From Calditrichaceae bacterium (GTDB taxonomy: Bacteria; Calditrichota; Calditrichia; Calditrichales; Calditrichaceae): a DNA stretch of 27,407 bases. The stretch spans positions 1 to 27,407 of the forward strand of contig JANTFQ010000001.1 in assembly GCA_024763405.1 (NCBI GenBank), given 5' to 3'. This document shows, piece after piece, positions 1-27,407 of this stretch. The position numbers were made by a program, and so were the translations under genes. The notes below the pieces were generated by a model. It had not been told where the DNA came from. It worked only from the letters and a program-made list of their open reading frames with translations, and searched no databases. How positions within the stretch are numbered: the stretch's first letter is position 1; each line of letters begins with the position of its first letter.

Positions 1-3000
1 CCGTCGGAAATAATATGATGCATGGTAAGCAGCAAGATATGCGTTTGGGAATTCAGTTTTAAAATACCGGTCCGGAAAAGGGGAGCGGCTGATAGATTAA
101 ACGGTTTACGCGCTTCTTCCGAAATGAGTTGCTGAACCTTTGCCTGAAGAACACGGCCAGTGAGAGCCGTTAAATCGGTAATCGGAATTTCCACGGGGAC
201 TTCATTCAAAATCAGCTGAAAGGCTTTGCCTTCTTCGGATTTAAAAATGGTACGCAGAATTTCATGGCGCTTGACCATCCGCTCCAGGCTCTTCTTTAAT
301 ACAGAGATATCCAGAGTTCCGGTTATTTTATAGGCGCTGGGAATATTATAAAACGGACTGCCCGGTTCCAATTGGTCCAGAAACCACAGACGCTGCTGGG
401 AAAAGGAGAGGGGCAGTTTTTGATTTCGGGATACCGGAACAATGGGCAAAGCTTCATTATTTGCGGCACCCGAATCTTCTTTTTCAATCGCAGCAGCAAG
501 GCTTTCTACTGTCGGTGATTGAAAGAGTTCGCGCAGAGGTAATTCAATCTCGAACTGATCCCGGATGCGTGAAATCACCTGGGTGGCAATCAGAGAGTGG
601 CCGCCCAGTTCAAAAAAATTATCCAGCGCTCCCACCTGCTTAATTTTTAAGACTTCACTAAATATCTTTGCAACTTTCTCTTCGTGTTGATTACGCGGTG
701 CGATATATTCCAAATCCAAATCCGACCGGGATATTTCCGGCGCCGGTAAGGCTTTGCGGTCGGTTTTTCCATTGCGGTTTAATGGAAATTTTTCCATAAA
801 AACAAAGGCGGCGGGCACCATATAATTGGGCATATGTTCCCTGAGATAGTTTTTTAATTCCGGGACGGATGGGACTGCGCCGTCTTTGAGAATCGCATAT
901 GCAACCAGTTGTTTGCTCCCGGGTTTGTCCTCTCTGGCTAGGACAAGTACCTGTGCCAATGCGGGATGCTTGCTGAGAACAACTTCAATTTCACCAAGCT
1001 CAACACGGAAACCACGAATTTTAACCTGATAATCAATTCGGCCTACAAACTCAACTTTTCCATTTGGAAGCATGCGCGCTAAATCACCGCTTCGGTAGAG
1101 TCTGCTTCCGGGAATGCCGCTGAAGGGATCGGGAATAAAACTTCCGGCTGTTAAATCGGGACGTTTTAAATAACCGCGGGCCACACCGTCACCGCCAATA
1201 CAAAGCTCACCGGAAACTCCGAACGGTACGGGTTTTAAAAATGAATCTAAAATATAGGTTTGATAATTACCTAAAGGATAGCCAATAGTGATTTTAGAAT
1301 TTAGTTCCATACGCGAATATGTGGCCGTTGCGGCAACTTCTGTTGGGCCGTATATATTAAAGAAATGCATTTTTGGAAAAAACTTTAGGGTCCGGTTTCG
1401 CAGGTCCTCATCCAGCGCTTCACCTCCCAACAGCAAACCGGTTATGCAGTCCTGATTAATTTTTAATGTATCAGACTCCAAAACATCCAAAACCGAGCGC
1501 CACAGAGGCGGCACGCTGTTAAAACAGGCATTTTTCAGCGGGCTGAAATATTTGATTAATTCTTCCGGCTGCATTACGGTTTCTTCGGGAACCATGTGCA
1601 CCGTTCTACCACTCGTAACAGGGCTATAATATTGTTTAAGTGATATATCAAAATGCAGACGGGTGATCATGGGGATTTCGGATATACCTTCTTCATGTGA
1701 AAAATTATTCCACCAATACAGGTAATTTACCAGACTGCGGTGCTGGATCATCACGCCTTTCGGTTTCCCGGTGGAACCGGAGGTATAAATGAGATACGCT
1801 ACATTTTCCGCGGTTACTCTGCTTTGCGGATTTTTCTGGCTCATTGCAGAAAAAGGTTCAGGCACATCATCAATGCAAACGACCTTAAGGGAATGTTCTT
1901 TTAAATCGTCATACAGTTTTTTATGGGTTAAAAGAATATTTGCTCCGGCATCTTTTAGAATAAAAGCCTGGCGGTCAATGGGATTATGCGGATCAATGGG
2001 CAGGTAAGCGCCGCCGGCTTTATTTACTGCCAGCACGGCGGTCAGCATTTCCACGGACCGTTCCATGCAAATACCCACATATTGTTCAGGCCCAACACCT
2101 TGCTCCTGTAATAAATGGGCTAGTTGGTTTGCTTTACGATTTAAGGCTTCATAGGTAAGTGAATCGCCTTCATAAACCACCGCCAGCGTATCCGGTGTTT
2201 TTTCTGCTTGTTTTTCGAACAGGTGATGCGCGCATATTGTTCGCGGATAATCAAAGGATGTTTTATTAAACTCAGATACAATTTGCTTTGTTTCCGTATC
2301 TGTCAGCAGTTGATAATGCCCGATACGCTGCCCGGGATTTTTCGAAATATTTTCCAGCAGAATTTTAAAATGCTGAATAAAGCGTTCGATGGTTACAGTA
2401 TCGAAAAGCGCTTCATTGAAACCAACAATAGTGTTCAGTCCATCCGGATTTTCGTTTATATTTAACGTCAGGTCAAATTTAACCGCACCTATATCCTGCG
2501 TTATCTGTTCGAGATCAAGATTGGGTACTTTTAAGGACTGTTTGGGAATATTCTGAAAAGTAAAAAATACCTGAAAAAAAGGGGTATGTGTCATATCCCG
2601 CTCCGGCTGTAACTCCTCTACCAGCTTTTCGAAGGGGATTTCCTGGTGGGATAAAGCGCCGAGTGTGGCCGTTTTTACACGGTCTAAGAGTTCTAAAAAA
2701 GTTGGATTCCCTGAAAGATCGGTACGCATAACTAACGTATTTATAAAAAAACCGATTAATCCCCGCGTTTCGGTGCGGTCACGGTTGGCGATAGGCGTCC
2801 CTACCGAAATGTCATCCTGCCCTGAATAACGATAGAGAATAGTCTGAAAAGCGGCCAGGATGGTCATAAAAAGAGTCGCCCCTTTTTTTGCGGTAATATC
2901 TTTAAGGGGCATCAATATATCATTTGAAACGGAAAACATAAGATGTTTTCCGCGCTGGCTATTGGCGCTTCTTTTGGGCCGGTCTGCAGGTAATTCAAGC

Positions 3001-3707
3001 GCCGGCGGATTATCACCGAGTACTTCCCGCCAATACGTTATTTGTTTTTCATATATTTCACCGGAAAGCCGCGTTCTTTGCCAGACAGAATAATCGGCAT
3101 ATTGAATTGGCAGTTTGGGCAGAGCAGCTTCGTTTCCCTTTAATTCGGCCTGGTAAAAGGCGCCTATTTCATTGATAAAAACGCCTACGGACCAGCCGTC
3201 GGAAACAATATGGTGCATTGTAAGCAGCAGAATGTGTTCGTCTTTTCCGGTGTGCAGAAGCGTTAAACGAATCAACGGCCCCTTGGAGAGGTCAAACGGC
3301 TTCTGAGCCTCGCGATTGGAATGTTCGGTTATTTCAGATTCCTTTTGTGCGGTGGGAATCTCTGTCAAATCAATGATTGGGATGTCAATTTTTAATTCGG
3401 AAGCAACAATCTGGACAGGTTTATCACCGGACTGTATAAAGTGCGTACGCAGCGATTCGTGACGCTGGATAATTTTATTGACGCTGTTTGTTAAGGCCGT
3501 GTAGTCTAAAAAGCCCTTCATTCTTACCGCAGTAGGAATATTGTATAAAGGACTTTCCGGATATAATTGATCCAGAAACCAGAGCCGTTCCTGTGAATAG
3601 GATAATGGAAATGAATTGTTTTTTTTTGTTTTCTGCTTTAGACGCTGTTCGAGTAATTTTCGCTTTTCCGGTGAAAGAGAGGCGAGCACCTTGGAATAAT
3701 CAGTCAT
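1..3707 (-). CDS. NRPS E (partial, 3' end outside window): N-terminal docking helix - C(LCL) - A - T - C(LCL, truncated at HHIISDG by window edge)
   Basis: Start and motif regions translated by hand from the reverse complement. ATG at 3707-3705 overlaps the NRPS D stop (ATGACTGA). Reads MTDYSKVLASLSPEKRKLLEQRLKQKTKKNNSFPLSYSQERLWFLDQL; HHIVSDGWS (~3195-3220); YLIYTSGSTGKPKG (~1757-1798); NIYGPTE (~1337-1360); NGKTDRKAL (~748-775); FFELGGHSLIATQ (~580-620); LPLSFSQQRLWFL (~380-418); MHHIISDG at 1-23. The frame at 3707 matches the frame at position 3. Not every codon in between was checked. Confidence 0.95.
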   Translation of the reverse strand, partial: MTDYSKVLASLSPEKRKLLEQRLKQKTKKNNSFPLSYSQERLWFLDQLYPESPLYNIPTAVRMKGFLDYTALTNSVNKIIQRHESLRTHFIQSGDKPVQIVASELKIDIPIIDLTEIPTAQKESEITEHSNREAQKPFDLSKGPLIRLTLLHTGKDEHILLLTMHHIVSDGWSVGVFINEIGAFYQAELKGNEAALPKLPIQYADYSVWQRTRLSGEIYEKQITYWREVLGDNPPALELPADRPKRSANSQRGKHLMFSVSNDILMPLKDITAKKGATLFMTILAAFQTILYRYSGQDDISVGTPIANRDRTETRGLIGFFINTLVMRTDLSGNPTFLELLDRVKTATLGALSHQEIPFEKLVEELQPERDMTHTPFFQVFFTFQNIPKQSLKVPNLDLEQITQDIGAVKFDLTLNINENPDGLNTIVGFNEALFDTVTIERFIQHFKILLENISKNPGQRIGHYQLLTDTETKQIVSEFNKTSFDYPRTICAHHLFEKQAEKTPDTLAVVYEGDSLTYEALNRKANQLAHLLQEQGVGPEQYVGICMERSVEMLTAVLAVNKAGGAYLPIDPHNPIDRQAFILKDAGANILLTHKKLYDDLKEHSLKVVCIDDVPEPFSAMSQKNPQSRVTAENVAYLIYTSGSTGKPKGVMIQHRSLVNYLYWWNNFSHEEGISEIPMITRLHFDISLKQYYSPVTSGRTVHMVPEETVMQPEELIKYFSPLKNACFNSVPPLWRSVLDVLESDTLKINQDCITGLLLGGEALDEDLRNRTLKFFPKMHFFNIYGPTEVAATATYSRMELNSKITIGYPLGNYQTYILDSFLKPVPFGVSGELCIGGDGVARGYLKRPDLTAGSFIPDPFSGIPGSRLYRSGDLARMLPNGKVEFVGRIDYQVKIRGFRVELGEIEVVLSKHPALAQVLVLAREDKPGSKQLVAYAILKDGAVPSVPELKNYLREHMPNYMVPAAFVFMEKFPLNRNGKTDRKALPAPEISRSDLDLEYIAPRNQHEEKVAKIFSEVLKIKQVGALDNFFELGGHSLIATQVISRIRDQFEIELPLRELFQSPTVESLAAAIEKEDSGAANNEALPIVPVSRNQKLPLSFSQQRLWFLDQLEPGSPFYNIPSAYKITGTLDISVLKKSLERMVKRHEILRTIFKSEEGKAFQLILNEVPVEIPITDLTALTGRVLQAKVQQLISEEARKPFNLSAAPLFRTGILKLNSQTHILLLTMHHIISD

Positions 3708-6700
3708 TTGTATCTGCCCCTTCCGGATCATCTTCTAATAATAATTTTGCTTCTTCGTCTGACATGCCGTCAAGCTCTGCCAGCAGCGCATCCAAATCAT
3801 CGTTTCCACGTTCTACCTGTTCAATTCTCTGGTCATCCTGAGCGCTAAGGGTTGTTTCCGGGTTAAGAATCGCTTCGGCCAGACCTTCAATAGTGGGCGT
3901 CTCGAACAAAATCCGCAGTGGAATATCCACCTGAAATTCTTCGCGAATATTTGATATAAATTGGGTAGCTAACAGGGAATGGCCGCCTAATTCAAAGAAA
4001 TTATCGTACACACCCACTTTATCCAGGCTAAGTAAATCACACACTATTTCCGCCAGTTTTTCTTCTTCCGCATTGCGCGGCGCTACAAACTCGGTTTTTA
4101 AGGCGTCCCGGGAAAGTTCAGGAACCGGTAGTACTTTGCGGTCAACCTTTCCGCTGGTATTAAGCGGCATAGATTCCAGATGCACAAAAACAGAGGGAAC
4201 CATATATTCGGGTACCTGTTTTTGCACATGGGAACGCAGTTCGTTGACATCAAGGGCATTGCCGTCTTCACTTACATAATAGGCCACCAAACGCTGATGG
4301 CCGGGTTTATCCTCGCGGGCCAGTACGGCCACATCGCGTATTTTATCAAAGCCGGTTAACACCGCTTCGATTTCACCGAGTTCGATACGGAAGCCGCGCA
4401 CTTTTACCTGGTGATCGATGCGGCCCAGAAATTCCATATTGCCGTCGGGCAGCCAGCGCACCAAATCCCCACTGCGATATAAACGCGATCCGGATTGTTG
4501 ACCAAAAGGATTGGGAATGAATTTATCCGCGGTCAAATCGGGACGATTCAGATAGCCGCGGGCCAGGCCGGCGCCGGCGATACACAATTCTCCGGGAACG
4601 CCGAGAGCGGCAGGCTGCCAATGGGCGTCCAAAACATATAACTGAAAATTATCAATCGGTTTGCCAATGGGCGGTTCGCGGTCATCGGATGGTGATGTTT
4701 CGAACATAGAAGCACAAACTGTGGTTTCGGTTGGCCCGTAAGCATTAACGAACTGCCTGTTTTCACCCCAGCGTTTTACCAAATCGCTGGTACATTTTTC
4801 ACCGGCGGTAATAATGGTTTTTAAATCGGGCAGTTCCTCCTGGGGCATCACGGCCAGAACTGAAGGAGGCAGCGTAACCGTGCTAATCTGCTGCTCTTTT
4901 AGAACCGAAGCCAATCCCTGACCAGAAGTCAGGGCTTCCTGTTCGGCTAAAACCAGCGCCGCGCCGTTAAGCAGGGCCATGGCCGTTTCCCAGACAGAGG
5001 CGTCGAAACTGAGGGAAGCAAACTGTAAAATTTTACTTGTCTTTGATATGGAAAAAGCTTTTTGCTGTGCCTGCGCCAAATTAATTAGCCCCCTGTGGGC
5101 CAGCATTGTTCCCTTGGGTTTCCCGGTGGAACCGGACGTGTAAATCACATAGGCCAGGTTCTCATCAGAAATATCCAGCAAAAGATTTTCAGTATTTTGA
5201 TTGGAAATGGTTTCGGCGTCCCGGTCTAAACAAATTACGGGCGTTCCGTTTACGGGAAGCGTTTCCAGCATATTTTCCAGGGTGATTAAAAACTTTAAAC
5301 CGGAATCTTCCAGCATATAGGAAATTCGATCTGCGGGATAGGCCGGATCGATGGACAGGAAAGCGCCACCGGCTTTTAGAATACCCAGAATGGCCACCGG
5401 AATATCCAGAGAACGGGGCAGGCTGATGCCCACAATCTGGTCTTTTTGCAATCCGGCGGATAATAAATGATTGGCTAATTGATTGGCACGGGCATTCAGC
5501 GCGCTGTAACTCAGATTGGAATCTCCGAACTGCGCCGCGGTCTGATCACCGGCCCTATGGACAAAAGATTCAAATACGCGGGGAACTGTGGCCTCCTGCG
5601 GGAGTTCGAAAGCGGTCTGATTCCATTTCTGGAAAAGATTTTGCTTTTCTTCGTCTGTTAAAAAATCTAATTGATTGAGCTGCTGTTTGGGATTGGCCAC
5701 AACTTCCTTTAAAATATTACGAAAATGCTGCATCATCCGTTCAATGGTGGTTGCATTAAACAAATCGGTATTATATTCAAAATAACAGTCGATGGCGTTT
5801 TCGGTTTCCGCTGTGGTCAGGGTTAAATCGTATTTTGCAATTTGTCCCTTTGCTTCAAATGGTTCCAGTGATAAATCGGGCAGTTCCAGTTTTTCAATGT
5901 CCATATTTTGCAGGATAAAAGCCACCTGGAACAGGGGCGAATGGCTCATATCCCGTTCCACATGCAGAGCTTCCACCAACTGTTCGAACGGTAAATCCTG
6001 GTGTGCATACGATTGCAGTGTGGTTTCTCGCAGTTGTTTAAGCAGGGCTTTAAAATTAGTTACGCTGCTAAAATCGGCTTTAAAAGTAAGCGTATTTACA
6101 AAAAATCCGATCAACTGCTCCGTAGCAGACTGCGTACGGTTGGCAATGGGCGAACCAACCAGAATATTATCCTGTCCGCTGTAGCGGTGCAGCAGGGTTT
6201 GAAAGGCGGCCAGCAGCGTCATAAACAGGGTAGCGCCCTCTTTTTGGCTGAACTGTTTAACCTGTGCCGTAAATTCAGCGGACAGGTTCAGTTTTAGAGT
6301 CTGTCCGTTAAAAGTCTGCACAGCCGGCCGGGGCCGGTCGGTAGGCAGTTCCAGAACCGGCGGATTTTCACCAATCAGTTCTTTCCAGAATTCAAGCTGC
6401 TTCTCTAAAACTTCACCCCGCAGCCAGTTACGCTGCCAAACGGCATAGTCGCCGTATTGAATAGGCAGATCGGGCAGGGGAGACGGTTTTCCCTCTAAGA
6501 AGGCCGGATATAAAAGGGCAACTTCTTTAATTAAAATTCCCATCGACCAGCCGTCCGTTATGGTATGGTGCAGGGTGAATATCACCACATGATCCTGGTC
6601 GGCCAGTTTTAGCAGCCGGCCCCGGAATAAGGGGCCTTTAGCCAGATCAAATCCGGTAACGGCGTCTGTTTTGGCGATTTCCCGCGCCTGTTCTTCCGCT

Positions 6701-9700
6701 TCGACAGCAGGCAGATGGCTTAAATCCTGAATAGGAAATTTAAAATCAATTTCTTCGTGGACGGTTTGTACCGGCCCTTCGCGCTGTTCACTAAACGTGG
6801 TGCGCAACACCTCATGCCGACTTAAAATTTCCTGAACGCAGCGTTCCAGAACATCCACATTCAACTGTCCCTTTAAACGCAGAACGGTGGGGATATTGTA
6901 GTTGGCGCTTCCCGGGGCCAACTGGTCTAAGAACCAGAGACGCTGCTGAGCAAAAGAGAGAGGGAGTTCCGAGCTGTGGTCCGTCTGTTCAATGGGCGGC
7001 GCGGCCAATGACTGATCAGTCAAACGCAGTTGTTCAATTTTTAAGGCTAAATCGGCGAGTACCGGATTTTCAAAAAAATCACGCAGGGGCAGTTCCACCC
7101 CAAAAGCGTCACGGATACGGGATAGCATTTGGGTGGCCAGCAGGGAATGGCCGCCCAGCTCAAAGAAATTATCATTTACGCCGGCATCCGCAATTTTAAG
7201 GACACTGCGCACCAGGTTCACCAGCAATTCCTCGGCAGGCGTACGCGGCATAATTTTTTCTGTGCTTCCTCCGGCGCCATCTTCCGGTACCGGAAGCGCT
7301 TTACGGTCTACCTTTCCGCTGGGAGTTAACGGAAATTGTTCCATTTCTACAAAAACAGGCGGTACCATGTATTCGGGCAGATGTTCTTTTAAATAACGCT
7401 GCAAAGCAGAACGATCTAATTCAGCCTTCGTATTTTTTACAAGATAGGCGGCAAGGTATTTTTGTCCCGGTTCATCTTCACGCAGAAGAACCGCGGCGTC
7501 GCTGATTGATTCGAAATCACAGAATACGTTCTCGATTTCACCCAGTTCAATCCGAAAACCGCGCAATTTTACCTGAAAGTCGATCCGCCCCATAAATTCC
7601 AAGCTCCCGTCCGGCAACCAGCGCACTAAATCACCGCTCTTGTATAAGCGCATACCCGGCTCGTCACTAAAGGGATTTGGAATAAATTTTTCCGCGGTCA
7701 AATCCGGACGATTTAAATAGCCCCGTGCCAGACCAACACTGGCAATATGCAGCTCTCCGGGGACGCCTGGCGGCTGGGGATGAAGCCAGGGATCCAAAAC
7801 ATAGAGTTGTGCATTTTGCATCGGAAACCCAATCGGAACAGAACGTTCGAATGTAGTGGCTTCTTTAATACTGAGCATGGCTGCCGCCACGGTACTTTCG
7901 GTCGGTCCATAGCCGTTTACGAAGGTGCGTCCGGGCGCCCAGCGCGCCACAATATCCGGTGTGCAGGCTTCGCCAGCCGAACCGGCTACCTTTAGATCCG
8001 GCAGATTTTGATGGTCTAATACGGCTAAGACAGATGGCGGAAAAATAATTGTGGAAATTTTCTGATTACGTAAAACATCGCTTAAACCGCGTTCGGATAA
8101 AATAGTATCTTTGCTGATTAAGTGCAGTACCGCACCGTTGAGCAGAGCGCCAAAGATTTCGGCTACCGAGGCGTCAAATCCGATCGAAGCAAATTGCAGA
8201 ACGCGTTTTTCCGGTTCCATTTTAAATGTTTTGCCAATGGATTGAGCCGTATTGACCGCGCCCCTGTGCTGAAGCAGAGTCCCTTTTGGTGTACCGGTAG
8301 AACCGGAGGTATAAATTATATAGGCCAGGTTATCGGGATGATTACGGAAAACAGGGTTGTCTGTTTTTTCTGAATCGATGGCGCCGCGCTCGTTATCCCA
8401 GTTTAAGCCGGGCAGATTTAAATGCGCTATCTTTTCCAAATATTTCGAATCGGAAATACAAATGGAAGCATCCGAATCTTTTAGAATAAATTCGACACGT
8501 TCTAACGGATATTCCGGATCGATGGGCACATAGGAAGCACCCGCCTTGATCACCGCCATCAGGCTGATAATGGATTCTACGGAACGATCTAGATAAACGG
8601 CCGCTTTTTGTTCCGGACCGAGGTCTTTTGCGCGCAGGTAATGCGCCAGCTGATTAATCTTGCTGTTCAGCTGAGCGTAAGTATATTGCCGGTCATTAAA
8701 TACAAGGGCAGGGGCATCTGCGCGTTCAGTTACCTGCTGCTCAAATACCTGCTGCACGCACAAGGTATCCGGGTATTCTGTTTTGGTTTGATTCCAATTG
8801 ACAAGTATCTGATTTACGTCATCGGAATCTAACAGATTTAAATCCTGTACACGTATTTCAGGAACGTTTGCAATCTGTTCTAAAATAAGCCCCATCTGCT
8901 TCAGCATTCCGTTAATGCTCTTTGTGGAAAACTGTGTGCTGTCGTACGCAATATCAAGGCTTAAACCGCTGTGTGCTCCTGCGATGAGTGAAATGGGATA
9001 GTTGGTGCGCTCATTTGTATGTACATCAAAAATATCCAGACTACTCATCTGGTTTTTCATGGATTCGTCCACGGGGTAATTCTCAAAAACGATCAGACTT
9101 TCGAACAAAGAAGAATGACCGGGCACACTGCTCCAGCTTTGAATATCGGCCAGGGGGGTGTATTCGTATTCGCGCAGTTCCACCGACCGTTTCTGGATTT
9201 CGGTTAATACATTTAAAGCGGATTCATGCGGATTAACCGGCACACGCACAGGCAATGTATTAATAAATAATCCGGGTGTCTCTTCAACCCCCTGCAACTC
9301 CGGCGGGCGGCCCGATACCGTAGCGCCGAAGACAATATCTTCATCACCGGTATAACGGTGCAGTAAAATACTCCAGGCTCCCTGAACGATGGTATTCATC
9401 GTGAGCTGATTGGCGCGCGCCAGTGTGTTCAGTTTGTCTGCTGTATGCTGCGGAAGATGAAAGGTTTCCTTAAGATAGGCATTTTCCTTTTGGGGATCGA
9501 TATCAAAATTGAGTAATGGAATTGCATTGGGAGCGCTGAAACCCTGTAAAAATTCTTTCCAGAAATGCTCTGCTTGCTGCATATCCTGTTTTTGCAGCCA
9601 TAAAATATAATCCCGGTAGGGACGTTTCCTCGGCAGATCAAATGCCTGCCCACGAATATAGGACTCGTAAAAGGAAAAGACTTCTTTAAGTAAAATGGGC

Positions 9701-10167
9701 AGTGACCATCCGTCAAATAAAATATGATGATTGCTCCAGACGAGCTGCCAGACATCCTGCTTTAAACGGATTACCGCCAGCCGGATCAGCGGAGCCTTAG
9801 CCAGTTTAAAACCTTTGGCGCGATCTTCAGCTAAGAATTTTTCAAGCATTTCAGTATGAACAGCGCCATCCGTTTGCCCGCTCCAGTCCAGTTCGGCGAA
9901 GGGCAGTTCCACTTCTTTTTGAACGACCTGCAGGGGCACATCCTGTTTTTTATAGACAAACGAAGTGCGCAGGATAGGATTGCGCTCCATGGTTTTTTCG
10001 AGTGCTTTTTTGAATGCGTCTACATCAAAACTTCCGCGTACTTTAAAGGTGGTCTGTTCAAAATACAAACCGCCTTCTTCTTCAAGAATGGTGTGAAATA
10101 ACATCCCCTGCTGCATAGGAGACAGGGGATAAACTGCTTCGATATTTTTCTGTTTAGATTTATTCAT
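3700..10167 (-). CDS. NRPS D, 2155 aa, bimodular: C(DCL)-A-T-C(LCL)-A(Phe)-T-acidic C-terminal docking helix
   Basis: ORF track. N-terminus IEAVYPLSPMQQGMLFH and HHILFDGWS are DCL-type. Two YTSGSTG A3 motifs, two GGHSLLATQ T domains, and second C LPLSFAQQRLWFL...HHTITDGWS. The A2 code DAWTIAAVCK is the established Phe code (TycA/GrsA type). A1 code is DAAIGAGVAK. Confidence 0.97.
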   Translation of the reverse strand: MNKSKQKNIEAVYPLSPMQQGMLFHTILEEEGGLYFEQTTFKVRGSFDVDAFKKALEKTMERNPILRTSFVYKKQDVPLQVVQKEVELPFAELDWSGQTDGAVHTEMLEKFLAEDRAKGFKLAKAPLIRLAVIRLKQDVWQLVWSNHHILFDGWSLPILLKEVFSFYESYIRGQAFDLPRKRPYRDYILWLQKQDMQQAEHFWKEFLQGFSAPNAIPLLNFDIDPQKENAYLKETFHLPQHTADKLNTLARANQLTMNTIVQGAWSILLHRYTGDEDIVFGATVSGRPPELQGVEETPGLFINTLPVRVPVNPHESALNVLTEIQKRSVELREYEYTPLADIQSWSSVPGHSSLFESLIVFENYPVDESMKNQMSSLDIFDVHTNERTNYPISLIAGAHSGLSLDIAYDSTQFSTKSINGMLKQMGLILEQIANVPEIRVQDLNLLDSDDVNQILVNWNQTKTEYPDTLCVQQVFEQQVTERADAPALVFNDRQYTYAQLNSKINQLAHYLRAKDLGPEQKAAVYLDRSVESIISLMAVIKAGASYVPIDPEYPLERVEFILKDSDASICISDSKYLEKIAHLNLPGLNWDNERGAIDSEKTDNPVFRNHPDNLAYIIYTSGSTGTPKGTLLQHRGAVNTAQSIGKTFKMEPEKRVLQFASIGFDASVAEIFGALLNGAVLHLISKDTILSERGLSDVLRNQKISTIIFPPSVLAVLDHQNLPDLKVAGSAGEACTPDIVARWAPGRTFVNGYGPTESTVAAAMLSIKEATTFERSVPIGFPMQNAQLYVLDPWLHPQPPGVPGELHIASVGLARGYLNRPDLTAEKFIPNPFSDEPGMRLYKSGDLVRWLPDGSLEFMGRIDFQVKLRGFRIELGEIENVFCDFESISDAAVLLREDEPGQKYLAAYLVKNTKAELDRSALQRYLKEHLPEYMVPPVFVEMEQFPLTPSGKVDRKALPVPEDGAGGSTEKIMPRTPAEELLVNLVRSVLKIADAGVNDNFFELGGHSLLATQMLSRIRDAFGVELPLRDFFENPVLADLALKIEQLRLTDQSLAAPPIEQTDHSSELPLSFAQQRLWFLDQLAPGSANYNIPTVLRLKGQLNVDVLERCVQEILSRHEVLRTTFSEQREGPVQTVHEEIDFKFPIQDLSHLPAVEAEEQAREIAKTDAVTGFDLAKGPLFRGRLLKLADQDHVVIFTLHHTITDGWSMGILIKEVALLYPAFLEGKPSPLPDLPIQYGDYAVWQRNWLRGEVLEKQLEFWKELIGENPPVLELPTDRPRPAVQTFNGQTLKLNLSAEFTAQVKQFSQKEGATLFMTLLAAFQTLLHRYSGQDNILVGSPIANRTQSATEQLIGFFVNTLTFKADFSSVTNFKALLKQLRETTLQSYAHQDLPFEQLVEALHVERDMSHSPLFQVAFILQNMDIEKLELPDLSLEPFEAKGQIAKYDLTLTTAETENAIDCYFEYNTDLFNATTIERMMQHFRNILKEVVANPKQQLNQLDFLTDEEKQNLFQKWNQTAFELPQEATVPRVFESFVHRAGDQTAAQFGDSNLSYSALNARANQLANHLLSAGLQKDQIVGISLPRSLDIPVAILGILKAGGAFLSIDPAYPADRISYMLEDSGLKFLITLENMLETLPVNGTPVICLDRDAETISNQNTENLLLDISDENLAYVIYTSGSTGKPKGTMLAHRGLINLAQAQQKAFSISKTSKILQFASLSFDASVWETAMALLNGAALVLAEQEALTSGQGLASVLKEQQISTVTLPPSVLAVMPQEELPDLKTIITAGEKCTSDLVKRWGENRQFVNAYGPTETTVCASMFETSPSDDREPPIGKPIDNFQLYVLDAHWQPAALGVPGELCIAGAGLARGYLNRPDLTADKFIPNPFGQQSGSRLYRSGDLVRWLPDGNMEFLGRIDHQVKVRGFRIELGEIEAVLTGFDKIRDVAVLAREDKPGHQRLVAYYVSEDGNALDVNELRSHVQKQVPEYMVPSVFVHLESMPLNTSGKVDRKVLPVPELSRDALKTEFVAPRNAEEEKLAEIVCDLLSLDKVGVYDNFFELGGHSLLATQFISNIREEFQVDIPLRILFETPTIEGLAEAILNPETTLSAQDDQRIEQVERGNDDLDALLAELDGMSDEEAKLLLEDDPEGADTND
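3717..3722 (-). promoter_or_regulatory. Putative Shine-Dalgarno (AAGGGG) for NRPS E, inside the end of NRPS D
   Basis: AAGGGG lies 9 nt upstream of ATG 3707, and the start overlaps the D stop. Confidence 0.45.
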
Positions 10168-10181
10168 ATGCTCACTGTTTT

Positions 10182-10216
10182 AATTACCAATTACCAATTA
10201 CCGATTACCAATTACT
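10182..10216. repeat. Intergenic 7-bp tandem repeat, 5 units (AATTACC x3, GATTACC, AATTACT)
   Basis: Read directly in the 75-bp spacer between NRPS C and NRPS D. Confidence 0.9.
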
Positions 10217-10242
10217 AAAAGCTGATGGCTGACCGCCATAAG

Positions 10243-13200
10243 CTAATCTTCTAATTCTTCTAATAAACCGCCTAATCCATCTTCATCCAAATCCACATCC
10301 GCAAAGTCCGAAGGCGTATAAGCGCCTGCTTCGGGGTCCTGGCAGTGTCGAATCAACACACGTAATTCATCCAGATACTGCGACGTCCAGTTACGGATGG
10401 TCTCCTCAAAGTACTGCTCTTTACTATAAGCAAATGTGATCTGGAAAACATTTTCCAGTACGCTGCCGCCGATTTCTAAAACATGTAGTCTTTCACCATC
10501 CGGACTGCGTTCAAATCCGGGCGCAGTCAGCGGTTTCCCTAATAGTTTATTCTCGGCCGAATTTTGCTGAAATTGACCTAAATAATTAAAACCGATTTCA
10601 GGCTGGATGGTATTTGTAATCAGGCCCTCATTTAGATATTTAAGCAGGCCGAAACTAATTCCGTTATTTGGTATTTCCCGGTATTGTTCTTTTACCGCTT
10701 TAATGGATTCTCCCGGATCGACAATTCCTTTTAGTTGCAAATGAACCGGAAACGCAGAAGTAAACCAGCCAATGGTACGGGAAATATCCACATCTTCGAA
10801 AAGGTCTTCCCGGCCGTGACCCTCCATCTCGATTACTATAGAATCCTGGCCGTGCCAGTATTTTGCCGCACGTACCAAAGCTGTGAGTAAAAGCTCGTTT
10901 ATTTGCGTGTGGTAAGCAGCCGGCGCTTCTTTTAGCAACGCTTCGGTTTCTTCTTCGCTGAGGGCTGCGCGTACAATTTGTGTATCTGCTTCTGTGTTTG
11001 TTCCGTTTTTATCTTTTGGCAACGAAGCAATTTTCTGAGCTGCTATTGTATTCCAAAAATCCAATTCGGAATGGACCGCATCCGATGCAGCGTACTGGTT
11101 TATGCGTTCTGCCCAATATTTAAAGGAAGTCGTCTTAGATGGAAGTTTCGGAGGCTGTCCGGCTGACAACTGCTTATATAACGATAACAAATCTTCTGTT
11201 AAAATTCGCCAGGAGACTACATCCACAACAAGATGATGAATAATGAGCAAGAAGTAATCCGGTTTGTCAACGGCTGTTTTAAAATAAGCCGCCCGCAGCA
11301 GAGGCCCTTTGCTTAGGTCTAACGACATCTTAAGTTTAGTAACCTGCTTTTCCAGCACGGCGTCCATCTGTGCCGGATTTACAGAAGATAAATCTGCTGA
11401 ATGCAGAATATCTTCATTGATTTCCCCGGGAATAACCGCTTCAACGGATCCATTGGAACTGTTGAAACAAGTACGCAGAACATCGTGATGAAAAAAAAGA
11501 TGCCCTAAAACTTTTTTTAGGATACCCGTATCCAGAGGATTTTCGAGCGCTACCATCATCGTCTGATTCCAATGGTGCCTGTTTGGTAAATTTAGATTAA
11601 AAAAGGCATGCTGGATGGCCGTTAATGGAATTGTACCGGTAACCAGCCCCTGCTCAGCCCGGATAGCAACCCCTTCTTTGGCAACGGCGGCCAGACCTTC
11701 AATGGTCGGATTTACAAACATCTGTTTGGGGGTAATTTTTAGCCCGGCCTGATTGGCCCGTGCCACCACCTGGATGCTTAATATAGAATCGCCGCCCAGT
11801 TCGAAGAAGTTGTCGCGAATGCCGATTTTTTCATTACCCAATAAATCTTTCCATATGCGGACGAGAATTTCTTCTTTTTCATTGGAAGGGGCGACAAATT
11901 CACTTTCCAGTTGTTCCCGGGTGACTTCAGGTTCCGGTAATGCTTTTTTATCGACTTTTCCGGTGGCAGCCACAGGCATCTCTTCCAGAAAAATAAAAAA
12001 AGCAGGAACCATATATTCCGGTAAAAAGTCTTTTAGGAAAATCTTTAAATTATTTATAGTTGGTTTCTCATTTCCCTGGCATACCAGGTAAGCAGCAAGT
12101 TTTTTATTGCCAGGCGCACCTTTTGCTAAAACAATGGCGTCGCTAATTTGAGGATGATGCATTAAATTGGATTCGATCTCACCCAGTTCGATGCGGAAAC
12201 CCCGTATTTTAACCTGTTGGTCGATACGACCTAAAAATTCAATATTGCCATCCGGTAAATAGCGGCATAAATCACCGCTGGCATACATTCGGCTGCCAGG
12301 CTCGGAAGAATACGGATCGGGAATAAATCGTTCGGCGCTTAATTCGGGGCGGTTTAAATAGCCCCGGGCAACCCCTACTCCACCAATATACATTTCACCG
12401 GGGACACCCAAAGGGGTTGGATTTAATAGTGGGTCCAGAATATAGATTCGGTAATTCGGAATTGGTTTACCGATGGGAATATTGCTTGCATTTTCTGGTA
12501 ATTTGTTGGTTAAATACCATGTCGCGCAAACCGATGTTTCTGTAGGCCCATAGGCATTCCAGAATTTACGGCCCTTTGACCAATGCTTTACCAGTTCGGG
12601 CGTACAGACATCACCTCCGGAGGCCACCATTTGCAAATCGGGAAATTTATCCGCCGGCAGAACAGACAGGATGGAAGGGGGCAATATGGCATTGGTAAGC
12701 CGGTTATCCCGGATCAGACTGGTTAAACCATTTTCCGGGGCCATCTCATCTTCTGCAACCAGATAAAGTGACGCTCCCGAAAGCAATACTTTAAAGAAAT
12801 CACCGACAGATCCATCAAAACTGTATGAAAAATATTGTATGGCCCGTTTGCCAGGCTCCAGGTTAAACATATCTATATAATCATAGGCTAGATTAATTAC
12901 CGTGTTGTGCTGTAAAAGCACTCCTTTTGGTTTTCCGGTGGAACCGGAGGTATAAATCACATAGCACATATTTTGCGGTTGTACATTTGTCAGCGGGTTG
13001 TCACTGGATTGTTCCGCAATTTTCGACCACTGCTGGTCGAGCTCAATCAGTTCTGCATGAAAAGAATTCAATGTTGGTGTATACTTTTTCTGCGTTAAAA
13101 TGAGTTTCAGGCCTGTATCTTCTGCCATATAGCGTAACCGATCTATGGGATAAGCGGGATCCATCGGCACATAAGCGGCACCGGCTTTAAGAATTCCTAA

Positions 13201-16200
13201 AACCCCAATGACCATTTCGAAAGATCGGCTGACAGACAAGCCCACAAAAGATTCGGAGCGAATGCCTTTTCCGATTAAAAAATGGGCCAGCTGATTGGCT
13301 TTTTTATTTAGCTCCGCATAACTCAATACTTGGTTCTTGTAAACTAAAGCGGGCGCATCCGGAGATAACAGGGTTTGTTTTTCGAATAGTGTGTGCAGGC
13401 AGGAATCCTGCGGAGCCGAGACAGGGGGAACATCATTGAATTCGTTTAATAAAAGTTCTGTTTCCTGTACCTTTAACAGTGGAAGAGCCTGAATGGACAA
13501 ATGTGGATTTTCTGTAGCCGACTGAATTAAATTCTTAAAATGTCCGAGCATCCGTTCCATCGTTGATTGATCAAAGAGATCTGTGTTATATTCCCATTCG
13601 CCGCCTATAATCTTATTGTGCTCGGCCATGGATAAGGTTATATCAAATTTAGCGATGCCGGTATCTATTTCCACCGGTTTAAATGCTAAGTTTTGGATTG
13701 TATTGTCTTGTAAAAACTGGGGCTGATAAGCGAACATTACCTGAAACAGAGGATTGTGGCTTAAACTTCGAGGGGTGTTCAGGGAGTCAACCAGTTTTTC
13801 AAATGGTAAATTCTGATGTGCAAATGCATCTGCTGTACGTTTTTTTAACTGCGTTAATAAAGTGGAAAAGGTTTGGTTTGGATAAAAATCTCCCCGGATT
13901 GCAAGTGTATTAATAAAAAAACCAATCATCGGTTCCAGTTCGGGACGGGTACGGTTAGCAACCGGAGTTCCGACAACAATCGTCTCCTCATTAGAATACC
14001 GGTATAACAATAGCTGAAAAGCGGTCATGAGCACTGTAAATGCTGTGGTTTGTACATTTGCCGCTAGTGCATTTATTTGCGTGGTTAGTTCTTTACCTAA
14101 GTCAAAACGGATACGATCGCCTTTAAATGTCTGTATCGATGGTCGCGGACGATCGGTGGGAAGTTCCAGTAATTCCGGGACGTCCATTAATTCTTTTTTC
14201 CAGAAATCGATTTCCTGGTTTAATACATCACCGCTGAAAAATTTTCGTTGCCACGCTGCGTAATCGACATATTGAAATGCCAGTGGTTCAAGTTTTGGTT
14301 TAATATTCATCGAAAAAGTGCTATAGAATGCCAATATATCTTTTACGATAACTCCAATGGACCACCCATCCGAAACAATATGGTGCATGTTTAGCATCAG
14401 GATAAAATCTTCGTTAGCCAGTTTAAGCAAACCCGATCGGAAGAGCGGTCCCTTCGTCAAATCAAAAGGCTTTACCGATTCTTCCTTACAGTATTTAAGA
14501 GCCGCAGTTTCGGCCTTTTTTAAAGGCATTTCCGAAAAATCCTGGCGATAGACTTGAAAGTCAACAGAGTCGAGAATGGTTTGAAAGGCTTTTCCGTCTT
14601 CTGCGTTAAAAACCGTCCGCAGACTTTCATGTCTTTGTACCAGGGCATGCAGGGCTTTGACAAGAGACGTTTCACTTAAATTGCCTTGAATACGAAGGGC
14701 TGTGGGAATATTGTAATTCGCTTTCCCGGGTTCCAGATTATCCAGAAACCACAAACGCTGCTGAGCAAAAGAGAGTTCGAGTGTCGTGTTTCTCTCGATC
14801 CTCTCAAAAGGCAGATAGGCAGAATGCTTATTTATAACTTGCTCGGAGGATTCTTTTAATTTGGCTATGAACGCCTTACTAATTTTAGATTGATGTAAAT
14901 TTGATTGCACAAATTCAAGTACAGAATCTGGAAAATTCTCTATTAAATATTGGGATAAGCCTGCAATGTGCTTCAATTCAAACATGATAGCTACATTCAG
15001 GTCCACATTAAGCTGTTTCTGCATTCGGTTTATAAAATAGGCCGCTTTTAAGGAATCGCCGCCTAATTGAAAAAAACTGTCAAAAACACTTATTTTTTTA
15101 AGATGCAAGGCGTCTTGCCATATATGTAAAAGAATGGTTTCCAGTTCGTTTCGGGGCGCCTGGTAACCGGGACGTAGCAGTTCCATTTCTTCTGGTACTA
15201 TAAATGCGCGGTAGTCGATTTTCCCATTTTCGGTTAAAGGCATCTTCTCAATTGGAATAAAAAAGGACGGTATCATATAATCGGGAAGAAATTCCTGTAT
15301 CTTCTGAGAAAGAATGGCAGGATCAATTTCCTGTTTATGCTCCGGAATAAAAAATACACAAAGCCTTTGCTTAAATGTTAAAACGACAACATCCTTAATT
15401 TCAGGAAGTTTTCGTATAACGGCTTCTATCTCGCCGGGTTCGATTCGGAATCCCCGCAGTTTTATTTGCCGGTCCACACGTCCTAAAAAGTCGATATTCC
15501 CATCCGGTAAAAACCGGGCACGGTCACCACTGCGGTACAGACGGCTTCCTGGAACGGAACTGAAGGGGTTTGGAATAAATTTTTGCGCCGTTAATTCCGG
15601 CTTTCCAAGATAACCACGGGCCAAACCTGCTCCGGCAATACATAATTCACCACTGATACCAGGCGGAACAGGCTGCAACCGGGAATCCAGAATATAGAGC
15701 TGAGTATTGTTTACTCCTTTACCAATGAGCGGTTTGGAAGAAGTTTCTGTTGCCCCCTTCCCGAAAGCGAAAATAGCCGCATCTACGGTGCATTCGGTTG
15801 GCCCGTAAACATTGTAAAAAGTGATATCGGTATTCGTTCTTAATATATTCCATAATTTGGTTCCGATGGCCTCACCGCCAACCAGAACAATAGCGGGTTG
15901 GTGCTTATTCTTATCGAAAAGACCGGATTCAATCATCAAGCTTAATTGTGACGGGGTGCAGTCTAAGGAATTCACTTTATGCGTGTGGATAAATTCCACC
16001 ATCGCATTCCCATCCAGGCGGGTTTCTTCGGGAATAATATGCAGGGTATGGCCATTCGCTAACTGAATCCATTGTTTCACTGAGGTATCAAATGTTAACG
16101 GTCCGTTTAAGCTAAGGTCTAAATGGTGTTGTTGATGCTTGTAGATTTTATCCTGTAAGGCATAAAATAGATTTAAAAGGGAAGAATGACGGATGCCGAT

Positions 16201-18186
16201 TCCCTTTGGTTGACCCGAAGTGCCGGACGTATAGATGATGTAGGCTAAATTATCAGGATGAAGCGTTCTTTTAATATAGGTTTCAGAAACAGAGTCAATT
16301 TGATCCCATTGGCCGTCGATTAAAATTGGATTTACTTTGAGTTCCAGAAGCTCTTTTTCGAGATTAGCCTGCGTGATAATAATGGAAATATTTGCATCCT
16401 CAATCATCAAACGGGTACGTTCGAGTGGCTGAGCGGGATTAAGAGGAACAAAGGTACCGCCGGCTTTCAGTATCGCCCATAAGGCAATGAACATATCGAT
16501 AGAACGCGCGGTATATAAGCCGACAGGGGTTTCGATCTGAACACCTTGTTCTTGTAAAAACCTGGCTAATCGACTGGATTTTTTATCTAATTCTGAAAAA
16601 GTTAGTGAAGTGTCTCTGTAGACCACAGCGGTTTTTTCAGACATTGTTTTACTGGTTTGCTCAAATAGAGTATGTATTAATGATTGTGTGTTAAGGGCTT
16701 TGTCTGTCTGGTTCCATTTTTGAAGAACCGATTGCTTTTGACTCTCGTCCAGCAGACAAATTCGGTTTACCATAATCTGAGGATTATGAAGCACCTGTTT
16801 CAGAATGTGAAGATAGAGGTCTTTAAAAATTCTGATGGTCTCTGTTTTAAAGAGGCTTGTATTATATGCTATCCTTCCTGATAATTTGTTCTCGCTTTCT
16901 TCTATGGTCAGCGTAATATCATATTTTACGGATTCAATTTCCAAATCCATCAACGAAAGAGAAAGGTCCAGAAGTTCCATTTTGGGCTTCGGGGCATTTT
17001 GGAGTAAAAATAAAATCTGAAAATAAGGAGAACGACTGGAATCGCGTTCGGGATGTAATTCTTCAATAATTTGTTCAAAAGGCAAATCCTGATTAGCAAA
17101 GCCGTCCAAAACTGTATTTTTTATCTGTTGTAAAAGCGCATTAAACGTTTGCTCGTCCGATAGATAGGAACGCATGACCAAAGTATTCATAAAATAACCA
17201 ACCAGCCCGGAAATTTCCGGCCGGTCTCGGTTTGCCATTGCAGTGCCTACATTGATATCTTCCTGGTTTGTATAGCGATACAGAAGTGAAAATAATACAG
17301 CTAATAAAACCATATATGGCGTAACATCCTGCGTACGACAAAACTCCCTTAGCGCAGAAGTGAGTTCTTTGGATATTTCAAAATTAATATGCGAACCAGT
17401 GAAGGTTTGAATAGCGGGCCGGGGATAATCAAAGGGAAAATCTAAAACAGGATGGCAGTTTTTTAATTGTTTCTTCCAATAGTCCATTTGTTTGTCTTTT
17501 TGTGGACTTTTTAACCAATTAAGCTCCCATTGCGCATAATCAGCATATTGGAGAGACAAAGGGGGTAAATCGATCTTGTCTTGTGTTTTAAAATTCTGAT
17601 AAAAATAAGAAAATTCTGGTATTATGACGCCTACTGACCATCCGTCGGCGATTATATGATGCATATTGATGAGTAAAATATGTTCGGTTTCCGAAACACG
17701 CAGGATTGAACTGCGGATTAATGGACCTTTTTCCAGATTAAAAGGTTTGTGAATTTCGGATGCTAAAAAATCCCGTATTTTTTTCTCGATATTATCCTTT
17801 GGGATTGTTGAAAAATCATGTAATTCAATTTTAAGGTTTAATTCTGACCGAATTTTTTGAACTGGCTTTCCATCCACAATACAAAAATAGGACCGCATCA
17901 CTTCATGCCGTCTGATAACGGAATTAAGAGCAAATTCGAGGGCAGTGATATTTGTTTTTCCCTCTAATTTTAAAGCAGACGGCATATTATAGAAGGAGCT
18001 GCTGGGCGCTAACTGTTGAAGAAACCATAATTGCTTCTGTTGAACAGAAACAGGAAAGTCTTGCTTGTTTTCCCGCTTTTCTATTTTTTCCCGCTTTACG
18101 GTTTTGCCTGATTTTTGTAATTTTTTTAATAAAGCTTCACGCTGTGCCGGAGATAATTGAGCAAGTCGTTTTCCAACATCGGCCAT
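10243..18186 (-). CDS. NRPS C, 2647 aa, bimodular: docking helix-C(LCL)-A(Glu-like)-T-C(LCL)-A(unknown)-T-E-COM
   Basis: ORF track. C1 SVQQKQLWFLQQL..HHIIADGWS. A1 code DTKDLGVVDK is one residue from the surfactin Glu code DAKDLGVVDK. T1 is GGDSLKAA. C2 HHIVSDGWS. A2 code is DGGIAGAVCK. T2 GGDSILSIQ is pre-E type. E domain HHLVVDVVSW, EGHGRE, RTIGWFT, FNYLGQF. Tail TPSDF. Confidence 0.97.
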   Translation of the reverse strand: MADVGKRLAQLSPAQREALLKKLQKSGKTVKREKIEKRENKQDFPVSVQQKQLWFLQQLAPSSSFYNMPSALKLEGKTNITALEFALNSVIRRHEVMRSYFCIVDGKPVQKIRSELNLKIELHDFSTIPKDNIEKKIRDFLASEIHKPFNLEKGPLIRSSILRVSETEHILLINMHHIIADGWSVGVIIPEFSYFYQNFKTQDKIDLPPLSLQYADYAQWELNWLKSPQKDKQMDYWKKQLKNCHPVLDFPFDYPRPAIQTFTGSHINFEISKELTSALREFCRTQDVTPYMVLLAVLFSLLYRYTNQEDINVGTAMANRDRPEISGLVGYFMNTLVMRSYLSDEQTFNALLQQIKNTVLDGFANQDLPFEQIIEELHPERDSSRSPYFQILFLLQNAPKPKMELLDLSLSLMDLEIESVKYDITLTIEESENKLSGRIAYNTSLFKTETIRIFKDLYLHILKQVLHNPQIMVNRICLLDESQKQSVLQKWNQTDKALNTQSLIHTLFEQTSKTMSEKTAVVYRDTSLTFSELDKKSSRLARFLQEQGVQIETPVGLYTARSIDMFIALWAILKAGGTFVPLNPAQPLERTRLMIEDANISIIITQANLEKELLELKVNPILIDGQWDQIDSVSETYIKRTLHPDNLAYIIYTSGTSGQPKGIGIRHSSLLNLFYALQDKIYKHQQHHLDLSLNGPLTFDTSVKQWIQLANGHTLHIIPEETRLDGNAMVEFIHTHKVNSLDCTPSQLSLMIESGLFDKNKHQPAIVLVGGEAIGTKLWNILRTNTDITFYNVYGPTECTVDAAIFAFGKGATETSSKPLIGKGVNNTQLYILDSRLQPVPPGISGELCIAGAGLARGYLGKPELTAQKFIPNPFSSVPGSRLYRSGDRARFLPDGNIDFLGRVDRQIKLRGFRIEPGEIEAVIRKLPEIKDVVVLTFKQRLCVFFIPEHKQEIDPAILSQKIQEFLPDYMIPSFFIPIEKMPLTENGKIDYRAFIVPEEMELLRPGYQAPRNELETILLHIWQDALHLKKISVFDSFFQLGGDSLKAAYFINRMQKQLNVDLNVAIMFELKHIAGLSQYLIENFPDSVLEFVQSNLHQSKISKAFIAKLKESSEQVINKHSAYLPFERIERNTTLELSFAQQRLWFLDNLEPGKANYNIPTALRIQGNLSETSLVKALHALVQRHESLRTVFNAEDGKAFQTILDSVDFQVYRQDFSEMPLKKAETAALKYCKEESVKPFDLTKGPLFRSGLLKLANEDFILMLNMHHIVSDGWSIGVIVKDILAFYSTFSMNIKPKLEPLAFQYVDYAAWQRKFFSGDVLNQEIDFWKKELMDVPELLELPTDRPRPSIQTFKGDRIRFDLGKELTTQINALAANVQTTAFTVLMTAFQLLLYRYSNEETIVVGTPVANRTRPELEPMIGFFINTLAIRGDFYPNQTFSTLLTQLKKRTADAFAHQNLPFEKLVDSLNTPRSLSHNPLFQVMFAYQPQFLQDNTIQNLAFKPVEIDTGIAKFDITLSMAEHNKIIGGEWEYNTDLFDQSTMERMLGHFKNLIQSATENPHLSIQALPLLKVQETELLLNEFNDVPPVSAPQDSCLHTLFEKQTLLSPDAPALVYKNQVLSYAELNKKANQLAHFLIGKGIRSESFVGLSVSRSFEMVIGVLGILKAGAAYVPMDPAYPIDRLRYMAEDTGLKLILTQKKYTPTLNSFHAELIELDQQWSKIAEQSSDNPLTNVQPQNMCYVIYTSGSTGKPKGVLLQHNTVINLAYDYIDMFNLEPGKRAIQYFSYSFDGSVGDFFKVLLSGASLYLVAEDEMAPENGLTSLIRDNRLTNAILPPSILSVLPADKFPDLQMVASGGDVCTPELVKHWSKGRKFWNAYGPTETSVCATWYLTNKLPENASNIPIGKPIPNYRIYILDPLLNPTPLGVPGEMYIGGVGVARGYLNRPELSAERFIPDPYSSEPGSRMYASGDLCRYLPDGNIEFLGRIDQQVKIRGFRIELGEIESNLMHHPQISDAIVLAKGAPGNKKLAAYLVCQGNEKPTINNLKIFLKDFLPEYMVPAFFIFLEEMPVAATGKVDKKALPEPEVTREQLESEFVAPSNEKEEILVRIWKDLLGNEKIGIRDNFFELGGDSILSIQVVARANQAGLKITPKQMFVNPTIEGLAAVAKEGVAIRAEQGLVTGTIPLTAIQHAFFNLNLPNRHHWNQTMMVALENPLDTGILKKVLGHLFFHHDVLRTCFNSSNGSVEAVIPGEINEDILHSADLSSVNPAQMDAVLEKQVTKLKMSLDLSKGPLLRAAYFKTAVDKPDYFLLIIHHLVVDVVSWRILTEDLLSLYKQLSAGQPPKLPSKTTSFKYWAERINQYAASDAVHSELDFWNTIAAQKIASLPKDKNGTNTEADTQIVRAALSEEETEALLKEAPAAYHTQINELLLTALVRAAKYWHGQDSIVIEMEGHGREDLFEDVDISRTIGWFTSAFPVHLQLKGIVDPGESIKAVKEQYREIPNNGISFGLLKYLNEGLITNTIQPEIGFNYLGQFQQNSAENKLLGKPLTAPGFERSPDGERLHVLEIGGSVLENVFQITFAYSKEQYFEETIRNWTSQYLDELRVLIRHCQDPEAGAYTPSDFADVDLDEDGLGGLLEELED
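10340..11630 (-). other. Epimerization domain of NRPS C (approximate bounds)
   Basis: LTAIQHAFF, HHLVVDVVSWRIL, MEGHGRE, RTIGWFTSAFP, FNYLGQF; preceded by a GGDSI-type T domain. Confidence 0.92.
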
Positions 18187-18187
18187 A

Positions 18188-21100
18188 TTAATCCTCGTCT
18201 AATTCAGAAAAAAGATCTTCTAAAGCCTCTTCATTCAAATCAACGTCCTGGAAATCTGACGGTGTATATACGCCGCCGGCGTCATTTTTCAAAAAGGCCA
18301 GGAGTTTAATTAATTCCCCTTCGTAAAGGGCTAGAAATTTTTTAATGGATTCTGTTCTAAATTGATTCTTACTGTACATAATATCAATTAAAAGGTTTTT
18401 CCCTTTTATACTGGCGCTGATTTCGAGCAGATAACTGCGACGTGACCTGGGGCTGCGTTCGTCATCATTAAAACCAGCCAGAGGTTTAAACAGGCTTAAT
18501 TCCTCCGAATCAGGCTGGAATTGTCCGAGATAATTGAATACAATTTCGGGATTCTGTAAAGCTTTTAATTTTTCAGAGAAATCACTCCTAAGGTATTTTA
18601 ATATCCCAAAACCAATGCCATTGTTCGGAATATTGCGTAATTGCTCTTTAACAGCGATAATGGATTTTCCGGTTTCGCTCATTTGTGAAAGATCCAGGAA
18701 AACAGGATACATACTAGTAAACCAGCCAACGGTGCGGGCCAGGCTAACCTCTTCCATAATATCTTCGCGTCCATGACCTTCCATCGCCAGCCAGATTCTG
18801 CTGTGACCGCTCCAGATTTTAAAGGCCTTAATCAAAGCGGTCAGCAGAATATCATTAATCTGCGTATTATAAACCGTATGCGCACCCCGCAGCAGATATT
18901 CGGTCTCCGTTTCATCCAGAACAGTCGAAACAACGGCTGCAGAAGCTTCTGTATTTTCACCATCCGGAAAATCAGGAACCAATTTATCAAAGCGCTTTTC
19001 AGCCAGCGTGTTCCAATAGGGGATTTCTTCCTGTAATTTTTTATTATCCGCGTAAGCCGATAATTTTTCCGTCCATTGTTTAAAGGAAGTGGTCTTTGCC
19101 GGTAAAACCAGTTCGGCGTTTGCCGTTAATTGTCCGTATGCAGTTTGCATGTCTTCACTCAAAATGCGCCAGGAAAGACCGTCGACCGCCAGATGATGGA
19201 CTGCAATGAAAATGAGGTCATTTTTTCCGCTTCCGCGCTTAAAAATTGCTGCCTTAATAATAGGGCCGGTCTCAAGATTTAGTGAACTTTGTAATTTAGA
19301 AATCTGTCTATGAATATTTTCTGACTGAGCAGGCTCCTCTAATTTCGATAAATCAAATATAGAAATCAAATCCGATTCTTCTTTCTCTTCAATTTTTGCC
19401 TGCCAGATTTGATCGGTTTTCCAGAAGCGTAATCGCAGTGCATCATGATGTTCCACTATTTTTTTGATAACCTGAGATAATATCGTTTCATCCACGGAAG
19501 CGGCCGCTTCTAACATGAGGGACTGGTTCCAGTGCCAGGGCTCCGGATGATTCTGATTAAAAAATTCAATCTGGATAGGAGATAAAAGCACCGGACCCGA
19601 AACAGTACCTTGTTCGGCTTCTATTCTTTTGGTCTGTTCAGCAACCGCGGCCAGGCTCTCAATGGTCGGATTTTCAAACATCTGCTTCGGTGTAATGCGT
19701 AAACCGGCCTGGCCGGCGCGGGCCACCACCTGGATGCTTAAAATAGAATCGCCGCCCAGCTCGAAGAAATTATCCCGCGTGCCAATCTGTTCGATGCCAA
19801 GAACCGCTTTCCATGTTTCGCTAAGAATTTTTTCTTTATCCGTGGAAGCTTCGATAAATTCAGTTCCCAAATCCGAACGGTCAAATTCCGGTTCTGGAAG
19901 CGCCCGACGGTTTACTTTTCCGTTGGGCAATAGTGGAAAAGCGTTTAAAGTAACGAAAGCAGCGGGCACCATATATTCGGGCAGAGTTTCTTTCAGGAAG
20001 CTGCGTATTTCAGGTATTTCAATATTTTTGTCCCTTTCCGCAACCAGGTAGGCGGCCAGCCGTTTGTCGCCCTCTTTTACTTCGCGCACAAGAACAACCG
20101 CATCTTTTACCGATTCGTGTTCCCTCAAACGGGATTCTATTTCGCCCAGTTCCATTCGGAATCCGCGCAGTTTTACCTGATGGTCCACCCGGCCGAGAAA
20201 CTCTACATTGCCGTCGGAAAGCCAGCGCACTAAATCGCCGGTCTTGTACATACGCGCCGCTTTGTCTTTGCAAAACGGATCGGCTATAAATTTTTCGGCA
20301 GTCAGTTCGGGACGGTTTAAATACCCTCTTGCCAACCCGTCTCCGGCGATGTATAACTCGCCTGCGGCTCCGACAGGAACCGGCTGCCCGCTTTGATCCA
20401 GGATGTAAAAGCGCGCGTTTGAAACAGGTTTTCCGATGACCGGGCGCAGTGGGCTGCTTTGTACATTACAAATAGTGGAATCAACCGTACATTCGGTCGG
20501 TCCGTACATATTGAAAAAAAGTATGTCCTTCGAGTCGACCAGTTTTTTCCAGGTTACCTCGTCGATGGCTTCGCCGCCGGGCAGAACCGCCAGCGGTTTC
20601 CATTCATCAGCATCCAGCAATCCAGCGTCTAATAGTAATTTTAGCTGTGCGGGTACACAATCCAGAACTTGGATCTTATATTTTCGGATATAGTCCAGCA
20701 TCGTATCACCGCTGCCTCGTGTTTCCATAGGAATAATTTGTAATCCGTGGCCGTGTGCCAGCATCACAATCTGCTGAACCGATGCATCAAAAGGTATGGG
20801 TGCATTTAAGCTTATTTTTAATTTTGTATTTCCAAAACAGCTGTAAATGGTTTGCTTTAAATTCTCTGCCAGGTGTAAAGCTGATTTATGGGAAATCATA
20901 ACCCCTTTGGGCTTTCCGGTGGAGCCGGAGGTGTAAATTATGTACGCCAGACTGTCTGTACTCTGCGTTAAATTTGGATTTTGAACAGATTCATTTGAGA
21001 TTTCCGCTCCCACCGTATCCAGAGCGATGACGCGCGTATTCGTTAACGCTAAATCAGTCACGGTCTCGGAATGAGTCAGCAGAAAGGGAACATGGGCGTC

Positions 21101-24100
21101 TGTAAGCATAAAATCGAGCCGTTCCTCTGGATAGGCCGGATCCAGCGGCAGATAGGCGCAGCCGGCTTTCCAGATGGCCAGCATGCTGACAATCATGTCG
21201 GTGGAGCGTTCCATTAAAATGCCGATAATGCTTTCTTGTTTTACCCCGGATTTTAATAGAAAAGAAGCAACCTGATTGGCGCGGGCGTTCAACTGTTCAA
21301 AGTTCAGCGTTTCGTCATTAATGCCTGCGGCAAATTGCTGAGGTTGTATTTTGGCCTGTTTTTCAATCAGATGATGGAGACATTTATCGGTCGGGTAATC
21401 AAGCATAGCGGGACGCCACTCAACGAGCATTTTATGCTGTTCCTCTTCTTTTAACAGAGGCAGCTCGGAAATATTTTGATCAGGATTTCGGACAATGGAT
21501 TCAAGAAGCGTGGTAAAATGACCCATTATTCGCTGGATGGTTTCTTCCTTAAACAGGCTGGTTTTATATTCCAGAATGGCAACCATGCGATTGGTATGCT
21601 CAATAATTTCTAAATTCAGATCAAATTTAGCGGTTTCTGTTTCAATGGCAAAAGGGGAGTAAGAGAGTTCTTCTAAATGTATTTCCTGAATATCCGAATG
21701 CTGCATGGAAAACATAACCTGAAAGAGTGGCGTATGGTTCATTTCCCGTTCCGGCTGGAGTGTGTCCACTAATTTTTCGAAGGGCATGTCCTGATGGTCA
21801 AAAGCGTCCATTGCTATTTTTTTGACCAGCCGTAGATGATGCCGGAATGAGCGGTTTTTGTTTATTGTACTGCGTAACACCAGGGTATTTACAAAAAAGC
21901 CAATTAATGGTTCAATTTCTCTGCGGTTACGGTTTGCCACCGGCGTCCCGATAGTAAAATCATCCTGGCCGGAATAGCGGTAGAGTAGGGTTTCGAATGC
22001 TGTCAGCAGAACCATAAATAAGGTGGTTTCGTGCTCTTTACTCAGTTGATTCAGTTGTTGGTAGAGGGCATCCGGTACACGATGCACCAACCGTTTTCCC
22101 TGATATGAAACCATAGCAGGTCTGGGAAAATCAGTAGGTAGTTCCAAAAAGAAGGAAGCGCCATCCAACTGTTTTTTCCAGAACGTCATTTCGTTTTCCA
22201 GGCGCGAACCGCTTAACCACTGACGTTGCCAGGCTGCAAAATCGGCATATTGAATTTGTAACGGAGTCAAAGGAATGGGTTCGTCTTTTATCAGCGCGTT
22301 GTAGATAAGTGAAAGTTCCCTAACCAGTACATTGACAGACCAGCCGTCGGATATAATATGATGCACCGTAATCATCAGTATATATTCCTGATCGGAAATT
22401 TTAAAAAGTTTGGCTCGTATCAACGGCGCCTTGCTCAAATCGAACGGTTTAGCAGATTCCTGATTGGCCCGTAGAATGAGATCGCTATCCGAAACACCGG
22501 CAGAATCTACGACCGGTAAGTCCAATTTTAATTGCGGTAAAATAACCTGCGATGCTTTTCCTTCTGCTGAGCTGCGAAAAATGGTACGAAGATTTTCGTG
22601 GCGCTGAACAATAAGATTTAAAGCCTGCAACATCTTTTCGACATCGAGTGTACCTTTGAGGCGAATAGCTCCCGGAATATTGTATTGTGGATTCCCTGGT
22701 TCCATTTGATCCAGGAACCACAAACGCTGTTGAGCAAAGGAAAGAGGCAGCTCGTCTGTTCGCGGAATGACCGGGATGCCTTGTATGGCAGTCGATTGAG
22801 AATGGGCAATATTCTTTTCCACAGGATAGCCGAACGCTTTAGCCAGTTCCCAGGTTATATCGCTTAAAAAATTATTTTTATGATGTTCACGCCAACGATC
22901 GGTGACGCTGGTATCGATATTTTTATGTAAATAAAATTTAAAATCGCCCACCATCTGAGAATGTTTACTCACCCCGTCTGTCATTTTATTACCCTGATAG
23001 GGTTTCAGCATATCCGGTTCAAAATCGATGTCTATAAAATTGCATATTCGCAGCATTTCGTTATACGGATCGAGTAATAGATCTTCAAAACGTAACCGTA
23101 TCTTTCGTTCATCGGGAATATCCTGTAAAAAGCGATTTATGTTTTGGTGACTGATAATATAGATCAATTCACCCAGTTCCCGCCGGGTAAAAGGATGTTC
23201 ATAACGAAAGAAATTCTGATCCAGTTTAGCTTCGATAAAAGAATACACCATGGCATAGGGATGCCGCAATAAATGGATGTACTTAGCCTGAGTAAAGTCC
23301 TGTTCCGCACGTTTTAAAATTTCAGGGTCAAAAGGATAAGTGGGCGATTTATCTACTAATATGCGGTCACCCATCCATTCCTGCAATGTGCGGTAATATT
23401 CTTTTACGCTCATATTCTGCGCCACAAAACCATCCATAATCCGGCGTGCCTCATCCACATCGGTCTGTTTTAATTCCTTGATAGCGCGGATGGTTGCTTC
23501 CAACCAGATTTCCAGGCCTTCTTCTGAAAAAGCTTCCCTGCGTTCCCGCACTGTGTTAAAAGAAAGCAAATCAAGTTCCGGCGGGGAGAAAAGTTTTTGA
23601 TTGCCGGCCAGCATCACGCGCAGCAGGGTAGAACCGGAACGCGGCGGGGATAGAACAAAGATGGCTGAAGGGTTTTTAGTAGAATCTGTTTCCGTACGTT
23701 GCGGCAGAGGCGTAATGATTTTTCGAATAGTGTCAATCTGTGGTTGTCCGATTTTATGCACTACTTCTTCGGCGACGTCAATCAGTTTATAAAGTTGATG
23801 AACCGATTCGTCTAATTCGAAACGTTCGCGGGTCAATTGCGGGTAATAATTAACAATATATCCGGCTAACTCGGCGATGGTCGGCGCTTTAAATACGACG
23901 CTTACATGGGTCACTTCGCCAAATTCTTTTTGCAAACGGTTGGCAAATACAGCGGCCTTTAATGAATTTCCGCCCAGTTCAAAAAAATTGTCGTGGATTC
24001 CTACTCTATCAATCGTCAAAATTTCGCCCCAAATCTCGGACAGAAATTGCTCTAGATTATTTCGGGGAGCCGTATATTGGGCTTCCATATCCGGACGTGC

Positions 24101-27100
24101 GTGACCAGGGGCAGGCAAAGCGTTTTTATCCACTTTCCCGTTTGGCGTTAACGGAATGCTGTCCATTTCCACCCAGGCAAAAGGAACCATATAATCGGGC
24201 AGTTTTTCGAGCAGGAAAGCACGTAGAACAGATGTTTTTATCTCCTGTTTTTCATTGGGAACAATATAAGCCGTTAGTACTTTGTCACCAGGATTATCCT
24301 GGCGCGCCAAAACCACGGCGTCTTTAAGCAGAGGATTTGTTTTTAAAACGGACTCAATTTCTCCCAGTTCAATCCGAAACCCGCGAATTTTTACCTGCTG
24401 ATCGATACGGGCCAGAAATTCAATATTTCCATCCGGAAGCCAGCGTACCAGGTCGCCGGTTTTATACAGCATTGAATTGCCGGAAGGGTCAAACGGGTTT
24501 TTTATAAAACGTTCGGCGGTTAACTCTTTCCGTTTCAAATATTCTAAAGCGAGGCCATCGCCACCCACATATAATTCACCCGGGATGCCAATTGGGACTA
24601 CCTGTATTTTTTTATTGAATACATACATCGTTGAATTCGCGATTGGTTTCCCGATTGGCACATTTGTGTCTGTTTCAGCAATTTTTTTAACTTTATACCA
24701 GGTAGAAAAAGTAGTGTTTTCCGTAGGACCATATACGTGTAATAAATTTTGTGGTGGTTCTGAGAGCGCTATTTTTCGAACAGAAGACGGATCCACCATT
24801 TCTCCGCCGAACATTACGGTATCCAGTGTTTTAAATGCGGAGGAATTCTCAGCGGCAATCTGGTTGAAAAGAGCGGTTGTTAGAAAAAGATGGCTAATTT
24901 CCTTATCCTTTAAAGCCTGAATAAAACTCTGTGTGGAAAGCATCACATCTTTTGGAATAGCAACGAGCCTGGCGCCGTTTAGTAAAGCGCCCCAGATTTC
25001 AAAAGTGGCAGCGTCAAAAGCAGCGTTTGACGCCTGAGCAATATTATGATTTGCTTTGATACGTACATAATCGGTATTTATAACCAGACGAATAACTGCC
25101 CGGTGGGGAACGATAACACCCTTTGGAATTCCGGTTGAACCGGAAGTGTAAATAATGTAGGCGCGATCTAAAGGTTTAGATAATACGGCAAGTGATTCGG
25201 CACTATAATCGGCAAGTAATTGGTCGTTGTCAATAGCCAAAGAAACGGCGCTGCCTTCGGGAAGATCGTCCAAAAGTTCCGTTTTTGTAAGTAATAATGA
25301 GGCCTCGGTATCTTTGAGGATAAATGATAAACGGTCCTTTGGATAAGAGATATCTAATGGAACATAAGCTGCTCCGGCTTTTAAGATGGCAAGGAAACCA
25401 ATGATCATATCCATCGAGCGCTCCATATAAAGAGCAACAAGATGACCGGGCTCCACCCCTTTCTCAATCAATAAATGGGCGAGTTGATTTGATTTGCTGT
25501 TTAATTCTTTATAAGTATAACTGAGGCTGTCATAGCGAACTGCAATCGCATCCGGTGTCTTTGCAACCTGCTGTTCAAATAATTCGGGAATGGAAGAGTC
25601 GGCCGGATAATTTGTAGCGGTCTGATTCCATTCGGTTAAAATGCGTGTTTGTTCTTTCTCGGAAATCAATGAAAGATTGGATATTTTCTCACTTGGATTG
25701 TTGAGTGCATTTTTGAGTAAGGTATGGAAATAACTGCTAAAACGACTGATGGTCTCTTCCGAGAACAGGTCGCGGTTATATTCAAAGGTACATTTGATAT
25801 GGTCCTCATGCTCGAGCATCAGAAGCAACAGGTCAAATTTGGCGACTTCTACTTCAATATCAACGATTTCGAGCGTAATCGAATCCATTGTAACACGTTC
25901 AAACGGTACCGTTTGTAAATCGAACATCACCTGAAAGAGCGGGGAATGCCCTAATTGAGGAGCGCCTGAAACGGATTCAACAATTTTTTCGAAGGGCACA
26001 TCCTGATTGTCGGAAGCGGTGATTACATCATTTTTAACACGCTGTATCAATTCGGCAAAGGTCATATCCGTTCTAAAATCAGCCCGTAAGACAACGGTGT
26101 TTACGAATAATCCAATGATGGATTCAATCTCGGCCCGGTTGCGGTTGGCAATGGGAGCGCCAACGCCAAAATCATCCTGCCCGCTGACTTTGTGCAGGAA
26201 TACCTGAAAAACAGCCATAATCAGAGCATACAGGGAAACTCCTTGTTCACGGCTCAGACGTCGCATCTTTTCGGTCAGTGCTTTTTTAATGGTAAAAAGG
26301 TGCTGGCGGCCGTTGTAAGTCTGGAAATCCGGACGGGGATAATCCGTATATAAATCTAAAAAATCGGGCATTCCCGATAAAGCATTTTTCCAGTACTGAA
26401 GCTGTTTCTCGATGGTGTTTCCAACAGCTCGTTCGGCCTGCCAGGCGGCATAATCCGCATATTGCAAATGCAAATCGGGTAATTCTGTTTGTGGTTCCTT
26501 TACAAGAATTCGATAATTGGAAATAATCTCATTTATAATAATTCCGATAGACCAGCCATCCGTGACAATATGATGGATGTCCAAACTGAGTACATACTGG
26601 CCTGGTTTGATTTTTAAAATGAACGATCGAATCAGCGGCGGGTTCGTCAAATCAAAAGGTTTGGCAGCGTCTTCTTTTAATAATTCCTGTATACGCTGAT
26701 CCATCTGCGCGGCAGGGGTGTTGCTAATGTCAATTTTAGGAATATCAATTTTATAGTTAGAAACGATAATCTGTTCCGCTTCGCCTTTTTCGTTGGTCAT
26801 AAAACCGGCGCGTAATACTTCGTGGCGGCGGATAATTTCATGGATACTTTTTCTTAAAATTTCCAGGTCGATATTGCCCGTTAACCGAATCGCCGAAGGA
26901 ATATTATAAAAGGCCGAATCCGGATCGAGTTGGTTCATAAACCACAAGCGCATCTGTGAAGATGAAATAGGGTACCGATGCTGTTCTTTTCTCTTCGTAA
27001 TCCGTCTGTTTTTTTGATCCGGTTTTTTTTGCGCTTGAAGTTTTTTTAGCAGCAGTTCGCGCTTTTCCGGAGAGAGTCCGGCCAATCGTTTGTGTATAGC

Positions 27101-27106
27101 TGACAT
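18188..27106 (-). CDS. NRPS B, 2972 aa: docking helix-C(LCL)-A(Ile-like)-T-sulfotransferase-C(LCL)-A(Gln)-T-E-COM
   Basis: ORF track. C1 HHIVTDGWS. A1 code DAFFMGVTFK is close to Ile codes DAFFLGVTFK/DAFFYGITFK. T1 is GGNSLKAA. A ~290-aa insert carries PPRSGSTLLRVMLAG. C2 HHIISDGWS. A2 code DAQDLGMVDK is close to the lichenysin Gln code DAQDLGVVDK. T2 GGDSILSIQ. E domain HHLAVDGLSW, EGHGRE, RTVGWFT. Tail TPSDF. Confidence 0.97.
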   Translation of the reverse strand: MSAIHKRLAGLSPEKRELLLKKLQAQKKPDQKNRRITKRKEQHRYPISSSQMRLWFMNQLDPDSAFYNIPSAIRLTGNIDLEILRKSIHEIIRRHEVLRAGFMTNEKGEAEQIIVSNYKIDIPKIDISNTPAAQMDQRIQELLKEDAAKPFDLTNPPLIRSFILKIKPGQYVLSLDIHHIVTDGWSIGIIINEIISNYRILVKEPQTELPDLHLQYADYAAWQAERAVGNTIEKQLQYWKNALSGMPDFLDLYTDYPRPDFQTYNGRQHLFTIKKALTEKMRRLSREQGVSLYALIMAVFQVFLHKVSGQDDFGVGAPIANRNRAEIESIIGLFVNTVVLRADFRTDMTFAELIQRVKNDVITASDNQDVPFEKIVESVSGAPQLGHSPLFQVMFDLQTVPFERVTMDSITLEIVDIEVEVAKFDLLLLMLEHEDHIKCTFEYNRDLFSEETISRFSSYFHTLLKNALNNPSEKISNLSLISEKEQTRILTEWNQTATNYPADSSIPELFEQQVAKTPDAIAVRYDSLSYTYKELNSKSNQLAHLLIEKGVEPGHLVALYMERSMDMIIGFLAILKAGAAYVPLDISYPKDRLSFILKDTEASLLLTKTELLDDLPEGSAVSLAIDNDQLLADYSAESLAVLSKPLDRAYIIYTSGSTGIPKGVIVPHRAVIRLVINTDYVRIKANHNIAQASNAAFDAATFEIWGALLNGARLVAIPKDVMLSTQSFIQALKDKEISHLFLTTALFNQIAAENSSAFKTLDTVMFGGEMVDPSSVRKIALSEPPQNLLHVYGPTENTTFSTWYKVKKIAETDTNVPIGKPIANSTMYVFNKKIQVVPIGIPGELYVGGDGLALEYLKRKELTAERFIKNPFDPSGNSMLYKTGDLVRWLPDGNIEFLARIDQQVKIRGFRIELGEIESVLKTNPLLKDAVVLARQDNPGDKVLTAYIVPNEKQEIKTSVLRAFLLEKLPDYMVPFAWVEMDSIPLTPNGKVDKNALPAPGHARPDMEAQYTAPRNNLEQFLSEIWGEILTIDRVGIHDNFFELGGNSLKAAVFANRLQKEFGEVTHVSVVFKAPTIAELAGYIVNYYPQLTRERFELDESVHQLYKLIDVAEEVVHKIGQPQIDTIRKIITPLPQRTETDSTKNPSAIFVLSPPRSGSTLLRVMLAGNQKLFSPPELDLLSFNTVRERREAFSEEGLEIWLEATIRAIKELKQTDVDEARRIMDGFVAQNMSVKEYYRTLQEWMGDRILVDKSPTYPFDPEILKRAEQDFTQAKYIHLLRHPYAMVYSFIEAKLDQNFFRYEHPFTRRELGELIYIISHQNINRFLQDIPDERKIRLRFEDLLLDPYNEMLRICNFIDIDFEPDMLKPYQGNKMTDGVSKHSQMVGDFKFYLHKNIDTSVTDRWREHHKNNFLSDITWELAKAFGYPVEKNIAHSQSTAIQGIPVIPRTDELPLSFAQQRLWFLDQMEPGNPQYNIPGAIRLKGTLDVEKMLQALNLIVQRHENLRTIFRSSAEGKASQVILPQLKLDLPVVDSAGVSDSDLILRANQESAKPFDLSKAPLIRAKLFKISDQEYILMITVHHIISDGWSVNVLVRELSLIYNALIKDEPIPLTPLQIQYADFAAWQRQWLSGSRLENEMTFWKKQLDGASFFLELPTDFPRPAMVSYQGKRLVHRVPDALYQQLNQLSKEHETTLFMVLLTAFETLLYRYSGQDDFTIGTPVANRNRREIEPLIGFFVNTLVLRSTINKNRSFRHHLRLVKKIAMDAFDHQDMPFEKLVDTLQPEREMNHTPLFQVMFSMQHSDIQEIHLEELSYSPFAIETETAKFDLNLEIIEHTNRMVAILEYKTSLFKEETIQRIMGHFTTLLESIVRNPDQNISELPLLKEEEQHKMLVEWRPAMLDYPTDKCLHHLIEKQAKIQPQQFAAGINDETLNFEQLNARANQVASFLLKSGVKQESIIGILMERSTDMIVSMLAIWKAGCAYLPLDPAYPEERLDFMLTDAHVPFLLTHSETVTDLALTNTRVIALDTVGAEISNESVQNPNLTQSTDSLAYIIYTSGSTGKPKGVMISHKSALHLAENLKQTIYSCFGNTKLKISLNAPIPFDASVQQIVMLAHGHGLQIIPMETRGSGDTMLDYIRKYKIQVLDCVPAQLKLLLDAGLLDADEWKPLAVLPGGEAIDEVTWKKLVDSKDILFFNMYGPTECTVDSTICNVQSSPLRPVIGKPVSNARFYILDQSGQPVPVGAAGELYIAGDGLARGYLNRPELTAEKFIADPFCKDKAARMYKTGDLVRWLSDGNVEFLGRVDHQVKLRGFRMELGEIESRLREHESVKDAVVLVREVKEGDKRLAAYLVAERDKNIEIPEIRSFLKETLPEYMVPAAFVTLNAFPLLPNGKVNRRALPEPEFDRSDLGTEFIEASTDKEKILSETWKAVLGIEQIGTRDNFFELGGDSILSIQVVARAGQAGLRITPKQMFENPTIESLAAVAEQTKRIEAEQGTVSGPVLLSPIQIEFFNQNHPEPWHWNQSLMLEAAASVDETILSQVIKKIVEHHDALRLRFWKTDQIWQAKIEEKEESDLISIFDLSKLEEPAQSENIHRQISKLQSSLNLETGPIIKAAIFKRGSGKNDLIFIAVHHLAVDGLSWRILSEDMQTAYGQLTANAELVLPAKTTSFKQWTEKLSAYADNKKLQEEIPYWNTLAEKRFDKLVPDFPDGENTEASAAVVSTVLDETETEYLLRGAHTVYNTQINDILLTALIKAFKIWSGHSRIWLAMEGHGREDIMEEVSLARTVGWFTSMYPVFLDLSQMSETGKSIIAVKEQLRNIPNNGIGFGILKYLRSDFSEKLKALQNPEIVFNYLGQFQPDSEELSLFKPLAGFNDDERSPRSRRSYLLEISASIKGKNLLIDIMYSKNQFRTESIKKFLALYEGELIKLLAFLKNDAGGVYTPSDFQDVDLNEEALEDLFSELDED
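18192..18196 (-). promoter_or_regulatory. Putative Shine-Dalgarno (GAGGA) for NRPS C, inside the last codons of NRPS B
   Basis: GAGGA-TTAAT-ATG. The B stop and C start are separated by 1 nt, consistent with translational coupling. Confidence 0.65.
18290..19590 (-). other. Epimerization domain of NRPS B (approximate bounds)
   Basis: LSPIQIEFF, HHLAVDGLSWRIL, MEGHGRE, RTVGWFTSMYP, FNYLGQF; preceded by a GGDSI-type T domain. Confidence 0.93.
22817..23677 (-). other. Embedded PAPS-dependent sulfotransferase domain (CurM/Ols ST-like) within NRPS B
   Basis: Sequence shows IFVLSPPRSGSTLLRVMLAG (5'-phosphosulfate-binding loop), FSPPEL, LVDKSPTY, YIHLLRHPY (3'-phosphate-binding region), RFEDL, DFEPDMLKPYQG and MTDGV. 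These match the motif order of curacin CurM and olefin-synthase ST domains as I recall them. Confidence 0.92.
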
Positions 27107-27115
27107 CTTGCATCA

Positions 27116-27120
27116 TCCTT
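27116..27120 (-). promoter_or_regulatory. Putative Shine-Dalgarno (AAGGA) for NRPS B
   Basis: AAGGA lies 9 nt upstream of ATG 27106. An in-frame TGA just upstream makes this the only start. Confidence 0.6.
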
Positions 27121-27146
27121 GCGATTAAAAATAAATTTTGAAATTC

Positions 27147-27407
27147 CTATTCATCATTTAGCAGTTTTTCGAGTTCTTCATCGGATAAATCTTCGATTTC
27201 GGACAGCATCGATTCCAGTTCGTCACTATCCTGGTATTCGGCCTGGGCCTCTGTAATGGAAAGGGCAATTCCTTCCACGGTTGGTTTTTCAAATAAGGTG
27301 CGCAGCGAAATTTCCACATCAAACTCTTCGCGAATACGTGAGACTACCTGTGTGGCCATCATCGAATGACCGCCCAAATCAAAGAAACTGTCCTTAACGC
27401 CGGCCTT
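27147..27407 (-). CDS. NRPS (or hybrid PKS/NRPS) A, C-terminal fragment only: T domain + acidic docking helix
   Basis: Frame is open to the window edge: KAGVKDSFFDLGGHSMMATQVVSRIREEF...LSEIEDLSDEELEKLLNDE*. The ORF-track TTG start at 27377 is internal. Confidence 0.93.
   Translation of the reverse strand, partial: KAGVKDSFFDLGGHSMMATQVVSRIREEFDVEISLRTLFEKPTVEGIALSITEAQAEYQDSDELESMLSEIEDLSDEELEKLLNDE

Follow-up and report, generated by a model that had tools for sequence, protein, structure and literature searches.

Homologous NRPS subunits B and C of a Calditrichaceae bacterium as candidate parallel occupants of one assembly-line slot

Genes of the window and course of the assembly line

The window analysed here, 27,407 nt long, is one entire contig (C1) of a MAG from a Calditrichaceae bacterium; the MAG has 402 contigs and is 72.6% complete. 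The window carries four long ORFs, every one on the minus strand. In the order of transcription it contains the 3' end of subunit A, followed by subunits B, C, D and E of an NRPS line:

27147..27407, minus strand: 3' end of subunit A, with part of a T domain, an acidic two-helix C-terminal docking tail and the stop codon.
18188..27106, minus strand: subunit B, 2972 aa (ORF, Pfam, domain BLAST, A codes).
10243..18186, minus strand: subunit C, 2647 aa (ORF, Pfam, domain BLAST, A codes).
3700..10167, minus strand: subunit D, 2155 aa (ORF, A codes, domain BLAST).
3..3731, minus strand: subunit E, 3'-open at the contig end (ORF, domain BLAST, head profile).

Just 261 bases of A, its last 86 codons, fall inside the window, and the tail that they encode is near-identical to that of a complete 1121-aa A subunit in G024, a genome of the same genus. 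The stop codon of B and the start codon of C are separated by one base (TAA-T-ATG). Subunit D consists of a short basic head, DCL, A, T, LCL, A, T and an acidic two-helix tail. Subunit E opens with a head of another class (VLASLSPEKRKLLEQRL) and runs on as LCL-A-T-LCL...; its remainder is probably the C-A-T-E subunit with a basic tail that lies on contig C13.

Further NRPS and PKS genes of the MAG lie on three contigs. C131 carries a PKS plus a C domain. On C13, the end of the C-A-T-E subunit is followed by a 450-aa gene, a second bimodule that starts with DCL, and a subunit that starts with LCL. C59 bears ...A-T-C-A-T-TE, then an MFS transporter, a type II thioesterase and two free-standing sulfotransferases. 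In G024, a single 164-kb contig holds the whole cluster, arranged as PKS, A, B, C, D, E, a 451-aa gene, D' and F-TE; this confirms the order of our contigs and leaves no gap between B, C and D. Within the family, the last subunit comprises 3 or 4 modules, so the length of the peptide is not strictly constant.

By Pfam and domain BLAST, B is arranged as head-LCL-A-T-ST-LCL-A-T-E followed by an acidic COM-type tail, its ST being of the Sulfotransfer_3 family. Subunit C is arranged as head-LCL-A-T-LCL-A-T-E with a tail of the same type, and is devoid of ST. Their main parts are the following:

27026..27106, minus strand: N-terminal docking head of B, about 27 aa, a basic helix-turn-helix around LSPEKR (PSSM).
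22847..23686, minus strand: sulfotransferase domain of B, between T1 and the second C domain (Pfam PF13469, 8.9e-26).
18257..19606, minus strand: epimerization domain of B, with HHxxxD and EGHGRE intact.
18191..18274, minus strand: acidic COM-donor-like C-terminal tail of B, from YTPSDF to the end (sequence).
18106..18186, minus strand: N-terminal docking head of C, of the B class (PSSM).
16723..18060, minus strand: first condensation domain of C, of the LCL class, with HHIIADG intact (trees and PDB references).
14782..14928, minus strand: T1-C2 linker of C, a scar left by the loss of about 330 aa of ST (alignment).
10246..11643, minus strand: epimerization domain and acidic COM-donor-like tail of C (sequence, trees).

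The specificity codes of the A domains were taken from an alignment and read against published codes. In B, the code of A1 (DAFFMGVTFK) is presumably Ile/Val-like and that of A2 (DAQDLGMVDK) presumably Gln. In C, we assume A1 (DTKDLGVVDK) to be Glu-like; A2 has the code DGGIAGAVCK. The second A domain of D (DAWTIAAVCK) we take to be specific for Phe.

Likeness of B and C, and what fills their slot in relatives

An earlier note on this DNA had stressed how closely B and C agree, and its counts hold on re-examination. The heads are identical at 15 of 19 positions, with 4 mismatches over the 19-residue stretch, and the tails at 16 of 27 positions, counted from G-x-YTPSDF. Pfam and domain BLAST likewise return one bimodular architecture with ST in B alone, and the atypical T1 has the common form GG(N/D)SLKAA.F.NR.QK in both subunits. 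Heads and tails are conserved beyond the background, since the catalytic domains of B and C are merely 37-44% identical.

Relatives of the cluster were found with the ST region among Calditrichota/Calditrichaceae and KSB1 MAGs. A match to that region occurs in 36 of the 86 genomes of the phylum; about 20 related clusters were retrieved and annotated as for the window. What lies between A and D in them takes the following forms, the order of type ii being seen on single contigs or deduced from matching contig ends:

Type i, A-B-D without C: KSB1 genomes G001, G005, G008, G032, G033, G035 and G038 (n=7).
Type ii, A-B-C-D: this MAG and G024, G023, G007, G006, G019, G002, G003 and G004.
Type iii, A with a second T and an ST fused to it, followed by a single bimodule and D: G010 and G017.

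Domain trees trace the relationship between the two subunits. One clade (support 99) holds the C2 domains of all B and C subunits and none of the C domains from A, D, E or F. The ST domains split into a B-type clade, which includes the ST of our B, and a C-type clade; the two are sisters with support 99 each. The E domains of B and C mix in their tree, being near-identical in G006 and sisters in G007 and G004, and the C1 domains fall into one B clade and two C clades. B and C appear from this to be slot-equivalent homologues along their length. We considered C as a recent tandem copy of B and ruled it out on the 37-44% catalytic identity and on the old C-type clades of its own.

The same trees classify the shorter lines. 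In G010 and G017, the ST fused to A is of the B type and the bimodule that comes after it of the C type, so that type iii represents a B remnant (T-ST) plus C; G010, a complete single-contig genome of 4.98 Mb, has this composition. In G054, a single bimodule stands between A and D, and it is C-type by its ST, C1 and C2 domains. B orthologues from KSB1 and Calditrichota share 47-68% identity over their full length, and the B+C arrangement persists in at least 6 genera. Versions of one line with B only, with C only and with both thus exist in nature. This comparison of homologous clusters, which the earlier note had proposed, supports the view that B and C fill one slot. Clusters with one of the two subunits are otherwise intact and presumed functional.

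Relative to its counterpart in G024, the C subunit of the window is a mosaic. About 17 of the first 20 residues of the head match, and the part from T2 through E to the tail is orthologous (60-82% identity); the stretch from C1 to A2 has only 20-50% identity and belongs to another C lineage. T1 and the entry linker of our C align with those of the ST-bearing subunits G023_C, G003_C and G006_C, and about 330 residues are absent at the scar. The loss of ST is apparently a recent deletion specific to this MAG, the C subunit of G024 still carrying the domain.

This weakens the idea, put forward in the earlier note, that the two subunits give a sulfated and a non-sulfated series. With two free-standing sulfotransferases after the TE on C59, a clean split of this kind is unwarranted. 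Nor is the proposed combination of Ile and sulfate chemically explained, as the module that bears ST has an Ile-like A code. In G032 and G035, the codes matching B-A1 read Ser.

It could also be that only one subunit is used at a time or at all, the other being redundant, differentially expressed or on its way to being lost, and that a single product series is made. The in-frame TAA inside A2 of B in G024 (GAA in our B), the shrinkage of B to a T-ST remnant in G010 and G017, and the disappearance of ST from our C all speak of turnover at the slot and favour this reading. We nonetheless consider it improbable, because both genes of the window are uninterrupted with all catalytic motifs intact, every orthologous domain compared with G024 has a dN/dS of 0.04-0.15 (with dS near saturation), and many genera keep the B+C arrangement. 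The E domains, at 0.13 for B and 0.14 for C against the same-genus orthologues, are no exception: both B and C are under purifying selection. That stop codon in G024 depends on a single base of a MAG and could be erroneous.

Docking ends and condensation stereochemistry

We built PSSMs for three classes of docking heads: a B class, trained on type i clusters only, an E class and an A class. In leave-one-out, 34 of the 35 training heads were correctly assigned. All 11 C-type heads, that of the window included, score highest as B class; for our C head the values are 50.6 (B class), 20.5 (E class) and 0.4 (A class), and for our B head 52.6, 35.6 and 27.0. The E heads keep a form of their own from KSB1 to Calditrichota and come after D in every cluster.

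Such membership does not by itself settle who binds whom. The LSPEKR..LL core is also present in the E head and in heads of other subunits of relatives, so that the likeness of the B and C heads is in part a signature of their docking class. Moreover, in a colinear KSB1 cluster, a head of the LSPEKR type meets a two-helix LS(D/E)EE tail at the PKS-A, A-B and D-E junctions. A class reused at consecutive junctions is no proof of partner choice, and the step from head similarity to interchangeability, which the earlier note had taken, fails for this reason. A shared head is reportedly also a trait of the vatiamide docking domains; here, the B and C heads form one profile class with the 15/19 identity given above, and that class is used elsewhere in the line too. 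We looked for concerted evolution of the heads and found no signal of it: the identity between B and C heads is 0.58 within genomes and 0.57 between them, as against 0.58 for B heads compared between genomes. This equality gives no sign of co-adaptation to one partner. A complex prediction with the A tail (45 aa) and the C head (50 aa) reached a score of 0.14 for a mark of 0.34, and was counted neither way.

On the exit side, the partner is the head of D:

10093..10167, minus strand: N-terminal basic COM-acceptor-like head of D, running into LSPMQQGMLFH (sequence).

This head (K.NIEA[IV]YPLSP) is conserved in all relatives, with B ahead of D as with C. The tails of B and C are all of the acidic class, which faces the D head without an intervening subunit in the seven B-only clusters. 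In both subunits, an E domain that keeps HHxxxD and EGHGRE leads into YTPSDF and an acidic tail, the make-up of a COM donor; D has that of a COM acceptor, with its short head leading into a DCL-class domain. The B-to-C junction departs from this pattern, as C begins with an LCL-class domain behind a helical LSP..R head. The tail of the third E-terminated subunit is basic; the second DCL subunit, which lies downstream of it, has a different head. We infer from these classes which head pairs with which tail.

The condensation domains bear on the same junction. The first C domain of subunit C lies outside the DCL clade (support 100) and scores 291 bits with TycC LCL and 296-304 bits with Txo1/2 among PDB references, against 110-134 bits with SrfA-C, TycB and McyB. 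The first C domain of D lies inside that clade, with 402 bits for McyB, 292 for SrfA-C and 269 for TycB, against 104 for TycC. We take TycC and Txo1/2 to be established LCL domains, and SrfA-C, TycB and McyB, which follow E domains, to be established DCL domains. Upstream, the E domain of B retains HHxxxD and EGHGRE in 8 of 8 B+C genomes where it is assembled. An LCL domain at the start of C therefore does not fit an intact, selectively kept E domain at the end of B.

The number of acceptors gives a further constraint. Five B+C genomes, 4 of them at least 95% complete, have exactly two DCL-class domains each genome-wide (hits of at least 431 bits, the next best at most 165 bits), as against three E-terminated subunits; one E-terminated subunit is hence left without a DCL partner of its own. 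As one of the two DCL domains is paired with the basic-tail donor, a single shared acceptor is left for B and C. An artefact of fragmented MAGs was considered as a source of the surplus E-terminated subunit and ruled out: the single contigs of G024 (164 kb) and G023 (92 kb) both give B-C-D, and whole-genome searches return no third DCL domain.

In a serial, colinear line A to B to C to D, subunit C would be an inserted bimodule and the peptide two residues longer. The acidic tail of B would then dock on the basic head of C, and the LCL domain of C would take the L-epimer from the last T domain of B, or tolerate the D-epimer. The gene order, the one-base gap from the B stop to the C start and the stability of this arrangement in at least 6 genera speak for such a line. 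So does the tail of B, an acidic amphipathic helix resembling the first helix of the A tail, which heads of the B/C class presumably bind; and with a last subunit of 3 or 4 modules, variation in peptide length is not foreign to the family. We still regard a serial line as unlikely. The C1 domain of C is unambiguously LCL, and the E domain of B, intact and under purifying selection in B+C genomes, would be pointless ahead of an L-selective C domain. C-type subunits stand directly after A in G054, G010 and G017, where the C1 lineage of C follows an unepimerized A module. The B tail and the C head have also not diverged from the classes of the A-to-B and B-to-D junctions, so that short-cuts from A to C and from B to D are to be expected anyway. 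A serial line is less simple in that it needs binding between the B tail and the C head, an LCL domain after a maintained E domain, and an A subunit that skips a C head of the B class.

Against the parallel reading, the gene order and the tight B-C junction fit a colinear serial line as well, docking of the B tail on the C head is conceivable from sequence, and an LCL domain could in principle pick the L-epimer from the T domain of B.

The tails of A and D raise another order of events. For our A tail, the A-tail, D-tail and PKS-tail profiles return 81, 55 and 17 bits, respectively. Profiles tell A from D tails only in part, with 11/14 and 11/13 correct in leave-one-out for a profile set in which two A tails are mis-anchored and one D tail is blank. 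Being alike and separable in part, they limit the docking argument, and a non-colinear route through the D tail can be drawn from them, e.g. A to B to D to C to D again to E, or with C fed by D instead of A. Such a route is very improbable: the C tail fits the D head only, so a second use of D would be required; in every cluster from KSB1 to Calditrichota, D is followed by an E-class head; and there is no third DCL acceptor.

A candidate branched line and its known counterparts

We estimate at about 0.55 the probability that B and C work in parallel, A passing the chain through B to D or through C to D, with two peptide variants as the outcome. B and C would be two versions of one bimodular middle section in a PKS/NRPS lipopeptide line, which would run PKS, A, [B or C], D, E, D' and F-TE. 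Their heads would be of the class that pairs with the acidic tail of A, a single-module subunit, and either of them could take the chain waiting on A. The subunit so chosen would add two residues and epimerize the second; with its active E domain and its acidic COM-type tail, it would then hand the D-configured chain to the basic head of D. The two congeners would have equal length and differ in two adjacent residues. Along the B route these would be an Ile/Val-like residue and D-Gln, along the C route a Glu-like residue and a D-configured residue chosen by C-A2. We infer that both routes would run in the cell.

The earlier note had drawn this scheme in outline, with A loading B or C and both feeding D. 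Several lines of evidence keep it standing: the pattern of slot occupancy, the class of the C head, the LCL start of C and the two DCL acceptors. Head similarity alone, from which the note had argued for loading by A, is insufficient, and the A and D tails are only partly separable.

More tentatively, and at slightly less than even odds, we propose that two co-resident mid-line bimodules compete for one donor and reconverge on one acceptor, and that the slot may also be a recombination hot spot, at which the catalytic interior would be swapped between genomes while the head and the E-tail end are kept.

Parts of this scheme have precedents. In the anabaenopeptin synthetase of Anabaena sp. 90, adjacent bimodular starter subunits that end in E, AptA1 and AptA2, feed one next subunit and give congeners; according to the account in PMC8402340, related strains have one copy only, and products and A-domain specificities were measured (Rouhiainen et al. 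2010, via PMC8402340). B and C are similarly adjacent, homologous, bimodular and E-ended, with single-subunit relatives and one shared acceptor. Unlike those starters, which share an exit only, they stand mid-line and need both a shared entry (A) and a shared exit (D), and our knowledge of them comes from sequence.

For the vatiamides, the account in PMC10127204 proposes that a single upstream carrier subunit feeds several downstream subunits by means of similar docking domains, and that natural combinatorial products result (Moss et al. 2019, Angew Chem, via PMC10127204). In that pathway, the branches run from a PKS module to separate NRPS ends and yield one product each, whereas the B and C branches would reconverge on D.

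Communication-mediating (COM) domain pairs are described for the tyrocidine, gramicidin and surfactin synthetases (Hahn & Stachelhaus 2004, PMC524835). Much as in those, the donors B and C present an E domain and an acidic helix after TPSDF, and the acceptor D a short segment into DCL; two orthogonal pairs, with acidic and with basic donors, would coexist within one line, as far as can be read from the genes. Unlike those, D would have two native donors, B and C. Two donors on one COM acceptor is a situation that has reportedly been made artificially in COM-swap experiments.

In rhabdopeptide/xenortide NRPSs, similar docking domains let subunits combine in several orders, with libraries of products, as described in the source (Hacker et al. 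2018, PMC6195595). By that description, they differ from the line discussed here in having another docking fold, single-module subunits and iterative use. Our literature search found no paper on an NRPS product of Caldithrix or Calditrichota, the matches for Calditrichota and NRPS being surveys only. Alternative subunits have been documented at starter positions and at branch points whose arms lead to separate products. What B and C would add is an alternative cassette inside the line, matched to a partner on either side, together with comparative evidence for cassette exchange.

If B and C do act in parallel, reading a colinear product off the gene order would give a wrong prediction for these clusters. 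As B-only, C-only and B+C versions occur naturally, the question is open to mass spectrometry and to binding assays with docking peptides. An internal cassette of two modules would, if true, be a natural template for the split-and-recombine engineering of NRPSs, and the family would possess a natural plug-in cassette system for peptide diversification.

Interior and connectors of subunit C

The following subunit is compared with its counterparts in related genomes.

10243-18186, minus strand: subunit C, a bimodular NRPS subunit

Aligned with the C subunit of the same-genus genome G024 (contig C52, loci L026-L027), the docking head of window C and the part running from T2 through the E domain to the tail are orthologous, at 60-82% identity. 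Over the stretch from C1 to A2, identity to the same protein is only 20-50%, and this stretch clusters with the C subunits of three other relatives, G023, G003 and G006. Window C is a mosaic, with its catalytic interior exchanged by recombination and its connectors retained.

Between the C subunits of G024 (L026-L027) and G007 (L045-L046), two genomes of different genera, the C1, C2 and ST domains are near-identical (branch lengths 0.005-0.02). The B subunits of the two are far apart; this suggests that the C cassette was exchanged horizontally not long ago. In G006 (contig C5, L047-L048), B and C carry nearly identical E domains (branch lengths 0.03 and 0.015), pointing to gene conversion or to recent copying of the exit end.

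The intergenic spacer between C and D (window 10170-10232) contains a run of GGTAATT/GGTAATC units.

Subunit B in related genomes

Two relatives encode a shortened arrangement at this point of the line.

G010, contig C1, about 1.67 Mb (L031): subunit A fused to a second T and a B-type sulfotransferase (ST) and ending there (LCL-A-T-T-ST, about 1565 aa)
G017, contig C6 (L051-L052): the same arrangement

In both, the remainder of B is absent and a C-type bimodule comes next; the G010 genome is complete, a single contig of 4.98 Mb. The B gene of G024 (contig C52, about 109.6 kb, L026) contains an in-frame TAA inside A2, where the window codon is GAA, and the second subunit starting with a DCL condensation domain is also split in that genome. 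These two interruptions reflect either decay or an error of the MAG consensus.

Subunit E and its probable continuation across the contig break

Downstream parts of the line lie at the window edge and on contig C13 of the same MAG.

Window 3-3731, minus strand: subunit E, interrupted at the contig end, where its second C domain has reached the HHxxxD motif
C13, 13223-17353: a 5'-open subunit, whose first residues lie some 35 positions deeper in a C domain
C13, 11794-13143 (L065): a 450-aa gene between the basic-tail E-domain-terminated subunit and the second DCL subunit

The first two are probably one gene of 2.65 kaa split by assembly; the E subunit of G024, at 2638 aa, matches the joined length. 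The product of the 450-aa gene has a Por_Secre_tail domain (type IX secretion sorting) and a weak Big_9 match, and in relatives a gene of 451-657 aa occupies the same position.

Sulfotransferases in and beside the line

Window 22847-25591, minus strand: A1, T1 and in-line ST of subunit B
Contig C59 of the same MAG, 4475-9818 (L066): genes that follow the terminal TE and encode an MFS transporter, a type II thioesterase and a pair of free-standing Sulfotransfer_3 proteins of 361 and 358 aa

The A code of the module with the in-line ST is Ile/Val-like, a residue with no hydroxyl to sulfate; the B subunit codes in G032 and G035 read Ser (DVWH.SL.DK). Given the sulfotransferases on C59, the cluster may place several sulfates on its product.

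Follow-up and report, generated by a model that had tools for sequence, protein, structure and literature searches.

An intact epimerization domain followed by an LCL-type condensation domain at a tandem subunit seam of a Calditrichota lipopeptide cluster

Results

The B and C subunits of the cluster

The window, a stretch of 27,407 nucleotides from a Calditrichaceae bacterium, represents a single contig of a PKS-NRPS lipopeptide cluster that is conserved across the order of the source genome (Calditrichota). According to the ORF calls, all of its genes are located on the minus strand (Table 1). The gene order makes subunit A, with its T domain and acidic tail, the donor for the head of B; full-length A subunits of relatives have 1117-1140 aa and a C-A-T organisation. 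We use the label BC-type for subunits that consist of an LSPxxR head, LCL-A-T-(ST)-LCL-A-T-E and a TPSDF acidic tail. The lipopeptide pathway encoded here is large, includes a sulfotransferase and occurs widely in Calditrichota; it is uncharacterised, and a literature search found no paper on the cluster or on Caldithrix NRPS.

Table 1. Features of the window and their positions
Feature	Position	Strand	Basis
Subunit A 3' end: T domain (GGHS) and acidic two-helix tail (...LSEIEDLSDEELEKLLNDE)	27147..27407	-	sequence
Gene B (P0001), 2972 aa, LCL-A-T-sulfotransferase-LCL-A-T-E; first of two tandem BC-type subunits	27106-18188	-	Pfam and own profiles
B T2 carrier domain, E-partner type, GGDSILSIQ	19634..19840	-	motif
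B epimerization domain, aa 2516-2949, all core motifs intact	18260..19561	-	motifs, dN/dS, homology
B C-terminal COM-donor-type tail, aa 2950-2972, TPSDF motif, end ...SELDED	18191..18259	-	sequence
B stop codon TAA	18190-18188	-	
C N-terminal basic head, aa 1-38, includes LSPAQREALLKKLQ; class shared with the heads of B and subunit E	18073..18186	-	
C-C1 condensation domain, aa 39-492, LCL-type; BC head-domain subclade III	16711..18072	-	profiles, tree
Gene C (P0002), 2647 aa, LCL-A-T-LCL-A-T-E; second tandem BC-type subunit, here without sulfotransferase domain	10243..18186	-	
C epimerization domain and COM-donor tail, TPSDF motif, end ...LLEELED	10246..11601	-	motifs, dN/dS
D head (MNKSKQKNIEAVYPLSPMQQGMLF) and DCL condensation domain	8788..10167	-	profiles, homology
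Gene D (P0003), 2155 aa, DCL-A-T-LCL-A-T, acidic SDEE tail	3700..10167	-	
Subunit E 5' part, head with LSPEKRKLLEQRLKQK, LCL-A-T-LCL..., rest on contig C13	3..3731	-	

At the seam between B and C, a T-E end with a TPSDF acidic tail faces a basic LSPxxR helix and an LCL domain. B ends with YTPSDFQDVDL...SELDED (full tail YTPSDFQDVDLNEEALEDLFSELDED), and after its stop codon and a gap of 1 nt the ATG of C starts at 18186. The N-terminus of C reads MADVGKRLAQLSPAQREALLKKLQ, next PVSVQQKQLWFLQQL, YNMP and HHIIADGWSVG. Since the same-genus genome G001 shares an identical junction with identical 1-nt spacing, the seam is not an assembly error; six other genomes also have the same junction. A wrong start codon for C was ruled out, because the orthologs share the head from Met1 onwards. 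The translational coupling of B and C proposed in the initial annotation holds in genus g1 (the source genome G000 and G001) but not elsewhere, as the two genes overlap by 20 nt in G005 and are 192-413 nt apart in the remaining two-copy genomes.

The condensation domain of C is LCL-type and that of D is DCL-type

The condensation subtypes were assigned with profiles of post-T and post-E C domains, whose training sets left out all subunit heads. C-C1 scored 555 bits with the profile of in-cis post-T domains and 234 bits with that of post-E domains. Of the 24 columns that discriminate the subtypes, it has LCL states in 15, DCL states in 2 and other states in 7. The nearest solved structures were Txo2, Txo1 and TycC (291-303 bits), whereas SrfA-C, McyB, PvdL and TycB reached only 110-133 bits. 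By every sequence test, C-C1 is LCL-type and neither DCL nor dual, which bears out the subtype first assigned to it. The bit scores of D-C1, which sits behind the E domain of C, followed the reverse pattern, with 402 bits for McyB and 269-310 bits for PvdL, BacC, SrfA-C and TycB. D-C1 is therefore DCL-type, and with the head YPLSPMQQGMLF in front of it the C-to-D junction is an E-COM end running into a DCL domain, as had been noted before.

D-C1 has a Glu at the ERTNYP position, like 37 of the 38 local DCL domains. We equated this column with GrsB1 E386, an acidic residue reported to impose a preference for D donors (Peng et al. 2024, PMC10949931); the mapping was made by position (P0003 E386; HH at 147-148) and may be off by one residue. 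The local DCL domains fit this report, whereas C-C1 and its post-E relatives have no consistent acidic residue in the column, again within one residue of the mapping. C-C1 has an Ile or a Glu, depending on a one-residue alignment gap. In the post-E heads the column is occupied by I, S, L or N, and with the alternative gap placement a Glu was found in only 2 of 8. Glu is common in heads preceded by a plain T domain, and neither gap placement separates the post-E heads from the post-T heads.

The epimerization domain of B is intact

The E domain of B contains HHLAVDGLSW, EGHGRE, RTVGWFT and FNYLG, and its partner T domain carries GGDSILSIQ, which confirms the T(GGDSI)-E-TPSDF COM end that had been described with intact E motifs. 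It scored 310-330 bits against the E domains of PvdL, TycA, TycB and GrsA. All eight first copies retain HHxxxDxxSW, EGHGRE, RTVGWFT and FNYLG, even though their E domains share only 39-45% identity across genera. The dN/dS of B-E was about 0.14 (against G001), equal to that of C-E, which feeds a DCL domain; dS was >1 and saturated, so the values are rough and usable only as far below 1. By these criteria, B-E is intact, under purifying selection and predicted to be an active epimerization domain, and the sequence lends no support to an inactive B-E, which had been named as an argument against a bypass of C.

For an LCL domain, an L-configured donor without an upstream E domain is expected. 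The donor that gene order assigns to C-C1 is module 2 of B with its intact E domain. This is the anomaly of the seam, and it would disappear if A, and not B, is the real donor of C.

Cluster layout and DCL domains in the relatives

The cluster order is PKS, A, B, C, D, E, D', F-TE. It was seen completely in G001, G010 and G011, and the contigs C1, C13, C59 and C131 of G000 are parts of one such cluster. The stretch between A and D was resolved in 19 relatives. A single BC-type subunit was found in 11 (G007, G015, G020, G025-G031, G040) and two in tandem in 8 genomes of 5 genera (G000, G001, G005, G008, G010, G011, G017, G024). The E-to-LCL seam is common to all eight, with B and C adjacent and co-oriented in each. 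From the conserved layout and the single/double pattern it follows that the mismatch is a seam made by the insertion of a second whole subunit; the E-COM tail of B abuts the LCL head of C because each tandem copy kept its own head and tail. The initial annotation had missed this cause.

The source genome is 72.6% complete and has a further DCL head, D', on contig C13. D' follows subunit E in 16/16 clusters, where the tail of E is of a distinct basic type (LDNKKLDKV...KKKK) and the head of D' is non-basic (MSENIKDIYPLSP). In each of five two-copy genomes of 95-99% completeness, exactly two DCL domains were found, D and D', both inside the cluster. There is no spare DCL partner for B, since these five genomes hold no third DCL head.

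Docking elements of B and C

The tail of B is of the COM-donor type, a TPSDF acidic helix after E, like the tails that precede D in the 11 single-copy clusters. In a canonical COM pair, the acceptor is a short peptide at the N-terminus, immediately in front of a DCL domain; C has instead a 38-residue LSPxxR helix on an LCL domain. The canonical acceptor is present on D, where a short basic peptide is followed by YPLSPMQQGMLF and the DCL domain. For the tails of B and C, no entry other than that of D is both charge-matched and D-accepting.

The identity between tails was 0.58 for B-B, 0.57 for C-C and 0.58 for B-C, and between heads 0.53, 0.59 and 0.51, respectively. B and C thus carry equivalent upstream and downstream docking elements, about as similar between B and C as between orthologs, and the comparison across the two-copy genomes revealed no position-specific docking code among heads or tails. 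Co-variation of B and C within a genome was not found either (heads 0.51 within vs 0.52 between genomes; tails 0.57 vs 0.59), and in 5000 permutations the mean was at least as high as the observed within-genome similarity 4444 times for heads and 4635 times for tails. With no within-genome excess in similarity, the 15/19 identical heads noted earlier are family background and not a special signal. A complex prediction with B aa 2516-2972 and C aa 1-495, run without controls, gave no answer, with a score of 0.01, and speaks neither for nor against such a contact. In G005, the T-tail of subunit A is a single acidic helix similar to the final helix of the E tails, and for this reason an E tail might also dock on an LSPxxR head.

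Origin of the tandem copies

The 30 head C domains of the BC-type subunits group together as a single clade within the LCL domains (support 98* in FastTree, 81/95 in IQ-TREE). In subclade II, single-copy heads that follow A are mixed with second-copy heads. Subclade III, which includes C-C1 of the window, has no single-copy member, and 5 of its 5 heads stand behind an E-ended subunit (support 100/99). In single-copy clusters, the position directly between A and D is occupied in some cases by a subunit with a clade I head and in others by one with a clade II head. B and C are old paralogs, since they are only 37-45% identical per domain. Up to about residue 2470, the C subunit of G001 shares 92-100% identity with its counterpart from another genus; beyond this point it continues with the genus-native E domain and tail.

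A search with the subclade III alignment, which used generic LCL patterns, matched general LCL domains of many phyla and found no closer relatives. Its hits, 79 NRPS loci from many phyla, were reused as an unbiased survey of E-to-C junctions, and 15 of the 15 junctions were DCL. Among the E-to-C junctions of the related Calditrichota clusters, 36 were DCL; the only E-to-LCL cases were 8, all of them the B-to-C seam.

Discussion

As the best explanation, with about an even chance of being correct, we propose that B and C are tandem, anciently diverged BC-type subunits that act mainly as alternative (parallel) feeders of D. In the single-copy layout, the BC-type subunit would receive an L-configured chain from A, and its E-COM tail would pass a D-configured chain on to D with its DCL head. 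Eight genomes have a further complete BC-type subunit in tandem. Because their heads are equivalent and their tails are equivalent, B and C can each presumably dock to A and to D, and two peptide series, A-B-D... and A-C-D..., would be expected. With C-C1 LCL-type, B-E intact and the tail of B of the COM-donor type, D is the predicted stereochemical and docking cognate acceptor of B, rather than C. The acceptor first suggested for B, either D or another DCL subunit outside the window, is thus retained for its first part, as D has the DCL domain and the COM type; the second part is not supported, as the near-complete two-copy genomes have two DCL heads only and D' follows the basic-tailed E. 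Some colinear transfer from B to C may also occur. NRPS clusters are usually colinear, and the adjacency and common orientation of B and C in all two-copy genomes count against the parallel reading.

A colinear line in which B hands its epimerized chain to C, and C-C1, though LCL by ancestry, tolerates or prefers D donors, has in our view a modest chance of being right. The product would be a longer lipopeptide of about 15 residues with a D residue at the second position of B. Gene order and adjacency were kept in 8 genomes of 5 genera, B-E was retained under purifying selection, and subclade III occurs only behind E-ended subunits. Precedents are the glycopeptide NRPS, where the C-domain clade is at odds with the stereochemistry (Rausch 2007, PMC1894796), and the finding that one residue is enough to invert the stereochemical preference of a C domain for its donor (Peng 2024, PMC10949931). 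However, C-C1 shows no shift to DCL states, and the Glu at the E386-equated column is inconsistent in the post-E heads and common in the post-T heads. Within subclade II, the second-copy heads are closely related to heads located behind A, a subunit that lacks an E domain, and, with no docking code to distinguish B from C, a bypass is expected anyway. The subclade III heads could be specialised for the post-E position, since none of them occurs in a single-copy layout that would show A as the donor. That those of the five genomes are unrecognised D-donor-accepting C domains with a full LCL signature is, in our opinion, unlikely.

We regard it as quite improbable that the line is colinear with a chemically silent B-E, where B feeds C, the LCL domain selects the L form out of the epimer equilibrium on B-T2, and the E domain serves only as a scaffold for the docking tail. 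The LCL type of C-C1 and the gene order are consistent with this, and inactive E domains are known in glycopeptide NRPS (Rausch 2007, PMC1894796). But a scaffold function would not keep the catalytic His and Glu, the catalytic motifs are intact in 8/8 first copies despite their divergence between genera, and the whole-domain dN/dS is no higher than in an E domain that feeds a DCL domain. A third DCL-headed subunit encoded elsewhere, for which the incompleteness of G000 and the additional head on contig C13 could speak, is largely refuted and scarcely credible, given that the near-complete two-copy genomes hold only D and D' and that D' follows the basic-tailed E.

Returning to B and C as alternative feeders of D, several known systems can be compared. 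The vatiamide pathway is reportedly an assembly line with interchangeable or promiscuous docking. The same has been described for the rhabdopeptide/xenortide NRPS (bioRxiv 10.1101/349555 = PMC6195595; PMC9872161). As in these pathways, alternative subunits with equivalent docking elements would make several orders or choices possible; unlike in them, the subunits here are bimodular, have E-COM tails and show no sign of iterative use, and their parallel use is deduced from sequence, not from products. COM handover from E-ended to DCL-headed subunits has been described for surfactin, tyrocidine and gramicidin S (Hahn and Stachelhaus 2004, as cited in PMC8949500). Like SrfA-A/B/C, TycA/B/C and GrsA/B, the C-terminal ends of B and C consist of T(GGDSI)-E and a TPSDF acidic helix, and D begins with its short basic peptide and a DCL domain that scores 269-402 bits against McyB, PvdL, BacC, SrfA-C and TycB. 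Unlike in those systems, the COM-type tail of B precedes, in gene order, an LSPxxR head of 38 residues and an LCL domain, and three E-ended subunits share two DCL heads. The disagreement between the C-domain clade and the expected upstream delivery resembles the glycopeptide NRPS (PMC1894796). There, a DCL-derived C domain stands behind a lost or inactive E domain, whereas here an LCL domain stands behind an intact, constrained E domain at a subunit boundary made by insertion.

To our knowledge, the rule that a C domain following an E domain is DCL is built into every NRPS structure predictor. The seam between B and C is a conserved natural exception to this rule with an intact E domain, and its evolutionary cause is the tandem insertion of a whole subunit. 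It offers a natural test of how strictly LCL domains refuse D donors and of how far short docking elements set the order in multi-subunit NRPS. If the subclade III heads accept D donors, the colinear handover from E to an apparent LCL domain would be real, and the subtype calls of NaPDoS, antiSMASH and Florine would mispredict the stereochemistry. If B and C are alternative feeders, the cluster would be a natural plug-in site for bimodular cassettes, which are swapped between genera while the E domain and the tail stay resident, and may be a template for engineering.

Gene order of the window and of the cluster

The minus strand of the window is filled by four co-directional NRPS genes, next to the 3' end of a fifth. 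B ends with ...YTPSDFQDVDLNEEALEDLFSELDED and a TAA stop, and C starts with MADVGKRLAQLSPAQREALLKKLQ... one base downstream of this TAA. The motifs quoted in the initial annotation were all found at their positions in the window sequence. Between T1 and C2, B carries a sulfotransferase domain (Pfam PF13469, PF00685). This domain is present in most of the BC-type subunits (bimodular and E-ended, as B and C) of relatives; the C of the window is without it, as are the single-copy subunits of G026 and G029. Subunit E carries one as well in G010 and G004. The genes of D and E share 32 nt; in G005 this overlap is 41 nt. In G001, which is of the same genus, B is broken inside A2 into two frames of 1998 aa and 973 aa, through a frameshift or an error of assembly.

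Coordinates of NRPS subunits, docking elements and neighbouring genes in the window (no prefix), in L001 (the locus with contig C13 of the same genome, G000) and in related Calditrichota genomes
Feature	Coordinates	Strand
A, 3' end (last 86 codons of fifth gene)	27407-27147	minus
B, 2972 aa, LCL-A-T-sulfotransferase-LCL-A-T-E	27106-18188	minus
Sulfotransferase domain of B (aa 1141-1400)	22906-23685	
C, 2647 aa, LCL-A-T-LCL-A-T-E	18186-10243	minus
D, 2155 aa, DCL-A-T-LCL-A-T	10167-3700	minus
D/E overlap	3700-3731	
Fourth gene (subunit E), starts LCL-A-T-LCL	3731-3	minus
Elements of the two charge codes	window tails and heads; L001 13220-13320, 11560-11649, 5203-5300, 4980-5069	
Secreted protein gene, 450 aa	L001:11791-13143	
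B of G001, broken	G001:C52 103654-112584	
C of G001	G001:C52 112586-121540	
C of G011	G011:C1 60250-69237	
A with sulfotransferase (ST), genus g7	G007:C1 about 1672403-1677094; G019:C150; G020:C6; G022:C240	
A of G005	G005:C5 32702-36067	
F subunits	G026:C9 25473-37277; G027:C3 101896-116070; G030:C1 859229-873610; G020:C6 3092-17083	
BC-type subunits without TPSDF	G017:C70 23800-32703; G024:C495 7522-16071; G027:C3 136914-145874	

The genome of the window is 72.6% complete in 402 contigs and has further NRPS fragments on contigs C13, C59 and C131. The layout in relatives shows that these fragments and the window, which makes up all of contig C1, are parts of one cluster, with the order PKS genes, A, BC-type subunit(s), D, E, a T9SS-tailed protein, D', F and an MFS transporter. 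A is C-A-T with an acidic SDEE tail, D has a DCL head, E has an LSPEKR head, an E domain and a basic tail (LDNKKLDKV...KKKK), D' has the DCL head MSENIKDIYPLSP, and F consists of four modules and a thioesterase. A literature search found no description of this Calditrichota PKS-NRPS cluster.

Several subunits vary. Between E and D', most full clusters inspected encode a secreted protein of 450-660 aa inside the NRPS operon; its T9SS C-terminal sorting domain (PF18962) is known from the G000 copy alone. In four g7 genomes A is LCL-A-T-T-ST (1563-1572 aa), with an additional carrier and a sulfotransferase and without the acidic docking tail, and the following subunit keeps the LSPEKR head; G007 and G020 are single-copy for the BC-type subunit, and the contigs of G019 and G022 end too early to give the copy number. 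Inside F of G026 an E domain and a DCL domain form a cis pair, and in G027, G030 and G020 the last recognised domain of F is E, with a profile set that holds no thioesterase profile.

An E domain faces an LCL-type condensation domain

The subtype of C-C1, the first condensation domain of C, was assessed with profiles of 88 C domains located behind T in cis and 38 behind E, all from unambiguous contexts in this Calditrichota cluster family and with all subunit heads excluded. C-C1 scored 555 bits on the post-T profile versus 234 on the post-E profile, as did every other LCL head in pattern, and at 24 discriminating columns (near-fixed residues differing by class) its state was that of LCL in 15 and that of DCL in 2. 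Among solved structures, Txo2, Txo1 and TycC were closest (291-303 bits), with SrfA-C, McyB, PvdL and TycB at 110-133 bits; the first condensation domain of D gave the reverse. C-C1 is thus of the LCL type, as first annotated. The final domain of B, which had been called an intact E domain, scored 310-330 bits with the E domains of PvdL, TycA, TycB and GrsA and contains the full set of core motifs; by these measures it is a bona fide E domain.

Such a junction is unusual. In 79 NRPS loci retrieved with an LCL query from cyanobacteria, myxobacteria, Acidobacteriota, Chloroflexota and others, all 15 E-to-C junctions led into DCL domains (5 in cis, 10 between genes). The related clusters had DCL at 36 E-to-C junctions and LCL at only 8, each the same B-to-C junction. 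Our literature search yielded no report of an LCL domain behind an intact E domain where tandem paralogous subunits meet.

The mismatch is the seam of a tandem subunit

One BC-type subunit lies between A and D in 11 genomes of several families (G007, closed at 4,978,541 bp, G015, G020, G025-G031 and G040), and two lie in tandem in 8 genomes from five genera of one family (G000, G001, G005, G008, G010, G011, G017, G024); g7 contains both states. The E-to-LCL seam was found in all eight two-copy genomes, and in none of them was the first E domain lost or a DCL head gained. B and C share 37-45% identity per domain and are old paralogs. The 30 BC head domains form a single clade nested in the LCL domains, with three subclades. 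Subclade I contains first or single copies, subclade II the single copies of g7 and G040 and the second copies of G001, G011 and G008, and subclade III, with the window's C, second copies only. Single-copy clusters demonstrate that heads of subclades I and II work immediately behind A; among the 30 heads, subclade III has no single-copy member that places it there. These results show that the mismatch is a seam, left by a second whole BC-type subunit placed in tandem.

From the head up to about residue 2470, the C proteins of G001 and G011, two genomes of separate genera, share 92-100% identity; beyond it identity falls sharply to 30-56%, and the E domain and tail of G001 there resemble those of G000. 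This pattern suggests recent horizontal exchange, with its breakpoint at the T2/E boundary, so that modules would be exchanged and the D-facing E domain and tail stay resident. Despite the common genus, the C of G000 differs from that of G001 in head clade and has no sulfotransferase domain.

Possible routes from B

The main rival is a colinear transfer from B to C, with a C-C1 that tolerates D-configured donors. The adjacency of B and C and the exclusive post-E position of subclade III speak for this transfer, which we consider unlikely. In GrsB1, Glu386 enforces the D-donor preference and E386L reverses it (Peng et al. 2024, PMC10949931). Of the 38 local DCL domains, 37 carry Glu at the corresponding ERTNYP position, with the mapping to GrsB1 uncertain by one residue; in the LCL heads behind E this column is I, S, L or N. 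With the gap shifted by one residue, Glu appeared in only 2 of the 8 post-E LCL heads, and this Glu is common in heads behind A. No convergence of post-E LCL heads toward DCL was seen at the stereocontrol column, within this one-residue uncertainty.

The E domain of B does not appear to be decaying, since all first copies retain the catalytic motifs at only 39-45% inter-genus identity and its dN/dS between G000 and G001 (about 0.14; dS is saturated and the values are rough) equals that of the E domain of C (0.139), near the range of B's other domains (0.03-0.12). A colinear transfer with a silent E domain in B fits poorly with this selection and is improbable. Subtype mismatches are known from glycopeptide NRPSs, where the E domains are inactive (Rausch 2007, PMC1894796), whereas the E domain of B is motif-intact.

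The tails of B, C and the single-copy subunits are of one type (xSDFxxxxLxxxxLxDLLSELxx), as are the heads of B and C (RLxxL(S/T)PExRELLxKKL). With one genome per genus, the pairwise identities gave no first-copy versus second-copy signature in tails (B-B 0.58, C-C 0.57, B-C 0.58) or heads (B-B 0.53, C-C 0.59, B-C 0.51). The tail of A should recognise both heads, and the head of D both tails. Docking in the cluster uses two charge codes of opposite sense. At the junctions A/B, B/D, C/D and D/E the tail is acidic and the head basic; the reverse code, at E/D' and D'/F, joins a basic tail (KKGKKRRKK; RVDRGSRRVKR) to a head that is acidic or neutral (MSENIKD; MSDEKEILIDEDEV). In G005 the tail of A consists of one acidic helix only (EELARLLDELENPDDDAD); it lacks the second helix with LSDEE and resembles the final helix of E-domain tails. 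Three E-ended BC-type subunits (G017, G024, G027) lack TPSDF and read ESKIFDVDL... or FDQVFAPEE..., with the closing LLSEL helix retained.

As acceptor of B, the initial annotation had proposed D or another DCL subunit outside the window. The second option falls away, because five two-copy genomes (95-99% complete) each have exactly two DCL domains, D and D', and D' invariably lies behind the basic-tailed subunit E. Both C-to-D and E-to-D' conform to the textbook COM-type handover from E to DCL (review PMC8949500; Rausch 2007, PMC1894796). In rhabdopeptide NRPSs, promiscuous or shared docking leads to several products (10.1101/349555; PMC9872161).

At the seam of the tandem insertion, B would have kept a functional E domain and a tail of the kind that feeds D, the head of C would be of an A-accepting kind, and no code would enforce the order of B before C. 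For these reasons B and C are most likely alternative feeders of D, a reading to which we give about an even chance, and the cluster would then produce two peptide series.

Follow-up and report, generated by a model that had tools for sequence, protein, structure and literature searches.

A CurM/OLS-type sulfotransferase domain inside an elongating non-ribosomal peptide synthetase of a Calditrichaceae bacterium, and the candidate acceptors of its sulfate

The question raised by this locus is what a sulfotransferase (ST) domain does in the middle of a non-ribosomal peptide synthetase (NRPS) and which group it would modify there. The window, i.e., the whole stretch of 27,407 nucleotides that was analyzed, encodes a 2972-aa synthetase (NRPS 'B', 18188..27106, minus strand, as are all features below), whose domain order was determined as C-A-T-ST-C-A-T-E from the ORF list, translation, Pfam matches and domain parsing. 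An N-terminal docking helix precedes the condensation domain C1 (aa 45-480, 25667..26974; Pfam Condensation and domain parsing), which is followed by the adenylation domain A1 (aa 500-1000, 24107..25609), the carrier T1 (aa 1015-1090, 23837..24064; Pfam and motif reading) with its phosphopantetheine serine in GGNS at aa 1045-1048, and a linker (aa 1091-1143, 23678..23836) that was defined by the domain boundaries and is helical in an AlphaFold2 model. The ST domain itself (aa 1144-1430, 22817..23677), a PAPS-type sulfotransferase delimited by Pfam, phmmer, the model and conservation, leads directly into C2, an ordinary LCL-type condensation domain (aa 1450-1895, 21422..22759; Pfam and domain parsing) with the motif HHIISDG (aa 1582-1588, 22343-22363). 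The line then continues with A2 (aa 1915-2410, 19877..21364; Gln-like by its code DAQDLGMVDK), T2 (aa 2425-2495, 19622..19834; Pfam and motif) of the GGDSILS type that precedes E domains, the epimerization domain E (aa 2510-2950, 18257..19579, with HHLAVDG at 19178-19198; translation and domain parsing) and a C-terminal docking tail. The original prediction, that a CurM/OLS-like ST lies between T1 and an intact LCL domain with the chain continuing behind it, is borne out by this layout, as is the lack of an accompanying thioesterase: none was found in the window by the ORF list, Pfam and domain parsing, and the genome has a separate 269-aa-type thioesterase gene on a different contig (C59), where the cluster ends. 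The window also holds the 3' end of an upstream gene (27147..27407, the last 86 codons and stop), which encodes the T domain and acidic docking tail of a one-module C-A-T synthetase and whose translation is almost identical to the C-terminus of a 1121-aa C-A-T protein in a same-genus genome (G001), and likewise in L001. This gene provides the 'aa1' module, with the code DAENIGAITK as read in relatives.

The ST region matches Pfam Sulfotransfer_3 (aa 1149-1364, E 8.9e-26; 91.9 bits, the cut-off being 27) and Sulfotransfer_1 (aa 1147-1370, E 3.4e-08), with PP-binding (1021-1084) before it and Condensation (1451-1894) after it. A phmmer comparison with PDB sequences covered the whole domain for both the CurM ST (4gbm, E 3.9e-67) and the OLS ST (4gox, E 1.9e-58). 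An AlphaFold2 model of T1-ST (mean pLDDT 89.5, pTM 0.84) had 4gbm as its best PDB match in Foldseek (target-normalised TM 0.94, rmsd 2.1) and also matched 4gox (0.95, rmsd 1.7), and its structural neighbours included 22ga, a case of sulfation-assisted ring formation. By sequence and structure family, the mid-line domain is thus a CurM/OLS-type sulfotransferase, sharing the fold of the CurM ST of curacin A biosynthesis and the olefin-synthase ST of Synechococcus PCC 7002. The PAPS-binding motifs of these enzymes are present, including the 5'-phosphosulfate loop PRSGST (within PPRSGST, aa 1154-1160, 23627-23647), DK(S/T)P (DKSP, aa 1252-1255, 23342-23353) and the 3'-phosphate region RHP (1281-1283, within RHPY, aa 1281-1284, 23255-23266), as is the glutamate of the PPE motif (E1177, within PPELD, 23570-23584). 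This motif set is invariant across 158 NRPS-embedded STs, and the glutamate corresponds to CurM Glu60. The domain retains the consensus residue in all columns that show no or almost no variation among the 158 domains (R1156, G1158, T1160, P1175, P1176, E1177, D1252, K1253, R1281, H1282, P1283, R1334, E1341, G1387, and D1388). At the position of CurM His62, His is found in both solved STs and Asp1179 in NRPS 'B'. Of all domains in the protein, the ST has evolved most slowly when measured against the closest relative, L001 (91% amino-acid identity and dN 0.05, versus 43-81% and 0.11-0.60 for the other domains; dN and identity were used, dS being saturated). Direct observation thus reveals a strongly constrained domain with all family-invariant motifs intact.

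The T-ST-C module had been proposed as novel, which holds for characterized systems: full-text literature searches found no characterized NRPS elongation module with an ST, no study of the mid-line layout and nothing on Caldithrix NRPSs, and the in-line NRPS sulfotransferases that they did find were all in glycerate starter modules. The layout as such is not rare but common in environmental DNA. It was found in 1320 database proteins (E<=1e-3), with A-T-ST-C as the most frequent arrangement when the nearest representatives at 50% identity are compared (54 among 134 further representatives), and at E<=1e-30 T-ST cassettes form 1120 clusters of 50% identity in both elongation and termination modules of Calditrichota/KSB1-type bacteria, Acidobacteriota, Chloroflexota, and others. 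In addition, the in-cis starter ST originally noted for OciA (cyanopeptolin/oscillapeptin) agrees with published work, in which PCP-ST-C followed by retention of the sulfate in the product is described not only for OciA but also for AerB (suomilide, varlaxin) and DysB (PMC2533009, PMC10143770, PMC6520454). By description, these share with NRPS 'B' an in-cis ST between a PCP and a C domain; however, they are FkbH glycerate loading modules without A or C domain, whose loaded unit is the acceptor, whereas here FkbH is absent and the ST belongs to a C-A-T elongation module with a predicted residue of its own that has no hydroxyl.

Relatives of the domain provide the main evidence about its acceptor. 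In a midpoint-rooted tree built without free-standing STs, it falls into a clade of 88 members (SH-like support 0.99). Val/Ile-like codes predominate among the A domains next to these STs (56), ahead of Ser (8) and basic-like codes (6); two codes are Tyr-like, one is Gln and 6 are of other types. Ser/Thr/Tyr-coded modules account for 10 of the 73 readable ST-bearing modules in this family. A1 itself has the code DAFFMGVTFK, which is Val/Ile-like and of amino-acid type with Asp235 kept, predicting a residue without hydroxyl; the same hmmalign mapping recovers the canonical codes for Phe, Ser, Thr, Tyr, Orn, Gln, Asn, and Leu in other domains. Upstream of the ST-bearing subunit, a KS-AT-KR-ACP module followed by a C-A-T protein of ~1120 aa was observed in 12 clusters (code DAENIGAITK in 11 and DAENLGMITK in one), and it is the end of this C-A-T gene that the window holds. 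In G007, a complete single-contig genome with a related cluster, the Val and Gln modules are absent and an ST of the same clade is fused to the aa1 module as C-A-T-T'-ST, the T' having no serine (GGDD). Similarly, in six C-A-T-ST-T'-ST-C proteins the second ST belongs to the 88-member clade and follows a T' without serine (GGNE, GGDD or GGDE), while the first comes from a different clade. As judged from this directly observed pattern, in which the clusters are related and the samples not independent, the clade appears indifferent to the adjacent A code and tied to the constant upstream KS-AT-KR-ACP and DAENIGAITK module.

The varied adjacent code, the constant upstream context and the relatives with serine-less carriers together suggest that the acceptor most likely lies in the N-terminal portion of the tethered lipopeptide, which is conserved (3-hydroxyacyl group or residue 1), and that the Val/Ile-like residue which A1 loads is probably not modified. 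It appears somewhat probable that the domain as a whole is an active PAPS-dependent ST in a T-ST cassette, with a remote acceptor and a sulfate that is kept. The ST and its carrier would have entered, as one cassette, a lipopeptide line primed by FAAL/PKS, in which they became part of the second peptide module; there, a 3-hydroxyacyl-aa1-Val/Ile intermediate would be parked on T1. The ST would transfer a sulfonate group to this intermediate, and C2 would pass the sulfonated chain onward, leaving the sulfate in the product; catalytic activity, timing on T1, acceptor, and retention are what we infer here. The cluster is completed by two further, free-standing sulfotransferases, an MFS exporter, the separate thioesterase, and a PPTase. 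The PAPS supply genes that were to be sought are directly observed in the genome, on contig C33, as cysD-like, cysN/C-like and two APS kinase genes.

Regarding the acceptor group, the single best guess, tentatively held, is the 3-hydroxyl that would be left by the KS-AT-KR-ACP module, which has no DH and lies two modules upstream of the ST in relatives; no clear LDD or W motif was seen in its KR, which gives no hint on the configuration of this hydroxyl. With the 3-hydroxyl as acceptor, one would most simply expect the ST immediately after the PKS ACP, the arrangement found in CurM, and its different placement here speaks against the overall reading. A less likely possibility, ranked next, is that residue 1, which is invariant and of basic type (DAENIGAITK), is modified on its side chain. 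A precedent for N-sulfonation of such a residue is SulN of sulfazecin biosynthesis, which has been shown to act on a PCP-bound peptide, with the side-chain amine of a basic residue as acceptor (PMC11298585). By description, SulN resembles the present case in being PAPS-dependent and in modifying the tethered peptide before the next step of the line; however, it is free-standing, acts in trans on the last module and sets up beta-lactam formation by the TE. The same clusters also contain STs of other clades, which stand behind modules of basic type (DAEH/DAED) that likewise offer no obvious hydroxyl, and the chemistry of the whole ST group may for this reason differ from simple O-sulfation. It is conceivable, if speculative, that the clade represents a remote-site cassette whose own T degenerates to a serine-less adaptor where another carrier is available and which sulfonates one to two residues away from the thioester. 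In the boldest form of this idea, the target would be an Arg/Lys-type side-chain nitrogen, yielding a sulfamate or sulfoguanidine, and the DAEH/DAED sister clades would do likewise on their own residue.

The serine-less T' domains bear also on whether T1 is used at all. They stand behind a pre-existing real carrier and their ST is nonetheless kept, indicating that an ST of this kind can work with a carrier that is not its own, and SulN offers a case of action in trans on a carrier-bound peptide (PMC11298585). It could be imagined that the ST of NRPS 'B' likewise acts in trans, on the PKS ACP-bound 3-hydroxyacyl group, on the T of aa1 or on the released peptide, with T1 merely a structural partner. 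This is improbable, as T1 has kept its serine and is the sole carrier of module 1, and T1 and ST are modeled as one confident unit. T1 is of the 'GGNSLKAAVF' type typical of carriers ahead of ST domains (GGNS is present in 90 of 154 such carriers), and, as in the CurM and OLS enzymes, the ST is fused right behind it and presumably acts on a carrier-tethered substrate.

The original prediction of a retained sulfate ester can be read as placing it on the residue of the module itself. Either Val/Ile would then have to be cryptically beta-hydroxylated on T1 or a hydroxy analogue would have to be loaded directly, and the ester would stay on residue 2. The T-ST cassettes of Acidobacteriota and other bacteria (T-ST-C and T-ST-TE after Ser/Thr/Tyr) are of the same family (45-52% identity) with the same carrier type, and give this idea its appeal: among these mostly acidobacterial STs, 53 of 69 readable modules are Ser/Thr/Tyr-coded and sub-clades track the residue type, therefore the ancestral logic of the cassette seems to be own-residue sulfation, and Ser-/Thr-S-T, as a 3-hydroxyacyl thioester, resembles the substrate of CurM. 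The ST clade of NRPS 'B', in contrast, does not track a hydroxyl residue of its own module. The adjacent residue varies freely among its 88 members, the ST survives deletion of the Val module in G007 and sits behind pseudo-carriers, A1 is Val/Ile-like, and no hydroxylase was detected in the clusters of G001, G011 and G007 (by Pfam, and among all small ORFs in G001 and G011). Own-residue sulfation is thus unlikely for this module. A conserved 327-aa protein adjoining the free sulfotransferases was considered as an oxygenase and rejected, being a CarboxypepD_reg-like beta-sandwich. Two further points speak against the remote-acceptor reading: A codes are predictions, and acceptance of a beta-hydroxy analogue by a Val/Ile-like pocket is possible in principle; and the gene for a hydroxylase could lie beyond the cluster.

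Sulfation that creates a leaving group is known from CurM, aziridine-forming pathways and LGS1. It was also considered that the sulfate here is transient and that none of it is retained from this step: elimination or cyclization would turn the activated site into a dehydro residue, 2-enoyl lipid or ring. CurM ST and OLS ST, the nearest relatives of known structure, belong to the 'activating' sulfotransferases, and sulfation-assisted ring formation occurs among the structural neighbours (22ga). However, in those two systems the ST stands behind the ACP of a KR-containing PKS module in the order ACP-ST-TE, whereas here it follows the T of a Val/Ile-like NRPS module and is succeeded by an ordinary LCL C domain and then A-T-E, so that decarboxylative off-loading is not possible, and its acceptor is probably remote from the thioester. 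In addition, no residue here is suited to yield Dha or Dhb, a DH domain would be a cheaper route to a 2-enoyl chain (the first PKS of the cluster has one), and the two free sulfotransferases fit a sulfated end product. The transient-sulfate scheme is therefore doubtful, and formation of a dehydro residue, the other outcome originally envisaged, is unlikely with a Val/Ile-like A1.

It is very improbable that the ST is catalytically dead and kept as a scaffold or linker, an idea favored by the Asp in place of CurM His62 and by an ST-less version of the cassette in the neighboring subunit P0002 (whose T1 and linker resemble a T-ST cassette minus the ST, so that an ST is not indispensable to the line at such a position) but opposed by the intact PAPS-binding and family-invariant residues, by the ST being the most conserved domain relative to L001, and by the presence of Asp or Glu at the His62 position in nearly all of the 158 NRPS-embedded STs, which makes this substitution a family trait and not decay. 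The Asp is nonetheless a point against the overall reading of an active, remotely acting ST. P0002 was also considered as the ortholog of a 2638-aa NRPS of G001 with which it shares the first A code, a view that was dropped at a full-length identity of 42%.

The ST of NRPS 'B' belongs to a very large, as yet unstudied class of T-ST cassettes, which are spread over elongation as well as termination modules. To our knowledge, few of the known natural products are sulfated non-ribosomal peptides. Should these cassettes be active, poly-sulfated lipopeptides would be made through on-line tailoring by many uncultured bacteria of sediments and soils; such chemistry lies outside the scope of current BGC-to-structure predictors. 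The clade of NRPS 'B' adds a puzzle that is open to experiment, namely that the place of this tailoring domain in the line is no guide to what it modifies.

The window makes up the entire contig C1 of a 2.56-Mb genome (402 contigs, 72.6% complete), and the window's large ORFs are all encoded on the minus strand. Among them is the NRPS P0001 (NRPS B; 18188-27106, minus strand; an ORF of 2972 aa), in which Pfam recognized three stretches of Condensation, two AMP-binding and two PP-binding domains, plus Sulfotransfer_3 at residues 1149-1364 (E = 8.9e-26), which follows PP-binding domain 1 (1021-1084) and precedes Condensation domain 2 (1451-1894). Domain parsing gave the order C-A-T-ST-C-A-T-E, the sulfotransferase (ST) domain covering residues 1144-1430 (22817-23677, minus strand). 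The carrier before it (T1) retains its phosphopantetheine serine, and the motifs named in the original prediction (PPRSGST, DKSP and RHPY in the ST; HHIISDG in C2, the condensation domain after it) were all found in the translation, in agreement with the predicted location between T1 and C2. P0001 ends in an E domain and a docking tail at its junction with the next subunit (18188-18260 / 18186); that subunit, P0002, opens with a C domain bearing HHIIADGWS, a succession initially flagged as an E-to-LCL mismatch. Over its full length the ST matched the sequences of two solved STs, from CurM (4gbm, E = 3.9e-67) and from the olefin synthase (4gox, E = 1.9e-58), and no further PDB sequence matched below E = 0.08. 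T1-ST was modelled with AlphaFold2 on an alignment of 48 sequences (pLDDT 89.5, pTM 0.84); the model superposed on both structures at target-normalised TM scores of 0.94 (4gbm) and 0.95 (4gox), the next structural neighbours being tyrosylprotein sulfotransferases. By fold and motifs, the domain belongs to the CurM/OLS ST structural family, as had been proposed; the Pfam match, the sequence matches and the superposition agree.

When 158 ST domains from within NRPSs were aligned, the fully or almost fully conserved positions included R1156, G1158 and T1160 of the PSB loop, P1175-P1176-E1177 (aligned with the CurM PPE glutamate), D1252-K1253, R1281-H1282-P1283, R1334, E1341 and G1387-D1388, all of which are retained in the window. 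The position of CurM His62 is occupied by Asp or Glu, a consistent departure from both solved STs that is shared across the NRPS-embedded STs as a group and does not reflect decay. In comparison with the closest relative, L001, conservation is highest in the ST (91% identity, dN 0.05); the other domains of the protein show 43-81% identity and dN of 0.11-0.60, and dS is saturated. Between P0001 (18188-27106) and L001:3673-12585, identity falls from 91% in the ST to 81% in C2, 65% in A1, 61% in C1 and 43% in E; this unevenness stems either from mosaic recombination within the subunit or from strong constraint acting on the ST. From these sequence features, we infer that the ST is catalytically active. 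Genes for PAPS supply, which the original prediction had proposed to look for, are present in the genome on contig C33: cysD-like, cysN/C-like and two APS-kinase genes. They are grouped (L040:5127-9369), one APS kinase being full and the second fused to DUF2061. As sugar-type genes (hexapeptide transferase, GFO/IDH/MocA oxidoreductase) adjoin them, their PAPS may also be used for polysaccharide sulfation.

To read specificity codes, every A domain was aligned to a profile built from those of the window, a mapping validated by the textbook codes that came back from other A domains: DAWTIAAVCK (Phe), DFWNIGMVHK (Thr), DVWHISLVDK (Ser), DASTVAAVCK (Tyr), DVGEIGSIDK (Orn), DAQDLGVVDK (Gln), DATKVGEVGK (Asn) and DAWFLGNVVK (Leu). 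The ST-bearing module of P0001 carries DAFFMGVTFK, which we take to fall between Val and Ile among published codes, and its predicted residue would have no hydroxyl. In a set of relatives that is mostly acidobacterial, 53 of 69 readable ST-bearing modules carry a Ser, Thr or Tyr code, compared with 12 of 39 ST-less modules of the same proteins, and ST sub-clades of the tree follow residue type, which fits a sulfation site on the own-module side chain in STs of that type. The window ST falls in a separate clade of 88 sequences (SH-like support 0.99), with adjacent codes that are Val/Ile-like (56), Ser (8), basic-like (6), other (6), Tyr-like (2) or Gln (1).

It is the upstream context that is constant in this clade. 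A C-A-T protein of about 1120 aa, here termed the aa1 module, precedes the ST-bearing subunit in 12 clusters (G001, G005, G007, G008, G011, G026, G036, L001, L002, L029, L030 and L031), with the code DAENIGAITK in 11 and DAENLGMITK in G036, and is itself preceded by a DH-less KS-AT-KR-ACP in all 11 clusters that are uncut there. At 27147-27407 the window carries the 3' end (86 codons) of this C-A-T gene, and the order in the window is therefore the same as in the relatives. G007, a complete genome, lacks the Val/Ile and Gln modules and has a same-clade ST joined to the aa1 module (C-A-T-T'-ST); in this fusion, residues 1-1097 share 62% identity with the aa1 protein of G011 and residues 1135-1562 share 47% with T1-ST of the G011 B subunit, while the T' motif is GGDD instead of GGxS. 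Similarly, six C-A-T-ST-T'-ST-C-A-T-E proteins combine a first ST of another clade with a second of the window's clade, which follows a serine-less T' (GGNE, GGDD or GGDE). The cassette thus retains its ST even where "its" residue has been lost, and its own carrier turns into a dummy where a real carrier already stands ahead of it, suggesting that the T of a T-ST cassette can be a structural adaptor only. Serine-less carriers are located in L026 (G007:C1:1672403-1677094), P0024, P0025, P0028, P0029, P0033 and P0036, the serine being replaced by Asp/Glu whenever a normal T is already upstream (C-A-T-T'-ST; C-A-T-ST-T'-ST-C). In P0002 (10243-18186), T1 and the following linker (14779-15165, minus strand) are colinear with T1 and the whole pre-ST linker of P0001, after which the alignment skips to the start of C2, so that the site looks like a T-ST cassette cleanly lacking its ST. 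The loss would not be recent, since P0002 shares only 38-45% identity with the ST-bearing second subunits of relatives; its first A domain has the code DTKDLGVVDK (Glu-like), where these counterparts have DAEHVGAITK.

The assembly line of G001 (a same-genus genome) and G011 starts with an AraC-type regulator, FAAL-ACP-KS-AT-DH-ER-KR-ACP, a PKS/NRPS hybrid, KS-AT-KR-ACP, the aa1 module and B, followed by a second C-A-T-ST-C-A-T-E subunit (DAEHVGAITK and DAQDLGVVDK) and further NRPSs, about 15 or more residues overall. The clusters end with an MFS transporter, a separate thioesterase of 249-269 aa, a PPTase and two free Sulfotransfer_3 genes. Cluster pieces of the window's genome lie on contigs C124, C131, C1, C13 and C59, and only one in-line ST was detected in this incomplete (72.6%) genome. 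The product would be a multiply sulfonated lipopeptide. A conserved protein that has an Ig domain and a sorting tail for type IX secretion sits amid the NRPS gene row in G001 (L016:6126-7481), G011 (L019:1355-2710), G007 (G007:C1:1645740-1647686) and the window's genome (C13:11839-13143); it measures 451 aa, or 648 aa in G007.

As to the sulfonated group, there are two upstream candidates. The likelier, though still tentative, is the lipid 3-hydroxyl left by the KR-only PKS module, the sole canonical hydroxyl of a 3-hydroxyacyl-aa1-Val chain and an acceptor type already known for CurM-family STs, although the ST does not directly follow the PKS ACP. The second, somewhat less likely, is the residue 1 side chain; the code of this residue, DAENIGAITK, has Glu at position 239 and is of a basic-residue kind. 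In its favour, the G007 fusion joins the ST to the aa1 module, other ST clades of these clusters stand behind similar DAEH/DAED-coded modules, and SulN, which N-sulfonates a PCP-bound Dap peptide, offers a precedent (PMC11298585); however, N-sulfonation there would be new chemistry in NRPs, or hydroxylation so far unseen would be required. Transfer to the module's own residue is unlikely, as is Dha/Dhb-type elimination to an internal dehydro residue, both ideas of the original prediction being disfavoured by the Val/Ile-like code, the varying adjacent codes and constant upstream context of the clade, the persistence of the ST in G007 without a Val module, and the lack of a hydroxylase in Pfam scans covering the clusters' small ORFs in G001 and G011 and a set of G001 megasynthases, taken together. 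Other options share the remaining probability. The G007 cluster was parsed with custom domain queries only. The one conserved unknown protein is a CarboxypepD_reg-like beta-sandwich.

The ST-in-NRPS architecture is not rare in sequence space, given 1320 proteins matching the ST region at E<=1e-3 in a word-indexed search, 1120 at E<=1e-30 when 1.84 billion 50%-identity representatives were searched exhaustively, matches in 19 of 25 genomes searched of the window's own taxonomic family, and recurrent contexts. T-ST-C and T-ST with a TE-sized tail both recur, often several per protein, in the first 123 proteins, and 134 further representatives contain A-T-ST-C (54), A-T-ST with a TE-sized tail (25) and, more rarely, A-T-ST-KS and (A-)KR-T-ST. 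Source names include Calditrichota/KSB1 ('Zhuqueibacterota'), Ignavibacteriota, Chloroflexota and Acidobacteriota. Terminal A(Ser/Thr/Tyr)-T-ST with a TE-sized tail, a peptide counterpart of ACP-ST-TE, occurs in many NRPSs (P0008, P0009, P0013, P0019, P0020, P0022, P0023, P0026, P0027 and others), from Acidobacteriota or Thermoanaerobaculia where the source is named. Loading-position STs ahead of KS (A-T-ST-KS-AT) and STs behind KR-containing units (A-KR-T-ST) also exist (L038, G049:C1:4692982-4700000; L039, G045:C18:239744-250000; P0216, P0252; P0223, P0250).

Since it has neither a KR-ACP in front nor a TE behind, the window ST stands outside the ACP-ST-TE off-loading system of CurM and OLS. 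The in-cis cases described so far are glycerate-sulfating starter modules of the FkbH-PCP-ST type, not only in OciA (PMC2533009), which the original prediction had cited, but also in AerB (suomilide and varlaxin; PMC10143770) and DysB (PMC6520454). By analogy, the window ST would work most like these, in which a PCP-bound unit is sulfated and handed to a C domain; unlike them, it lies in an A-domain elongation module and apparently does not act on the unit just loaded. In line with the original prediction, the literature searched yielded no characterised elongation module of this architecture; in sequence databases the layout is common, and T-ST elongation cassettes are uncharacterised yet widespread.
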